NCBI GenBank assembly: GCA_963751345.1
Contig: CAVVUS010000049.1
Span: 50,220-114,219 of the forward strand
Source of the DNA: an uncultured Chloroflexia bacterium
GTDB lineage: Bacteria > Chloroflexota > Anaerolineae > B4-G1 > SLSP01
Direction: 5' to 3'
DNA: 64,000 bases
The position numbers were made by a program, and so were the translations under genes. Numbering within the stretch: the first letter of the stretch is position 1; each line of letters begins with the position of its first letter. The notes beneath the pieces are model-generated. The model was not told the DNA's origin, searched no databases, and worked only from the letters and a program-made list of their open reading frames with translations. Below are positions 1-64,000 of the stretch, piece after piece.

Positions 1-1
1 A

Positions 2-469
2 CCGGAGCCTATGGTGACGGCGACTGCGGTATCGTCGACCGTATCCAGTGCCACGCCAACCCCCCAGGCAACCCCGACGAGTGCCGCGCCTGCTATGGCG
101 CAACCTCCTGCGGGCGGGATATCCGATCAAGCGACGCCGCACGTTGAGCTCGATGCCATGCCCGATGTGCCGAGAGTGGGCGATACCTTTGTGCTCGCTG
201 CCCTGCTGGTGGTGCCGCCAGGGATGGAGTCGCAGGCTCAGGAGTACACACTGATCGCGAATGGGGAGCCCCAGTTGAGCTACCAGACAACGCCGCTGCT
301 GAGTGGCCTGCAGGCCTTTGGTGCCCTCGATGGCTTCCCCGAGCTTCTGGTATTCGAGGCCGTTGAGGCCGGGTCCACGCAGGTACAGGTTCGTGTATCC
401 GTCAAGGGGGCGGACGGGACCGTGGGGGAGGTGCTCTCGCCGGTGTTGGCGGTGACGGTGCAGGAGTGA
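2..469 (+). CDS. C-terminal part of a probable exported protein (Thr/Pro linker plus beta-sandwich-like domain); 5' end outside the window
   Basis: Frame open from the window edge; TPTPQATPT linker followed by a beta-strand-rich domain; stop at 467-469; co-oriented with the downstream cluster. Confidence 0.6.
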   Translation, partial: PEPMVTATAVSSTVSSATPTPQATPTSAAPAMAQPPAGGISDQATPHVELDAMPDVPRVGDTFVLAALLVVPPGMESQAQEYTLIANGEPQLSYQTTPLLSGLQAFGALDGFPELLVFEAVEAGSTQVQVRVSVKGADGTVGEVLSPVLAVTVQE

Positions 470-495
470 CGTTATCTTAGTCGTTGGGGGAATAG

Positions 496-2867
496 ATGCG
501 ACGCAATCATACGATAGGCCTACTGATTGGGGGCGGGGTAGCTGCTTCTGGCTGTGGGGGCCGTGCTGACCGTGGGCTTCCTGCGGGGTAGGCGCAGGGC
601 CTTTGTCCTCGGGGGGACACGTTCCACCGTTGGCGACCGTATCGGCAATACCGCTCGATGCGCCACCATCCATCGAGGATCTGGTGGACGAATATCCGGA
701 GCTGGCCGCGATCCTGACCGATCCGGAACTCGGCACAGTGTACAAGGAATTCTTGGTTGCCTATCAGGAAGGCGGGATTGATGCCGCCGCCGAGCTCGCG
801 AAGGAGCGTGGCATCCTCGCGCCGGATGGGTCGCATCTGATGGTGACCCTGGTTCTGGATACAGAGGACTCCACCGCTCTCGTTGCCCAGTTGACGGGGG
901 TGGGGGTTGAGGTGGTCAGTGCCTATCAGGACCGAGTGAATATCGCCGTCCCGGTTGCCCTGATCGAACAGGCGATGCAGTCCGAGGACATCGGCGCCGT
1001 GTTCGGGCGCCTGACGGAACTCGACCATGTGGTCGCCGTGCGCCTGCCGAGTCAACGCGGCTCCAACCAGCAGTCGGGTGGCACGGAGGGCATTGCCGTG
1101 GTCGGGGCGGATAAGTGGCACGAGGCCGGCTTCACCGGGGCGGGCGTACGGATCGGTGTGTTGGATCTCGGCTTTGCCGGATACGAGAAGCTGTTGGGGA
1201 CGGCGCTGCCCGACAATGTGGAGGTCGAGACCTTCGGATGGTATGACAGGGAGGAGGTTCACGGCGCTGCCTGTGCCGAAATCGTCCACGAGGTGGCGCC
1301 CGATGCCGAGCTCTTCTTCGCGTGGTACGACGGCAGCGACGCCGCGATGGGCGAGGCTGTGGACTGGCTGATGTCACAGAACGTCGACATCATCACGCAT
1401 TCTGCAGGCGGTGTCATCAGCCCACGGGACGGTACAGGATGGGACGCGCAGCTTGTCGACCAGACGACGGCACAAGGCGTCCTGTGGGTGAATTCGGCGG
1501 GTAACGAGGCGGACGTTCACTATCGCGGTGTCTTCAAGGATTCGGATGGCGATGGCTTCACCGAGTTTCCCTCGGGCTCGCAGTTGCTGCCGATCTACAC
1601 GAACGGCCGGGTTCGCGTTACCCTGGTCTGGCAGGATGACTGGGATCGACCAACGCAGGACTTCGAGTTGACGATCCTTAACGGTGATGGGGACATTCTG
1701 GCCTCATCCGAGGATGCCCAGGATGGTGGACCGGGACAACAGCCTGCGGAATGGGTGAGCCTGACCACAAGCGAATCGGTGGTCTATGCCACAATGTATG
1801 CGTATGCTGCCGACCGCAACGTGACCTTCGACATCTTCGCCTCGGGACCGGGTGCTGAGATTGCCGACGCGGTGCCCGCCTACAGTGTCAACTCCCCGGG
1901 GGACGCGGTCAGCGCGTTGACGGTCGGTGCGGTGGACTGGAACGACGATCAACTGGCCTACTACAGCTCGCAGGGGCCGACGACCGACGAACGGCTGAAG
2001 CCCGATATCTCGGGTCCTACAGGTGTTTCGGGGGCGACATATGGCCGGCGGGGGTTCGACGGAACGTCAGCCTCCGCACCTCATGTCGCCGGGGTCGCGG
2101 CTCTGGTGTGGGCGGCCTATCCGGGCTTCAGTCGTGAGGACCTCGTCAACTACCTGCTGGATTCGGTGGTCGATCTCGGCCCTTCGGGTCCCGACACCGG
2201 CTATGGCTATGGCCGGCTCAACCTACCCGCACCGCCAAACGGCGTCATCGGGCAGCCGACCCCAACGCCATCTGCCGGCGTCTCCGGTGCACCGGGGCGT
2301 GCGACGGCAGTGCCGGGAGGCCTGGCCACGGCGACGCCCGTTGCTTTCACGACGCCGGAGCCTGTGGCTGCCAGCGCTGGCGGGGGGGCGGGCTCACTGC
2401 TCCTCGTCCTCCTGCTGTTGGGCGGGTTCGGGCTGGGGGGAGGCGGGCTGCTTCTGGTCGGCGGCATTCTGTTGATTGCGGATCTTCGTTCGCGGAGTCG
2501 CCAACGGACGGCATCGGCTGCAGCACCGGTCGCCATTCGGCCACAGCCACAGGTACCTCGGCCGCAGGCGCCCTATCGTCCGGCGGTCAGTCCGCGGGTG
2601 GAGACGTTGAATCCGACGCAACCATGGCTGCCGACGGCGGATGCTCCCGACCGGCCGATGCAAATGCCGCCCGCATCGCAGGAGAACCCTCCGGTTTCGG
2701 CCGAGTATTGTCCTACGTGCGGGAGTGCCGTGCGGCAGGGAGCGCACTTCTGTGCGAAGTGTGGAGCGTCGCTGAGCACTCCGTCGCACCACAAGTTCTG
2801 CCGGTACTGCGGCGCACCGTTGGATGCAGATAGCCGTTTCTGTACCTCTTGTGGACGGCCCGTGTAG
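496..2867 (+). CDS. Membrane-anchored S8 (subtilisin-like) serine protease with C-terminal TM helix and double zinc ribbon; N-terminus broken by about 2 apparent frameshifts (~540, ~600)
   Basis: Triad motifs GVLDLG, HGAACAEIV, GTSASAPHVAG; oxyanion NSAGN; TM LLLVLLLLGGFGLGGGGLLLVGGILLIA; CPTC/CAKC/CRYC/CTSC. ATG 496 and the hydrophobic LLLAVGAVLTVGFL in an adjacent frame suggest the true N-terminus. Confidence 0.85.
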
Positions 2868-2953
2868 ATCGATCGTGCCCTGTCGTGCCACTTGCACCAC
2901 GGGTCAAAGCGTACTATCGTTAGAATGTCGCGTCAGCAAAGAGGAGGGGTGCA

Positions 2954-3731
2954 TTGAGACCGAGACTTGGCCAGCGTTCGACGACTGCGGCGGCATTGTG
3001 CCTGATCTTCCTGCTGTGGTTGGCGGGGTGTGGTCTGCTCGACACCCCGACAGCACTTCCTAGCGGCGAGTCCGTCTCCGATCCCGGAGCGGTCACAGCA
3101 CAACCCACGATTTCCCCGACAGCCGAGGCGACGACTCCCATCGGAGAGGCGAGTCCAATTGCGCCTGCCCAGGGATTGTTCGACTGGTTCTCACAGCATC
3201 TGGGGCGGACAGGTCTCCTGCTGGCGCTTCTGGCAGTGGTTGTCATGCTGCTGGCCATCGTGGTCATTGTCTTGGTCAGGCTCCTGACGCGGGCCCCGCA
3301 AACCTTCACAGACGGTGGCAGCGCCGGCGGTTCCGTCGCAAGGCATGCCTCGCCAGGGCGGGGGTAGTACCCGCGAGCTCACCGGCGCACCCTCCGGTGC
3401 AACGCTGGTGCTGCAGGCGACGGGCAAGGAGGTACCCCCGGGAGAGCTGCCGACCTTCACGCTGAAGGCTGCCGGCGTGACGATTGGACGGGAACCTGAC
3501 AACGATCTGGTGATTGATGATGCCACGCCGGGCGCGGACACGGTCTCACGACGCCACGCTCGCGTTGTCCTTGAGGATGGGCATTGGATCGTCGAGGATC
3601 TGGACTCCCAGAATGGCATCTACGTCAACGGCCGGCGGACGGGCCGAAACCTGCTTCAGGATGGCTGGACGCTGGCGATCGGCGGCGTTCAGTTCATTTT
3701 CTATAACGGAACTGGGAGGACAGCGCAATGA
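2954..3731 (+). CDS. Lipoprotein-signal / TM / FHA domain protein (apparent frameshift between ~3310 and 3365)
   Basis: LAGC lipobox-like motif and TM LLLALLAVVVMLLAIVVIVLV in ORF 2954-3367; FHA motifs IGR, VSRRHA, DLDSQNGIYVNG in overlapping ORF 3315-3731. Confidence 0.8.
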
Positions 3732-5521
3732 AGTGCCCGAGGTGTGGCACCGAAAACGCATCGGATGCCGGCTACTGTGAAGAGTGTGGTGCGAGCTTTG
3801 GGGCCGCGCCCGCATCGGTGGCGGCGACCGGTAGCCTGAGCACGCGTCAACTGCAAGCAGGCCCAGCGACGCCGAAGAGTGGTGTGAGCTCGCTGAAGGA
3901 TACAACACCGTTGGGGGAGTTCACGAACCGGTTTGCGGCACTTCCCGAAGGGGCGATTCTCGGCCGACGCTACATCGTGCGCGAGGTGCGGGTCGAGGGT
4001 GAGACCCATAACGTCTATCTGGCCGAGGGTCTCGTTCCTGCACATGAGTGTCCGAACTGTCACGCCGTCAGCGAAACCGAGGACGAGCGCTACTGCTCCG
4101 ACTGTGGGGCGGAATTGCAGGGCACGGAACCTGCTGTCCGGCGCTATCTTGTGCAGGAGCGGGTGAACGGAAATGCCTTCGCGATGGAGCGCCAGCTTCT
4201 GGGCATGCAGCTCGCCCACCCGGGGCTGCTGTTGCCCCTGGAGGTGTTCCAGGAGGCTCCCTACGGCGACGCTCGCACCTATCGCGTGGTGCCTGAGTTT
4301 GCGCCTCCCCTGGCACAGACCCTGGTACTTCCACAGCCATGGGGCAAAGTTGTGTCCTGGGGGGCCGCGCTGGCGCAAGCGATGGCGCATCTCCACCAGC
4401 ACCAGATCGCCATTGGCGCGGTGGATGTGGCCCACATTGCTGTGGATGGCGACCAGGCGCTGTGGACCGGACTTAGCGATGTAAAGATCCTTCCACCGGA
4501 GCAGCGAAGTGATGCCGGTCAAGTCTTTGCCGTGGATGTCCAGCGACTTGCCGCCGCTCTCATCTACTTAGGGACGGGGAAAGAGCAACCCGCCACCGGA
4601 CTCGAGCTGCCGGTAGGACTCAAGCAACTGCTAGGACAGGCTCTCGACGGGATCAGTGCGGCGCAGTTGGCGGCGCAGCTTCGTGCGCTGCTCGGGGGGA
4701 ATGGCCGGTCGAGCTATGTGTCGCTGGTCGTGGGGGCGCGGAGCGATGTCGGACCCGTTCGAGAGCTCAATGAGGACAAGGCGTTGACGCGTAACCTCTC
4801 GGCCGGTAACGGGCCGGGACCCGCAGTGGGCCTCGTTCTGGTGGCGGATGGTATGGGAGGCTACGATGCCGGGGAGGTCGCGAGCGACCTGGCCTGTCGC
4901 GCGGTCGCCGCCCTGGCGGAGACGGAGCCGCCGCGTGTGACCCCCTGGGGCGACGTGGTGCCCGAGCCGGGTGAGTGGCTCACCCGGGCAGTGCAGGCGG
5001 CCAACCGGTCGGTGTTCGATCAACGCCGCGCGGCGAGTTCCGATATGGGCACGACGATGGTGACCGCGCTGGTGATCGGCGCCGGCATAGATGGCGAGAC
5101 CGACTCGGCCCCGGCGGCAACGGCGACGATCGCCAATGTGGGCGACAGCCGATGCTACCATCTCGGCGACGGGTCGATCCGGCGGGTGACCGTTGATCAT
5201 TCCCTCGTCGAGCGTCTTGTTGCGGCGGGGCAGATCACGGCGGAGGAAGCTATCAACCATCCCCAGCGGAACGTCATCTACCGGGCAATCGGTGACCAGC
5301 CGGAGGTCGAGGTGGACCTCTATGCTCAGTTGCTTCGCCCTGGCGAGGCTCTGCTCCTCTGCTCGGACGGGTTGAGCGGCAAGGTGCGCGATGAGCGACT
5401 ACTGCAGATCTGGCAAGCTTCGATGTCGCCCCAAGAGGCGTGTGACCGGATGGTCGAGGCTGCTGTTCAAGCTGGAGGCGAGGACAATATCACGGCTGTC
5501 ATCATCCGGGCAGTGCCATGA
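3728..5521 (+). CDS. Zinc ribbon + degenerate Hanks-type kinase domain + PP2C (Stp1/PrpC-like) Ser/Thr phosphatase fusion
   Basis: PP2C motifs SDVG..R..NED, VADGMGG, MGTT, ANVGDSR, DHSLV, CSDGL, GGEDNIT intact; kinase-like RY..., HPGL, LAQAMAHLH but no HRD or DFG; CPRC/CEEC and CPNC/CSDC; ATGA overlap with upstream gene. Confidence 0.88.
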   Translation: MKCPRCGTENASDAGYCEECGASFGAAPASVAATGSLSTRQLQAGPATPKSGVSSLKDTTPLGEFTNRFAALPEGAILGRRYIVREVRVEGETHNVYLAEGLVPAHECPNCHAVSETEDERYCSDCGAELQGTEPAVRRYLVQERVNGNAFAMERQLLGMQLAHPGLLLPLEVFQEAPYGDARTYRVVPEFAPPLAQTLVLPQPWGKVVSWGAALAQAMAHLHQHQIAIGAVDVAHIAVDGDQALWTGLSDVKILPPEQRSDAGQVFAVDVQRLAAALIYLGTGKEQPATGLELPVGLKQLLGQALDGISAAQLAAQLRALLGGNGRSSYVSLVVGARSDVGPVRELNEDKALTRNLSAGNGPGPAVGLVLVADGMGGYDAGEVASDLACRAVAALAETEPPRVTPWGDVVPEPGEWLTRAVQAANRSVFDQRRAASSDMGTTMVTALVIGAGIDGETDSAPAATATIANVGDSRCYHLGDGSIRRVTVDHSLVERLVAAGQITAEEAINHPQRNVIYRAIGDQPEVEVDLYAQLLRPGEALLLCSDGLSGKVRDERLLQIWQASMSPQEACDRMVEAAVQAGGEDNITAVIIRAVP

Positions 5522-5560
5522 TGGCGTGAACCGACGCGACGACTAGACGGGAGGGGTGCG

Positions 5561-7780
5561 ATGAAGCTGCAACGTGTTCTGCTAAAGGTGATATGTTTGG
5601 CGGTCCTGTTCTCCGTGGGGTCGGTGCTCGTCGGTGCCCAGGATCTGGAGCCTCCTATCGTCGATATCCTTGGGCGGCCGGATTCGCGTTCGGCGCCTCC
5701 CGATGTAAGCGCCTACGTGTCGGTTGTGGATCGCCCCAGTGGCCGGGTCATTGAGGGTCTGCAGGATGCCAATTTCTCGGCGCAGATCTCTGAGGAGGAG
5801 ATTCAGCCGACGGTGGCTCTGGACACGACCGGTCTGGCGGTAGTGATGGTGATCGACCGGGGCGGGATCGCGCGTCGCAACGACCCGCGTATCGGCAGTG
5901 CCGTGGATCTTGCGAGCGCCCTGCTCAATATGCTCAACGTTGACGGAACGCCCACAGCCGATCTCGTTGCCCTAATCGGCATTCGCGGACAGGATCAGGG
6001 CGGGCTGACGCCTGCGGTGAATTTCACCGACTTCGACCCAGTCGCCATCAGCAACCAGTTTGATGCCCTGCGGACCGAGGTGGTGGACGAGACGACGCCG
6101 CTCTACGATGGGATCGACCGGGCGATCTCGTGGATTGCGAGCAACCCCGACCCAGCGATCCAGGACAAGCTGGCGCTTCGCCGCAAGATCATCTTTGTCT
6201 TCTCCGACGGCATCGACCGCGGTTTCAGCGACGAGTCGCACGAGGCCCTGATCGTCGATCAGGCCCAGCAGAACGACATCCTCATTTACGCGATCCAGAT
6301 GACGGCGAACGGGAGGACCGCGGAGTCTGATAGCCTGAACGCCATGGCGACGCAGAGCAACGGCACCTTCTTCGTCGACAGCCCGGACACGCACGACCAG
6401 GTGATCTCGCACTTCCAGGACATCGTGACGCAGCGGCAGGCCTATCGTGTGACCTTCCCGCTGACCCGACCTCTGGGTGACTACCAATTGCAGATCCGGG
6501 TGCTCAATGCGCCCGGGGGCGCCGGATCAGATATGAGCGTGGTATCTTCGAACCTGCAGAAGCCGGTCATCACCCTCAACGCTCCGCCCAATCCGACGTT
6601 CGTCGTGCCATACTCGGAGGACGATGGCGGATTCGTCACCACGATGGTGCCTTTGACGGTGCTGCTCAGCAACCGCGACGGCGCGCCTCGCAATCCCGAT
6701 GAGGTCTCGTACTTCGCCAACGAGCAGCGCATCGGTGTGTCGGGTGATGTGCCCGACTATGCCTTCACGTGGGACGTGACGAACCTCGCCGCCCCGTCCA
6801 CCGACCGGATCACAAGGACCTACACGCTTGTAGCGCGCGCAACCGACCCTTATCTCGACGAGGAGTTGCAGAGTCAACTGGTCGACGTGCAGGTGGCCTG
6901 GGAGCCACAGCCTGAGGCGGCCCCCCAGACGGTGTCGGAGGCGGTGACCGCCAGCGTCGCGGAGACGTGGTGGGTGCTACCGATCTTCGGTGTCCTGGGA
7001 CTCGGGTTGATCGTCGTCATCGTACTGCTTGTTCGAACGCGCGGACAGGTCGCCCGGAAGGTCGTGCAGAATACCAGCACGGCAATCAAGGGGGTGACGC
7101 AGCGCCTGGGGAGCGGGGGGGCGATGCCTGCGGCCAGCGGCAAGCTCGTCGTGGTCCAGGGCCCGCGTATGGGCAACGAGTTCAGCTTGGCGACCCCTGC
7201 CGCGAGGGTTGGGCGAGATGCTGAGTTCAGCGATTTTGCCCTCAACGACCGGTTCGTCTCCAATCCGCACTTCACGATCCTGGAGGAAGGGGGGCAGTTC
7301 TACATCCGCGACGAGGGGAGTACCAACCGAACTCGCGTGAACGGCGTCGTCATCCCGCCTAACCAGCGCCTACCACTCTCGCCGGACGCCATCATTGAGG
7401 CGGGGCAGACTCGAATGCAGCTCAAACGATTGGGCGGCGACACGCGCCGGGTGGGCGCCTCGGAGACGGTCTATGCGCCTCAGACGGCGAATGCGCCTCA
7501 GACGGCGAATGCGCCTCAGACGGCGGGCGCGCCTCAGACGGCGGGAGGTCGTCCGACAGTCGCTGCGGGGCGAGGGCCTAGCTCGCCCGGGATCTCCCCG
7601 ACGCGGATCGTATCTCCTCGCCAGGAGGAGCCGCGTGGTGATACGGCGGCGCCGACGGTCATCTCAGAGGACGCGGAAGATGCTGCGACCCGGCAGCGGG
7701 CCTCCGAGGATGAAGACAAGTACAAGACGAGGAACGTCTCAGACGATAGGTACAAGACGAGGAACATCAGACAGGAGTAG
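5561..7780 (+). CDS. Signal peptide + vWA domain + Ig-like region + TM + cytoplasmic FHA domain + Thr-rich repetitive tail
   Basis: N-terminal signal; vWA motifs VVMVIDRGG, TPLYDGI, FVFSDG; TM WWVLPIFGVLGLGLIVVIVLLV; FHA VGRD, VSNPH, DEGSTNRTRVNG; GGAGG RBS. Confidence 0.85.
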   Translation: MKLQRVLLKVICLAVLFSVGSVLVGAQDLEPPIVDILGRPDSRSAPPDVSAYVSVVDRPSGRVIEGLQDANFSAQISEEEIQPTVALDTTGLAVVMVIDRGGIARRNDPRIGSAVDLASALLNMLNVDGTPTADLVALIGIRGQDQGGLTPAVNFTDFDPVAISNQFDALRTEVVDETTPLYDGIDRAISWIASNPDPAIQDKLALRRKIIFVFSDGIDRGFSDESHEALIVDQAQQNDILIYAIQMTANGRTAESDSLNAMATQSNGTFFVDSPDTHDQVISHFQDIVTQRQAYRVTFPLTRPLGDYQLQIRVLNAPGGAGSDMSVVSSNLQKPVITLNAPPNPTFVVPYSEDDGGFVTTMVPLTVLLSNRDGAPRNPDEVSYFANEQRIGVSGDVPDYAFTWDVTNLAAPSTDRITRTYTLVARATDPYLDEELQSQLVDVQVAWEPQPEAAPQTVSEAVTASVAETWWVLPIFGVLGLGLIVVIVLLVRTRGQVARKVVQNTSTAIKGVTQRLGSGGAMPAASGKLVVVQGPRMGNEFSLATPAARVGRDAEFSDFALNDRFVSNPHFTILEEGGQFYIRDEGSTNRTRVNGVVIPPNQRLPLSPDAIIEAGQTRMQLKRLGGDTRRVGASETVYAPQTANAPQTANAPQTAGAPQTAGGRPTVAAGRGPSSPGISPTRIVSPRQEEPRGDTAAPTVISEDAEDAATRQRASEDEDKYKTRNVSDDRYKTRNIRQE
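7475..7546 (+). repeat. 4 x 18-bp in-frame tandem repeat (GCGCCTCAGACGGCGRRN) encoding APQTAN/APQTAG
   Basis: Units start at 7475, 7493, 7511 and 7529. Confidence 0.9.
7721..7765 (+). repeat. Direct repeat TACAAGACGAGGAAC x2 with 30-bp period, encoding YKTRN twice
   Basis: Copies at 7721-7735 and 7751-7765. Confidence 0.85.
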
Positions 7781-7785
7781 ACACA

Positions 7786-8961
7786 ATGCCTATTTGCGCG
7801 AATTGCGGCGCCCAGCAGCCGGAGGGAGTGGCTTTCTGTGATGAGTGCGGCGCCCCATTGCGAAGCCAACAGGTGCCCGCGCAGCCGTCCCCGGCTGCAG
7901 GGCAGGCACGGACCGTGGTCGCCTCTAACGTCTGTCCGGTCTGTGGTGCGCGGACCTCGCCGCAGGATCCCTTCTGTTCGAATTGTGGCGCTGCATTGAG
8001 AGAGGCGGCATCTGGTGTGGTGGCTGACGGGCAACCGCAGAACCTACCCCAACAGCAGGCTGTCTCGCAGCCGCCGGCGGAGCCCTGGCCAATGCCTGCC
8101 CCTGGCGCGTCGGCCGATGCCCCTACGGCTTTTGGGCAACCTGGAGTGTCTCCGCCGCAGGCGCCTGCACCCCAAGCTGGCCTCGGAGCGACCGTCGTCT
8201 CGGGGCAGGGGGGGCGTGGGATGGCGGGTGGCATTCCCCCGCAGGAGCTCTACGGTCCGCCCGGTGGCTTACCACCGGCCGGCGCCAATCTGCCCGCACC
8301 CGGTCCACTGATCTGCACGAACTGCGGGGCAAAACTCGAGCCCGACAGTGCATTTTGCGATATGTGTGGCGCTCCCGTGCGCCCACCGGCGTCTCAGAGT
8401 GCGGCCGCGCCTCAGCAGGTGCCGCAGCCTCGGACCGCATCCGGGTCCCAAGTATGGGGCCCGCCCGAGCCCGGAGCCGGCCCCTCGGCGGCTGAGCCCA
8501 CGCAAACAACATCACCGCCGGCCCAGACGCCGGATGCTACTTCGTTAGCGTGGGGAGGTGAGTTGGGTACGTCGCAGTCTGCGCCACCTGTGGCCTCGGG
8601 GTATGAGGATGTTGAGCCGGCGCCTCGGCCGCCGCTGACCGGGAGGTTCATCATACAGGGGACTGACGCATCTCTGCCGATCCCGCCCGGACAGATCGAA
8701 GTGATAGTCGGGCGAGAGGATCCTGTCAGGGGAATCCACCCCGATATTGACTTGACCGACCACGGCGGCGACGAAGGCGGCGTTTCGCGGAGGCACGCCC
8801 GGATCATCGTCGAGAGCGGTCAGTTCTACATCGAGGATCTCGAAAGCCTCAACCACACGCTTCTCAACCAGGAGCAGTTGACGCCCGGGCACCTACGCCC
8901 ACTCCATACCGGAGATGAAGTCGCCTTTGGCCGCGTGATAACCATCTTCCAGAGGACGTGA
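7786..8961 (+). CDS. Triple zinc-ribbon, Pro-rich, C-terminal FHA domain protein
   Basis: CANC/CDEC, CPVC/CSNC, CTNC/CDMC; FHA IVGRED..PDIDL..GVSRRHARI..DLESLNHT. Confidence 0.88.
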   Translation: MPICANCGAQQPEGVAFCDECGAPLRSQQVPAQPSPAAGQARTVVASNVCPVCGARTSPQDPFCSNCGAALREAASGVVADGQPQNLPQQQAVSQPPAEPWPMPAPGASADAPTAFGQPGVSPPQAPAPQAGLGATVVSGQGGRGMAGGIPPQELYGPPGGLPPAGANLPAPGPLICTNCGAKLEPDSAFCDMCGAPVRPPASQSAAAPQQVPQPRTASGSQVWGPPEPGAGPSAAEPTQTTSPPAQTPDATSLAWGGELGTSQSAPPVASGYEDVEPAPRPPLTGRFIIQGTDASLPIPPGQIEVIVGREDPVRGIHPDIDLTDHGGDEGGVSRRHARIIVESGQFYIEDLESLNHTLLNQEQLTPGHLRPLHTGDEVAFGRVITIFQRT

Positions 8962-9140
8962 GAGCATCCGTGCTGGAATCGCGGATTTCTACGAACGCCG
9001 TAGGTTTGACGGCGGAAGTCCGGGACGCCGACCTCTTGGGCGGCGCGCCCGTCAGGATCACGTCGGAACGCGAGCAACCGCGATCCGTCGAGTCCAGCCA
9101 ACGCGTATACTCTGGGAATCCGAGATCTCGCGAGCAGGTC

Positions 9141-10199
9141 ATGTATTCCCGGGTCGCCCAAAGACTGGACGGCGTGTTGCATCGTGCCGAGATAGGCGAT
9201 CCGAGTTGTGGGCACGTGAGCTTCGATGTGCACACGGACCGTTACATCCTCTTCTCCGACCTGCATCGCGGGGCGCGAACTGCTGCGGATGAGTTTCAGG
9301 GGGCCGAACGTGCCTATCGCGCTGCGCTTGCGTACTATCTCGAACTCGGCTACACCCTGGTCGTCCTGGGCGATGCCGAGGAGCTCTGGGAGGAACGTGC
9401 GGCTGCTGTTCTGGCTTCCTATGGTGAGACTTTCGAGCTCGAGGCAGAGTTCCATCGCCGGAGGAGATACCTGAGGATCTGGGGCAATCACGATGACGAG
9501 TGGCAGTATCCGGCCGGGGTTGGTCGGCTATTGGCACCTGTCTACGGATCACCTCGACTGCAGGTTTATGAGGGCATCCTTGTCGAGATGACCGAGGGTG
9601 ATCGGACCTTGGGCCGGCTGTTCCTTGTGCATGGCCATCAGGGCGATGCGAGAAGCGATCGTTGGGCGTGGGCTTCGAAGCTGGTGATCCGCTATCTCTG
9701 GCGTCCCTATCAGCGATTGACGCGAGCGAGGATCAACACACCTGCGACAAGCTGGGGCCTCCGTGACAAGCTCAACCGCGCGATGTACGCGTGGGCGGAA
9801 ACGCAAGGCAAGCTGGTGTTGATCGCGGGACATACACACCATCCGGTCTTCAGGTCGATGTCGCACGAGGCGCGAATCCGGGCGCGGCTGGCGGAGCTCG
9901 AAGCAGCCGCCGGAGATCCGATGCTGCCCTCCGAACGGCTGGAAATCGCCTACCTGCGCGCACAATTCCAGTGGGTCCGGACGTCTAATCAAGGGTCCCA
10001 GCGGCAGCCGGAGGGGATCTCCTTCGATACGCCCTGTTATTTCAACACCGGATGCTGCTGCTATGATGACGGTGACATCACGGGCCTTGAGATCGCTGAC
10101 GGCGAGATCCGCTTGGTGCGGTGGCCCGACGATTATGGCGAACCACGTCCTCACGTGCTTGATCGCGACAGGCTGGACGCCGTGCTGGCTGCTTGCTGA
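9141..10199 (+). CDS. Calcineurin-like metallophosphoesterase
   Basis: SDLH, LGDAEE, GNHD, HGH, AGHTH, YFNTG motifs; ATG 9141 preferred over the ORF-track start. Confidence 0.85.
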   Translation: MYSRVAQRLDGVLHRAEIGDPSCGHVSFDVHTDRYILFSDLHRGARTAADEFQGAERAYRAALAYYLELGYTLVVLGDAEELWEERAAAVLASYGETFELEAEFHRRRRYLRIWGNHDDEWQYPAGVGRLLAPVYGSPRLQVYEGILVEMTEGDRTLGRLFLVHGHQGDARSDRWAWASKLVIRYLWRPYQRLTRARINTPATSWGLRDKLNRAMYAWAETQGKLVLIAGHTHHPVFRSMSHEARIRARLAELEAAAGDPMLPSERLEIAYLRAQFQWVRTSNQGSQRQPEGISFDTPCYFNTGCCCYDDGDITGLEIADGEIRLVRWPDDYGEPRPHVLDRDRLDAVLAAC

Positions 10200-10215
10200 C
10201 CGGCTCTGTTAACGG

Positions 10216-11267
10216 TCAGTTTCTGACCATCACCTTGATGGTCTCCGACCGGTGTGCAGAGGCGAACTCAAAGGCTTCGACAACCTCTGTGAAAGCGAAG
10301 CGGTGCGACACAAGCCGGTCGACGTGGAGCCTTCCCGACGCCAGCAGGCTGATCGCGGTCGGGTAGGTGTTGGCGTAGCGGTTGACTCCCCGCACGTCCA
10401 GTTCCTTTGTCCAGGACAACCTCAATCGGGAAGTCGACGGTGGAACTCTCCGGCCAACCCACGAGGGTGACCACGCCGCCACGCTTGGCGAGGTGCGGCG
10501 TGAGTTTGCACGCGGTCGACGAGCCGCTTGTGTCGAAGACGACATCCACGCCGCGACCGTGGGTCAGCTCTGCGATCGCCTCGACGGGGTCGGATCGCAG
10601 CGACCGTTGATGGGCGTCGCGCCCAGCGAGCCGCCAGCGCTCAGCCGGTTGGCCAGGAGATCCACGGCGAACGCTTGCGTCGCGCCATAGGCCCGAGCGA
10701 CGAGGAGCGTCACCAGGCCGATAGGGCCGGCACCCAGCACGGCGATCGTGTCGCCCGCGTGGAGACCCGCCCGGTTGCACGCCTGAATGCCCACGCTCAC
10801 CGGCTCCACAAAGCCGCCGCCTCGTCGTCCACCGTGTCGGGCACCGGATGGGCGAAGTCGGCTGCCACAGCAGCGTACCCGGCAAAGGTCCCGTTTACGG
10901 GTGGCGCCGACATAAAGACGACGTCAGGGCAGAGATTGTAGCGTCCGGACTTGCACATCTCACAGCGTCGGCACGGAACGCCCGGTTCGATCGCCACCCG
11001 ACTGCCCAGAGCAGGGCCGCTACCCGAGGCTGCTGCCTGTGCCACGACGCCGCACGCCTCGTGGCCCGGGATGTAGGGCGAGGTGACTACGAAGGGGCCG
11101 AGTTGGCCGCGCTCATAGAAATGAATGTCGGATCCGCAGAGCCCGTTCGTCGTGATGCGCACCAGCACTTCGTCAGGTCTGGGTTTCGGCGTCGCCACGC
11201 GTTCGTAGCGGAGATCGCGTGCGCTGTAGAGCACGGCTGCATCCATCGTTGCGGGCGTTTCGACCAT
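10216..11267 (-). CDS. Zn-dependent NAD(P) polyol dehydrogenase (sorbitol/xylitol dehydrogenase-like); about 3 apparent frameshifts
   Basis: GLCGSDIH, GHE, CRRCEMCKSGRYNLC, EPVSVG, GAGPIG, DVVFDTSG, RYAN..P motifs spread over consecutive frames. Confidence 0.85.
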
Positions 11268-11303
11268 GGCGATGCTCCTTATCGATGCGGAAACCTGGGC
11301 ACC

Positions 11304-11393
11304 CCAGCAAGGTTTGTAGTAACGACTTCAGTCGTTCTGGCACCTCAGAAGGCGCTACCAGAACCGATGAATCGGTTACTACAAACCTGCTGG
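11304..11393. repeat. GTAG-type REP doublet in inverted orientation (REPIN-like)
   Basis: GTAGT-AACGAC-TTCA-GTCGTT at 11316-11336 and, on the minus strand, GTAGT-AACCGA-TTCA-TCGGTT at 11362-11382, inside a larger imperfect inverted repeat. Confidence 0.75.
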
Positions 11394-11406
11394 CCGTTTG
11401 TGGTTC

Positions 11407-12309
11407 TTACGAGTGCTTTGCTTCGATCCCGAATGCTCGTGCGACCTCTGTCAACTCCTCCATCCGCTCCTTGGTAGGCGGCGTCAGCGTGGCGGCGTCG
11501 TAGGCCATGTCCAGACTATCGTACTTGCTCGTGGCCATCGCGTGGAAGCGCAGAAGCTCGTAGGAGGCCAGGTTGGGCAGGCCTGCCACGAAGCCTGCTA
11601 TCTCAGCGATGGTCGCCTCATCATCATTGACGCCCGGCACGATGGGCGTCCGGACGATGAGCGGTTTGCCCGTCTCGCCCAGACGCTTGGCGTTCTCCAG
11701 GATCCGTTCGTTGGGGACGCCAACGAAGGTGCGATGGCGCTCGGAGTTCATCAGTTTCACGTCCATCATCACCAGGTCGGTGACGGGTAGAACCCGCTCG
11801 ATGCGCTCCCACGGCATGTTCGCCGCGGTCTCGATGGCGGTGTGGATGCCGGCATCGTGGCAGCGCGCCAGGACCGCTTCGGTGAATTCGAGCTGGAGCA
11901 ACGGATCGCCGCCCGAGAGCGTCACGCCGCCGCCCGAGGTCTCATAGAACGCGCGGTCGCGCAACACGGTCTCGACGACATCGTCAACGGTCTTGGTCTC
12001 GCCGATCAGGACGAGCGCCTTCGCGTAGCATGTCTCGGTGCATACCCCGCAGCCGATGCACACCGAGCGATCGAAGAGATGCTCGCCATCGACGAGGGTA
12101 TGCGCGCCCTGCGGGCAGCGCTCGAAGCACTCACCACACCCGATGCAGCGGTCCAGGAAGAGCTGCAATTGCGGCTTCGGGCTCAGCGTCTCCGGGTTGT
12201 GGCACCAGAAGCAGCGTTGGTTGCAGCCCTTCAGAAAGACCGTCGTACGGATGCCTGGGCCATCGTGGATCGAAAAGTGTTGGATATCTGTGACGATGCC
12301 TTCGATCAT
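11407..12309 (-). CDS. Glycyl-radical enzyme activating enzyme (radical SAM with 2x[4Fe-4S] ferredoxin insert)
   Basis: HDGPGIRTTVFLKGCNQRCFWCHNPE; CIGCGECFERC and CIGCGVCTETC; GGVTLSGGDP. Confidence 0.95.
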   Translation of the reverse strand: MIEGIVTDIQHFSIHDGPGIRTTVFLKGCNQRCFWCHNPETLSPKPQLQLFLDRCIGCGECFERCPQGAHTLVDGEHLFDRSVCIGCGVCTETCYAKALVLIGETKTVDDVVETVLRDRAFYETSGGGVTLSGGDPLLQLEFTEAVLARCHDAGIHTAIETAANMPWERIERVLPVTDLVMMDVKLMNSERHRTFVGVPNERILENAKRLGETGKPLIVRTPIVPGVNDDEATIAEIAGFVAGLPNLASYELLRFHAMATSKYDSLDMAYDAATLTPPTKERMEELTEVARAFGIEAKHS

Positions 12310-12317
12310 CAGATGGC

Positions 12318-14573
12318 TCAGCTCTCCGCGAGGATCCGGTCGACGATCGGCTGCCGGTACTCGCGCGACAGCGAGTTGAAATAGGCGCTGTAGCCCGTGA
12401 CCCTGATCATCAGATCGGGATGGGTGGATGGGTCCTCGTGGGCTTCCACGACCTTCTCCTTGGAGATCACGTTCATGTTGATGAGCGTGCCGCCCTGGCG
12501 GTTGTGCGCCATGATAAAGGCCATCACCGCGTCGACACCGCCCATGCTCTTGACCAGTTTGTCATCCAGCTCCACTTGCAGTGGGGTGGTGTTTCCCCAT
12601 CCCGACTGCGTGGCTGCCACAGCGTTGGCCTTGGCCGTAAGTGCCACCGCACCTCCGGGCAAGAAGCCCGGATCGGGGTCGGCGCTGTGCGACACAGGCG
12701 TGAAGGCGTGGCGTCCATTAGGCGTCGCGCCAAGCCGCCTGCCGTAGGTATTCGTGTTCCCGTGTGAGAAGAGGCCCGGGACGCAGATGTAGTGTCCCTT
12801 TGGCGTGGGGGTGTCCCGCACCAGGTGCGTCCAGAGGTCGGCGATCCGCTCAGCCCACCAGTCGGCGCGCGAGCCGCCGCTGCCGTACCGTGGGATGTTG
12901 TGGAGCATCAGCCGGACGGCCTCCGCACCCTCGAAATCGTTCTCCAGGTGCTGCATCAGGGCTTCCCAACTCAGCCGCTTCTCCTCTACGACGCGCTGCT
13001 CGATCGCCGCGAAGGAGTCGGCTACCGTGGCAAGTCCGATGGCGTCGAAGGCCAGGTCGATGATGTCCAGTCCACCTGCGGAGGCATCGAGCCCGCGTTC
13101 CACAGGGCCGTGGCAGAAGAGGTTGAGCACGATCTCGGTGTAGTTGTCGGCCTGGCGCTCCATATGGATGTCCTTGCCGACCTTGACCGCCTGGACGACG
13201 ATGCTGAGGTGCTCGGCATAGCGGCGCCAGACCTCGTCCATCGTCCTATGGGCCTTCTCGTCCGCCATCATGTCGTCGAGGGCCAGCAGGAGAGGGGTGA
13301 TCAGGCAGAGACGCGTGCCATCCTGGATGCTGTACTCGAAACCCGGTAGTGCCGTCCAGTTGCAGCCGACCTTGGCGCGCATGCGGGCCAGCCCGATCGG
13401 GTAACCGTTCTTGGCAAAGCCCTCATCCAGCCCGCCGGAGAGCGCAAAGTCGACGCCTGTGCCATCCTCGATCATGTACTCCAGCGCTTGCCGGAGCAGG
13501 CTCTGGTCCATGCCCTCCCAAACACGCAGAGCGATGTTGGTGGGGATCTTGATGCGGTGCATCGCCTCCAGGATCAGGAACGACATCTCGCTCGTCAGGT
13601 CGTGCCCGTCAGCGGCTTGCCCGCCGATCTGCGAGTAGTGCGGATCGTTGAAGAACATGCTGGCGATATGCCAGACAATCGACTCGTCGGTCTCGCGACC
13701 GGCGGCGATATCGGCCTCGTAGTAGGGGCGCAGCAGCTCGTCAAGCTGACCCAGTGCGCCGCCCAGCGCCCACATACGATCGATAGTCTGCGCCCAGACG
13801 ATGAACTGGCACGCCTCACGGAAGGTCCGCGGCGCGCCGTCGATGAGGTACTCATTGACCTCGGCGATGTCGAGCAGGTTCTGCTTGGTGAGCGGATCCG
13901 TCTCGCTGTCAGCCATCTCGCGGGCCAGGTCAACGTGACGCTGGATCCACGTCTGGACGCCAAGGATCAGGTCCTCCTCACCGTCGTAGAAGGAGGTGTC
14001 CTGTGGGTGATTGATCTCACGGAAGTGGCGCACCTTCTCCAGAAGCCCGCCCCAGCCCAACTCCAGCCCGATCAGCATGTCGGGGCCGAAGTGGTTCTTG
14101 TTGCCGATGCCGGGGCTGTAGGTGTTGTATTTCCTGTGGAGTTCGAAGAGACCTGTGGGGCGATCTTCGGGCTTCCAGCTGGTGGGGAAACTCCCATCGA
14201 CCAGGCGACGGCGCGGCTTCTTGGGATCGCGCTTGCCCATGCCCCGCTCCAGGTCGAAGCCACCGAGGCCGGGGATGCCCTTGTAGACCCAGGCACCTGC
14301 CATTGAGCTCGACGGATGAATGTAGAGCGGGTGAACCTCCAGCCAGCGGCGGAAGTTCATGCCGATGCATTTCATCCCGTAGCAACCGCCATCGGGATGG
14401 TTGGGGATCACCTCGAAGTCGATCGGCTCCGTCCAGGGGATATAGCCGTGGTCGTCGGTGTCGAAGTAGCCGAAGAGCTGGACCTTGAGGTCGGTGTGTT
14501 CCTTTTTTGTGTCGTGCAGAGCGTCAATACGTTGCTGGTAGATCGCGTCAGGTACGTCGCCAATGAGTGTCAT
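12318..14573 (-). CDS. Glycyl-radical enzyme (PFL superfamily) of unassigned subfamily
   Basis: C-terminal glycyl loop DLMIRVTGYSAYF; single-Cys loop KVGCNW; GATPNGR; GLATVADS; cognate activase 8 bp downstream. Confidence 0.92.
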   Translation of the reverse strand: MTLIGDVPDAIYQQRIDALHDTKKEHTDLKVQLFGYFDTDDHGYIPWTEPIDFEVIPNHPDGGCYGMKCIGMNFRRWLEVHPLYIHPSSSMAGAWVYKGIPGLGGFDLERGMGKRDPKKPRRRLVDGSFPTSWKPEDRPTGLFELHRKYNTYSPGIGNKNHFGPDMLIGLELGWGGLLEKVRHFREINHPQDTSFYDGEEDLILGVQTWIQRHVDLAREMADSETDPLTKQNLLDIAEVNEYLIDGAPRTFREACQFIVWAQTIDRMWALGGALGQLDELLRPYYEADIAAGRETDESIVWHIASMFFNDPHYSQIGGQAADGHDLTSEMSFLILEAMHRIKIPTNIALRVWEGMDQSLLRQALEYMIEDGTGVDFALSGGLDEGFAKNGYPIGLARMRAKVGCNWTALPGFEYSIQDGTRLCLITPLLLALDDMMADEKAHRTMDEVWRRYAEHLSIVVQAVKVGKDIHMERQADNYTEIVLNLFCHGPVERGLDASAGGLDIIDLAFDAIGLATVADSFAAIEQRVVEEKRLSWEALMQHLENDFEGAEAVRLMLHNIPRYGSGGSRADWWAERIADLWTHLVRDTPTPKGHYICVPGLFSHGNTNTYGRRLGATPNGRHAFTPVSHSADPDPGFLPGGAVALTAKANAVAATQSGWGNTTPLQVELDDKLVKSMGGVDAVMAFIMAHNRQGGTLINMNVISKEKVVEAHEDPSTHPDLMIRVTGYSAYFNSLSREYRQPIVDRILAES

Positions 14574-14663
14574 CGATGTTCACCTCCGTGAGAGTAGTAT
14601 ACCACGGGGAAGGAGGGATGCGCCAGGGGAAGATTGGACTCAATCCACCGGAATTAGTCCGAT

Positions 14664-17600
14664 CTAGCCCTCGCCTGCTCGCACCAACAGCGTCGTCTCC
14701 TGCCGGACGTTGGCGGAGGAGCTGCCGATCATCACGCGGACCGTGCCGGGCTCGGTCTCCCAGCGCCCGCGGTCGGGGTTCCAGTGCGCCAACGAGTCCC
14801 GGTCGAGGGTGAACTCTACCGTGTGTGTCTCGCCCTGGAGCAGCGTGATGCGGCGGAAGCCCTTGAGTTCCTTCGCCGGCCGGTCGACGCTCGAGTTGAG
14901 GTGCTGAATGTAGAGCTGCACCACCTCGTCGCCCGCGCGATCCCCCGTGTTGGTCACGTCGACGCTCACGGTCACCGCGGCCTCGGGGCCGAGTTCGGGT
15001 GCGCTCAGCCGCAGGTTGCTGTACTCGAACGTGGTGTAGCTCAGGCCGTAGCCGAATGGATAGAGCGGCTCGCCCTTGAAGTACATATAGGTGCGGCCGT
15101 TGCGGAGGTCGTAGTCGAGCCGCGGCGGCAGTTGCTCGATCGTCCGGGGCCAGGTCTGGACGAGCTTCCCACCGGGGTTGACATCGCCAAAGAGGACGTC
15201 CGCCAGCGCGTTGCCCAACTCCTGGCTGTTGTGGGTGAGGTGGACGATCGCGGGCACGTTGTGCTCGAGTCCAGGTGATGGCGAAGGGGAAGCTCGCGAG
15301 CAGCACGACGATCGTGTTCGGGTTCGCGCGGTAGATCTCCTTGACCAACGCTTCCTGCTCCAGCACGATCGCGCGGCGGTCGATGGCCTCCTTGCCGTCG
15401 CTGGGGGTGGGGCACTCGGCCCATCCTGCGTCGCAGGTGGGGTGGTTGCCCACGACGACGATCGCGACGTCGGCCGCGCGGGCCAGTTCGGCCGCGGCGC
15501 CGCCCTCGTTGTCCCTGGCGTAGGTCACCTCGACGCCCGCCCCGGCCCTGGCGCGGATGCCCTCCAGCGCCGAGACGGTGTAGGGGGGCGTGCCGCTGTA
15601 CCAGTCGAGCGCGACGTCATCGGCCCGCGGGCCGATGACGGCGATTGAGGTCACCTCGTCGGCATTCAGCGGCAGTAGGCGATCTCCGCCGGAAACGGGC
15701 GCGTTCTTGAGCAGCACGATCGACCGCTGGGTGACCAGGCGGGCAAGCGCCTTGTGCTCGGCGCTGTCCCACGGCTCGGGCTCGCCCTCGCGCCCGATCT
15801 CGCTGTAGGGCACCTGCTCGGGCGGGTCCAGCATCCCCAGCTTGATCATCACGCGGAAGACGCCGCGCAGGACGGCGTCGATCTCCGCCTCGGTGAGCAG
15901 GCCCTGGGCGAGCGCGCCCTCCGTCCCCTCGCGGTAGCGGTCCAGGAACTGGTTGATCCCCGCCTTGATGGAGGCAGCGGCGGCCATCTCCGGGTCGGGG
16001 TAGTACTTGTGCTCGGTGACGAGCATCGTCAAGGCACCGGCGTCGGTGCAGATGATGCCGTCCTGGCCCCACTCTTCGACTGTGATCTCCCTGAGGATCG
16101 GGTGGACGGTGCAGGGAATGCCGTTGACGGCGTTGTAGGCTGCCATATAGGCGCGCGCGCCGCCCTCCACGATGCCCCTGCGGAAGGGCTCGGCGTAGTA
16201 CTCGCGGAGCAACCGCTGGTCGAAGTTCGACGAGGAGCGCACGCGCTCGTCCTCGTTGCTGTTGGCGAGGAAGTGCTTGAGCAGCGAGGCTGTCTGCCAG
16301 TAGCGTGGGTGATCGCCCTGCAGTCCCCTCACGAAGGCCGCCACCAGCGTCCCGTTCAAGTAGGGGTCCTCGCCGTAGCATTCCTCGTTGCGGCCCCAGC
16401 GGATGTCGCGGCCGAGGTCGGCGTTGGGCGCGCGCACGACGAGCCCGCCCTGCCGGTAGCGCCTGCTCTGTGCCATATAGCGCGTCTCGTATCCCTCAAC
16501 GGCTGCGGCGCGCTGTATCAGGTCGGGATCCCACGTTTCTCCAAGGCCGATAGCCTGGGGAAACTGCGTCGTCGGAACCACTGTCGGACGTCCCCACCCG
16601 CCCGGCCCGCCCATAGCCAGCCCGTGGAGGCCCTCGACGTGGCCGGTGCCCCAGATGCCCAGCCGTGGGACGTCGGGCACGGTGCCCAAGCAAGCGACCT
16701 TCTCGTCGAGGGTCATGCGGGAAAGGATGTCGTCGACCCGCGCCTCGACGGGCAGGTCGGGATCGGCGAAAGGGAATCCGGCGCGGTAGCGGCGGACGAT
16801 CTCCACCGTGTCGCCTGTGTCCTCCAGTTCGAGCAGCAGCGCGCGCTCGTTCGGGCTCCTGTTGGGATGGTGCAGCGCGACCATCGGCGTGCCGTCAAAG
16901 GTGTGGAAGATCATCGCGTGCCCGCCATCCTCCGCGAAGAGAGGGCGAGGGTGCTGTACCCACGGGCCGAAGAGGCTCCCGGATTCCGAGGCCGCAATCA
17001 AGGTCGTGTAGCCGCGCCAACCAAATGTGGACCAGAGCATCAGCAGGCGACCGCTCTTGGTCCGGTAGAGAAACGGTCCGTCCGTGATGTACCGATCCCC
17101 GCCCGGACGTGCCACAGGAGCGTCACTGCCCCTGAACAACGTAACCGGCTCACCGACTGTGTCCGATAGATCGTCGGCCAGACGAACGCACTCGACGGTG
17201 CCGTCTGCGATCTGCACCCACTCGTGGCAGTAGACCATATAGGGGACACCGTCCTCGATCCAGAGCGTGCCGTCAAGCGCCATCTGGTCGGTGGGGGTGT
17301 GGGCCCGATTGTGGAAGGGCCGAAAGGGCCCCAGCGGCGACTCGCCGACGAGGACCTGGGAGCCGCGCATGACGAGGGGCGGCCAGTCCTCGGCTTCCCC
17401 AGCGGCGACCGGCGGTTGGGCGTTGGGAAGGGGTATGTGGGTGTTGAAGGTGACGAAGAGGTAGAACTTGCCCCGGTAGGCGTGCATCTCGGGCGCCCAG
17501 ATGGACCCCTGCGCCCAGAAGTCGGGCGGCGTCTCGAAGACGGGGGTGGGTCCACGCCACGTCTCCAGGTCCTGGCTCGTGTAGACGCCCACGCCGGGCC

Positions 17601-17730
17601 GCGGACGTTCCGAGGAGGGGTGCAGTGACGCGACCAGGTAGTAGGTCTGCGTGGCAGCGTCGGGCAGGATGAAGGGATCGCGGATGCGCAGGTCGGCCAG
17701 GCTGAAGGCGTTCTCGGGGGCTGGGGTCAT
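14664..17730 (-). CDS. GH43 + GH3 (beta-glucosidase/xylosidase, with Fn3-like C-terminus) fusion; apparent frameshift ~15260
   Basis: GH43 IRDPFI, WAPE, DGTL, ITDGPF; GH3 RWGRNEECYGEDP, KHFLAN, CTDAG; C-terminal PLYPFGYGLSYT, DEVVQLY, KELKGF in ORF 14664-15257; AAGGAG RBS. Confidence 0.88.
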
Positions 17731-17747
17731 TATGAACTCCTTACGCG

Positions 17748-17784
17748 TAGAAACGTTGGCACGCTAACACGTTTCCATGTTAGC
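17748..17784. promoter_or_regulatory. Putative LacI-family operator(s) upstream of the GH43-GH3 gene
   Basis: TAGAAACGTTGGCA (17748-17761, central AACGTT) and GCTAACA-N8-TGTTAGC inverted repeat (17763-17784). Confidence 0.45.
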
Positions 17785-18086
17785 ACGGGCGCCTCCGAAC
17801 GCGAGCGCACCGGAACGCGAATCCGCATCTCTTCCGGGAAGGTGGCCGTGCCTTCCCGCAAGATGGGGTGAGCTGAATTGGTCGACCGGATGAGCATTGT
17901 GGACGCAGAAACGATTGTGGAAGGTGGATCCGGACGTCTACCGGCATACGCCTAGCATAGCACGAGGTCGCCTTGCACCACGCGCGGGCCAACTGCCGCG
18001 ACCCTAGGTATTTCACTCCTCCAGTCCTGGAAGGTCAAATCCTGGCGCTGCAGGGACAGCTTCCCGGAAGCTGAGTACGCCCCGGT

Positions 18087-19000
18087 CTAGCTGACCGGGT
18101 TGGGTTGTGCCAACCTGGCGAGGTCGGGCGCCTCCATGCGCGGGCCGGGGTAGCGCGGTCACTTCGCCAAACCGACGGTGTTGCTCCCAATCCTTCGCGC
18201 GCCTGCGCGATTTCGTCGCGAGTGCGGGCCACGAAGTTCCACCACATCAGGATCTGCTCGGAGAAAGGCGGCCCACCGACCAGGAGGACGCGGCCTCCCT
18301 CGCGGCTGCTCAGCGAGGCTGACGGCCGTCCGACATCCAGGACGTTGAGCATGTTTTCACCAAGGGCCTTGCCCTCGAAGGTGACGTCTCCCTGCAAGAG
18401 GAGCAGAGCGTGCTCGTAGCTCGGGTCCAAGCCGAAGGTCGTCGCCTCTCCCGCGTGGATTGACACATCCGCACCCAGGATCTCCGAATAGTGACGCACG
18501 GGCGAGGTCACATCCTGCAGCGAGCCGGAGAAGACCCGGATGATGCCGCCCGGCTGCTCGACGACGGGCACCTCGGCGACGCTTTCGAACGTGGGCGCTC
18601 CCTCGCGATGCGCGTCGGGCAGCGCCGCCCAGAGCTGGATGCCGTTCAACCGCCCACTGTTGGGCGTTGGGCTCCTCTCGGCGTGGGCAATTCCGTGACC
18701 GGCTGTCATCACGTTGACCCCACCGGGCCTCACGATGGCCTTGTAGCCCTGGCTGTCATTGTGCTGGACCTCACCCTCGATCAGCCACGTGACCGTCTGT
18801 ATGCCGATGTGAGGGTGGGGGGCGATGTCCATCGGGCTCGTCTCACCGAATGAGACCGGTCCGAAGTGATCCAGAAAACACCACGGGCCGATCATCCGGC
18901 GCTCCCGGATGGGCAGCGCCCGTGCGACGCTCAGCTCGCCGAGACTGACGTTTCGGCTCGGGTACGACTCAAATGGCTGGATAGCGATCGGTGATGTCAT
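18087..19000 (-). CDS. Pirin family protein (copy 2); apparent frameshift ~18190
   Basis: IGPWCFLDHFGP, PHPHIG, MTAGHGIAHAE, WWNFVAR; ATGA overlap with upstream pirin. Confidence 0.85.
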
Positions 19001-19897
19001 CGCAGGAACGTGCCCTCTTGGAGTTCGCGGAATGCCTGGCGGAGTTCTGCTTGGGTGTTCATCACGATAGGCCCATACCACGCCACCGGCTCTTTGAGCG
19101 GTTTCCCGGAGACCAGCAGGAAGCGGACGCCGTCGGCGCCTGCCTCGACGAGGATCTCGTCGCCGCTGCCGAATAGGACGAGCGAGGTATTGTCGGCTTC
19201 GGTCGGCGGCGTCGTGTCGGCCCAGCTCACGGGCTCGGTCGGGACCGCGAGCGGCTCCGAGGCGTCGCAGAAACGACCTGGCCCCTCCAAAGACGTAGGC
19301 AAAAGCGTTGCGCGCGGCCTCGACGGGCAGCGTCTTTTGCACCCGTGGAGGCACGGATATATCGAGATAGATGGGCGCTGCGGCGACGCCCTCGATCGGT
19401 CCGGTCGTCCCCCGATAGCCTCCGCATATCACGCGGACCTGTGTGCCGTCGTCGTCAGTCACCACCGGGACCTCGGATGCCGTCACGCCCTGGTAACGCG
19501 GATCGGTCATCTTCAGAGCAGCCGGCAGGTTGGCCCAAAGCTGAAATCCGTGCATCCTGCCCGCAGGATCACCCTTCGGCATCTCCTGGTGAATGATGCC
19601 CCCGCCCGCAGTCATCCACTGGACATCGCCCGCTCCGATCACCCCACCGTTGCCCATGCTGTCACCGTGCTCCACGGTGCCCGTGAGCACGTAGGTGATC
19701 GTCTCGATACCGCGGTGCGGATGCCAGGGAAAGCCGGCCAGGTAGTCGTCGGGAATGTCATTGCGGAAGTCGTCGAGCAGCAGGAACGGGTCAAAGTCGG
19801 TGGTATCGCCGAAGCCAAAGGCGCGCCGAAGGTGCACACCTGCACCTTCAATCGTGGGCTTTGCTTTGATCAAACGGGCGACGGGTCGGATGGACAT
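18997..19897 (-). CDS. Pirin family protein (copy 1); apparent frameshift ~19280
   Basis: EGAGV, DPFLLLD, GFPWHPHRGIET, WMTAGGGIIHQE; C-terminal EPVAWYGPIVMN in a second frame; GGAGG RBS. Confidence 0.88.
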
Positions 19898-20157
19898 TGT
19901 GACCTCCAATGCTATGAGTAACCCCACACGAGACGAGGTACCCTCCAACTTTGGAAGGGGCCATTCACTTCTACCAATATAGCACGGAAGACGCCTCCAG
20001 TGTGGCGGGGCCACGGTGGGCATTGGTTGGCGATCCGTTGAAGACCCTGGACGACGCAGATGGCTGTCTCCATGTGGTTGTATCGCGCGCCATTCCTTTG
20101 CCACCGGACTCAAGTATACTGGGGTAGTTGCGCGTCAATCGACTCCGGGAGGCATCG

Positions 20158-20811
20158 ATGGCCATACTGGGTATTAGCGCGAGCGGCCGGACATCAGGCA
20201 TCACGACCGAGATCGTGACGGCGGTTCTCGAAGCGACGGGGGAACCCTACGAGTTCGTGTCACTCGCGGGGATGCAGATCGGCGGATGTCGTGGCTGCAC
20301 GCGCTGTGGAGCAGACAATCGCTGCAAGGTTGATGACGACTGGCCTCCCATAGGCGAGAAGATGCTCGCGGCTGACGCTGTCGTCTTCGGCGCACCGAAT
20401 TACTACGGAATGATCAATGCCTTGGGACATGCTTGCTTGGAGCGCACCTTCTGCTTTCGCCACCGCGAGGTCTTCAGCCTTGCCGGAAAGCTGGGGGTTG
20501 CCGTCGGCGTGGACGGAGGCTCTCAGGACTCGGCGGTCATCACATACATCGAGCGGATGATGGCATCCAACCAAATGGCGGTGATCGGATCGGCCTATGC
20601 CGACGGATACTCGCAATGCTACACCTGTGGCTTTGGCAGTGACTGCGCGGTCGGTGGTGTGGTGGGACGCCACGGCTTCCTCGATGCCATCGAGGAGCGG
20701 CACCTGCCTCCCCGGTTGGTGCAGCAGGAGCGTGCATCGGTGCGCGCCTACAAAGTGGGGAAGACGCTGGGATCGATCTTGCGTGCGAGGGCATGCGCGA
20801 GACGTCTATAG
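20158..20811 (+). CDS. Flavodoxin-like iron-sulfur flavoprotein / NADPH-dependent FMN reductase family
   Basis: ILGISASGR, CRGCTRC..C, ADAVVFGAPNYYG; extra CYTC...C; GGAGG RBS. Confidence 0.85.
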   Translation: MAILGISASGRTSGITTEIVTAVLEATGEPYEFVSLAGMQIGGCRGCTRCGADNRCKVDDDWPPIGEKMLAADAVVFGAPNYYGMINALGHACLERTFCFRHREVFSLAGKLGVAVGVDGGSQDSAVITYIERMMASNQMAVIGSAYADGYSQCYTCGFGSDCAVGGVVGRHGFLDAIEERHLPPRLVQQERASVRAYKVGKTLGSILRARACARRL

Positions 20812-20932
20812 ATGGCTCTGCTGACGCTGTAGCCGACCGTCCAGGTCTATCTGCGTAAGGCTCCCTAGCAGTGCGTCCGAGCGTGAGACCCGATGACGCC
20901 CTTCGAGATATTGCCGCTCGCGCAGGAGGGTT

Positions 20933-22423
20933 ATGATCTCAAAGGTACAGACGCTCGTCTCTGTCATCATCCCGGCGCTCAACGAGGCGGCGAACATTGC
21001 AGCATGTGTCGAGGCCGCGCGAGATGGCTATGCCCACGGACAAGTGGAGATCATCGTGGTTGATGGAGGAAGCACCGATGGCACGCAAGCCCTGGTCCCT
21101 GCGGATGTGGTGATGGTCGAAGCGCCGCGCGGCCGAGGAGTGCAGATGAATCGAGGGGCAGCTCTGGCGCAGGGCGACGTCTTGGTCTTTTGTCACGCGG
21201 ACACCCGGCTACCTATGGGGTGGCGTGAGGCCGTGATCGACATCCTCTCCGATCGGAAGGTTAGCGGCGGTGGATTCCAGCGCATCTTCGAGCCGGCACG
21301 GGGATTCGTCCATATCATTAACCGCATCAAGATCCGAGACAACTGGCGGCTCCTTCACGGCGACCGGGCGCAGTTTATGTCGCGGAGTACCTTCGAAGCA
21401 GTCGGGGGCTTTCCGGAGATCCCACTAATGGAAGACGTAGAGATGGGACGTCTGCTCCACGAACAGGGAAAGATCCGCATCGTGCCGCTGCCGCTCCAAG
21501 TCTCTTCGTCAAGCCGACGACTATTGGAGCGCGGGCCGTTCCGTCAGTACTGCCTGACGGGGTGGTACCGGTTTAGGTATTTCCACCTTGGGGCCACGCC
21601 TGATGATATTGCCCAGGCCTACAGGTCGAGCCGAGAGGATCTGGGCACTGGTAGCGATTCCGTGTACCCTGCTGCTGCAGATAGCCGAGGCCGTGGGAAA
21701 GGACCCTGGATTGCCGTACTTCTGCTGGCCGTCAGTTTCGTCGCACCCCTAATCTGGCCGTTGATCGCAGGGCAGCACCTCGTCAATACCGAAAGGCTCC
21801 AGACATTCATCCGAAATGCAGGGCCGTGGGCGCCCTTGGTCTACGCTGTCGTCTACACCATTAGCTCTCCCATTCCCGGCATCGCCCCGTTTCTGTCCCC
21901 GATGGCGGGGCTGCTCTTTGGGTTGGGCTGGGGGCTCGCGCTCGTCCTCGCTATCGCCCCACTCTCGTCGCTGATCCCATTCTCTATTGCCCGTAAGCTT
22001 GGGCGCACTTGGGTTGCGTCCAAGGTGGAGGGTGGCAAGCTGGAAGATTTGTACGAGCAGTCGGAGACCCAGATCGGCTTCATCTTTGTGTTGCTGCTCC
22101 GGCTCATTCCGGTCTTGCCGTGGGAATTGCAGAATTACGTGGCCGGCGTGACCAAAGTGGGGGTGCCAACCTATCTTCTTGCGACGGTCTTGGGCATTCT
22201 GCCCGGGAGCACGTCCTTTGTTCTTCTGGGCGAATCCGTTGCCGAAGGCGCGCCATGGAAGTCGGCTGTGGCAATTGCTCTTGATACGGGCGTGATCATC
22301 CTGGTATCGATCATCGCTGCCGTCTTCCGACGCCGAGCAGCGAAAAGACCGCCGCGCGCGGAGATTCGGCAAGACGATGCGGGCAAGGACGACAACCAGC
22401 CTGTGTCTGACGACATCGACTGA
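20933..22423 (+). CDS. GT2 glycosyltransferase (TIGR04283-like) fused to a TVP38/DedA (VTT) membrane domain
   Basis: SVIIPALNE, VVDGGSTDGT, GRGVQMNRGA, HADT, GDRAQF, GGFPEIPLMED, SSRR; C-terminal TMs with LLRLIPVLP..NYVAG..T.LGILPG. Confidence 0.85.
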   Translation: MISKVQTLVSVIIPALNEAANIAACVEAARDGYAHGQVEIIVVDGGSTDGTQALVPADVVMVEAPRGRGVQMNRGAALAQGDVLVFCHADTRLPMGWREAVIDILSDRKVSGGGFQRIFEPARGFVHIINRIKIRDNWRLLHGDRAQFMSRSTFEAVGGFPEIPLMEDVEMGRLLHEQGKIRIVPLPLQVSSSSRRLLERGPFRQYCLTGWYRFRYFHLGATPDDIAQAYRSSREDLGTGSDSVYPAAADSRGRGKGPWIAVLLLAVSFVAPLIWPLIAGQHLVNTERLQTFIRNAGPWAPLVYAVVYTISSPIPGIAPFLSPMAGLLFGLGWGLALVLAIAPLSSLIPFSIARKLGRTWVASKVEGGKLEDLYEQSETQIGFIFVLLLRLIPVLPWELQNYVAGVTKVGVPTYLLATVLGILPGSTSFVLLGESVAEGAPWKSAVAIALDTGVIILVSIIAAVFRRRAAKRPPRAEIRQDDAGKDDNQPVSDDID

Positions 22424-22456
22424 GTACATGCGTAGGGACTGAGAGGAGTCTGGGCT

Positions 22457-23569
22457 ATGGAATGGGATGGTGGTGAGTTCGAGGCAAGCCTCAAGCGCAT
22501 CGTGGATTTCGGTCTCGATAACTGCATCGGAGCGAACGACTGTATGCGCGCCTGTCCCGTTAACCGGCTGGATGTCAATCAGAATGAATTGGATTCTGTG
22601 CTGGTCTCCGGAGTATGGACCGAACGGGTTCAGACTTTCGTCACCGAGTGCGTGCAGTGCGGCGACTGTACGCTTGCTTGTCCGGCCGGCGTGCACCGTG
22701 ATCACATGATGCTGATGCTGAAAGCGATGTTGCCGACGATACCAAGCCAGTGGCGGAAGTACTACAATCTCAAGGGTCGCCAGGACCAGCAATTACTCAT
22801 CTCGCTGTATAACATCATCGGTCGGCTCCAGGTTGGCCCATTGGGCAAGCACGTCGACAAGGCAAAGCTCGAGCACAAACCGTTGCTGTTCTACTTCGGA
22901 TGCTATGTGTTCTCGCCCTCAAAGGCCCCGGCTGCCACTCTGCAGCTCGCCGACCGGTTGGGGTTGGACTATGAGGTGCTGGCGGGCGTGCGCTCGTGCT
23001 GTGGCTGGCCACAGTACCTGACCGGCAAGATGGGCTACGGCCAACAGATGCTGACGCATCTGGAGACGCTCATCGGCAAAGTTGACCCGGAGGTGATCGT
23101 CACCGGGTGCGCTGAGTGTTATGCGGGATTGGTCCGGCTCAAGCGGAAGATCGGTGCATCGTGGGAGCCACTTACGACGCCTGAGTGGCTGCTTCAGCAC
23201 GCTGACCGCCTCTCCTGGCAGAAGCTCGGGTATCCCGTTGCGATTCACGACTCTTGTCACATCACGAAGAAGCTCGGAAATCCTGATCCGGCCCGCCAAC
23301 TGCTGGCGCGGATGGCGGATGTTGTCGAGATCGCGGAATCGCCTGAGGAGTGCGTCTGCTGTGGTTACTACAACATTCACGCCAACCCCGAGGTGAACCA
23401 CCAACTCCACGAGGATAAGCTGGCTATCGTGGCCGAGAAGGGCGCTGCGGGAATGGCGTGTGAGTGTGTGACCTGTTGGGAGTCTTTTGCTGAGCCTTTC
23501 AAGGAAGCTGACGTCCCGTTGTGGGAGCTTATGGTAGCGGCGGAAGTGGCGACGCGGGGAGGTGCATAA
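22457..23569 (+). CDS. 4Fe-4S dicluster + two CCG domains oxidoreductase (HdrD/GlpC-like)
   Basis: CIGANDCMRACP, CVQCGDCTLACP, FGC, SCCG, GCAEC, HDSC, CCG, ECVTC. Confidence 0.85.
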   Translation: MEWDGGEFEASLKRIVDFGLDNCIGANDCMRACPVNRLDVNQNELDSVLVSGVWTERVQTFVTECVQCGDCTLACPAGVHRDHMMLMLKAMLPTIPSQWRKYYNLKGRQDQQLLISLYNIIGRLQVGPLGKHVDKAKLEHKPLLFYFGCYVFSPSKAPAATLQLADRLGLDYEVLAGVRSCCGWPQYLTGKMGYGQQMLTHLETLIGKVDPEVIVTGCAECYAGLVRLKRKIGASWEPLTTPEWLLQHADRLSWQKLGYPVAIHDSCHITKKLGNPDPARQLLARMADVVEIAESPEECVCCGYYNIHANPEVNHQLHEDKLAIVAEKGAAGMACECVTCWESFAEPFKEADVPLWELMVAAEVATRGGA

Positions 23570-24781
23570 TGGGCGCGACGCGCCATCTCATCGTCGGAAA
23601 TGGGGTAGCAGGGACCACGGCGGCCCAGGAAATCCGTCGCAGAGATGCGGCAGGCCGGATCACGGTCATCGCGGACGAAGGCGAGCCGTACTATTATCGA
23701 GCGTCGTTGTCCGAGTGGATTGCCGAGGATAATACGACCGAGATGATGTATGCTAGGACGTCTGCGTTCTATGATGCCATGCGTATCGAGAGCATCACGG
23801 GTTCGGTCGTTCAGGTGGATGCCGAGAGCAAGCAAGTGTTGCTGAAGGACGGCGATCGCGTCCCATACGATCGACTTCTGATCGCCACCGGTGCCAGCCC
23901 CAACGTGATCCCGATAGATGGTCTGGCCGATCCGTTGGCCTATCGCACCTGGGCCGAGCTCGCGAGATCAAGGCACGGGTGACCGCGGACACTAGGGTCC
24001 TAATCCTCGGCGGCGGCGTCCTAGGCCTCGAATTGGCGGGTGCCTTGGTGCAGATTGGGGTGAGAAACACCGCGATCGTCCAACTCATGGACTTTCTTGG
24101 GCCGCCCTTGCTGGACCGGCCGGCAGGGAAGTGGTTGGAGCGGCGAATCCGGGCTGATGGTCTGAAGTTGTTCCTGAGCGACACTGTCGACCACGTTGAG
24201 GGTCAGGTTGCCCACTTCAAGAGCGGCAAGACGTGGGCGTTTGATCTGTTCGTGCAGTCAATCGGGGTGAGGGCCCGGTTCCCTGAGGTGGCTGGGCCTT
24301 GAGGTTGGTCGCGCGATCCGCATTGACGAACACTGTGCTACGAATCTGCCCCACATCTATGCGGCGGGCGATTGCACCGAAACGTACGCAGCAGCGCAGG
24401 GCCGCTGGCAACCGACACGGATCTGGCTGGATTGGCGCGTCAGGGCAAGGTGGGTGTAGTATGACCGGCGTCGAAGCGAGCCTCGCCGAGTATCCCTTCA
24501 TGAACGCATCCATCCTCTACGACATTCATTACGCTTACATCGGCGAGCCCAACGCCGAGGGCGGCGTGGTCCACCTTCTGGAGACTGACCGGACGTACCG
24601 CAAAGTGCGGGTCGTCGATGGGAAGTTGGCAGGAGCGCTTCTGATGGGCAACCGGCGTGGCATGATGCCGATGTATAGGTCGATCGGCTTACCCGTGGCC
24701 GAGTACGGTGACGCTATGGTCGGACCTGACTTTCCGTGGAACGATCTTACGGGGCAAGACTGGGACTATCTCTTCTACTAG
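23569..24781 (+). CDS. FAD-dependent NAD(P)H oxidoreductase (rubredoxin/nitrite reductase-like); about 3 apparent frameshifts
   Basis: IVGNGVAG, YDRLLIATGA, ILGGGVLGLE, IYAAGDC (intermediate frame), GKLAGALL; TAATG overlap with upstream gene. Confidence 0.82.
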
Positions 24782-24888
24782 ATCAGGAAGCACACGGTTC
24801 ATCAGGCTGAAGCCCGGCACGAAGCCGGCCTGGGGAGCCCCTGGATGGGTCTACGCGCTCGTCCGCCATCCCTGCTCTGACCAACTAC

Positions 24889-24912
24889 AAAGCCCGGCTT
24901 CGTGCCGGGCTT
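24889..24912 (-). terminator. Hairpin downstream of tRNA-Glu (likely intrinsic terminator)
   Basis: AAGCCCGGC-N5-GCCGGGCTT stem followed by T on the minus strand. Confidence 0.6.
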
Positions 24913-24920
24913 CTCATAGG

Positions 24921-24995
24921 TGCCCCCAACGGGATTTGAACCCATGTACCAGGCTTGAAAGGCCTGTGTCCTAGACCAGACTAGACGATGGGGGC
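24921..24995 (-). tRNA. tRNA-Glu (anticodon TTC); CCA not encoded
   Basis: Minus strand GCCCCCATCGTCTAGTCTGGTCTAGGACACAGGC-CTTTCAA-GCCTGGTACATGGGTTCAAATCCCGTTGGGGGCA folds into a cloverleaf. Confidence 0.95.
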
Positions 24996-25008
24996 ATCAA
25001 TGCGGGCT

Positions 25009-25036
25009 ATCGTACCATAAAGGCCTGACGTGTCAA
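25009..25036 (-). promoter_or_regulatory. Sigma70-type promoter for tRNA-Glu
   Basis: TTGACA-16 nt-TACGAT with TG extension on the minus strand. Confidence 0.65.
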
Positions 25037-25123
25037 GCAGCGTTGACGCCCAGGGCTATCGCGGTCGGCCGTTCTGCACGCATGACCCTGGCAAGGTTAG
25101 ATTGTCCTGACTTTCGCTGTGGT

Positions 25124-25152
25124 TTGACACGCCTGTCCCGTTGTGCTACCAT
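25124..25152 (+). promoter_or_regulatory. Sigma70-type promoter for rnj
   Basis: TTGACA-17 nt-TACCAT with TG extension. Confidence 0.65.
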
Positions 25153-25350
25153 GCCTCGTATTGTCAATCGGCACGCGGTCGCGACCGCGCTCAAGGGTAT
25201 GCTGCCGATCCTCGCTGGTCTGGTAGGGGTTTCCCCAGGCCGGCGCCGTTTTCGCTGATTTCGCCTCGGCTCCGGTTCTCGTGGTTTTTATAGCGTAGGA
25301 ATCTCCGGAAGCTAGGTTTGTGTCAAGCAGTCATCAAAGGTGGGGTTTAT

Positions 25351-27004
25351 ATGGAGCGTTTACAGATCGTTCCCCTGGGAGGCCTGGGGGAAGTAGGAAA
25401 GAACATGATGGCCCTGGAATACGGGCGCAACATCCTCGTCATTGACGTAGGTATGATGTTCCCGGAGAGCGATATGCCCGGCGTGGACTACATCATCCCC
25501 GACTATCGCTATCTCAAGGGCAAAGAAGACCGCATCCGCGGTATTGTCATCACCCACGGACACGAGGACCACATCGGGGCGCTGCCCTCACTTTCTTCAG
25601 GAGTTCGACGCACCCGTCTACGCTACGAAGCTGACGCGCGGCTTGATCGAGGTCAAGCTGAACCGGGAACTGCAGAAACGGGTCAAGCTTCAGACGATCC
25701 AGCCGCGCGAGGTTCTGAACCTAGGTCCCTTTCAGGTGGAGCCCTACCATGTCTGTCACAGTATTCCCGATACCGTGGGACTGGGCATCACGACGCCGTT
25801 GGGCCTGATCGTCCACAGCGGTGATTTCAAGTTCGACCATACACCGGTCGACGGCTGGCCGACCGATATCGCGAAGCTGGCAGAGTTCAGCCAGCGCGGG
25901 GTATTGGCGCTGCTTGCCGACAGCACGAACGCCGATCAGCCCGGGCGGACGCTGTCAGAGCAGTCTTTGAACGCGACGTTGGCGGACGTTTTCCGTCCCG
26001 CAAAAGGGCGCGTGCTCGTTGCGACGTTCGCATCGCTGATCTCGCGTATCCAACAGGTGATGCAGGTCGCAGAGAGCTTCGGCCGCAAGGTGGCCATCGC
26101 CGGAACGAGTATGGTCAAGAACGTGCGCATGGCCCGGAGGTTGGGCTATCTCGACGTTCCCGACGACCTGATCCTGAGCCTGCAGGAGGCGAACCAGTTG
26201 CCCCCGCACCAGGTCGCGATCATCGCTACGGGCGCGCAGGGCGAGCCACGGTCGATCATGGGCAAGCTGGCGACCGGCCGCCACTCCTCACTTCGCATCA
26301 TCCCCGGCGATACGGTGGTGCTGAGCTCGCATACGATTCCGGGCAACGAGGAGACGGTTCATCGCGTCATCAACCGACTTTTCCAGAAGGGCGCCCACGT
26401 CGTCTATCATCCGGTGGCTCCCGTGCACGTCTCCGGCCACGCTAGCCAGGAGGAGCAGAAGTTCCTCATCAGCATTCTGCGTCCCAAGTTCTTCGTTCCC
26501 ATTCACGGCGAACTCCGGCATCTCAAGCTCCATGGCGAGCTTGCCCGGCAGGTGGGGGTACCGGCGGAGAACATCGCCGTCGTCGAGAACGGCTATGTGC
26601 TTCGCTTCTCTGAGGACGCCGTGGAGGTAGGGGAGCGGATTCCTGGCGGGTACGTCTTCGTGGACGGCAATTGGGTCGGGGATGCGATGAGCCAGGATCT
26701 CATCAGGCAACGGGACGGCCTTGGCGAGACGGGAGTTTGTGCTGTGTCCATTGTGTATGACGAGGTCACCGGGAAGATCGTGGGACAACCCCGGATCACG
26801 GATCGGGCGATCGCATCGCCCGAGACGATGGCCGAGCTGTTGCCCGAGGCGATGGATATCATCAGAGGTGTGATGAAGGGCATCAGTCCCAACACGTCGC
26901 CCGCCGCCGTACAGCGCGCGGTGGAGAGGACGTTGTCGGATTTCTTCTACCGTCAGGCCCGCAACCGCCCGGAGCTCATCGTGCAGCTCATGCCTGCGGC
27001 CTGG
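25351..27004 (+). CDS. rnj: Ribonuclease J; apparent frameshift ~25585; 3' end approximate because no stop codon lies at the expected position
   Basis: PLGGLGEVGKNM, THGHEDHIG, HSIPD, HSGDFKFD, DSTNA, HVSGHAS, PIHGE. Confidence 0.9.
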
Positions 27005-27145
27005 GCCGCAGGTTGCCCGCGGCCTGAGCCGCAGGTGAGTCCGCGTCCACGGGCGCCCGTGAACCGCAGGATGCGCCGTGGTTTGCGCAGCGGCTGCGGC
27101 AGCCGCATCCGCTGCGTACGCGCGAGATCGGCACATTCGATACGT

Positions 27146-28391
27146 ATGGCGCACATTCTCATCGCCTACAAACAGTTCCCCGCCCCCTCGGTCGGTCATG
27201 CCGGAGGGGAGTCGCTCTACCGGCTGATGGAGGCACTGCACCGCCGCGGGCACCGCCTCACACTTGTCGCCCGCATTGCCGATGACGAGCGCAAGCATCT
27301 CCCCGTCGTTGAGGCAATCTGCGATACGGTCTACACGGTCGTACATCACCGGAGCCGCCGAGGCCCGCGCCTGATAGCCTTTCTGCGCAGCTACCTGGAC
27401 CTGCGGTCCATGATGAGGAGTGCAATCCGCTCCGAACGTCCAGATTTCGTCCATGTCGAGACAACGCAGACCGCCGTTACCGCGCTTGGCCTCAGGCGTC
27501 CCCCCGCGAGCTATCGGACTCAGGACATCAATTGGTTCCTGCTCGACCAGCGCCTTCGGAGGACCACCGGAATACGCAGGATCACGCTGTCCGCGTTACG
27601 CGGGCTGCTGAGACGGCTGGAGCCCTGGGTGTGCCGGCGATACGACCTGATGTTGGCCATCTCCGAGGGCGATCGCCGCCTGCTCGCCCTGGAGTGTGAT
27701 CCTGAGCGCCTGCTGATGGTGCCGCTCACGCCTGCAGTGGTGACCCGCAGATGCATCCGCCGGCGGTTAGGTGCCTGCAGGTGAACCTGAGGCTGGGGAA
27801 ATCGGGGACGGGAAGTCAGCCGTGCCGGGTGCGGCTAACCTGCTCTTTGTGGGGGCTATGTCCCGCGACCACAACCGGGACGGGATTGCGTGGTTCCTGG
27901 ACAACGTGTGGGACCAGGTGCTCCGACAGCAGCCCGAGGCTCGCCTCTACATTGTGGGCGGCGATCCCCCGGAGGCGCTGCGGGCGCGGTCGGATGGCAC
28001 CCATGTCTTTGTCACCGGCTTCGTCGACGATCTCGCTGTGTGGTACCGTTCGGCCACCGTCTTCGTGTCGCCGCTGTTGGTGGCGGGCGGGCTTCTTCAA
28101 AAGGTGGTTGACGCCATGGCGATGGGGGTTCCCGTGGTCGCGACGAGCGTATGCAACCACGGCGTCGGTGGCGTGCCGGGCGAGCATCTGCTCACGGCCG
28201 ATGAGCCGGCCGATTTTGCTGCCGCGGTCTGTGGTCTCCTGCGAGATCCCGACGCCCGCTCGCATATTGGCCACGCGGGCCAGGAGTTCGTGAAAACCCA
28301 CTATGACCTGGAGTCGGCTGTGGATCGCTGGGACGCCGCGATACGACGAATGGTGGGATTGGGGAATGAAGGAATAGAGAATAGGGAATGA
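27146..28391 (+). CDS. GT4 family glycosyltransferase; apparent frameshift ~27750-27770
   Basis: GH.LTLV N-domain; LLFVGAM...N.DGIAWF, VTGFVDDL, KVVDAMAMGVPVVAT. Confidence 0.85.
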
Positions 28392-28535
28392 AGATGCGGA
28401 GTGGGCTTGGGCGCCCCGAGAAGGGCCCGTGTTGCTTCTCCGCTTCTCTGATTCTTCCATTCTCGATTCTCTAATCGGTTGGCGTGGTATAATGGCGCTC
28501 TAGTTGCCGCGGACGGCATCTAGACGACAGGAGCT

Positions 28536-29915
28536 ATGACGACGAGACGACGATCTACTGGACGGGCCCAACGCGCACCGGTGCTGTTAGCTGGGATGCT
28601 TGTCGCCCTGCTTCTTACGATCGGCATTGTGGTGGTCCTCTTTCTCTTTGCATGGGTTCGCGGCAGCCTGGCAACCCAGGGGGTTGCACCGGGCCTGCCG
28701 GCCAACACCGCACCCAGTGAGAATGTCACATATGGGTTTGGCCAGTTACTGCCCACGTGGGATGGGCAGGAGCGGGTGACGGTTCTGGTCCTGGGCATTG
28801 ACGAACGTTCGCAAGAAACGGGGCCGTGGCGCACGGACACGATGATGCTGTTGACGCTGGATCCTCGCACTCAACAGGCCGGCGCTCTGTCGATTCCGCG
28901 GGACCTCTGGGTGCCGATCCCCGGCTACAATGATGGGCGCATCAATACAGCCCATTTCCTTGGCGACCTCTACGACTATCCCGGGGGCGGACCCGCCCTG
29001 GCGATGGACACGGTTGAGTATAATTTCGGCATCCCTATTGACTACTATGTGCGCGTCAACTTCCAGGCGTTCGTGACGTTGGTCGACCAGGTGGGCGGCA
29101 TCGATATCGATGTCGAGGAGACGATCAACGATCCGACCTATCCCGACTACAACTATGGCTACGATCCACTCTATATCGAGGCCGGATGGCATCACTTCGA
29201 TGGCGAGATGGCGCTGAAGTATGCGCGGACGCGCCACGGCAGCAGTGACTTCGATCGGGCTCGTCGCCAGCAGCAGGTGATGCTGGCGCTCTTGGATCGC
29301 GTCACCTCCTATGAGTTGCTGCCTCAGCTCGGCCGAACCGCACCCCAGATCTACGAGACGATCCAGTCCTCCGTGTCGACAGACATGGCCCTCGACCAGA
29401 TGCTGGCGTTGGCGAATCTGGCGACCCACGTAAACCAGGAGGATATCCGGCTGGGCGTCATCGACCAGACCTGCACTCAGCCTTGGGTGACGCCGGATGG
29501 CGCACAGGTCCTGGTTCCACTTCGCGATCGGATGCGCGAGGTACGGGACTACGTCTTCGAGAGCGTGCCCGCGACTGCTGATACGCCGGAGGCCACACAG
29601 GTCGTCATCCCCACGCCGACCCCGGAGGTTGCCACGGTGGCCGTCCTCAATGGGACCTCACGCGCCGGGCTCGCCGGGACGACAGCTGATTTGCTCCAAT
29701 CCGCAGGTGTTGATGTTGCCCAGGTTGCGAATGCGGATCGTCAGGACTATACCATCACCCGGGTCGTGCTGTACCATGAGAAGCCTGTGACACTGTCGAA
29801 AGTGCTGGAGGTGCTGGGATTGCCCCGAACGGCTGTCGTGCAGGGCCAGGATCCCAATGCCTCACAGGATATCGTGATCGTCCTGGGTCAGGACTTCCAG
29901 GTGCCTGAACCGTGA
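28536..29915 (+). CDS. LCP (LytR-CpsA-Psr) family protein with LytR C-terminal domain
   Basis: TM, VLVLGID, RTDTMML, SIPRD, RINTA, ALKYARTR, DFDRARRQQ, VAVLNGT. Confidence 0.92.
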   Translation: MTTRRRSTGRAQRAPVLLAGMLVALLLTIGIVVVLFLFAWVRGSLATQGVAPGLPANTAPSENVTYGFGQLLPTWDGQERVTVLVLGIDERSQETGPWRTDTMMLLTLDPRTQQAGALSIPRDLWVPIPGYNDGRINTAHFLGDLYDYPGGGPALAMDTVEYNFGIPIDYYVRVNFQAFVTLVDQVGGIDIDVEETINDPTYPDYNYGYDPLYIEAGWHHFDGEMALKYARTRHGSSDFDRARRQQQVMLALLDRVTSYELLPQLGRTAPQIYETIQSSVSTDMALDQMLALANLATHVNQEDIRLGVIDQTCTQPWVTPDGAQVLVPLRDRMREVRDYVFESVPATADTPEATQVVIPTPTPEVATVAVLNGTSRAGLAGTTADLLQSAGVDVAQVANADRQDYTITRVVLYHEKPVTLSKVLEVLGLPRTAVVQGQDPNASQDIVIVLGQDFQVPEP

Positions 29916-29958
29916 TCCCGGGCACGCCTGCCCGGCGTTCTCTTTGTGTGATGCCAAC

Positions 29959-31355
29959 ATGACCGATACCGCAAAGCCCCAAGCGACGCGTCGCGGCGCC
30001 CTTATTCGCTCCTGATACGACTGGGGCTCGTGTTCATCTACGTGATTGGCACCGGCGTGGCAGGATACGTTGTGTACAACCGCGTTCGCGAACAGATTGC
30101 CCAGTCCGACATCCTGCCCGATTTCACGATCAGCAAGCCACCGGACCAGGGCAGTTCCAATGTCGAACGTGTGGAGGGCGAGACTTTGCCGGTGTGGACC
30201 GGCATAGACCGCGTTACCGTCCTCATCCTTGGCGTCGATGAGAGAGCGCAAGAGGAGGATTTCTGGCGGACCGACACGATGATTCTCGCGACGCTGGACC
30301 CGGTTACGATGGAGGCGGGGATCATGTCCATCCCTCGCGATCTGTGGGTGCCGATCCCGGGCTACACCGAAAACCGCATCAACACGGCCAACGCGCTGGG
30401 CGATGCCTACAACCATCCGGGCGGAGGGCCTGCGCTTGCCGTAGAGACGGTTGAGTACAATCTGGGTCTCAACGTCGACTACTACGTGCGGATCAACTTC
30501 CAGGCGTTTATCGATCTGGTAGACATGATCGGCGGCGTCGACATCGACGTTCCCGAGGCGATCGACGACTACTGCTATCCCACCCCTGACTATGGTTGCG
30601 AACAGCTCCACATCGACGCCGGGCTCCAGCATTTCTACGGCGAGATGGCGTTGAAATACGCCCGTGTGCGACACACGACCGGTGGCGATTTCGATCGTGC
30701 GAGGCGCCAGCAGCAAGTGATTGACGCGGTGCTCGCCCGTGTGACCGACCAGAAGCTTCTCCCGCAGTTGGCGACGCGCGCCACCGAGATTCTGCAAACC
30801 GTCGAAGACTCGGTCAAAGTAGATCCCAATCTCCAACTCGACGAGATCATTGCCCTCGCGAATCTGGCCACAAAGGTGCCCGCCGAGAACCGCCACTACT
30901 ACGCGATTGACGAGACCTGTACGCTGGCAGCCGAGACTCCCGATGATGCGCAGATCCTGATCCCGCTGCGCGACAAGATCCGTGAGGTCCGTGACCAGTT
31001 CCTGGGTTTGAGCACGGTGAACGATGGGCTGCAGACGGTCGAACAGGAGGGTGCCACCATTGCGGTGCTCAATGGCACAAAGACGCCCGGCCTCGCCTAT
31101 GCGACGAAGGAGTTCCTCGTCGCCAACGGCATCCCGATCACCTACTACGACAATGCGGACCGGCAGGACTACGATACGTCGCTGGTCATCCTCAACCGCG
31201 ATAAGCCGATGACGGCAGTGCAGTTGTTGTCGCGGCTCGGGCTGCCGCAGTCCGCCGTGGTCAACGGTGCCAATCCCACTGCGGAGTATGACGTCGTCGT
31301 GATTCTCGGGTCCGACTACGTCCAGATGCAGGAGCAGAACGGGACGGAGCCCTGA
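29959..31355 (+). CDS. Second LCP family protein (tandem paralog); apparent N-terminal frameshift ~30000
   Basis: ILGVD, RTDTMIL, SIPRD, DFDRARRQQ, IAVLNGT. Confidence 0.9.
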
Positions 31356-31367
31356 CTCCGAAGGGTC

Positions 31368-33161
31368 TCACTGTGGCTGCCCCAACGGCTTCATAATGAT
31401 GTAGTTGAAGCCGTTCATAGGTATGTGCTCGACCAGCCCATAGTGTTGTCCGATCGCCGCGAGTACGGGCGGCGGATAGAACTGCGCCCTCATGATCACC
31501 AACCCAAAGGCCTCGCGCCTTATCATCGTCTCCAGGTTACGTGTGTCCAGGAGGCCATTGTTGTAGAGGTTCAGAAGTTGGGTCGGGTTGGTGATGACCT
31601 GTTTTCCTGCCAGCATGGTGAAGGCGGCTTCCTCGCTCAGCACGGGGAGGTCCGTCTCCCGGACATAGGCCATAATCTGCGCTCCACCCTCGTAGTCGCG
31701 CGGCAACATCAGGTGCCCCACCTGTGTATAGCCGACGACGTCGTAGTAGGGGTAATCCGCATAGGCCGATGGTCGGCCAGCCACGCCAAGCAGATCCGCC
31801 ACGCGCCCCCAGACTATCCCTTCGGTGGGCAGATGCACCATTCGCGTCGCCTGCCCGATCAGGAGCATCGGCACGAGCGCCGCCGCTGCGCCCAGCCATC
31901 GTGGACGGTGGTTGGCCACCCATAGGCGCAGTCCTCCGAGCGCGAACCCCGAGAGGATGATCGCCGCGGCAACCGAGGTGATCCAGTATGCCTCGCCGGC
32001 ACCCCACTTTCCCGACATCATCCCGGTCCCAATGGATGCCACAAACCAGAGACTGTAGACGGAGATCCGGCTTCGGTACGTCTCGACTACGACGACAGCC
32101 ACCGACAGCAGGATGAAGAGCAGGTGCACTTTGAGCCACGTTCGGGTCAGGGCGAGCAACTGCGGCCACAGAAAGGCGTTCACGTTGGCCGATATGGTGT
32201 TGATCCACCAGTACCCGTCGGTAGCCCAGTTGATCAGCAGAAAGACGCTGCCAAACACCAGGCCGAAAGCAGCGATCATCCCCAGGGTACGAGCGGGACG
32301 GCGGAGGAAAAGATACCCAAAGACGGCGACTGCGGTGAATACCGCGAGCTGTTTCGCATAACCTGCGAGGAAGAGGAAGAGAAGGCCCAGCAGCAGGTTA
32401 CGGGTGCCGTGCTTCTTGTCGTTCGAGGCGGCGATGAAATAGACAGACAGCACCTCCAGAAAGACCATGGTCAGATGCTGCCGGCAGAGCGGCCCCACGT
32501 GGTAGACAAAGGGCGACGCCAGGTAAGCCAAGCCTGACATAGAAGGCAGGAAAAGCCCGCCCGTGCGCCGGCGCACCGTGAGACCGATCATGGCTGCAGT
32601 CAGGAGGGTAATGGTGAATGAGAGCACCCGACCGGAGAGCAGCGTCTTGCCAAGAAATGGAAAGACGAGCACGTTGAGAATGTGAAATACAGGGGGGTAG
32701 TTTGAGGCGTAGAATGGGAAGATGCTGCTGTCGCGGTAGGGCCACTCTCCCATGCTGTGCAGGACTGCGTCGTAGAGTTCGAAGCTCTCTCCCTGATCGT
32801 AGTCGTAGGGCCACTTGAACAGATCCACGGCGTAGGTGGTGTAGACTGCGAGGTAGGCCAGGAAAACGACGAGGGCGACGCCACTCAGGACGCCGGCAAC
32901 CCAGAGCCATCCTCGGGAAACTGTGCGGGAGGAGCTGCCGACGCTGTAGCGGGGCTCCACCTCGACGGCGGCAGGCTGATTGCCCAAGCGCAAGAGGGGC
33001 ACGCCAATCAGGGCCACGCCGATGCCTCCGGCCAACAGCGCGCGTTCAAACGGGCCAATGCCGCCCCATGCACCGCCTCCCAATCGGCCGACGATAAACA
33101 GGAAGAGATCACCCCCGAGGCCAAATGCGATGAAGAGCCAGCCGAGTTGTCGTTTGGTCAT
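31368..33161 (-). CDS. Multi-TM GT-C fold glycosyltransferase (ArnT/PMT-like)
   Basis: About 12 TM segments, YDYDQGE acidic loop, YPPVF, GRVLS, AKQ; TATAAT 7 nt before ATG 33161. Confidence 0.72.
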   Translation of the reverse strand: MTKRQLGWLFIAFGLGGDLFLFIVGRLGGGAWGGIGPFERALLAGGIGVALIGVPLLRLGNQPAAVEVEPRYSVGSSSRTVSRGWLWVAGVLSGVALVVFLAYLAVYTTYAVDLFKWPYDYDQGESFELYDAVLHSMGEWPYRDSSIFPFYASNYPPVFHILNVLVFPFLGKTLLSGRVLSFTITLLTAAMIGLTVRRRTGGLFLPSMSGLAYLASPFVYHVGPLCRQHLTMVFLEVLSVYFIAASNDKKHGTRNLLLGLLFLFLAGYAKQLAVFTAVAVFGYLFLRRPARTLGMIAAFGLVFGSVFLLINWATDGYWWINTISANVNAFLWPQLLALTRTWLKVHLLFILLSVAVVVVETYRSRISVYSLWFVASIGTGMMSGKWGAGEAYWITSVAAAIILSGFALGGLRLWVANHRPRWLGAAAALVPMLLIGQATRMVHLPTEGIVWGRVADLLGVAGRPSAYADYPYYDVVGYTQVGHLMLPRDYEGGAQIMAYVRETDLPVLSEEAAFTMLAGKQVITNPTQLLNLYNNGLLDTRNLETMIRREAFGLVIMRAQFYPPPVLAAIGQHYGLVEHIPMNGFNYIIMKPLGQPQ

Positions 33162-33302
33162 AGCGGGCATTATAACGGTCTCCGTTCGATTGCCAACGGG
33201 CGGGCCACCCGGGTGGCGGGACCGCTGGCACACAGATTGACACACCGCCAAGAAGATGGTACCTTTTCCGTCGGAAGCATACCGAGGCTGGAGGACGGTT
33301 AC

Positions 33303-34148
33303 GTGATCAACCTTATATGGGTCGTCGATGATAGTGCGGAGGCGCCGCTGCGTGCCGAACATGGCCTCGCCGTCTGGGTGGAAACCCCGGATGGCAGGGC
33401 GCTCCTGGACACGGGCGGCAGCGGCGAAGTGTTGCTGCACAACTTGGCTCAGCTTGGCCTCGACCCGCACACTCTCGACGCAGTGGTCCTTAGCCACGCA
33501 CATGATGACCACACGGGCGGGTTGTCGGCCCTGCTGCCCCTCCTCCGCCCGGGGACGCCGCTGTACGCTCATCCAACGCTGTTTCGGCCGCGATACTCCG
33601 CCGCATCCGGAGATATGGTGGACCGTGGGCTCAAGTTAGCCGAGCATACGCTCTCGGCGAAGCTGGACCTACGCCTGGAGCGCAGTCCGGCGGAAGTTCT
33701 GCCGGGCGTCTGGACAACCGGGGACATCTCGCCTCGCGCCAACCCCGAGGGCAGAAGTGCGTATCACTATATCGCGAAGGAAGGGGAGTTCGTCCCCGAT
33801 CCCTACGAGGATGACCTCTCGCTGGTGATGGAAGTCGCGCCGGACCAGCACTTTCTGCTGTGCGGATGCTGTCACGCGGGGCTGCTGAACACATTGGACA
33901 CCATACGGCGTACCTGGCTTGGGCGGCTGGTCGGGGTGGGCGGGGGCGTTCACCTGACGGGTGCCTCCTCCGATCTCGTCGATCGCACTTCCGCCGTGCT
34001 GCAGTCGGTCGAGGAGCTCGCGCATGTATGGCTGAGCCACTGTTCGGGCGACGCGTTTCTGGCAACCCTGGAGGGCAGCATGCCGGAGGGGACATTCCGG
34101 CGGGGCTCCGCCGGTCAATCCCTTACGCTGCAGCCGATACCCGTTTAA
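33303..34148 (+). CDS. MBL-fold metallo-hydrolase (COG1237-like)
   Basis: EHGLA, LLDTG, SHAHDDHTGG, DDLSL, GCCHAG, GGVH, HCSG; GGAGG RBS before GTG. Confidence 0.88.
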   Translation: MINLIWVVDDSAEAPLRAEHGLAVWVETPDGRALLDTGGSGEVLLHNLAQLGLDPHTLDAVVLSHAHDDHTGGLSALLPLLRPGTPLYAHPTLFRPRYSAASGDMVDRGLKLAEHTLSAKLDLRLERSPAEVLPGVWTTGDISPRANPEGRSAYHYIAKEGEFVPDPYEDDLSLVMEVAPDQHFLLCGCCHAGLLNTLDTIRRTWLGRLVGVGGGVHLTGASSDLVDRTSAVLQSVEELAHVWLSHCSGDAFLATLEGSMPEGTFRRGSAGQSLTLQPIPV

Positions 34149-34212
34149 CCTTGCGAGAGTTGGTGGCGCTGCCACTGGCAAGGCGTCGTACTCTTGGTAT
34201 AATAGCAATGGA

Positions 34213-34524
34213 GTGATGATGGGCACACAGATGACGCTTCGTGAACGAATCCTGATGCGACTGGTTGAAGTGATCGACCCTGAGACCGGCGTCGATGTGC
34301 TGCGCATGCGGCTGGTAGAGGATCTGGAGGTCGATGAGGCGACGGGTTCTGTCTCCTACCGGTTCCGTCCTTCCTCCCCGCTCTGCCCTCTTGCCCACAG
34401 TCTGGCGATGGACCTAAAACGAGCGGTTGCCTCAGTCGACGGCGTGGCTGCACAGCAGATCGAAGTCGCGGGGTATGTTCGTGCTGAGGAACTCACGCAG
34501 ATGATAAACCACGCGAGCGTCTGA
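34213..34524 (+). CDS. DUF59 / Fe-S cluster assembly factor-like protein
   Basis: VIDPETGVDV..M.LV, PSSPLCPLA. Confidence 0.82.
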   Translation: MMMGTQMTLRERILMRLVEVIDPETGVDVLRMRLVEDLEVDEATGSVSYRFRPSSPLCPLAHSLAMDLKRAVASVDGVAAQQIEVAGYVRAEELTQMINHASV

Positions 34525-34579
34525 CCGCGTGGTCTTCGATTCATTACGTTTCTGTCGATATCCTTTGGGAGAATGATTC

Positions 34580-34825
34580 ATGGCGATCTACGAGTACGAG
34601 TGTCAAGACTGCGGCATGTCGTTTGAAGCCCGGCGCGCGATGAAGGATGCGGACGCGCCCATTGCTTGTCCCGACTGTGGCAAGTTCCACGCCAAGCGGG
34701 GACTTTCGATGTTCTTCGCCGGCACCGGGGGAAGGGGCGGAAGTGCGACCATGTCCGAGTCGTCCGGCAGCGGCGGCTGCGGCTCCTGTGGGGGCGGTTC
34801 CTGCGCCTCCTGTGGGGGACACTGA
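34580..34825 (+). CDS. FmdB-family zinc-ribbon protein
   Basis: MAIYEYECQDCG..FE, CPDCG, GCGSCGGGSCASCG tail. Confidence 0.88.
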   Translation: MAIYEYECQDCGMSFEARRAMKDADAPIACPDCGKFHAKRGLSMFFAGTGGRGGSATMSESSGSGGCGSCGGGSCASCGGH

Positions 34826-34900
34826 CCTCGTCGCTCTGGCTTCTGTTGATGGCCTGTGTGCTGCTTGTGCACGGGTAGCGTACGGTAAGCCTGCCTATGT

Positions 34901-34927
34901 CGCGCCCTTACGTCCTGTAAGGGCGCG
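34901..34927. terminator. 11-bp perfect hairpin (terminator or REP remnant)
   Basis: CGCGCCCTTAC-GTCCT-GTAAGGGCGCG. Confidence 0.45.
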
Positions 34928-34983
34928 CACCTGTCTGGGGCGCAGTCGGCGTCCCGGACCACCCGTTGACTCGCTGGGGGCAA

Positions 34984-35952
34984 ATGATGACCTCTTCCTG
35001 TTACATCGCCGTCGACTTGGGGGGCACCCAGATCCGGGCCGCGCGCTACTCGGAGGCTCGGGAAATGGAGTCGCGCGTTGCCGTTGACACCAATGCGCAC
35101 GAAGGTTTCGATGCGGTCTTTGGCCGTGTGATCTCGTCGATCCGGAGAGTGTGGCCTGCTGAGGAGTCGGCGCGCGTTGCGGCCATAGGACTTGGTGCAC
35201 CAGGCCCTCTCAACTTCAAGCAGGGCGTCCTTCGCTTCGCCCCTAATCTTCCCGGATGGGTCAACGTGCCGTTGCAGGAGATGTTGGCTGACAGGTTTCA
35301 CGTGCCGGCCTTTGTGGGGAATGATGCCGATGTCGCGGCGCTCGCGGAGCACCGCTTCGGCGCAGGCGTAGGTGTCGCAGACCTGCTCTACATGACGATC
35401 AGCACCGGCATCGGTGGGGGCATGGTCTTCAACAATCGACTGTTCACAGGTGGGCAGGGGCTTGGCGGCGAGGTCGGCCATATGGCAATTGACCCGCGCG
35501 GTCCGAAGTGCTCCTGTGGCAACGTGGGTTGCCTTGAGGTCCTTGCCTCGGGCACTGCGATTGCCAGGCGGGCACGCGAGCGGTTGGGCAGTGGTGAGGC
35601 GTCAATCCTTCACGATTGGGCTGAAGGTGACGTCTCCACAATCACAGCGAAGGATGTGTCTCGGGCCGGAAAACAGGGCGATGCCCTGGCCATTTCTGTC
35701 TTCCGGGAGGCCGGCACGTATATCGGCTCGACGCTGGTCAGTCTCATGTATCTGCTCAACCCGGAGCTCTTCATCCTGGGGGGAAGCGTCACGTTGGCCG
35801 ACGATCTTATCTTCGATCCCATCTACGAGACCGTCAACTCGCGTGCACCGAAGGTATATCGAGAGAAGACCCGGATTGTGAAGGCGCAGTTGGGCGGGGA
35901 CGTTGGACTCTGGGGGGCCCTAGCACTCTGTCTGATGGAGCTGGGAACCTGA
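34984..35952 (+). CDS. ROK family sugar kinase (glucokinase-like)
   Basis: VDLGGT, GAPGP, NDADVAALAE, STGIGGG, GEVGH, CSCGNVGCLE. Confidence 0.92.
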   Translation: MMTSSCYIAVDLGGTQIRAARYSEAREMESRVAVDTNAHEGFDAVFGRVISSIRRVWPAEESARVAAIGLGAPGPLNFKQGVLRFAPNLPGWVNVPLQEMLADRFHVPAFVGNDADVAALAEHRFGAGVGVADLLYMTISTGIGGGMVFNNRLFTGGQGLGGEVGHMAIDPRGPKCSCGNVGCLEVLASGTAIARRARERLGSGEASILHDWAEGDVSTITAKDVSRAGKQGDALAISVFREAGTYIGSTLVSLMYLLNPELFILGGSVTLADDLIFDPIYETVNSRAPKVYREKTRIVKAQLGGDVGLWGALALCLMELGT

Positions 35953-36011
35953 GCCGATCCCCGGGATCTACCGGCCGTGTGCGTATCAACGGCGGGCATA
36001 ATGTGGGGTGA

Positions 36012-37827
36012 ATGGCAATGTCACGCATACTGATCGTACTGGTGGCTGTAGAGCTCGTCGCGGTGATGTTCGTGGGTTGGCTGCTTGGCCCCGGCCTGGA
36101 CGAACGATTTATCCCCGGTGTCTGGGTCTGGAACGTCTCGTTGGGTGGTATGACGATGGATCAGGCTGCGGGTAGCCTTGGGAGTGCGCTCCCACTGCAC
36201 CAGCCCGGCATCGTTCTTCTCGGTCCGGAAGGACAGAGGTGGTCGTTCTCCCCGGCGGAGGTCGGCATGTCTGTCGACGTCCCAGCGACCCTGGCAAAGG
36301 CTTTTGCGCTGGGGCGTGGGGGCAATGGCACCACCGCCACGCTGTCCGAGCGGCTCACGCTTATGCTCGACGGCAGTCGGGTCTCCCCCGTCTTGAGCTG
36401 GAACGAGGAGATTGCCACGCGCGCCTTGGAAGGCATCGCTTCGGAACTGGAACGCCCCACCCAGGACGCTGCGGTCCGCCTCGATGGGGCACAGGTCGTT
36501 CTGCTGCCGGGCAGTGTTGGCAGGCGGGTCGAGATCACGCCGACGCTCAACGCCATCATGCCTCACCTCTTCGCCCTGGAGCCGACGGAGACCGTCGTGC
36601 CGGTGACTGACGTTGCCCCGGCTATAAGTGATGCTCAGGCCCAACAGGCGCTCAGTATGGCCGAGCAGATCCTGGAGACGCCCCTGATCTTGCTCGTCCC
36701 CACGCCGGGCGAGGGCGACCCTGGTCCGTGGAACATAGCGCCGGATATCCTTTCGAAGATGCTGACGATCCACATCAGTGGCGATGGGGTCAGCGTGACG
36801 TTGGACCAGGCGGCGCTGGCTCAGACCCTGGGCCCACTGGCGCTCGCGCTCTATCGGGAGCCGGTGGACGCTCAGTTCCAGTTCGATATGGACACTATCA
36901 GCCTCAGCGTTGTCACTCCGAGTGTGACCGGACGTGAGGTCGACGTCGCATCCTCGGTCACGCGCATCAATGAGATGCTACAGGCGGGCGAGCACATGGT
37001 GCCCCTGGTCGTGAACGAGATACCACCGGAGGTCGGGGATGACATTACGGCCGAGGACCTGGGCATCCGTGAGCTCGTTGCCGAGGGCGAGTCATATTTC
37101 ACGGGTTCGTCCTCCGCGCGTGACAGGAACATCCGGTTGGGTGCCTCAAGGTTCGACGGCGTCCTCGTCGCGCCGGGTGAGACCTTCTCGTTCAACGAGT
37201 ACCTCGGCGAGGTGACCGCGGACGCGGGTTACGACGAATCGTACGTGATCATCGGCAACCGCACGGTTCCCGGGGTGGGGGGCGGCATCTGCCAGGTGGC
37301 AACCACGGCCTTCCGGGCCGCGTTCTTCGGGGGGTACCCTATTGTGGAGCGGTGGCCTCATGCCTACCGCGTCAGCTACTATGAGATTGGCGGGTTCGGT
37401 CCGGGGTTCGACGCAACCATCTACTCGCCGTTGGTGGACTTCCGTTTCGAGAATGACACTCCTTACCACATCCTGATCCACACCGAGGTGGACACCGCGA
37501 ACTCTCGCCTGCGATTCCTCTTCTACAGCACGAAGGATGGGAGAACGGTCGAGCAGATCGGTCCGGAGTGGGGAGATCCGATCCCCTCGGGTGCCCCTGT
37601 CTACGAGTATGACGCCTCCATGGCGTCGGGTACTGCGGTGAAGATCGAGAGTGCCCACGATGGGTTGGATGCGACGCTAGGGCGCGTCGTGCGCGATGCG
37701 GAGGGCAACGTACTCTCTCAGGATGAGTTCGTCAGCCACTTCATCCCATGGTCCGGCGCGATACACGTTCGGCCCGGGATATACGCCGCCGGCTGGCGCG
37801 GAGGTGACGGGCACGCCAGAGCCGTGA
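36012..37827 (+). CDS. VanW family protein with peptidoglycan-binding (PG_binding_4) repeats; apparent frameshift ~37752
   Basis: R..NI, PGETFSFNE.LG, GGGICQVATT, ERWPH, DATI, DFRFEN; alternative-frame C-terminus ends at TGA 37825-37827 just before a terminator. Confidence 0.85.
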
Positions 37828-37859
37828 GCAACGCCGTACATCACACAAAGCAACAAAGA

Positions 37860-37896
37860 ACAGGCTCCCCGGCACAAGACGTGCCGGGGAGCCTGT
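37860..37896. terminator. 16-bp perfect hairpin between convergent genes (bidirectional terminator)
   Basis: ACAGGCTCCCCGGCAC-AAGAC-GTGCCGGGGAGCCTGT. Confidence 0.75.
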
Positions 37897-37928
37897 CTAT
37901 CTCCACTGAGGCTTGCTGTAGAGGAAAC

Positions 37929-39069
37929 CTAGATCTGCTGGTAGCTGCCCAACTGGTCGCCTTGCTTGACCCAGGATTGCAGCTCGAAGTTTACCTTCTG
38001 GACGAAGCTATTGGGTGGGAGGCTGGCGCCCTGCGCGTACTCTAGTTCGTTGATACGAGCCTTGATGCGCAGCACACTGGTCTCCAGGATGATCTCCACG
38101 CCGGGTCGCATCATAACGACCTCGCCCTTCGGCTCCAGCTTGGCCCTCAGGTCGGGGTCATTGAATGCGTACTCACTTGCGAGCACCTTGGTCACGGTCC
38201 GGATGTCGCTCTTGTCGAAGAGCCAGGCCTCAAAGGCTGCGACCTTTTTGGGATCCCCCGCTCCGAGTGTCTCAGAGATGCCAATTCCGCACTCGCCCAG
38301 GAAGTCTGGCCCAATCTCAATGCTGAACGAGGGGTCGAAATAATCATCGCCCAGCACGTAAGGTGTGTTGAACGACTTGACGGGCTGGTCTCCCTCAAGT
38401 TCTCCGTAATCCAGCCCGGCTGTGGGCGCGACTGCTGTTGTAGCAGCCGTGGCGGGCTCGACAGAGCCTCTGCCGCGCCGGCCGGCGATCACATACCAAC
38501 CTACACCGATGGCTCCCACGACGAGCAGCGCTACGGCTGCTACACCAACGACCCGCAGCACTTTGGCCAGTGGTGTCGCTGCGGCAGCTGGCACCACTCC
38601 CTCGCCGGTGGCGGGGACCTCCCCGGGTACCACGGCACCCGGATTCTGCGCCATGATCTGTTGGAGCCCCGTCAGCGCGGGTAGATACGGGCTCGAGCTG
38701 ATAGGTCGGTGCTTTGTCGACGGCAACCTGGAGGTCCTGTTCCAGCAGGCCATCCTGGGCCACCCAGGGGACGCTGTTGGACTTGGGGAGGTCGAGCCCG
38801 AGCCGGTTCTGCAGGAGCTGCAGATCACCGGTCCGGTAGAACTCGTCCGCACTCTGGGCCAGGTAGGCTGAACGCCAATCCTCGCGCAGTTGGGAAGGCA
38901 TGGCGTTGGTCCACTTGACGGGGAAGATGCCCCATCCCAGGACGAACCACCCGATGAAGATGCCGATGACCAGACCGATGAGTGCCTTGTACCGATCCCA
39001 GATGGGTTGGAGCTTGACCATCACCTGGGCAAAGGCGGTGAAGACCTTGGCCAGTAGCGTGTCGAACAT
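37929..39069 (-). CDS. Hypothetical two-TM membrane protein with globular C-terminal domain; apparent frameshift ~38675
   Basis: ORFs 38395-39069 and 37929-38852 join into one protein; GGAGG RBS; TMs at N-terminus and centre. Confidence 0.7.
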
Positions 39070-39311
39070 AGGTTAATCCCTCCTGGCTTAGATGGGATGT
39101 GTCTCTGACTAGACTATAACAAGATTACCATATATCCGGTACATTTGCAAGCTTATGCTACTCTACACGAGCCGATTTTATGTGCAAATCGACACGACCA
39201 ACAATGCAGGATGTATCCCTCGGACCAGACCGGGGCACGCTGCCGATTCTCCCACGCCCCGGATTCTTGACCACCCCATGCGGAACGGTATAATCGCTGC
39301 GGGAAACGCGG

Positions 39312-40823
39312 ATGATCGAATGGCAGACACTGGTCCAGGACCTCTTCGAGGGTAGCGTCTTACGATGGCTGCTCTTCAGCCGGCGACGTTGGTATCTGCT
39401 GGCTGCGGCGTTGCTGCTCCTGCTCATCCTGTCGCTCGCCGGCGGTTGGCTCATTGCCGAGGTCGGCCCTCTGGTCGTCGGCATCCTCGTGGCCGGTCTC
39501 ATCTATATGGTCTGGATGCTGGCCGATCTGGAGATTGCGTATTTGGGCGTGATCGGTGTCATCACCCTACTGCCCTTCGGGTCGTTGCCATTCAGCATCG
39601 GCTTTACCCCTACCTTCCTCGATCTGGCGTTGCTTGGGCTTTTCGTTGCTTGGGCAGCTACGTTCCTGCTGGGTGAGGAACAGAGGTTGATCACAACGCC
39701 GCTCGGCGGGCCGGTACTTGTGTTTGCGCTACTGGCGATCGTCGCGTTTGTGGCCGGCCTGGCCAACGGTGCGCTGACGAGCTATCTGGTGCGTCACTTT
39801 GTGGAGATACTGCTCAGTATCGCACTCTTCTACCTCGTCGTGAACACGGTGCGTGACGTCGGACGCCTCGGCAGGTTGATGCGCTGGCTTATCCTGGGCG
39901 CGTCCGCTGCTGCTCTCATCGGCATCGTGCTGTACTTCATCCCGGAGACGACGACAATTCGTATATTATCGGCGCTTGGGCGCTTCGGCTATCCGACCGG
40001 CCAGGGCGTAATCTGGCATATCCGTGACGACCCCGAGCTGATGAAGCGGGCCACATCGACGTCGGTTCACCCGAATGTCCTGGGCAGCTTGCTGAACTTC
40101 GGGCTGGCAATGCTGATCCCTCAGTTGATCTCGCGACGCCATCTCTTTCCGCCGCTGGTAGGCTGGGCACTGGCCGGCATTCTTGGCGTCGGCTTGATCC
40201 TGACAGTCTCACGCAGCGCTATGGTGGGTGTTGGCGTGGCCGTCATTGTCATCAGTGCGATGCGTTACCGCGGCCTGCTCCCCATCATCGCCGTGGCCGG
40301 GCTGCTCTTTCTGGTATTGCCGTGGTCGCAGGGGCTTGTCAACCACTTCATGGAGGGTTTCCAGCTCAAGGATCTCTCCACCGAGATGCGTCTGGGCGAG
40401 TACAAGGATACTTTCACGCTGATCCAGCGCTATCCCTTCCTTGGTGTGGGCTTTGCCGGCGCGCCTGATATCGACATCTACGTGGCCGTGGCGAGCCTCT
40501 ATCTGATCGTGGCTGCCCAGATGGGCCTGGTTGGTCTGGCCGCATTTCTGGTGGTGCTCGGCGTGCTGCTCTGGCGATTCTGGCAGCACCGGAACGCTGC
40601 ACGAGGGGTGCCGGAGCTCGAGTCCCTCTGGTATGGCGTTCACGCAGCCATCATCGGCGGCGTCATCAGTGGTATCTTCGATCACTTCTTCTTCAGCCTG
40701 GACTTTCACAATTCGGTCACGCTTTTCTGGCTCATTGTCGGGTTGGCGACAGCAGCGACCCAGTTGGTGATCGAACAGGACGCGGAATTGGGCGATCGGC
40801 TCCCCCTGCCGCTGATTCCGTGA
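39312..40823 (+). CDS. O-antigen ligase (Wzy_C) family membrane protein
   Basis: Multi-TM; RATS..HPN, LTVSRSA, R...Y, PFLGVG. Confidence 0.82.
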   Translation: MIEWQTLVQDLFEGSVLRWLLFSRRRWYLLAAALLLLLILSLAGGWLIAEVGPLVVGILVAGLIYMVWMLADLEIAYLGVIGVITLLPFGSLPFSIGFTPTFLDLALLGLFVAWAATFLLGEEQRLITTPLGGPVLVFALLAIVAFVAGLANGALTSYLVRHFVEILLSIALFYLVVNTVRDVGRLGRLMRWLILGASAAALIGIVLYFIPETTTIRILSALGRFGYPTGQGVIWHIRDDPELMKRATSTSVHPNVLGSLLNFGLAMLIPQLISRRHLFPPLVGWALAGILGVGLILTVSRSAMVGVGVAVIVISAMRYRGLLPIIAVAGLLFLVLPWSQGLVNHFMEGFQLKDLSTEMRLGEYKDTFTLIQRYPFLGVGFAGAPDIDIYVAVASLYLIVAAQMGLVGLAAFLVVLGVLLWRFWQHRNAARGVPELESLWYGVHAAIIGGVISGIFDHFFFSLDFHNSVTLFWLIVGLATAATQLVIEQDAELGDRLPLPLIP

Positions 40824-40898
40824 GCTTGTGTTAGATTTCGCTTCGGGTATACTTCGGTCATCTGACGTCTTTCACGCTGATCTCTCAGGAGGCCCTCA

Positions 40899-42017
40899 AT
40901 GAGACTCTCTTGCCTTCAGGAAAACCTCTCCAAGGGACTGGGCATCGCCGGGCGAGCTGTGCCTTCCCGGACCACTATGCCTATCCTCGGAAACATCCTC
41001 CTGGCGACCGATCACGGTCAGCTGAAGCTGGCGGCGACCAATATGGAATTGAGTATCGTGCATTGGGTTGGTGCCCGCGTTGAGACCGAGGGTGAGGTCA
41101 CCGTGCCTGCGCGCAACTTCATAGATCTCATGAACACCCTGCCCCCTGACCAGGTGAATCTGACGCTTGATGAATCGACGCTTACTCTGGGGCTCAGTTG
41201 CGGTTCGGTGAAGGCCAGCTTCCGAGGCATCTCTGCCGACGAATTCCCCTTGGTGCCGGAACCCGATGGCGAAAACGCCTTCTTGGTGGAGGCCGGAGAG
41301 CTCAGGACGGGGCTGGAGCAGGTGACGTTTGCTGCTTCCACGGATGAGAGCCATCCTGTACTGACCGGCGTGCTGGCCGAGTTTGAGGGTGAGACGATGA
41401 CCTTGGGGGCGGCAGACGGCTTTCGTCTATCGCTTCGAGAGATTCCGCTCGTCGACGCGGTCCCCTCGGCTTTCAACGTTATCATCCCGGCGCGTGCATT
41501 GCAGGAGCTGATGCGCATCATCAGCGGGCTCGAGGAGCCGGTGCGCATCTCGACCACGCGTCCGCACAACCAGGTGCTTTTCCAGATGCCGGACACGGTC
41601 CTGAACTCGCAGCTTATCGACGGTAGTTTTCCCGATGTGCGCCGCATCATTCCTGCGTCCTCAAAGACCAAGGTCGTGATTGGGCGTGAGGAGATCCTGC
41701 AAGCATGCAAACGAGCGGCGATCTTCGCGCGGGATGTGGCCAACATCATCAGCTTGCGCATCGACGAGGGCGAACTGACGGTTGCTGCGGACTCCGCCGA
41801 GTCCGGGCAGGGGTCGACGCGATTGGCCGCCAGCGTTGAAGGCCCTGGACTCGAGATTGCGTTCAACGTGCGTTTCCTGATCGATGTCTTCTCCGCATTG
41901 GACACGCCGCAGGTAGCATTGGAGCTTAACTCGCCAACCAATCCCGGGGTGGTGCGAGCGGTCGGCGACGACGCATTCATCCACGTTGTCATGCCCATGC
42001 ACCTCGGGCATCGTTAG
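40899..42017 (+). CDS. dnaN: DNA polymerase III beta sliding clamp
   Basis: PILGNIL, ATNME, ADEFP, LTGV, ADGFRL, LIDGSFPD, IAFNVRFL, VVMPM. Confidence 0.97.
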   Translation: MRLSCLQENLSKGLGIAGRAVPSRTTMPILGNILLATDHGQLKLAATNMELSIVHWVGARVETEGEVTVPARNFIDLMNTLPPDQVNLTLDESTLTLGLSCGSVKASFRGISADEFPLVPEPDGENAFLVEAGELRTGLEQVTFAASTDESHPVLTGVLAEFEGETMTLGAADGFRLSLREIPLVDAVPSAFNVIIPARALQELMRIISGLEEPVRISTTRPHNQVLFQMPDTVLNSQLIDGSFPDVRRIIPASSKTKVVIGREEILQACKRAAIFARDVANIISLRIDEGELTVAADSAESGQGSTRLAASVEGPGLEIAFNVRFLIDVFSALDTPQVALELNSPTNPGVVRAVGDDAFIHVVMPMHLGHR

Positions 42018-42072
42018 TCGATCACAGGTCTCTGGCTTCCTCTCTACACGAAGCCAGCGCCGTATGCACGCC

Positions 42073-42124
42073 AGGCTGGAGGTGGGACGTCAACCTTATG
42101 ACGTTTCGTCTCCAGCCTCCTTTT
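42073..42124 (+). terminator. Intrinsic terminator after dnaN
   Basis: AGGCTGGAG...GACGTCA/TGACGTT...CTCCAGCCT stem followed by CCTTTT. Confidence 0.6.
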
Positions 42125-42160
42125 CATATAGGTAACCTTTGATACGCATTGGAAAAGCAG

Positions 42161-44575
42161 ATGACAAATGACAAGACCATACCGACGATCCCGGAACTGG
42201 CACCCGAGCGCCTGCGCCGGACCTGCAAGGCCTCGGATCTCGCTTTTGAGGTGACGGATGACCTGCCCTTCGAGCCCGGTATTATTGGTCAGGCTCGGGC
42301 CGTTGACGCGGTTCATTTCGGACTCGACATTCGCAGTCCCGGTTTCAATGTCTTTGTGATGGGCCCTACAGGGTCGGGCCGGCGCTCGATCATCAAACGC
42401 ATCGTGGAGGCGAAAGCCGCGGATGAGCCCGTTCCCGACGACTGGCTGTACGTCACGTCGTTTGCTCAGCCCGACAAGCCACGTGCCATTCGCCTGCCCC
42501 CGGGGCGTGGCCGCCAACTTCGTGCCAGCATGGAGCGGTTTAGCACCGGTCTTCCCGAACGTCTTCAGCAGGCGTTTGATACCGACCGCTATGCCAGTGC
42601 CCGGGAGGAGATGGAGCAGCAGTACCGGGGCCTGGAGCGCCAGGCTCTGGCGTCCGTCGAAGCTGCCTGTCGTGAACGAAACTGTGTGCTCGTGCGCTCT
42701 CCCTCTGGTCTCTACATTGCCCCCGTGGGCAATGGCGAATTGCTGTCGCCTGAAGCGATCAGCCAGCTCAATGCCGAGGAGCAGGAACGTATCCAGCAGG
42801 ACCTCGATTATCTGGATGACCTTCTCGATGATGAAATGCGGCATCTGCGCGACCATGAGAGGCGGGTGCAGGCTGACATCGACAAGCTTGATCGCGAGGT
42901 GGCCGATTTCACCCTTGGGCCGCTTCTCGATGAACTGCGGGTCGCCTATGCCGATCAGCCGGCAGTTCAGACGTACATTGAGGAGGTCCGGGACGATATC
43001 CTCTCTAACATTCCGCAGTTCCGGATTGGGGATGCGGCAAGGGGCGATACGGAAGGTGCATCGCTCCTTGAAGTTCCCGTCAACAAGCGCTATCGGGTCA
43101 ACCTGTTTGTCGACAACAGCGAACTCCAGGGTGCTCCGGTCATCTCCGTTGAGCGGCCCTCCGCCCAGCGGCTGCTGGGCGCCGTTGAGTACGATGTGAG
43201 ATATGGCGTTAGCGTTACGGATCATACGTTGGTGCGGGCGGGAGCGCTCCACCGCGCAAACGGCGGATATCTGATCGTCGATGCCACGGCATTGTTGGAG
43301 GAGTACGAGGGGTGGACGGGGCTCAAGCTCGCCCTCTCGGAGAAGATGGTCCGCGTTGAATCCCCCGATGGGCATCGTCTGGTCAGGACGGTCACTCCCA
43401 GTCCCCAGCCGATCCCTCTGGAGATCAAGGTCGTCCTGATCGGTCTGCCGGACGTCTTTTACGCCCTCTATGAGCTGGATGAGGACTTCGCCAAGTTCTT
43501 CAAGGTCCAGGTCGATTTCCAGACCGAGGTGGATCGGACGACGGAGACCGAGCGTGCTTACGTTCGCTTCATCCGGACGCTCTGTCAGGAGGAGAGCCTG
43601 CTGCCGTTCACCGCGGAGGCGGCAGCCAGGGTCGTGGAGTTCGGATCGAGGTGGGTAGATGACCAGGATCGCCTCAGTGCCCAGTTTGGCCACGTTGCGG
43701 ATCTGGTGCGTGAGGCCGACTACTGGGCGCGCCAGGCCGAGCAGGAGGTCGTCCGTCGTGAGGATGTCCTGACCGCGCTCAAGCAGCAACAGCAGCGCGT
43801 GGGATTGCTGGAAGAGATCTCGCTTCGCGAGATCCTTGAGAACCGGCTCATCGTGCGGACAGATGGGGCCCTGGTAGGTCAGGTCAACGCGCTGACCGTC
43901 GTCAGCTACGGGAGCAGCAGCTACGGCGTGCCAAGCCGGGTGACGGCCCGTGCCTATGTCGGGCGCGGCAGTGTGATCGACATCCATCGCGAGATCGATC
44001 TCGGCGGGCCAATCCACACAAAGGGTGTGCTCACGCTGATGGGCTACTTTGGTGGACAGTATGGTACTTCCAGGGCCCTGTCGATGGAGGCAAGCCTCAG
44101 CTTTGAGCAGGTCTACGGCGACATCGAGGGAGATAGCGCGTCGTGCGCCGAGCTCTACGCGCTCATCTCAGCAGTCTCGGGCATCCCACTGCGCCAAGAT
44201 CTGGCCGTGACCGGGGCAGTGGATCAGTACGGCATCGTTATGGCGATTGGCGGCGTGAATGAGAAGATCGAGGGCTTTTTCGAGGTCTGCAAGGCACGGG
44301 GGCTGACCGGTACCCAAGGGGTCATCATCCCCCACGCGAACGTTAAGAGCTTGATGCTGGAGGAAGATGTGATCTCCGCCGTACGCGACGGGCAGTTCCA
44401 CATTTATCCCGTCTTGACGGTCGACGAAGGTCTCTCGCTGTTGACAGGGGAGCCGGTCGGAGAGCCCGATGATCTCGGCAAATTCCCACCCAACTCAATA
44501 CACAGCAAGGTTGCCGCCCAACTCGCGGCCTTCGCACGAAGTGAGGATGACGAGTCTGAGTCCGACGAGGATTGA
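42161..44575 (+). CDS. Lon-like protease (LonC / AAA_32 + Lon_C type)
   Basis: IIGQARA, GPTGSGR (Walker A K to R), GALHRANGGYL, GQVNAL, GPIHTKG, EGDSAS (Ser), IGGVNEKIEGFF (Lys). Confidence 0.92.
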   Translation: MTNDKTIPTIPELAPERLRRTCKASDLAFEVTDDLPFEPGIIGQARAVDAVHFGLDIRSPGFNVFVMGPTGSGRRSIIKRIVEAKAADEPVPDDWLYVTSFAQPDKPRAIRLPPGRGRQLRASMERFSTGLPERLQQAFDTDRYASAREEMEQQYRGLERQALASVEAACRERNCVLVRSPSGLYIAPVGNGELLSPEAISQLNAEEQERIQQDLDYLDDLLDDEMRHLRDHERRVQADIDKLDREVADFTLGPLLDELRVAYADQPAVQTYIEEVRDDILSNIPQFRIGDAARGDTEGASLLEVPVNKRYRVNLFVDNSELQGAPVISVERPSAQRLLGAVEYDVRYGVSVTDHTLVRAGALHRANGGYLIVDATALLEEYEGWTGLKLALSEKMVRVESPDGHRLVRTVTPSPQPIPLEIKVVLIGLPDVFYALYELDEDFAKFFKVQVDFQTEVDRTTETERAYVRFIRTLCQEESLLPFTAEAAARVVEFGSRWVDDQDRLSAQFGHVADLVREADYWARQAEQEVVRREDVLTALKQQQQRVGLLEEISLREILENRLIVRTDGALVGQVNALTVVSYGSSSYGVPSRVTARAYVGRGSVIDIHREIDLGGPIHTKGVLTLMGYFGGQYGTSRALSMEASLSFEQVYGDIEGDSASCAELYALISAVSGIPLRQDLAVTGAVDQYGIVMAIGGVNEKIEGFFEVCKARGLTGTQGVIIPHANVKSLMLEEDVISAVRDGQFHIYPVLTVDEGLSLLTGEPVGEPDDLGKFPPNSIHSKVAAQLAAFARSEDDESESDED

Positions 44576-44592
44576 GCGGTCTGGCCTCAGGC

Positions 44593-45018
44593 TCAGGCCG
44601 ACCGAATCTCGACGCCCCTGATGGTGTAGTAGAAGGCGAGGGATTCGTTCATCCCGTCGCGGATCCTGCGGCGGATCTGGTCCATCACATCAATAAAGAC
44701 CGAAGTCTCGTCCGCGCGGGGACATATCACGCCGAGCCGTGCCTTTGTGCCGGAGTTGTCGATACCCCACTGTCCCTCGAATCGGCGGCAGAAGGTCTCC
44801 CCCAGGAAGGCGCACCATACGGTCTCGATCTCTTGCGATGGGTTGGGGAACTGCCGAATGTGGCGATCAATCCACTCATCGAGGGTCTGCAGCCCCACGG
44901 CGTTGTAGTCGACGTCAACGCCTGCGTAGCGCGAGATGCTGAGCTTGGCCCGATCAGCCAGGTCCGTCAGTTGGCGGGATTTCTGTGGCGGAATGAACTG
45001 GACGGCTCGCTTCGTCAT
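44593..45018 (-). CDS. Hypothetical protein (141 aa; DUF3806/immunity-like pattern)
   Basis: GAGAGG RBS; DY....L..LD..I and AFLGE...R...G.W pattern. Confidence 0.65.
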   Translation of the reverse strand: MTKRAVQFIPPQKSRQLTDLADRAKLSISRYAGVDVDYNAVGLQTLDEWIDRHIRQFPNPSQEIETVWCAFLGETFCRRFEGQWGIDNSGTKARLGVICPRADETSVFIDVMDQIRRRIRDGMNESLAFYYTIRGVEIRSA

Positions 45019-45292
45019 ACTGGCCTCTCACTCTGGGTGCTTATAAGCATTATAGCATGACCCGCCTCACGGCACAACAGAGGCTTCTGCCTTCTAACCC
45101 CGCTAAGACCAGGGACACGCCACATTGGCCAGACGCCTCGGGCTCGGCAAATGCCTGCGCGGGCGGGTGCGCTTGCACGAGTAGGTGCCATCCTAGCCTC
45201 CGCAGAGAGAGTACGGTGCCCGAGTGGGCTTTGCCAGGCGACCCTTTGTGACTATAATCTGGCTACGCTAGAATCCAGGAGTCATTTGATCT

Positions 45293-45937
45293 ATGGAAAT
45301 CGCTTGGTACGGGCTGGGCTGCTTCCGACTCAGCGAACGTGGTTGTCCCACCATCGTGACCGATCCGTTCGAAGAAGCTTCGACAGGCCTGCACTTGCCC
45401 CGGGCCGGGGTAAGTGTGGTGACGTGGAGTCAGCTAATGGATGATCCCCATGAGGCTCATTGGCCCGGATTGCAGGGCGAGATCCATACCGTTGCCAGCC
45501 CCGGGGAGTACGAGATCGGTGGGGTTTTCATCACCGGCATCGCATCGACCGGGCAGGCCGGGGCGGGCGCGGCACAAAACGTCATCTTTGCCATCAACTT
45601 TGAGGGCGTGGTCGTGTGTCATCTGGGCGCGTTGGGACAGTCGCTGACCCAGGCGCAGATTGAGCCTATCGGACGCGTCAACGTGCTCCTTATGCCTGTG
45701 GGTCTCTCTGATGGCCTCACGATGACGATGGCTTCTGAGACCGTGAGCTTGATCGAGCCGGACATTGTCATTCCGATGCAGTATGCCACGCCCGGTCTAC
45801 TCGTGGATCGGGGGCCGGTAGACTATTTCCTGAAGGAGATGGGCGTCGCACATCCCACGACGGTGCCCAGTCTCAAAGTTACGGCCGGTGTGGAGCCGGA
45901 GGAAACCCAGATTGTGCTCCTCGAACCCTATGCCTAA
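45293..45937 (+). CDS. MBL-fold protein (Lactamase_B_3-like) lacking metal ligands
   Basis: IAWYG..CFRL, VTDPF, PGEYEIGGVFITG, HLG.LG, EP.IVIPM framework without the conserved His/Asp residues. Confidence 0.8.
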   Translation: MEIAWYGLGCFRLSERGCPTIVTDPFEEASTGLHLPRAGVSVVTWSQLMDDPHEAHWPGLQGEIHTVASPGEYEIGGVFITGIASTGQAGAGAAQNVIFAINFEGVVVCHLGALGQSLTQAQIEPIGRVNVLLMPVGLSDGLTMTMASETVSLIEPDIVIPMQYATPGLLVDRGPVDYFLKEMGVAHPTTVPSLKVTAGVEPEETQIVLLEPYA

Positions 45938-45970
45938 GGTCCGTGGCGCCATCCCGTGTGGAGGTTATCT

Positions 45971-46780
45971 ATGCGACGAGGCCGTCTGATACTGGGTGTT
46001 GCTATCGTTCTGGTCTTTATTGGTGGCATGGTGGCGGCGATCTCCCTGTCGCATAAGGCGTCGCCGGCACAGCCGGCGACGGATCTGGGTTCCATGGATG
46101 CCATCCAAGCCGAGATCGATGCCGGACAATACGAGAGTGCTCAGGCCGAGCTCGAGCAGATCCTCAGCACCAATGATGAGAATGCGGAGGCGCACTTCAA
46201 GCTGGGCCTCGTGATGTTCAATCTCGGAGATTACCAGATGGCCGAAGACCACTTCATGCGCTCGCTGGCGCTGGAGCCCGACCGCGCGGCCGCTGTGCAT
46301 CACAATCTCGGCGTGTTGGCCTATCAGACAGGAGATATGGAGAAGGCGCTCGCGGAGTTCCAGTCCGCACTCGAGGCCGACCCTGAGGACGCCGACACGC
46401 ACTACCAACTGGGGGCCACCTACCTGGTTCAGGCTTACCCTATGGGGGCGGTGGAGCCGGATGCGGATCTACTCCAGAAGGCGCAGGCGGAATTCGAGCG
46501 AGCGCTTGAGATCACGCCTGAGAAACCTGAGGCGTTGGTTGGGATGGCTAACATCGATATGTTGCAGAACAACATGGCAGATGCCATCACGCTTCTGGAG
46601 AGCGCGCTGGAGCAGGAGCCGGAGATGAGAGAGGCGCTGTTTGCACTGGGACGTTCGTATGCAGCGGTCGGTGAGGTCGACAAAGCACGTGCGACGCTGG
46701 AGAAGTTCCTCGACACCAATCCTCCCACCGTGTGGGCCGAGCAGGCCCAACAACTGCTGACCGACCTCGGAGGGGAGTAG
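45971..46780 (+). CDS. Membrane-anchored tetratricopeptide repeat protein
   Basis: N-terminal TM; AHFKLG, HHNLG, HYQLG, LFALG TPR repeats; GGAGG RBS. Confidence 0.88.
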   Translation: MRRGRLILGVAIVLVFIGGMVAAISLSHKASPAQPATDLGSMDAIQAEIDAGQYESAQAELEQILSTNDENAEAHFKLGLVMFNLGDYQMAEDHFMRSLALEPDRAAAVHHNLGVLAYQTGDMEKALAEFQSALEADPEDADTHYQLGATYLVQAYPMGAVEPDADLLQKAQAEFERALEITPEKPEALVGMANIDMLQNNMADAITLLESALEQEPEMREALFALGRSYAAVGEVDKARATLEKFLDTNPPTVWAEQAQQLLTDLGGE

Positions 46781-46781
46781 C

Positions 46782-47090
46782 GTGAGCACCCCAATCAAGC
46801 TACTGATGACCTGGGACATCGCTCCTGGTCAGGAAGAGGCGTGCTTCGCTTTCATCACACAGGACCTGCCTCCCAAGATGGAGGAGGCGGGCCTGCAGTT
46901 GACCGATGCCTGGTTCACGGCTCACGGCGATTGGCCGCAGATGCGGATCGGGTTTGTGAGCGATGACATCCATATGCTTGAAGCCTTCACGACCTCGGCG
47001 GTGTGGCATCAGCTTAAGGAGAGGCTCCTGACCTACACGCAAAACTACCACGAGAAGATCGTGGTAGCCAAAGGGGGCTTCCAGCTCTAG
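46782..47090 (+). CDS. Small hypothetical protein (102 aa)
   Basis: RBS GGAG; KLLMTWDI.PG.E...F.F, ends GGFQL; coupled to the TPR gene. Confidence 0.7.
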   Translation: MSTPIKLLMTWDIAPGQEEACFAFITQDLPPKMEEAGLQLTDAWFTAHGDWPQMRIGFVSDDIHMLEAFTTSAVWHQLKERLLTYTQNYHEKIVVAKGGFQL

Positions 47091-47175
47091 GGCAGATAAT
47101 CTCGCAAGGGCGTCCCGAGCTCCAGCGACTACAATCGGGGTTCGGGATACTTTCGCAAGGCTTTCCGGGCGCGGA

Positions 47176-49426
47176 TCACCGTGGAGCCTGGCCCTCAAAG
47201 GGCAGCCGCAACTGGGCGGACTCCCGTTCGACAATGGGATCCAGCCCCAGGATGACCTCAATGTCGGACCTCTCGTGGATTTCCTCGACCATTCGGCGCA
47301 GATGCCGGAACTTGACGAACGCCCATCGATCTACGCGTGTCAGCTCCGACAGGCGCGGGTCTCGGCGTAGTTTCAACGCGGTCAAGGCGGCTCGCCCCCC
47401 CGGGATGATCAAGCATCGCGCCCCATCGCAGGGCGGGGGGGACTTGAGAAGATGCGGTCCCAGGAGAGCAGTCGTCGTACACCGAAAGAGGAATGGTCGG
47501 CTCTGTCCTTCTTTCCAGACGATGTCGCCGTTGAGTCGGCGCCCCACGCCATAGCCGAGCCGTTCACCCAGGGCCTGGACCTCCTCCTTCATCTGTTGGG
47601 CCTCGGCCTTGCGCCGGTCGGGCTCGTCCTCGGGACGTAGCGACAGACGACCTGTTTCATCCGCTGCCGTGTAGGCGTCGATGCAGGCCGTGACCAGCTC
47701 GGGCTCTGGAGACAACGCACCGCCGAACGCAGTATAGACCGCGGCTATCAGACTCTCGCGCCGCCAACGCGGCGCGTCTGTAAGCAGCTTGAGGATCTCC
47801 TCCTCCACGCGATCTCCCAGGGGGGCCTCAGCCTTCTGTGCTGCGTGAAGCCAGACGTAGCGATCTGACAGGGACATCAACACAGAGTCGCCAGGATCGG
47901 CCAACTCAGGAAGATCGGGATCCTCGGACTCGATCAGACTGATAGCGCTGACCTCCTGGCGGTCGGTTGGCTCGCCGCGACGGCTCAGGATGCTCTCCGC
48001 GATTTCGCGTGTCTCGTGCGTGGCACGTGGGTGCGAGGTGGCAAACCTCGGTTGCCGTTCCGATGGCAACGCCTCGCCCGCATCGCGCAGCACGATGCGA
48101 TAGCCCAACGGGGGACAAGCGATCCACCGGTCGATCTGCAGATCCGCCTCGGCCGCTGAATGGAGAACGGCTTTGACCGATGCCAGACCATCGTCCGACG
48201 CGATCGCCAAGATGGGCGCGCCCGGCTGCAATAGAGGCGTCAACTGACGCAGGGCCGCTGCCAGGCTCTTGCGGTACCATTCCCAGTCCAGGCGGCGTCG
48301 GCTGAGAAAGCCGTGCAAGCCGTGCGCCAGAGTATCGTGCGACAACCATGAGGCCCACAGCATGGAGAGTGCCCACACCGCAGCTTCGGGCGGGCGGATC
48401 TCGAATACGACCGCCGCTACGGATCGGTCGATCTGGCTGCGATCCAGATCCTGGATTGAGCTATCCAGGAGGAGGCATCCACCGTCGGCTCTTGGCCATG
48501 AGCGCCGAGAGCGACGGCATCACGGCATTGGTCGGGCTGCCGGTATCGTCGAGCGAGCGCGCCATCGCGGCGGCGTACTCATAGGCGTCTATGGCCTGTT
48601 CCAACACCATCCATACGTTGGCCTCAAGAAAGCGCTGCGCGGGGCGCAGACTTCGCGGACGCTCGTCCGGCGCCGAAGCTGACAGGAGGCTGCTGCCGCG
48701 ATCCAACGCCTCCAGGACCAGGGCCGTGACCGCACGGAAGACATCATCAGGAAGGTGCAATTGGGGAAGTCGATTGATGATGTTCATCAGTGCGGTCAGG
48801 TTTCGTTGGGTATAGAGCTGGACCAGCTCGGCGACCCGCTCGTGGGCTGAGTCGTCGGGGGGCACAACGCGGCTTAGCGCCAGATGATAGGCTGGCCCGG
48901 TCCGGACGGGGAAATCACCCGCCGCGGCCAGATCGTCGCGATCGACGGGCCCCTCGTATGTCGTCTCACAACTGCGACACCGGACGCGTTTCGCATAGGG
49001 CCGCCCAGCCTCGCGGTCCCAGGCAAACCATTCGGCTGTGGCTCGCATCCCACAGTGGGGGCAGCGGGTCGCGTAGAGGTCGTTGATATAGGAGATGAGG
49101 GGGCGTCCATCCTTGGGAAGGTCGCCTAGCTGTGTGAGAGCGGTCTGGACGCGGTCGAGGGGGACCGGGGCAAGATCGAGATGCGTCCAAAGCAGGTGGA
49201 TGGGGTTGCGGTCCAGGGCAATGATGCGTCGACCGGAGGCCACCGCCTCGGCAATCGGCGCCCCTGCGACGGCGCCCACGGCCAGGATCAGATCGCCTGG
49301 CTTCGTACTGGACTCTGCGATTGCCCTGACGACGCCCGAGAGATGGTGGGATCGGTATCTAGCAAGTGGGAAAATTGGGGCGATCGGCGTACCAGGGATG
49401 AGCTGCGGTCCCCCGGCATCAGCCAA
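47176..49426 (-). CDS. Degenerate DNA methyltransferase-like protein with zinc ribbon and C-terminal extension; apparent frameshift ~48490
   Basis: KPGDLIL...EAVASGRRIIALDRNP SAM-fold remnant; TRCPHC...RCRSC; LYTQRNL; GGAGG RBS before TTG. Confidence 0.6.
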
Positions 49427-49456
49427 CGGATCCTCCTATCGTGCCTGCCCTGCCTC

Positions 49457-49888
49457 CTAGTTCACGCTCTGCGCGACGGCTGCCACACTCTCCTTGATCG
49501 CGGCCACGTCTGGCGCGCCGGCGCGCCGATACACGGTGTCGCCTTGCCCGTTCAGCACGAAGAAGGTCGGCACGCCTGAGACTTGCCAGCGACTGGCCAA
49601 CTCCTGGCCGGGACCGCTCTTGACATTCAGGCGGAGCAACTCGGCCTGCGACGCGATGTCGCGCTCCAGTTGATCGACCTTTGGCTTGGACACCAAGCAG
49701 ATGCTGCACGTGTTAGAATATAACTCGACCACTGTTGGCCTTCCGGACGCCAGTTGCGATTCCAGATCGGCCATCGACCCGAATCGATCGCCCGGCGTCC
49801 GCAACACAATATACGCAATCGCCAGGGCGAGTACGATCGCGACGGTGAGCCCGTCCTCTTTCAGGAACTTCCTCAATCTTGCCCTCAT
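49457..49888 (-). CDS. Membrane-anchored thioredoxin family protein
   Basis: TM, ELYSNTCSIC, GVPTFF. Confidence 0.85.
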   Translation of the reverse strand: MRARLRKFLKEDGLTVAIVLALAIAYIVLRTPGDRFGSMADLESQLASGRPTVVELYSNTCSICLVSKPKVDQLERDIASQAELLRLNVKSGPGQELASRWQVSGVPTFFVLNGQGDTVYRRAGAPDVAAIKESVAAVAQSVN

Positions 49889-49953
49889 CTTCGCTCTCCC
49901 TGTGTCTATCCCACAATATCCCCGACAGCAACTCAAGCCTCGACGCTATGAGG

Positions 49954-50838
49954 TTATTCGCCGTCCGACCTTCTCGGCGCCTGTGTTTCCGTATGCACAA
50001 GGGTTCTCAGACGCGCGAGGTTCTCCCGATCCTCGTGTAAGTCCTCGCTCTTGGGTGTTTCCAGTATGCCTGGAAGGCCATCCAGTCGCGGATCATCCAA
50101 TAAGAATGCGAAGGCATCCAGGCCGATCTCGCCCTTACCGATATGCTCGTGGCGATCCTTCCGGCTGCCGAGAGGATGCCGGCTATCGTTGATGTGGATG
50201 ACGTAGAGCCGGTCCAAACCGACGGTTGCGTCGAATCTGGACATCATGTCCTCATACCCCTCGGCAGTCCTGATCTCGTAGCCTGCCGCAAAGACGTGAC
50301 ACGTGTCCAGGCATACGCCCAGATCGTCGTCTGCCCTCGCGTGACCTAACAGGGCAGCCAGTCCCTCGAAATCGGCACCCATCACGGTGCCCTGACCTGC
50401 TGTCGTCTCGAACAGGATCCGCACCCGGTGATGCGGAAGCGCCGACAGGATTTCCTCGACAGCGCCCACTATGCGGGCATTGCCGGCTTCCACACCGGAT
50501 CCCCTGTGCGCTCCAGGATGAAGCACAAGATAGGGGATAGCGAGGCGCTCACACCGTCGCGCTTCGTCGACGAGCGCGTGGATGGACCGGCGATAAAGGG
50601 CCTCGTTGGGCGAGGCCAAGTTGATGAGATAGGAGGCGTGCGCCACAATCGGCGTTATCGACCGTTCGTCACATGCCTCCCGAAACGATACAACGACCGC
50701 GTCGTCCAGCGGGGGCGCGGACCATTGGCGGCTGTTCTTCGTCCATAGCTGAAGCGATTCGCATCCAACGGATTCCGCGCGCTCCAACGCTCGGTATAAG
50801 CCGCCACCTATAGACTCGTGTGCGCCCAATCGCAGCAT
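49954..50838 (-). CDS. nfo: Endonuclease IV (AP endonuclease)
   Basis: LGAHESIGGG, HASYLINLAS, LHPG, ETTAGQG, CLDTCH, HINDS, KDRHEHIG, ILETP. Confidence 0.95.
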   Translation of the reverse strand: MLRLGAHESIGGGLYRALERAESVGCESLQLWTKNSRQWSAPPLDDAVVVSFREACDERSITPIVAHASYLINLASPNEALYRRSIHALVDEARRCERLAIPYLVLHPGAHRGSGVEAGNARIVGAVEEILSALPHHRVRILFETTAGQGTVMGADFEGLAALLGHARADDDLGVCLDTCHVFAAGYEIRTAEGYEDMMSRFDATVGLDRLYVIHINDSRHPLGSRKDRHEHIGKGEIGLDAFAFLLDDPRLDGLPGILETPKSEDLHEDRENLARLRTLVHTETQAPRRSDGE

Positions 50839-50894
50839 GACCAGTCTCAGGCCGGTATGGTAAGGTTCGAGAAGCTCACCGACGGACGAGCTGA

Positions 50895-51353
50895 CTACTC
50901 TGCGTCCGGGAGCGCGCCGGGCTTCGTCGGGTTGGGCTCCGCCACGATCCTCATACTGCTGGTAATATCCACGCTGTGCTTGAGCATCCCCCGCACCGAG
51001 CAATATGTCTCTTCCGAGAGCTCGATCGCCCGTTCTAGGGCCCGCTCGTCAATGCCCTCGCCATAGGCAATGTACTCCAGGTGGATCTTGGTGAACACCT
51101 TTGGGTGGGTCTCGGCGCGCTCGGCCTCGGCCTTCACCTGGAGGTTCGTCATGGGCTGGCGCTTCTTGGCCATGATGGAGATGACGTCCATCGCTGTACA
51201 TCCGGCCAGGCCCACCAGTACCAGCTCCATCGAGGAGAGGCCTGAGTGCGTTCCATAGGTCGCACCGGATGAATCCACCACAATGGCCGGGCTACCCTCA
51301 GTCTCTCCCACCAATCGAAGGCCGGGTCCTGCCCACGTCACCTGAGCTTTCAC
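50895..51353 (-). CDS. OsmC/YhfA family protein
   Basis: MELVLVGLAGCTAMDV, HPKVFT, LS...YCSV; GTG start overlaps upstream stop. Confidence 0.88.
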   Translation of the reverse strand: MKAQVTWAGPGLRLVGETEGSPAIVVDSSGATYGTHSGLSSMELVLVGLAGCTAMDVISIMAKKRQPMTNLQVKAEAERAETHPKVFTKIHLEYIAYGEGIDERALERAIELSEETYCSVRGMLKHSVDITSSMRIVAEPNPTKPGALPDAE

Positions 51354-51571
51354 TGGGCCGCTTCCTCCTCGTTGTCGCCTTTCTTGGTTGAGATACCAAG
51401 TAGCGTGTAGATCCCACATATGCCGGTGATGCCCGTAATCAGGCTAATGGCACCCAGAACACCAAGGATGATGCCCACGATGCCCTGGATGAAGAGAAAG
51501 CCCAGCAGCATACCATAGACACCAAAGATCGTCCGGAACAATCGATCCCTCTCCCCGACATTTGGCTTCAT
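51350..51571 (-). CDS. DUF2892 (YgaP-like) membrane protein
   Basis: NVG..DR..R, two TMs, C.IY.LLGIST. Confidence 0.85.
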   Translation of the reverse strand: MKPNVGERDRLFRTIFGVYGMLLGFLFIQGIVGIILGVLGAISLITGITGICGIYTLLGISTKKGDNEEEAAQ

Positions 51572-51586
51572 CGTCTCTCCTCCACT

Positions 51587-52564
51587 TCAGTCCAACTTCT
51601 GTAAGAACTCGCGGATGTCCAGTGCAGCCTTGGTCCCATCGCCGACCGATACGCTCAGTTGCGCCGGGTTGTTGGCCCGCACATCGCCAATGGCGTAGAG
51701 TCCGGGGATCTTGGTGCGCATGTGTTCGTCGGATTCAATGTAGCCCCACTTATTGAGGTCGACCAGGTCCTGGACGAACTTCGTGTCGGGTGAATACCCC
51801 ACGTAGATGAAGACACCCGCTGCCGGGATGAATGCCTCTTCGTTGGTCTCACGGTTCACGGCGACGACGCCGGTGACGGTCTTATCGCCCTTGATCTCGG
51901 TGACACGAGTATTGAACATCATCGTGCTTCGCTCGTGGTTCCGTGCACGGTCCTGCAGGATCTGCTCTGCGCGAGAGTAGGGCAGAAACTCGAGGAACGT
52001 GACGTGGTTGGCGTATTCCAGCACCGGCAACCCTTCCTGTAGACCGGAGTTGCCCGCGCCGATCACGATGACATCCTTCTTCTTGAAGAAAGGCCCGTCA
52101 CACGTTGCGCAGTAGGAGACACCCTTGCCGTAGTACTCGGTCTCGCCGGGCACGTTCAGTTTTTTGGGGCGGCTGCCCGTCGCGATGACGACCGTCTTGC
52201 CCTGATAGACGGTACCACCCTCTGTATGAACCTCGATCAGCCCCTTTTTCACGGGATTGACCTCGGTGACTTCGTCAAACTCTACGATCTCGGCCCCGAA
52301 GCGCTCTGCTTGCTGGCGGAAGCGGTCCATGAGGTCCAGGCCATTGATGCCCTCGGGGAAACCGGGGTAGTTCTCGACGAGTTCGGTCGTCGCGGCGAGT
52401 CCACCGGTGGACTCTTTTTCGAGCACGAGAACTTTCATGCCATCTCGCGATCCGTAGATCGCTGCCGTCAGCCCTGCCGGCCCACCGCCAATGATGACGA
52501 CATCATACAAACCCCCACTGACGTCCTTTTTCGGTGCATCTTCGGTGATTTTGAAATCGAACAT
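51587..52564 (-). CDS. trxB: Thioredoxin-disulfide reductase
   Basis: IIGGGPAGLTA, ENYPGF, GVSYCATCDG, IGAGNSG, YAIGD. Confidence 0.93.
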   Translation of the reverse strand: MFDFKITEDAPKKDVSGGLYDVVIIGGGPAGLTAAIYGSRDGMKVLVLEKESTGGLAATTELVENYPGFPEGINGLDLMDRFRQQAERFGAEIVEFDEVTEVNPVKKGLIEVHTEGGTVYQGKTVVIATGSRPKKLNVPGETEYYGKGVSYCATCDGPFFKKKDVIVIGAGNSGLQEGLPVLEYANHVTFLEFLPYSRAEQILQDRARNHERSTMMFNTRVTEIKGDKTVTGVVAVNRETNEEAFIPAAGVFIYVGYSPDTKFVQDLVDLNKWGYIESDEHMRTKIPGLYAIGDVRANNPAQLSVSVGDGTKAALDIREFLQKLD

Positions 52565-52692
52565 AGGACTCACCTCTCCTCAAGTGTGTTACCCGTCTCC
52601 CCACTATTCTACCTCTGCAGCTTGGCTTTGGCGAATAGGCAAGGACTACAAAAACGTCGGCGACTGCGCGACTTGGCCACGACCAGTGCGAT

Positions 52693-52735
52693 TCCATCAT
52701 CAGGCCCGGCAATATCTGCCGGGCCTGATGATGGA
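52693..52735. repeat. 19-bp perfect intergenic hairpin
   Basis: TCCATCATCAGGCCCGGCA-ATATC-TGCCGGGCCTGATGATGGA. Confidence 0.85.
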
Positions 52736-52755
52736 CCTGTTATTGGACGGCGCGG

Positions 52756-53406
52756 CTAGGCAACTGCCCGGCGGATCGCGTCCACGACCATATGGGGGGG
52801 AGCCGCTCCCTCGACGCGCTCCTTGCCGTTGATGACGGTCAAGGGGACGCCCATAACGCTAAAGCTATTGGCGAGGTCCGGAAACTCCGCCGACTCGACA
52901 ACGTTTGCGTTCACCAGTGGGCTCTCGACGGCCATATCCATCGCCAACACTGCAGAACGTGGGCAATAGGGGCACGTCGGTGTCACAAAGACCTGGTAGT
53001 CAATAGGTGTCTTGAGGCTGGCAAGATAGGACTTCGTCGAGTCATCCAACTCCGAACGACCCTGCGACGCCTTCAGAATGGCGTGGAGCAAGGTCGAGAA
53101 CTCGTATCCCGACGGGATTCCGAAGAAGCGCAGACCATAGTCCTTCTCTCCGACGATCGCAATTGCCGGGGCTCGCTCAATCTTCAGAGCGTTGGCACGT
53201 TGGGCATCCTGATGAAACTCGTACTGCTCAACGTTGACCTTGTCCGATGTGGCAGCGACTTCACTGACCAACTGCACAATCTCATCGCAGTAGTCACAAT
53301 GCTCGTCGTCGGTAAACACCGTCAGGGTCACCGGGTTCGTTAGTTCGGAGAGCATATCCTTCACATTTCGGACGATTTCCTCATTTAGCAGAGCCATTGT
53401 ACTCAT
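52756..53406 (-). CDS. Protein disulfide oxidoreductase (two thioredoxin folds, AhpF-NTD-like)
   Basis: CDYC, GIPSGYEFSTL, FVTPTCPYCP, VMGVP. Confidence 0.9.
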   Translation of the reverse strand: MSTMALLNEEIVRNVKDMLSELTNPVTLTVFTDDEHCDYCDEIVQLVSEVAATSDKVNVEQYEFHQDAQRANALKIERAPAIAIVGEKDYGLRFFGIPSGYEFSTLLHAILKASQGRSELDDSTKSYLASLKTPIDYQVFVTPTCPYCPRSAVLAMDMAVESPLVNANVVESAEFPDLANSFSVMGVPLTVINGKERVEGAAPPHMVVDAIRRAVA

Positions 53407-53474
53407 CTCCCTTTGTCATTTTCCCAATCATCTGTATCTCTGTCACTATTAAAAAGTAACCTATCTATGAAAAA

Positions 53475-53502
53475 ATTATAGCATGTAAGGACTCTTCGTC
53501 AA
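53475..53502 (-). promoter_or_regulatory. Sigma70-type promoter of the thiol-redox operon
   Basis: TTGACG-16 nt-TATAAT with TG extension, in an AT-rich intergenic region. Confidence 0.7.
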
Positions 53503-53602
53503 CAGAAAGGAGGCGTTGTGGGGCGGATCTAATATATCTCTAACAAAATCGGACCGGGCGATCACTTGCGCTAGGCTGATTTTCGCGTACACTGTCGTTC
53601 GC

Positions 53603-55357
53603 ATGCTCGACCTAACATTCCTCCATGCCCCAAGTGTGTACGACTTCCGAGAGCGCGCTACATTGTGGGGGCCGATCTCCGATCTGGTGCCCTCGACGCC
53701 GATCTTCGATATGTACCCAGTGGGCTTTGCTACGATGTTGGCACACCTGCAGGGCGCCGGCTACCAGGTGCGTATCGCCAACCTTGCTGCGCGCATGGTC
53801 AGGTCGCCGAGCTTCGATCCGGACGACTTCATCGCCCGCCTCGATTCACGTGCCTACGGAATCGACCTGCACTGGTTGCCGCACGCTCACGGGGCCCTAG
53901 CTGTAGCGCAGACCGTCAAGGCGCATCATCCCGAGGCTCCGGTGATCCTGGGTGGCTACTCGTCGACGTACTTCCACGAGGAATTGGTCCGCAATCCCTA
54001 CGTCGACTACGTGCTCAGGGGCGACTCGACCGAGGAGCCGCTGGAGCGGTTGATGGAGCACATCATCGAGGGTACGGAGCCGGCAGACGTCCCGAACCTA
54101 ACCTGGAAAAGTGCTGACGGTGCAGTCCACGTGAATCGCCTGAGCTATCTCCCCGATACGCTTGACCACCTGACGCTCGATTTCCGCCCCATGGTGAGGT
54201 CCGTGGTCAAGTATGCCGATCTGCAGACGGCGGTGCCTTTCAGCCACTGGCTCGAGTATCCGATCATGGCTGCCCTCACCGTTAAGGGATGCACCCAGAA
54301 TTGCACCATCTGCGGCGGCTCGGCCTATGCGGGCCGCGGTATGCATGGGCGCACTCGCCCGGCTTACCGATCGCCCGAGCTGCTGGCATCGGATGTGCGG
54401 CGCATCGGGCAGCTCAGCCGCGCGCCCATTTTCCTGCTGGGCGATCCGCGCCAGGCCGGTATGGACTACGCCAGACGTTTCCTGCGCGCCGTTCAGGGAT
54501 TCCAGGGGCCGGTCATGGTGGAGTTCTTCAAGCCGGTCGACCGGGCATTCGTGGAAGAACTTGCGGCTGCGTTTCCCAATTTCATCGTGGAGTTCTCGCC
54601 GGAATCGCATGATCCATCGGTGCGATGCGCGTCAGGAAAGCCGTACTCCAACGAAGAGATCGAGGAGACTATCGACGCCTGTTTGAATGCCGGGGCCAGG
54701 CGGTTTGACCTGTTCTTCATGATCGGGCTTTCCCGGCAGACGCCTGCGTCGGCACTGGCGACCGTCGATTATTGCCGTCACCTGTTGACGCGCTTCGATG
54801 ACGGGCGACTGATCCCCTTCACATCGCCCCTAGCACCTTTCCTCGATCCTGGCAGCCTGGCGTACGAGCAAGCCGGTCGCTATGGCTATATCCGGCACGC
54901 TCACACCCTGGAGGACCACCGTCAGCTCCTGCTCAAGCCCACGTGGAAACACATTCTCTCGTATGAGACGCGGTGGATGGACAGGAACGCACTCGCTGAG
55001 GTCACCTACGAATCCGGGCGTCGTCTGAACCGGTTGAAGTGGGAAGCCGGCCTGGCGAGCCGGGCCAAAGCCCAGGAGACCGAGGACCGTATAGCAGAGG
55101 CCGAGTCGCTGATGCGGCAGATTGACCAACTCGTTGCGACGATGGATCCGGGCGCGCTGGCGGCGGCCCTGGGCAAGCTCAAACAGCGTATTGATCGCGC
55201 CAACACCTCCACCGTGTGCGACAAGTCGGAGCTTGACTTTGACACCGGCATAGTCCCCTTCAAGGTCATCAACTTGCTCAAGATAGGGCTGGGGTTCGAA
55301 GACAGAGACTGGGATGGTCAGCAACCGGTCTGGACGACCCCCTCTCCCGAAGTATAA
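53603..55357 (+). CDS. B12-binding radical SAM protein (TIGR04190-like)
   Basis: LHAPSVYDFR, DLHWLPHAHG, GCTQNCTICGGS, SPESHD, PLAPFLDPGS. Confidence 0.85.
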   Translation: MLDLTFLHAPSVYDFRERATLWGPISDLVPSTPIFDMYPVGFATMLAHLQGAGYQVRIANLAARMVRSPSFDPDDFIARLDSRAYGIDLHWLPHAHGALAVAQTVKAHHPEAPVILGGYSSTYFHEELVRNPYVDYVLRGDSTEEPLERLMEHIIEGTEPADVPNLTWKSADGAVHVNRLSYLPDTLDHLTLDFRPMVRSVVKYADLQTAVPFSHWLEYPIMAALTVKGCTQNCTICGGSAYAGRGMHGRTRPAYRSPELLASDVRRIGQLSRAPIFLLGDPRQAGMDYARRFLRAVQGFQGPVMVEFFKPVDRAFVEELAAAFPNFIVEFSPESHDPSVRCASGKPYSNEEIEETIDACLNAGARRFDLFFMIGLSRQTPASALATVDYCRHLLTRFDDGRLIPFTSPLAPFLDPGSLAYEQAGRYGYIRHAHTLEDHRQLLLKPTWKHILSYETRWMDRNALAEVTYESGRRLNRLKWEAGLASRAKAQETEDRIAEAESLMRQIDQLVATMDPGALAAALGKLKQRIDRANTSTVCDKSELDFDTGIVPFKVINLLKIGLGFEDRDWDGQQPVWTTPSPEV

Positions 55358-55409
55358 TCGCCGGGAACCACATCCGGAGCTAGGCTACAGCCAGCGTAAG
55401 GGGGCAAGC

Positions 55410-56213
55410 ATGGACATGTACCGGATTCGGCCCGGTAGCTGCGTGGATCTCAGGGAGTGGGATCCGCGGGAAACTCGCGGCTTCGATGGCGGGAAGTCAG
55501 AGGGAAAGGCTCTGCTCAAGAAGCTCACAAAGCAGCTCGAGCCTTTGCAGGAATTGCTCTACGCAGAGGGCAGGCACAAGCTGCTGATTGTCCTGCAGGC
55601 GATGGACACGGGCGGCAAGGATGGCGTGATCCGACACGTCTTCGAGGGGATCAACCCCCAAGGCGTTAGGGTGGCCAACTTCAAGCAGCCAACGCCGGCG
55701 GAACTGGCCCACGACTACCTGTGGCGCGTGCACAAGCAGACGCCGGGCAGTGGTGAGATCGCGATATTCAATCGTAGCCACTACGAGGACGTGCTTGTGG
55801 TGCGGGTTCACAACCTCGTTCCCCGCGAGGTCTGGGAGCGGAGATACGACCAGATCAACGCCTTCGAGCACATGCTGGCCGACGAGGGGACGACTATCGT
55901 CAAGTTCTTTCTCCACATTAGCAAGAAGGAACAGCGCGAGCGTCTCCAGGATCGCCTGGACGAACCGGATAAGCAGTGGAAATTCAACGTGGGCGATCTC
56001 AAGGAACGCGCGCTTTGGGACGACTATATGGCAGCCTACGAGGACGTGCTGAGCAAGACCAGCACTGAGTGGGCGCCCTGGTACCTGGTGCCCTCCGACC
56101 GAAAGTGGTATCGGAACCTTGTGATCGGCACGACGTTGGTGGCTGCGTTGCGCGACCTCGATATGCACTATCCGGAGCCGGAAGAGAGCCTCGACGGCGT
56201 TGAAATCGACTAG
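55410..56213 (+). CDS. ppk2: Polyphosphate kinase 2 family (class III-like)
   Basis: QAMDTGGKDG, FKQP, HDYLWR, FNRSHYEDV, KFFLHIS, WKF, APWY. Confidence 0.92.
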   Translation: MDMYRIRPGSCVDLREWDPRETRGFDGGKSEGKALLKKLTKQLEPLQELLYAEGRHKLLIVLQAMDTGGKDGVIRHVFEGINPQGVRVANFKQPTPAELAHDYLWRVHKQTPGSGEIAIFNRSHYEDVLVVRVHNLVPREVWERRYDQINAFEHMLADEGTTIVKFFLHISKKEQRERLQDRLDEPDKQWKFNVGDLKERALWDDYMAAYEDVLSKTSTEWAPWYLVPSDRKWYRNLVIGTTLVAALRDLDMHYPEPEESLDGVEID

Positions 56214-56245
56214 CGCGTGATCCGGGACGGCAGCCTCCGTCGACG

Positions 56246-57163
56246 ATGATCCTCTCGATTCTTCTCAACGTCCTCCTGCCGGTCTTCCTGGTCGCCGGCA
56301 TCTCCGCCGTCGCTCAGCGCAAGCTGTGCCTGGACATCGACACCTTCGCCAAGGTCGCATTCTACGTCTTCAGTCCCGCTCTGGTGATCGACGTGCTGTT
56401 CACGTCGGATGTCAGTGGCGCCGAGTATGGTCGTCTTGCGTTGGGGCTTATCGGGACGACAGGTGCACTATGGGTGTTTGGCGAGGTCGCCGCTCGCGTG
56501 CTTCGGTTGGGCGACAGGACGCGGGCGGCTTTCTTGCTGACGATGTTGCTGGCGAACACCGGCAACTACGGCTTGCCCGTGACCCTCTTCGCATTTGGTG
56601 AGGCAGGGATGGCCAGGTCGGTACTCCTCGTAACCGTGAACTCAATGATATGGTCCAGCGTAGGTGTCTACATCGCTGCCAGGGGGCGAGCTTCCTCCCC
56701 GCGCGATAACCTCCGCAGGGTACTCTCAGCGCCGGCTCTCTATGCAGTGGTAGTGGGTTTGGTCTTCACCGCCGTGGGGTGGACGCTTCCCGAGCCACTT
56801 CTCAAGGCCGCCAGTACGATGGGCAAGGGTGTGGTCCCTGTCTCACTGGTTGTCCTGGGCGCCCAAATGCTGAAGACCCTGCGGGAGAAACGCGGCTCGT
56901 CCCAAGTGGGGGCGTTGGTCCTTGCCAGCATTGGGCGGCTCATCCTGGCCCCGGCAATCGCGTGGTTGGTGGGCGGTGCCATCGGCCTCGGTGAGTTCGC
57001 GCGCAAAGTGTTGGTCCTCGAGGCCGCGACGCCTTCGGCCGTGATGGCGCTCGTCCTCGCCACGGAGTTTGACACGGATGTTCCATTTGGTGCGATGGTC
57101 ATCCTGGTGACAACGATCGCCAGCCTGGTCACCGTCACGCTATGGTTGCGGTGGCTGATGTAG
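56246..57163 (+). CDS. AEC (auxin efflux carrier) family transporter
   Basis: About 10 TMs; SPAL, NTGNYGLP, L..LG, ATPSAV. Confidence 0.88.
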   Translation: MILSILLNVLLPVFLVAGISAVAQRKLCLDIDTFAKVAFYVFSPALVIDVLFTSDVSGAEYGRLALGLIGTTGALWVFGEVAARVLRLGDRTRAAFLLTMLLANTGNYGLPVTLFAFGEAGMARSVLLVTVNSMIWSSVGVYIAARGRASSPRDNLRRVLSAPALYAVVVGLVFTAVGWTLPEPLLKAASTMGKGVVPVSLVVLGAQMLKTLREKRGSSQVGALVLASIGRLILAPAIAWLVGGAIGLGEFARKVLVLEAATPSAVMALVLATEFDTDVPFGAMVILVTTIASLVTVTLWLRWLM

Positions 57164-57313
57164 CTGTCACTTTCGTAGTTGCGCCGGCTTGCCCATCCGG
57201 ACGACCCGTTGTACAAAATGGTGTGACATAGATCATACCGGCCGCGAGCTGGCCTGAGTTGCATGCGTTCCTCGAGCACCGCTCGAGCGTTATCCAAGCA
57301 AGGAGAAAAAAGC

Positions 57314-58480
57314 ATGAAAGATCGAAAGCTTCTGATGATTCCCGGTCCCATTGAGTTCGAGCCCGCTGTCCTCTCGGCCTTAGGTGCACCGACGACAAGC
57401 CACGTTGCCCCTGACTTCATTGAGGTGTTTGGGCAGGCGTTGGAACGGATGCGCGAGGTCTTTCTCGCACCGGACGGACAGCCCTTTGTCGTCGCCGGTT
57501 CCGGCACATTGGCGATGGATCTTGCCGGCGCGAACCTGATTGAACCCGGTGACAAGGCGTTGGTCGTCAACACGGGGTACTTTGGGGACCGCTACGCGGA
57601 GCTCCTGAGTCGCTATGGCGCGGAGGTCACGCACGTCCGTGCGCCCATTGGATCGCGTCCGTCGTTGGCGGAGGTCGATGCAGCACTTCAGGCAGACACC
57701 TATAAGCTGATGACGGTTACACACGTCGATACCTCGACGGGCGTCATCACTGACGTGGAGGGACTGGCGGCGCTGGCACGCAAGCACGACACGCTGGTCG
57801 TCGTGGATGGCGTCTGCGCGGTGGCAGGTGAGACACTGCGGATGACCGACTGGGGCGTGGATGTGGCGCTGACGGCTTCGCAGAAGGCGATCGGCACGCC
57901 TCCCGGCCTGGCCCTACTGGTGGCGGGGCCTCGGGCAATCGAGGCGTTCCGGCAGCGCACGGGCCCCGTGACGAACTACTACGCGGACTGGGGCAACTGG
58001 CTGCCGATCATGCAAGCCTATGAGGAACGGCGGGTCGGCTACTTCGGCACGCCGGCGGTGAACCTCGTTGCTGCGTTGAACGTCAGCCTCGGGATGATCC
58101 TCGAGGAGGGGATGGATGCGCGGTTCCAGCGCCATGCCCGCATCAGCCGGGCGTGCAAGGCGGCCATCACGGCGCTAGGGCTGGGGCAGGTACCGGCGTC
58201 AGAAGAGATGGCCGCGACGACGATGACGGCCCCGCGATTCCCGGCGGGTGTCGCCGGCCCCGAAGTCCTGGCAAAGGTCAAGGCTGCCGGTGTCGTGCTG
58301 GCCGGGGGGCTCCATCCTGTGATCAAGAGCGAGTACTTCCGCATCGGGCATATGGGCGCCGTGTCGCAGGGCGACGTGCTAGCCACGATCGGCGCTGTCG
58401 AGTCGGCGCTCAAGGCTTGTGGCTATGGCTTTGATACGGGAGCCGGGCTGGCGGCCGCAATGGAGGTCTTCGCGGAGTAA
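57314..58480 (+). CDS. Class V PLP aminotransferase (alanine-glyoxylate / serine-pyruvate type)
   Basis: LMIPGP, GSGT.AM, HVDTSTG, VDGV, TASQKA..PPG, FRIGHMG. Confidence 0.92.
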   Translation: MKDRKLLMIPGPIEFEPAVLSALGAPTTSHVAPDFIEVFGQALERMREVFLAPDGQPFVVAGSGTLAMDLAGANLIEPGDKALVVNTGYFGDRYAELLSRYGAEVTHVRAPIGSRPSLAEVDAALQADTYKLMTVTHVDTSTGVITDVEGLAALARKHDTLVVVDGVCAVAGETLRMTDWGVDVALTASQKAIGTPPGLALLVAGPRAIEAFRQRTGPVTNYYADWGNWLPIMQAYEERRVGYFGTPAVNLVAALNVSLGMILEEGMDARFQRHARISRACKAAITALGLGQVPASEEMAATTMTAPRFPAGVAGPEVLAKVKAAGVVLAGGLHPVIKSEYFRIGHMGAVSQGDVLATIGAVESALKACGYGFDTGAGLAAAMEVFAE

Positions 58481-58508
58481 GCTGCTTCACCCTATTCCCT
58501 GTGGATTG

Positions 58509-58548
58509 GCAAGAGCCCCCGAGATACTCGTGTCTCTGGGGCTCTTGC
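58509..58548. terminator. Hairpin between convergent genes
   Basis: GCAAGAGCCCC...GGGGCTCTTGC. Confidence 0.65.
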
Positions 58549-58569
58549 ATAGGCACGGGATCGGGCTTG

Positions 58570-59937
58570 CTAGTTCCGGCTCTGCATGATCGTGGGCAGG
58601 TAGATGCGCATCGTGCGACCGAGTATGCCATAGGTCCCGGTCCACGCCAGGTCGGCCGTGAGGTATCCGGCATCCAGGTGCAGCGTCGTTGTCAGGCCAT
58701 CCGTCGTCCAACCTCCGGCGGTCAGGCGATAGAGCGTGAGGGTGGGGCTAATGACGCCGGTATAGGGTGGATCAAAGGCGAGTGTAAGCTGAACCGGCGA
58801 CGGGAGCGCGCCGTTGCCCCCTGCATTGTCCGCCGTGACATCGAAGAAATGATCGACGCCCTGAAGGCTGCCCTGTAGGTTCACCAGGCTGCTCTGCGAC
58901 AACGTCATGCGGGAGGTGGCACCGAACGCCAACTCGGGTACTGTAATCAACGTCAGGTGCCGGTCGTTGGCGAGCCACAGGAGATCCCCTGCGCTGCCGA
59001 CATTGCGGGCGAAATACGGCGTCGGTGTCACGGGAATGGGTGTCGGGGTCGGCGTCGGTCCTGTGTCAGCTCGGGCGCACCGGAACCCATTATACTCGGG
59101 ATGATAGATGTCAGACTCATCCAAGCGGACCCAGACGTTGGCGTGCGTGACCGTGCCGGTCCAAGGCCCTCCCCGGATGAAATGCTCTCCCGTGGTGTTG
59201 GTCTCGGGGCCGAGCGGGTTGTAGTAGGGCGACGATGGATAGTAGATGCGCTTATAGAGGTCGCGGACCCATTCCTGGGCGTTTCCGACCATGTTGAGCG
59301 CGCCGTAAGGACTGGCGTAATCTGCATAGCTGTCGACGGGTGTGTTATCACCCACGCAAGGGACCAGTCGTTTCTCGCCCTGGCTATTGTAGGTGATGAC
59401 CGTGTAGTTCATGCGGTCGCACGTGGGGGGAGTGAATCCCCATGGGAAAGGACGGTGGTCCGTACCGCGGGCTGCCTTCTCCCATTGAGCTTCAGTCGGC
59501 AGATCCTTGCCAAGCCAGTTGCAGTACGTCTTAGCCCGCTGCCAGTCCATCTGCAGCACCGGATAGTTGTCAAAGAAGGGGTTGCCGTAGTAATCTCCGT
59601 GGACGGCAGAGCTGTTGCTGATCGGCGGCTGGCACGCGCCAGCCGCAACGCACTCCGCGTATTGTGCGTTGGAGACCTCGGTCTTGTCGATGTAGTAGGC
59701 GTCGAGGTATACCGCGTGCAACGGCTGAGCATCGAGGGCGCAGTCCATCTCCCCCACCGTGTCGGCGCTGCAGCCCATCACAAACTCACCCGCCGGGACG
59801 TAGACTTCCTCACTTGGCGCAGCCGCCATAGGCCGTTGGCCGGTCACCGGAGGCGCCTTGAGCGCAGTCCAGAGGACAATCACAACCATCAGTGCAATGA
59901 GTGCCGCCAGCCAACGATAGTGTCTCGCCTCGTTCAT
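58570..59937 (-). CDS. Exported FGE-sulfatase (SUMF1-like) domain protein with C-terminal YLP motif
   Basis: Signal/TM; VPAGEFVMG, IDKTEVSN, LPTEAQWEKAARG, MVGNAQEW, RGG.W, GFRC; ends RIYLPTIMQSRN. Confidence 0.88.
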   Translation of the reverse strand: MNEARHYRWLAALIALMVVIVLWTALKAPPVTGQRPMAAAPSEEVYVPAGEFVMGCSADTVGEMDCALDAQPLHAVYLDAYYIDKTEVSNAQYAECVAAGACQPPISNSSAVHGDYYGNPFFDNYPVLQMDWQRAKTYCNWLGKDLPTEAQWEKAARGTDHRPFPWGFTPPTCDRMNYTVITYNSQGEKRLVPCVGDNTPVDSYADYASPYGALNMVGNAQEWVRDLYKRIYYPSSPYYNPLGPETNTTGEHFIRGGPWTGTVTHANVWVRLDESDIYHPEYNGFRCARADTGPTPTPTPIPVTPTPYFARNVGSAGDLLWLANDRHLTLITVPELAFGATSRMTLSQSSLVNLQGSLQGVDHFFDVTADNAGGNGALPSPVQLTLAFDPPYTGVISPTLTLYRLTAGGWTTDGLTTTLHLDAGYLTADLAWTGTYGILGRTMRIYLPTIMQSRN

Positions 59938-60047
59938 AGGTACGACTTCCTCCTTAGCCGATTTTCTGTGATTATACTCCCGGTCGCGGGGTAATATTCG
60001 GGCCAGGGGGGACCAAGTAGACCCCAGACAGGAGGGGCTGAGCTCGG

Positions 60048-62429
60048 CTAGCGATCCACCGGCGTCAAGTCGACGAAGATGGCGTCCGAGGGATGCTGGG
60101 ATCCTGCCGCGATGTCGACCGTCCACCGCTCCGAGGTGTCCAACCAGTATGCGCCCGTGCGCAGCCAAACTCCGGCCTCCGCACTGCTGCCGGCGGCCAG
60201 GACGTGACGCTGCACGAAGACGTCGCCCGGCCTCAGTTCCAGAGGAGAGACCCCCAGCGCATCGGCGGCTCCCAACATCTCACCCTCGAGTGTGACAATG
60301 TGGGCCATGATGGAGAAGGCGCGCGTGATAGGTGCTGTCACGCGCCAAGTCGTCATGAACTCGATCGGCGTGCCGTCCGGGGTCGCAGGCCGCATCGCCG
60401 CGTCAAGGAAGGTGAGGCCGCCGCTGAGGGGCACGGCTGTGGTGTAGAGATCCGCAAGCGTCAGTGGGGTGGTGTCTGCGGGGGCTGTGGCGCGGGGCAC
60501 CTTTGTCACATCAGGCGGCTCCCCGACGGGCTGATACGCGCTGAAGGGCTGGATGCCCCAGGTGGTGACATCCATCTGCCAGGCAGGTCTCGACGGGTCG
60601 ATGAAACTATCGAGCCAGGTCGACGCCGTGCCCGGTGCGGGGAGAGCGTCGCGATGAAGGATGTATACTCCGTCCCGATTACCTCCGGGATAGAGCCAAG
60701 TCTGGGTGCAGTCGAAAACCGTACGCCGGGCGTCTCGTGGGCCCGCAATCTGGTCCAGGACGTGGCCGGCCAAGGGGGGCACCGGGACCGAGCACTGCGC
60801 AATCCAGCGTCCCAGTGCCACCGGCGGCGCGCTCCGGCCGAGGACTTCGAACGAGGGGAGGCCTGCCGGTCGCGGCACGATGCGGTCCAAGTCTGCGCCC
60901 TGTGCATCGACTGCTCCCTGCGGTACGACATAGAGGCCCGGCATGCCATGCTGCCAGAGCTCGACGCTCTGATCGACAAACATGAACTTTCCCAGCCGTA
61001 CCACGCGGTCCGGCGCGGTTGGGTCGGTCACGGGGAGGTCGTTCTGCAGAACAGCGGGATCGTAGCGGCTGAAGAAAAGCACGTGGATGTAGGGCAGATC
61101 GTTAGTGAAGGGTGTGAAGTAGATGACGTCGTAATCATCGACGTAGGTCTCAATTGTGGAGACGAGCTCATCCATTCCGGCGTGAAACGTGGCGGCTGCC
61201 TCGCGTGGGTACTCGCGGAAGTAGTAGGTGTAGAACCCTGCCATTTCCACGGTCAGGCCCGCAACAAAGGCGATTCCCAGGGCGAGTCTCGCCGGCCGGA
61301 TCTGCCACGTGGCCAGGTGGGCTACACCTAACCCCGCGAGGATCTCCCAGGGCACCACGGCGGGCAGCGTCCGCTGAGGATTGCCGGTCCCGGAGGGCTG
61401 GTGCGTCAGGATTGCCGGAACCAGCGTGATCAGGAGCCAGCCGATCACCCATGCTCTGCCGCTCCGGGATCCGGACTTCCTGCCACCGAGCACGCTCACG
61501 ACGCCTAGCAGGATGAGGGGAGCCTCGGTCAGGGGCAGTTGGCCGCCATATTGCGGATGGAAGAGCAGATCCGGGCTTCCGCTCACGAAAAGGTAGCGGG
61601 GCGTAAGGTTGGCGATCAGATTCGATCCGGCCTCCCTCAGAATCGCACCGGCGCTTTCACCGGACTGCGCAATTGAGATCTGCCGGAAGTGGTCCTGCAT
61701 CTGCTCCGGGTGACGTACCGTCTGGACCATCATAGGTGTGGCGATACAGAGACCGACGAGGCCCGCCAGGGCGACCTCGCGCCTGTGGATCCATAGACGT
61801 CGAAGGTCCACGATCGCCAGGCTGCCGACAATCAGCGGCAGCGTCAGCTTCATCACCGCATAGGTGTAAAGCCCCAGCCCGGCGAAGACGGCAGCCGCGA
61901 GGAGCCAGCCACGCTGGGCGGTGCGACGCCAGCGCGCAAAGCCGATGACGGTTAGTGTCATCAACAGGGCCGCCGAATTGGTCTCGATGGCCATGCGGCT
62001 GAAGTGTACGTGCCAGGGCAGAATCGCGAGAAGTCCCGCCGCGGCGAGTCCCGCCGTGGCTGCCCGGCGGTCGGGAGATCGGCCACGGCAGAGCTCGTAG
62101 GTTGCCCGGAAAGCAGCCGCGACGACGAGGATGCCCAGGTAGGAGGATGCGAGTCGTACGGTGAAGACGTACAACCCGCCCAATCCGACTAACGGGGCCA
62201 TCAGATAGCTAAAAAGCGCGCCTCGATAGTCGTTGAAGGCGCGGAGCGCGATGGGCAGGAACGCCCCGTGATGGTCGCGCCCGGTGTGCCAGAGGCTATA
62301 AGCATCGTACCCGACGACCGCCTCGTCCAGGTAGAGTCCGGGGGGCGACTTGGTCAGGGCGATGGTGCGCAGCAAGCCGGCGATTAGCAGGATCGCTATC
62401 AGGAGCGCGTATCTCTTATGTCTTGCCAT
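60048..62429 (-). CDS. GT39/ArnT-like (PMT) multi-TM glycosyltransferase with extracellular C-terminal domains
   Basis: PPGLYLDEA..GYDA, VRL.S, PWHVHFSR..E, GLYTY; C-terminal W.PGD-like LRPGDVFVQRH...GAY. Confidence 0.82.
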   Translation of the reverse strand: MARHKRYALLIAILLIAGLLRTIALTKSPPGLYLDEAVVGYDAYSLWHTGRDHHGAFLPIALRAFNDYRGALFSYLMAPLVGLGGLYVFTVRLASSYLGILVVAAAFRATYELCRGRSPDRRAATAGLAAAGLLAILPWHVHFSRMAIETNSAALLMTLTVIGFARWRRTAQRGWLLAAAVFAGLGLYTYAVMKLTLPLIVGSLAIVDLRRLWIHRREVALAGLVGLCIATPMMVQTVRHPEQMQDHFRQISIAQSGESAGAILREAGSNLIANLTPRYLFVSGSPDLLFHPQYGGQLPLTEAPLILLGVVSVLGGRKSGSRSGRAWVIGWLLITLVPAILTHQPSGTGNPQRTLPAVVPWEILAGLGVAHLATWQIRPARLALGIAFVAGLTVEMAGFYTYYFREYPREAAATFHAGMDELVSTIETYVDDYDVIYFTPFTNDLPYIHVLFFSRYDPAVLQNDLPVTDPTAPDRVVRLGKFMFVDQSVELWQHGMPGLYVVPQGAVDAQGADLDRIVPRPAGLPSFEVLGRSAPPVALGRWIAQCSVPVPPLAGHVLDQIAGPRDARRTVFDCTQTWLYPGGNRDGVYILHRDALPAPGTASTWLDSFIDPSRPAWQMDVTTWGIQPFSAYQPVGEPPDVTKVPRATAPADTTPLTLADLYTTAVPLSGGLTFLDAAMRPATPDGTPIEFMTTWRVTAPITRAFSIMAHIVTLEGEMLGAADALGVSPLELRPGDVFVQRHVLAAGSSAEAGVWLRTGAYWLDTSERWTVDIAAGSQHPSDAIFVDLTPVDR

Positions 62430-62471
62430 CCATGGCATATTATGACGCAATCCGGCTATAATGGCAGAACC

Positions 62472-63440
62472 ATGGCGAACGTCGCGACGAGGCTGATCTC
62501 CCTGATCTTGCTCCTGCAGTCCAGGTCGCTCTGGAAAGCATCCGAGCTGGCCGAAGAACTGAACGTCTCCGAGCGCACCGTACACCGCTATATGTCGATG
62601 CTTGAGGAGATGGGCATTCCCATCTACTCGGAGCGCGGGCCATATGGCGGGTTCTCGCTGATGCGAGGATACAAGCTGCCACCCCTGATCTTCACTGCCG
62701 AGGAAGCGACCGTCCTCTACATGGGCGCCGGCTTGGTCGAGGAAGTCTGGGGCCGGGTCTATCAGGACGCGGTGACCGGTGTGACGGCCAAGCTGGATAA
62801 CGTGCTGCCGGACGATCTGCGCCAGGAGGTGGCGGATGCCCAGCGCAACCTGGTTGTCAGCGGACTTGCCGCACGCGACTACCGTCCGTGGGCACCGACG
62901 CTCCAGGTACTGCGAGAGAGCATCCTGCGGCGTCACGCCGTGCGCATGACCTATCGAAGCTTTTCGCTGGAGGAAACCAGCCGCGACGTGCATCCCTATG
63001 CGCTGACGTTTCGATGGGGATTCTGGTACCTGGTCGGGTACTGCAAACTGCGTACCGATATGCGCAGTTTCCGCGTCGACCGCATACAGACGGTGCTTCC
63101 CTTGGAGGAGACCTTTGCCATCCCGGAGGGGTTCTCGGCGAGGGAGTACATCGAGGCCTCCATGCGCTTTGAGGATCGATACACCGTCATCGTGCACCTT
63201 GACCGGCAGATCGCTCCCTACGTTCGCGAGCGGATGGGACACTGGACCGAGATCACAGATCACGCAGACGGCTCTGCTACGCTAAAAATGCAGGTCTCGG
63301 ACTTCGACTGGGCCTCCGGATGGATCCTTGGCCACGGCGGAAAGGTGAAGGTCCTGGAGCCGCCTGAGCTGATCGCGCGCGTCAGGAGCGATGCCGCGCA
63401 TGTGTTGGCGGAACATACACCCGAAACTTCCGGAGGTTAG
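62472..63440 (+). CDS. YafY-type HTH-WYL-WCX transcriptional regulator
   Basis: ASELAEELNVSERTVHR, G..GGF.L, LPPLIFT.EEA, R.VHPY.L, WYLVG, R.FRVDRI, VLEPPEL. Confidence 0.93.
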   Translation: MANVATRLISLILLLQSRSLWKASELAEELNVSERTVHRYMSMLEEMGIPIYSERGPYGGFSLMRGYKLPPLIFTAEEATVLYMGAGLVEEVWGRVYQDAVTGVTAKLDNVLPDDLRQEVADAQRNLVVSGLAARDYRPWAPTLQVLRESILRRHAVRMTYRSFSLEETSRDVHPYALTFRWGFWYLVGYCKLRTDMRSFRVDRIQTVLPLEETFAIPEGFSAREYIEASMRFEDRYTVIVHLDRQIAPYVRERMGHWTEITDHADGSATLKMQVSDFDWASGWILGHGGKVKVLEPPELIARVRSDAAHVLAEHTPETSGG

Positions 63441-63524
63441 CATCGATCTGTGTGGTGCCGGCGCCCTTGTCTGCGTGAGCTTCTGCCAGAGCAGACACCT
63501 CAGTAACCTTCGCACGATTTCCCG

Positions 63525-64000
63525 CTAGCGTTTGCTCTCGAAGAGCGCCAGACGGAACTCGTCTCGGCGGTGATCGTTCAGGCTGCTCAGCCAGGGCTCT
63601 TCGGCCAGGTGTGGGGTGATCGGACCGTAGCCACAGACGCGAATGGGGCGTTCGCGGGCCTGCTGCCTAAGCCGGGCCAGCACGTCGACCAGGATGCTGC
63701 CTGTAAACGGCGTGAAGAGATAGAAGACGGTGCCCTCCGTATAGTCAGCGTCGCGAGCGTCTGCGTTAGCGAACGTCGCGTTCTCCATATCCAGATCCCG
63801 CGCGATGGCGCTCGCGTAGGCGCAGAGGCCGGGATCGACCTCAATGCCCATAGCCCGGACCCCTGTCAGGAGGCTCATCAGGTGCACGACCTGGCCCAGA
63901 CCTGAGCCCACATCACAGAAGGCGTCAGCCGGACGCAGCGAAAGCGCATCGACCAGCTCGAGCACGACGCTGGCCGGGGTGGGTTGGTAGGCGACCATCT
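63525..64000 (-). CDS. Class I SAM-dependent methyltransferase (DOT1-like); 5' end outside the window
   Basis: YQPTP, FCDVGSGLG, GIEVD, NADA, FYLFTPF. Confidence 0.8.
   Translation of the reverse strand, partial: MVAYQPTPASVVLELVDALSLRPADAFCDVGSGLGQVVHLMSLLTGVRAMGIEVDPGLCAYASAIARDLDMENATFANADARDADYTEGTVFYLFTPFTGSILVDVLARLRQQARERPIRVCGYGPITPHLAEEPWLSSLNDHRRDEFRLALFESKR

Follow-up and report, generated by a model that had tools for sequence, protein, structure and literature searches.

The glycyl radical enzyme (GRE) described here belongs to a real and uncharacterized class, as its clade membership and motifs establish. For the pair that it forms with the adjacent activase, the best overall explanation, which we hold with slightly better than even confidence, is radical chemistry on a hydroxylated, likely carbohydrate-derived substrate. 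Gene content, motifs, clade membership and the lack of a conserved operon are observed directly, whereas we infer the activity, the substrate class and the co-transcription.

The window analyzed is a 64,000-nt stretch of DNA from a soil-type Chloroflexota genome that is 93% complete. As the preliminary description had claimed, four co-oriented genes lie on the minus strand, at 10216-17730, and they carry the domains assigned to them: GH43 and GH3 in a putative glycosidase, PFL-like and Gly_radical in the GRE, Radical_SAM with two Fer4 motifs in the activase, and ADH_N and ADH_zinc_N in a dehydrogenase. Only the GRE and the activase are intact. The same four genes, all intact and in the same order, are found in a related locus (L001) that is 92% identical at the nucleotide level.

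GREs are oxygen-sensitive radical enzymes. The gene at 12318..14573 (minus strand) encodes a GRE of 751 aa with the PFL-like catalytic domain (PF02901, 1.6e-81) and the C-terminal glycyl radical domain (PF01228, 2e-10; both Pfam) of the superfamily. The radical site, Gly727, lies within RVTGYSAYF. Cys404, within a G-C-N-W-T-A-L-P-G loop, does not vary among the 62 aligned sequences and corresponds to the catalytic Cys in CutC, HpsG, 1,2-propanediol dehydratase (PD), glycerol dehydratase (GD) and HypD. His161 and Asp418 are also invariant; they align with His164 and with the Asp447 position of GD. Assignment as an aminoacyl radical enzyme (AARE), in which the radical Gly is replaced by Ala, Ser or Thr, was ruled out because Gly727 is retained and invariant.

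The activase gene (11407..12309, minus strand) is likewise intact and encodes a GRE-activating radical SAM enzyme of 300 aa (TIGR02494, 351 bits vs a cut-off of 174; Pfam Radical_SAM and Fer4). Its start lies 8 nt after the GRE stop, the spacing given in the preliminary description, and the two proteins form a putative cognate pair. Insert-type activases are defined by a CX3CX2C motif and by two CX2CX2CX3C motifs that supply eight further Cys, and the activase has exactly these: C29-x3-C33-x2-C36, followed by a ferredoxin-like insert with C55/58/61/65 and C84/87/90/94. The insert described as typical of non-PFL activases is thus present. Of 80 related loci, 45 have an activase near the GRE, and no other neighbor recurs. 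In the mechanism that we propose, the activase, with three predicted [4Fe-4S] sites, would abstract hydrogen from Gly727, and the resulting glycyl radical would generate a thiyl radical at Cys404 that would attack the substrate. The clade has neither the C-x-E Glu, the base in every known eliminase or isomerase, nor the second Cys of the formate lyases, but it retains H161 (aligned to the GD acid His164) and D418.

The clade is large and strongly conserved, with identities of 60-98% among members from Chloroflexota, Spirochaetota, Latescibacterota, Poribacteria and other phyla. Each of the top 120 homologs is at least 60% identical to the GRE and 714-808 aa long, and the source genome itself encodes five paralogs of this clade type. 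The G-C-N-W motif is present in all 120 of these homologs and in 81 of 88 ORFs from the related loci, the remaining seven carrying neither clade motif; in a sister group, C-H-W replaces C-N-W in the Cys loop. The glycyl radical fingerprint is also distinctive. Its published form is RVxG[FWY]x6-8[FL]x4Qx2[IV]x2R (PMC13450708), and the GRE departs from it: the RVTGY core is there, but the Gln is displaced by one residue toward the C-terminus and the last Arg by one toward the N-terminus. The canonical regular expression matches 0/88 locus ORFs and 0/120 homologs, and the one-residue-shifted form 81/88 and 117/120. The shifted fingerprint is a clade-wide variant rather than a defect.

The claim that the enzyme matches no characterized GRE family held up. 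None of the NCBIfam GRE models reached its cut-off with the GRE, and the curated HypD, CutC, HpsG, HpfG and PFL2-3 models all scored far below theirs, PFL2-3 (TIGR01774) being the best at 222 bits vs 678. Models of the GRE decarboxylases (HPAD, IAD, PAD, AAD) also stayed below their cut-offs (NF033715, 103 bits vs 1150; NF033718, 100 vs 1100), and the Glu at Cys+2 of HPAD, an enzyme that also has a small subunit, is absent. X-succinate synthases add substrates to fumarate and combine an alpha subunit with small Fe-S subunits (beta and gamma); among full-length GREs in the PDB, they match least well (E 3e-20 and 5e-19), and the short gap to the activase leaves no space between the two genes for small-subunit genes. 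No PDB sequence match stands out: all are weak, at E 3e-44 to 1e-16, with about 20% identity at the best structures. In the superfamily review, C-x-E is kept by all six C-O eliminases, CutC, the C-S lyases and three isomerases, and no class is listed with a C-N-W motif in the Cys loop (PMC13450708). The loop of the GRE is C404-N405-W406 and lacks the C-x-E of the GRE 1,2-eliminases and isomerases. Its catalytic apparatus probably differs from that of the known GRE dehydratases.

The AF2 model of the GRE (pLDDT 89.2, pTM 0.91) matches solved GRE folds with TMq 0.68-0.80 at 17-23% identity, 1,2-propanediol dehydratase ranking first. PD (5i2g) and GD (1r8w), both C-O eliminases, are the top fold matches (TMq 0.79-0.80), and by sequence, too, they are among the best (E 1e-40 to 2e-42), although identity is just 20-23%. 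The likeness extends to the aligned catalytic Cys and radical Gly and to an activase with a ferredoxin-like insert. However, the C-x-E Glu (GD Glu435, PD Glu440) is Trp406 in the GRE, the GD Tyr640 position is Phe602, and, besides the low PFL2-3 score, BMC genes are missing at the GRE. We take Asp447 and Tyr640 to be functional positions in glycerol dehydratase. The loss of the C-x-E Glu means that the diol dehydratase analogy may mislead. CutC (5a0u, 5fau, 9f3w) is the top PDB sequence match (E 3.4e-44, about 21% identity); the Gly-Cys of its Cys loop aligns, as does its glycyl radical domain. In contrast, its essential Glu491 is Trp in the GRE, TIGR04394 gives 165 bits vs 1050, and neither cut nor BMC genes accompany the GRE. 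No BMC, choline, Hyp or isethionate signature was found, consistent with the preliminary description, and the whole 93%-complete genome yielded no BMC shell gene (PF00936). The isomerases YbiW and PflD (8id7, 8id0, 8yjo), which act on 1,5-anhydroglucitol-6-P and 1,5-anhydromannitol-6-P, are the sole characterized GREs on sugar derivatives and set a precedent for GREs that take part in the breakdown of carbohydrates. They match the fold of the GRE with TMq 0.76-0.78 at 20-21% identity (E 7e-40 for PflD, 3e-29 for YbiW) but, unlike the GRE, retain C-x-E (Glu443 and Glu433), and no PTS or aldolase context is seen at the GRE locus. PFL2 of the environmental organism Archaeoglobus fulgidus (2f3o), a GRE whose structure is solved but whose function is debated, has a comparable TMq of 0.79 (E 1.4e-33), and its 20% identity places it outside the clade.

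Most relatives of the GRE are named "pyruvate-formate lyase" or "formate C-acetyltransferase" in the source databases. That the GRE is a pyruvate formate-lyase, as these names and the shared PFL-like and Gly_radical Pfam domains would have it, is nevertheless very improbable. The two Cys on the Cys loop are found only in PFL and TdcE (PMC13450708), whereas the loop of the GRE has a single one. TIGR01255 gives 64.7 bits vs a cut-off of 994, PFL structures match just the C-terminal third of the GRE (about 240 residues, E 3e-17), and the ferredoxin insert of the activase is absent from PFL-AE.

The gene neighborhoods of the clade bear on the substrate, which would be a hydroxylated small molecule, most likely carbohydrate-derived. 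We counted as carbohydrate-type any glycoside hydrolase (GH), sugar ABC or MFS transporter, enolase-superfamily, GFO/IDH/MocA, URO-D-like, lactonase-like or sulfatase gene. Such a gene lies no more than 6 kb from the clade GRE in at least 36 of 81 loci, vs 23% of random 14.2-kb windows from the GRE's own genome, a background that comes from one genome under a similar rather than identical detection rule, while the compared loci are mutually related. The carbohydrate link proposed for the homologs is in this respect recurrent, but it is heterogeneous, with no fixed gene set. The 106 same-strand neighbors fall into 118 Pfam families, the commonest of which, the ABC permease, occurs just five times. 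GH-type neighbors include GH116, GxGYxYP, GH42 (a weak match), GH38 and GH99. In three Bacillota loci (L076, L079 and L080), activase and GRE follow a sugar ABC transporter, represented by permeases and/or a large binding protein; in two of the three, a large protein separates the transporter from the activase. The order permeases, large GH42-like protein, GRE, activase is seen in two loci from Chloroflexota (L015 and L018). Among the paralogs in the GRE's own genome, C35 adjoins an enolase-superfamily gene, a GH5-like gene (weak match) and an MFS gene, and C30 an SBP, an activase and a URO-D-like gene.

These data leave room for a non-carbohydrate substrate, for example a small organic acid, an osmolyte or a common metabolite, with the glycosidase and transporter neighbors being incidental in CAZyme-rich genomes. 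We regard this as the less likely reading, though one to be taken seriously. It fits with the activase as the only conserved neighbor, with the at least 45 of 81 loci that have no carbohydrate-type neighbor among the annotated recurrent clusters (many loci being short), and with the frequency of such genes in random windows. Among the 46 large neighbors, PPDK-like proteins (three) and aldehyde:ferredoxin oxidoreductases (two) match any GH in frequency. Other neighbors of clade GREs are a metallo-beta-lactamase fold protein, DUF1576 and zinc-ribbon proteins. The 60-86% identity of the GREs across phyla resembles that of a housekeeping-type enzyme. However, carbohydrate-type neighbors are about two times as common as in the crude background, the sugar-transporter arrangements recur in both Bacillota and Chloroflexota, and five paralogs in one genome are easier to reconcile with diversified substrates than with a single central metabolite. 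A carbohydrate-derived substrate remains our preferred reading.

No conserved operon surrounds the clade GREs, and the GH43-GH3 and Zn-dehydrogenase genes are lineage-specific neighbors rather than core partners of the GRE. The preliminary description had instead proposed a four-gene anaerobic pathway under one LacI-type operator, in which GH43-GH3 frees a pentose or hexose, the dehydrogenase turns alditols into ketoses and back, and that sugar or alditol is the substrate of the GRE. This unit did not survive the comparison, and we consider it improbable. Co-orientation, the close coupling of GRE and activase and the conservation of all four genes in L001 speak for it, as does the GH43-GH3 gene found upstream of the GRE, at most 7 kb away, in five of six orthologous loci with at least 80% identity and enough flank (the window, L001 and L003-L005). 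In addition, 8 of 81 loci have a Zn-ADH relative (cluster c7) no more than 6 kb from the clade GRE. Yet across the clade, tblastn finds GH43-GH3 in only 4 of 80 loci, about 6 kb away in three, and this dehydrogenase in one or two of 80. The GH gene and the GRE of L003-L005 have a P-type metal ATPase between them, along with a secreted protein that belongs to no known family, and L078, whose GRE is 86% identical, has no GH3 in the 10 kb upstream. Two of the four genes are also frame-broken in the window, a dispersed repeat lies between activase and dehydrogenase, and the operator reading fails, as detailed below.

The GH43-GH3 gene (14664..17730, minus strand) encodes a fusion exo-glycosidase of the beta-xylosidase, arabinofuranosidase or beta-glucosidase type (GH43 1.4e-29, GH3 N 1e-31, Fn3-like 1.5e-28), with no signal peptide by eye; its best NCBIfam match, Xyl3A, is below the cut-off of that model. 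The single ORF of 1060 aa is an artifact: a 1-nt insertion relative to L001 breaks the frame at about 15267, and tblastn follows the protein in frame -2 and then -3. Every domain is present, although not in one open frame; GH3_C is split over two ORFs, and its remainder lies with the Fn3-like domain, the true C-terminus, in ORF 14664-15257. The form in L001 is intact, with 1029 aa. With the C-terminus placed there and the true stop, TAG, at 14664-14666, the spacer to the GRE start (14574..14663, minus strand) is 90 nt and the genes do not overlap. This spacer holds a GGAGG 9 nt upstream of the GRE ATG and a TGgTATACT extended -10-like motif; a promoter and terminator scan gave no site in it.

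Upstream of GH43-GH3 (17731..17790, minus strand), an AAGGAG ribosome-binding site lies 7 nt before the ATG, together with four 8-nt units of a GTGYYARC-like form and two perfect 7-nt inverted repeats that interleave (17750-56/17769-75 and 17763-69/17778-84). Two such repeats within 60 nt upstream were reached by 76 of 5000 shuffles, for a region that was picked post hoc. A LacI-type operator is a palindrome of 14-20 bp of the TGnAAnCGnTTnCA type. The LacI-like palindrome claimed for this region comes down to the two 7-nt repeats, only one half of which fits the operator by eye; L001 keeps the direct repeats (GTGCTAAC twice) and not the inverted ones. No LacI gene (PF00356) lies within the window, and the nearest LacI HTH is at C49:28286, about 32 kb off.

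The activase and dehydrogenase genes are 139 nt apart, and this spacer contains a REP/MITE-like hairpin of about 90 nt (11300..11400), recognized by its fold and by blastn-short. It has an MFE of -59.2 kcal/mol (z -4.0), with none of 200 shuffles equally stable, and no match in Rfam. Copies or part-copies are present on 18 other contigs, and the element is 96% identical in L001.

The dehydrogenase (10216..11267, minus strand) is of the medium-chain Zn-dependent, sorbitol, idonate or threonine-DH-like type. It had been described as one ORF but consists of three pieces in three frames (10797-11267, 10268-10885 and 10216-10545), with switches near 10810, 10600 and 10409; ADH_N (3.8e-25) and ADH_zinc_N (2.9e-10) fall in separate ORFs. 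The intact L001 version of 349 aa reaches no NCBIfam equivalog cut-off, the best match being L-idonate 5-DH (220 bits vs 469).

An assembly-wide control found 9 frame switches in 61 kb, affecting 7 of 40 unrelated genes, and three of the four other clade paralogs in the genome are split. Frame breaks are thus common in this assembly, and most of them are probably sequencing errors; the broken GH43-GH3 and dehydrogenase frames, too, most likely go back to assembly errors. Error alone explains the dehydrogenase poorly, since three switches in 1 kb far exceed the assembly average of about one per 7 kb, and it could be a real pseudogene. Decay of the locus, with the dehydrogenase and perhaps GH43-GH3 as true pseudogenes and no multi-gene pathway here whatever the GRE does, is on the whole unlikely. 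The clustering of the three switches inside about 400 nt, the further one in the GH gene and the position of every indel of the two genes outside long homopolymers would fit with it. Against it stand the switches in unrelated genes and paralogs, which point to assembly error, the 89-94% amino-acid identity that the broken pieces still share with L001, and the intact copies of both genes there.

The glycyl radical enzyme (GRE) and its activase come from a large, conserved and uncharacterised clade that has an active-site signature of its own. The window's GRE (12318-14573, minus strand, 751 aa, PFL-like and Gly_radical domains in Pfam, radical Gly727) gave an AF2 model with a pLDDT of 89.2 and a pTM of 0.91 from a 62-sequence alignment, and Foldseek placed this predicted model among solved GREs at TMq 0.68-0.80, with 1,2-propanediol dehydratase as the best match. 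It is equally remote from all characterised GREs: identities in the fold alignments were 17-23%, and PDB sequence E-values were 3e-44 for CutC and HpsG, 1e-40 for glycerol dehydratase, HypD and PflD, and 1e-17 for PFL. None of the NCBIfam GRE models came near its cut-off, the top one (PFL2-3) scoring 222 bits against 678. The preliminary description had set this enzyme outside the characterised families, and these distances bear that out.

Relatives are numerous and widespread. The best 120 of 1,481 database matches are all at least 60% identical to the query GRE and 714-808 aa long, and the clade comprises at least 120 clusters at 90% identity, with 60-98% identity across phyla. Those named by source belong to Chloroflexota, Spirochaetaceae, Poribacteria and Euryarchaeota, and a scan of species-representative genomes (103 confirmed stretches, 80 loci kept) adds Latescibacterota, Armatimonadota-type families, a Gemmatimonadota MAG, a Methanoperedens MAG and a few Bacillota. 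At E<=1e-100, 17 of 18 other genomes of the window's genus hold one to four matches; no such match occurs in 12 genomes that belong to two further families of the order. An Atlas search with the GRE returned only its own kind. Among the articles listed by our literature searches, none concerns a GRE with a C-N-W Cys loop or its clade.

All 62 aligned sequences share the Cys loop K-V/T-G-C404-N-W-T-A/S-L-P-G, and G-C-N-W recurs in 120 of 120 stored homologues and 81 of 88 GRE ORFs from the related loci. The published GRE fingerprint, RVxG[FWY]x6-8[FL]x4Qx2[IV]x2R (PMC13450708), occurs in 0 of the 88 locus ORFs; a shifted form, in which the Gln comes one position later and the last Arg one position earlier, occurs in 81 of them and in 117 of the 120 homologues. 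The remaining seven locus ORFs have neither clade motif. More distant paralogues in the window's own genome, on contigs C30 and C35, combine C-H-W with the same shifted fingerprint. Of seven further, distant GREs of that genome, the Cys loop is readable in five, all with an ordinary C-x-E, and the canonical fingerprint is present in six. According to the available text of a 2026 review, which now recognises seven classes in the superfamily, C-x-E, its Glu bound to the substrate, is kept by all six C-O eliminases, by CutC, by the C-S lyases and by the three isomerases, and two Cys are found only in PFL and TdcE (PMC13450708); the HypD structure paper, in the part available, agrees on C-x-E (PMC7077986). 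Judged by motif, the clade would fit none of the seven classes as that text describes them.

Most source-named relatives carry the label 'pyruvate-formate lyase' or 'formate C-acetyltransferase'. A loop with a single Cys is at odds with these names, and PFL was rejected as an identity on the same ground. A microcompartment (BMC)-associated GRE was rejected because a shell gene is absent; the preliminary description had reported none nearby, and there is none in the genome. A sulfonate lyase was rejected because the position of HpsG Arg672 is Pro599 in the aligned query GRE.

With intact motifs, strong conservation and a linked activase, the GRE probably acts as a radical enzyme. In the alignment with glycerol dehydratase, the Asp447 position is also Asp in the query GRE (Asp418) and the Tyr640 position is Phe602; we take both glycerol dehydratase residues to be catalytic. 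His164 of the same enzyme, its proposed acid (PMC13450708), is aligned with His161. The predicted apparatus would keep a hydroxyl-handling His and Asp, with the base Glu and a Tyr replaced by aromatic residues.

The activase (11407-12309, minus strand, 300 aa, Radical_SAM and two Fer4 motifs in Pfam) starts 8 nt after the GRE stop, as first described, and the GRE is preceded by a 90-nt spacer bearing a GGAGG site. The activase reaches 351 bits against the TIGR02494 cut-off of 174 and has a C29-x3-C33-x2-C36 motif. The ferredoxin insert likened earlier to those of non-PFL activases was found, with eight Cys, and this form is described as typical of most non-PFL, non-RNR activases (PMC13450708, in the text available). 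When the window's proteins were searched against the 80 loci (tblastn, E<=1e-8), the activase was found in 45. In the 20 adjacent cases where it is downstream of the GRE, that GRE shares 64-98% identity with the query; in the 24 adjacent cases where it is upstream, the GRE is at most 63% identical; in L021 it is about 9 kb away on the opposite strand. Clustering of ORFs of at least 90 aa across the 81 loci gave an activase cluster spanning 46, the window included, and the next real gene clusters reach 9.

Three activases exceed the cut-off in the window's own genome, on C49 (the contig carrying the window), C30 and C24, against about twelve GRE-like loci, and activases may therefore be shared among GREs. 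Five of these loci belong to the clade (C-N-W or C-H-W), those outside the window being C19:99126-101279, C31:11553-13809, C30:88857-91053 and C35:16738-18983; the seven distant ones are on C37, C26, C29, C43, C14, C21 and C11. The C19 and C31 loci appear to be near-duplicates. In L009, L012, L015 and L018 two clade paralogues share a single activase in a tandem (GRE - activase - GRE).

The preliminary description had proposed a four-gene sugar or polyol pathway around this pair. Its four co-oriented minus-strand genes are present at 10216-17730, in a window of about 63% G+C, and besides the GRE and activase they comprise a GH43 and GH3 ORF (14548-17730) and an ADH_N / ADH_zinc_N dehydrogenase (between 10216 and 11267). 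As a conserved unit the pathway did not hold up: outside the window, this form is seen in the closest relative, L001, alone. GH43 is found in 4 of the 80 loci (L001 and L003-L005). GH3 is found in five, these four and L043, where the gene immediately after the GRE encodes a GH3 of 31% identity. L003-L005 have their GH43-GH3 gene some 5-6 kb upstream of the GRE, with a P-type metal ATPase and a Pfam-less secreted protein in between, and GH3 is absent from the 10 kb upstream of the GRE in L078, whose GRE is 86% identical to the query. All three pieces of the dehydrogenase match in L001 only; an extra weak match in L050 is about 5 kb from the GRE on the opposite strand. Of the 81 loci, 8 have a relative of the Zn-dependent dehydrogenase at most 6 kb from the GRE.

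Only two of the four genes are intact in the window's assembly, the GH43-GH3 and dehydrogenase genes being broken. The GH ORF, of 1060 aa, leaves its frame near 15267, and the remaining GH3_C and an Fn3-like domain are in a second minus-strand ORF (14664-15257), so that the true GH stop is at 14664. The dehydrogenase is split over three frames, its pieces being the ORFs 10797-11267, 10268-10885 and 10216-10545. L001 aligns with the window at 92.0% identity over 8,673 columns (98% for the GRE) and holds the GH gene (1029 aa) and the dehydrogenase (349 aa) each in a single frame. Compared with it, the window's GH gene has one uncompensated 1-nt insertion at 15267, and its dehydrogenase has a 1-nt deletion at about 10812, two 1-nt insertions at about 10602/10598 and one at about 10409.

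Such breaks could mark decaying genes or errors in the sequence. We searched 368 proteins of at least 350 aa from related loci against the own 5.4-Mb, 49-contig genome with tblastn (at least 55% identity and 70% coverage), which matched 40 distinct genes; seven of these contain frame switches, 9 switches in 61.0 kb. Among the genome's four other clade GREs, three (C31, C30 and C35) are likewise split across differing frames. Frame breaks are thus common across this assembly, so that sequencing or assembly error is favoured over pseudogenes, and gene calls in this genome need caution. The dehydrogenase may nonetheless be a true pseudogene, since its three switches within about 400 nt far exceed the assembly mean of roughly one per 7 kb. 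Among the contigs listed from three soil-metagenome runs (at most 0.19 of words), which are short, low-depth and from related strains, none bridges 15267, 10810, 10600 or 10409; the same run search listed no RNA run.

Between the dehydrogenase and the activase lie 139 nt containing a near-perfect hairpin of about 90 nt (11300-11400; MFE -59.2 kcal/mol, z -4.0, none of 200 shuffles equally stable). This hairpin is a dispersed repeat: blastn-short located complete or partial copies on 18 further contigs of the genome, and L001 carries one at 96% identity. It looks like a REP/MITE-like element, and its place in the spacer weakens the assumed co-transcription of the dehydrogenase with the GRE and activase. 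Rfam gave no match at E<=1 across 9800-18300, the hairpin belonging to no Rfam family, and a consensus scan for promoters and terminators returned one promoter-like and two terminator-like sites, none of which beat shuffles or fell at a gene junction.

The LacI-like palindrome reported before the GH gene fared poorly. What is there is two interleaved perfect 7-nt inverted repeats, which L001 lacks and in which, by eye, a single half-site is LacI-operator-like; of 5000 shuffles, 76 also reached two such repeats in the 60 nt ahead of the start, for a region picked post hoc. The genome's six LacI HTH genes all lie beyond the window, the closest about 32 kb away. The window (17731-17790) and L001 (6815-6850) do share successive direct repeats of 8 nt, GTGCTAAC-like, which could be a binding site for a non-LacI regulator.

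Links to carbohydrate genes are heterogeneous across the clade. Counting annotated recurrent clusters only, 36 of 81 loci have a carbohydrate-type gene no more than 6 kb from the GRE, and members of the same clusters occur in 23% of random 14.2-kb windows of the own genome, an excess of about 2-fold over a crude control that uses one background genome, kin loci, many truncated loci and unannotated singletons. The 106 same-strand neighbours fall into 118 Pfam families, most commonly ABC permease (5), URO-D-like (4), and GH3, SDR and P-type ATPase (3 each). We tallied separately 46 of the 57 neighbours of at least 550 aa within three genes, omitting eleven already annotated (the window's own two, that of L001, three ATPases, three binding proteins and two EF-G-like proteins); the 46 cover 75 families, including PPDK-like (3), aldehyde:ferredoxin oxidoreductase, GH3, GH116 and GxGYxYP (2 each), and GH38 and GH99 (1 each). 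Representative neighbours include a large sugar-binding protein, MR_MLE (enolase superfamily), GFO/IDH/MocA, HAD, sulfatase, MFS and a glucosamine-6-P-isomerase/lactonase-like protein.

Some arrangements recur. Bacillota loci L076, L079 and L080 share the order sugar ABC transporter - activase - GRE, L080 with permeases and a binding protein, and L076 and L079 with an additional family-less protein of about 740 aa before the activase. In the Chloroflexota loci L015 and L018, permeases and a large GH42-like protein precede GRE - activase - second GRE. Within the own genome, the C35 paralogue adjoins MR_MLE, a weak GH5 match and MFS, the C30 paralogue adjoins SBP, an activase and a URO-D-like gene, and the C19 paralogue adjoins unrelated genes. 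Large proteins of 741-834 aa stand directly upstream of the GRE or activase in L006 (1239-3743; 834 aa), L079 (6713-8947; 744 aa) and L018 (7706-9931; 741 aa). Pfam gives no family for the first two and only a weak GH42 match for the third, and none of the three has a PDB sequence match at E<=0.01. The L079 protein lies near 'beta-galactosidase-like' and GH42-type clusters in the Atlas (0.93-0.99), which is a lead only. By BLASTP it resembles neither the L018 nor the L006 protein, and the three were therefore not pooled into a single family; they may be undescribed glycosidase-like families.

The kept His and Asp, the residues exchanged for aromatic ones, the presence of multiple paralogues and the modest excess of carbohydrate-type neighbours point towards a hydroxylated, carbohydrate-derived substrate, for which we consider the chances evenly balanced. 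A broader reading, offered tentatively and with rather more doubt than belief, is that the C-[N/H]-W GREs are an eighth functional class. They would catalyse a radical reaction not yet described, acting on compounds derived from carbohydrates (sugar acids, pentose or hexose derivatives), with Trp and Phe in place of the diol-dehydratase Glu and Tyr, and would have diversified to several paralogues in each genome among Chloroflexota, Latescibacterota, Poribacteria and others associated with soil, sediment, digesters and sponges. The clade, with up to five copies per genome, lacks the catalytic glutamate that underlies all current eliminase and isomerase mechanisms. Earlier GRE assignments each opened a new anaerobic route: that of choline to TMA, and those of hydroxyproline, isethionate and anhydro-sugars. 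Assigning a reaction here would give the superfamily another mechanistic class and could reveal an unrecognised step of anaerobic carbon turnover in abundant, mostly uncultured soil and sediment bacteria.

A URO-D-like gene (uroporphyrinogen decarboxylase / methyltransferase fold) was seen within 6 kb of clade GREs in L043 (8973-9962, directly upstream of the GRE), L028, L035, L054 and L077, and another (L083:6654-7754) beside the C30 paralogue; it is possibly a recurrent partner of the GRE. The genes flanking the window's cluster are unrelated to sugar metabolism. Upstream, on the same strand, is a pirin-domain ORF of 692 aa (18035-20113, minus) with two Pirin N-domain matches and one Pirin_C match, which may be a duplicated fusion, or two pirin genes run into one through an error in frame or stop codon. 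Downstream, on the opposite strand, a plus-strand block (603-10199) of zinc-ribbon, FHA, PP2C phosphatase, subtilase and metallophosphoesterase genes resembles a signalling module with no relation to the GRE; it is syntenic with the GRE locus in L001-L005 and L078 (clusters c12, c14 and c15).
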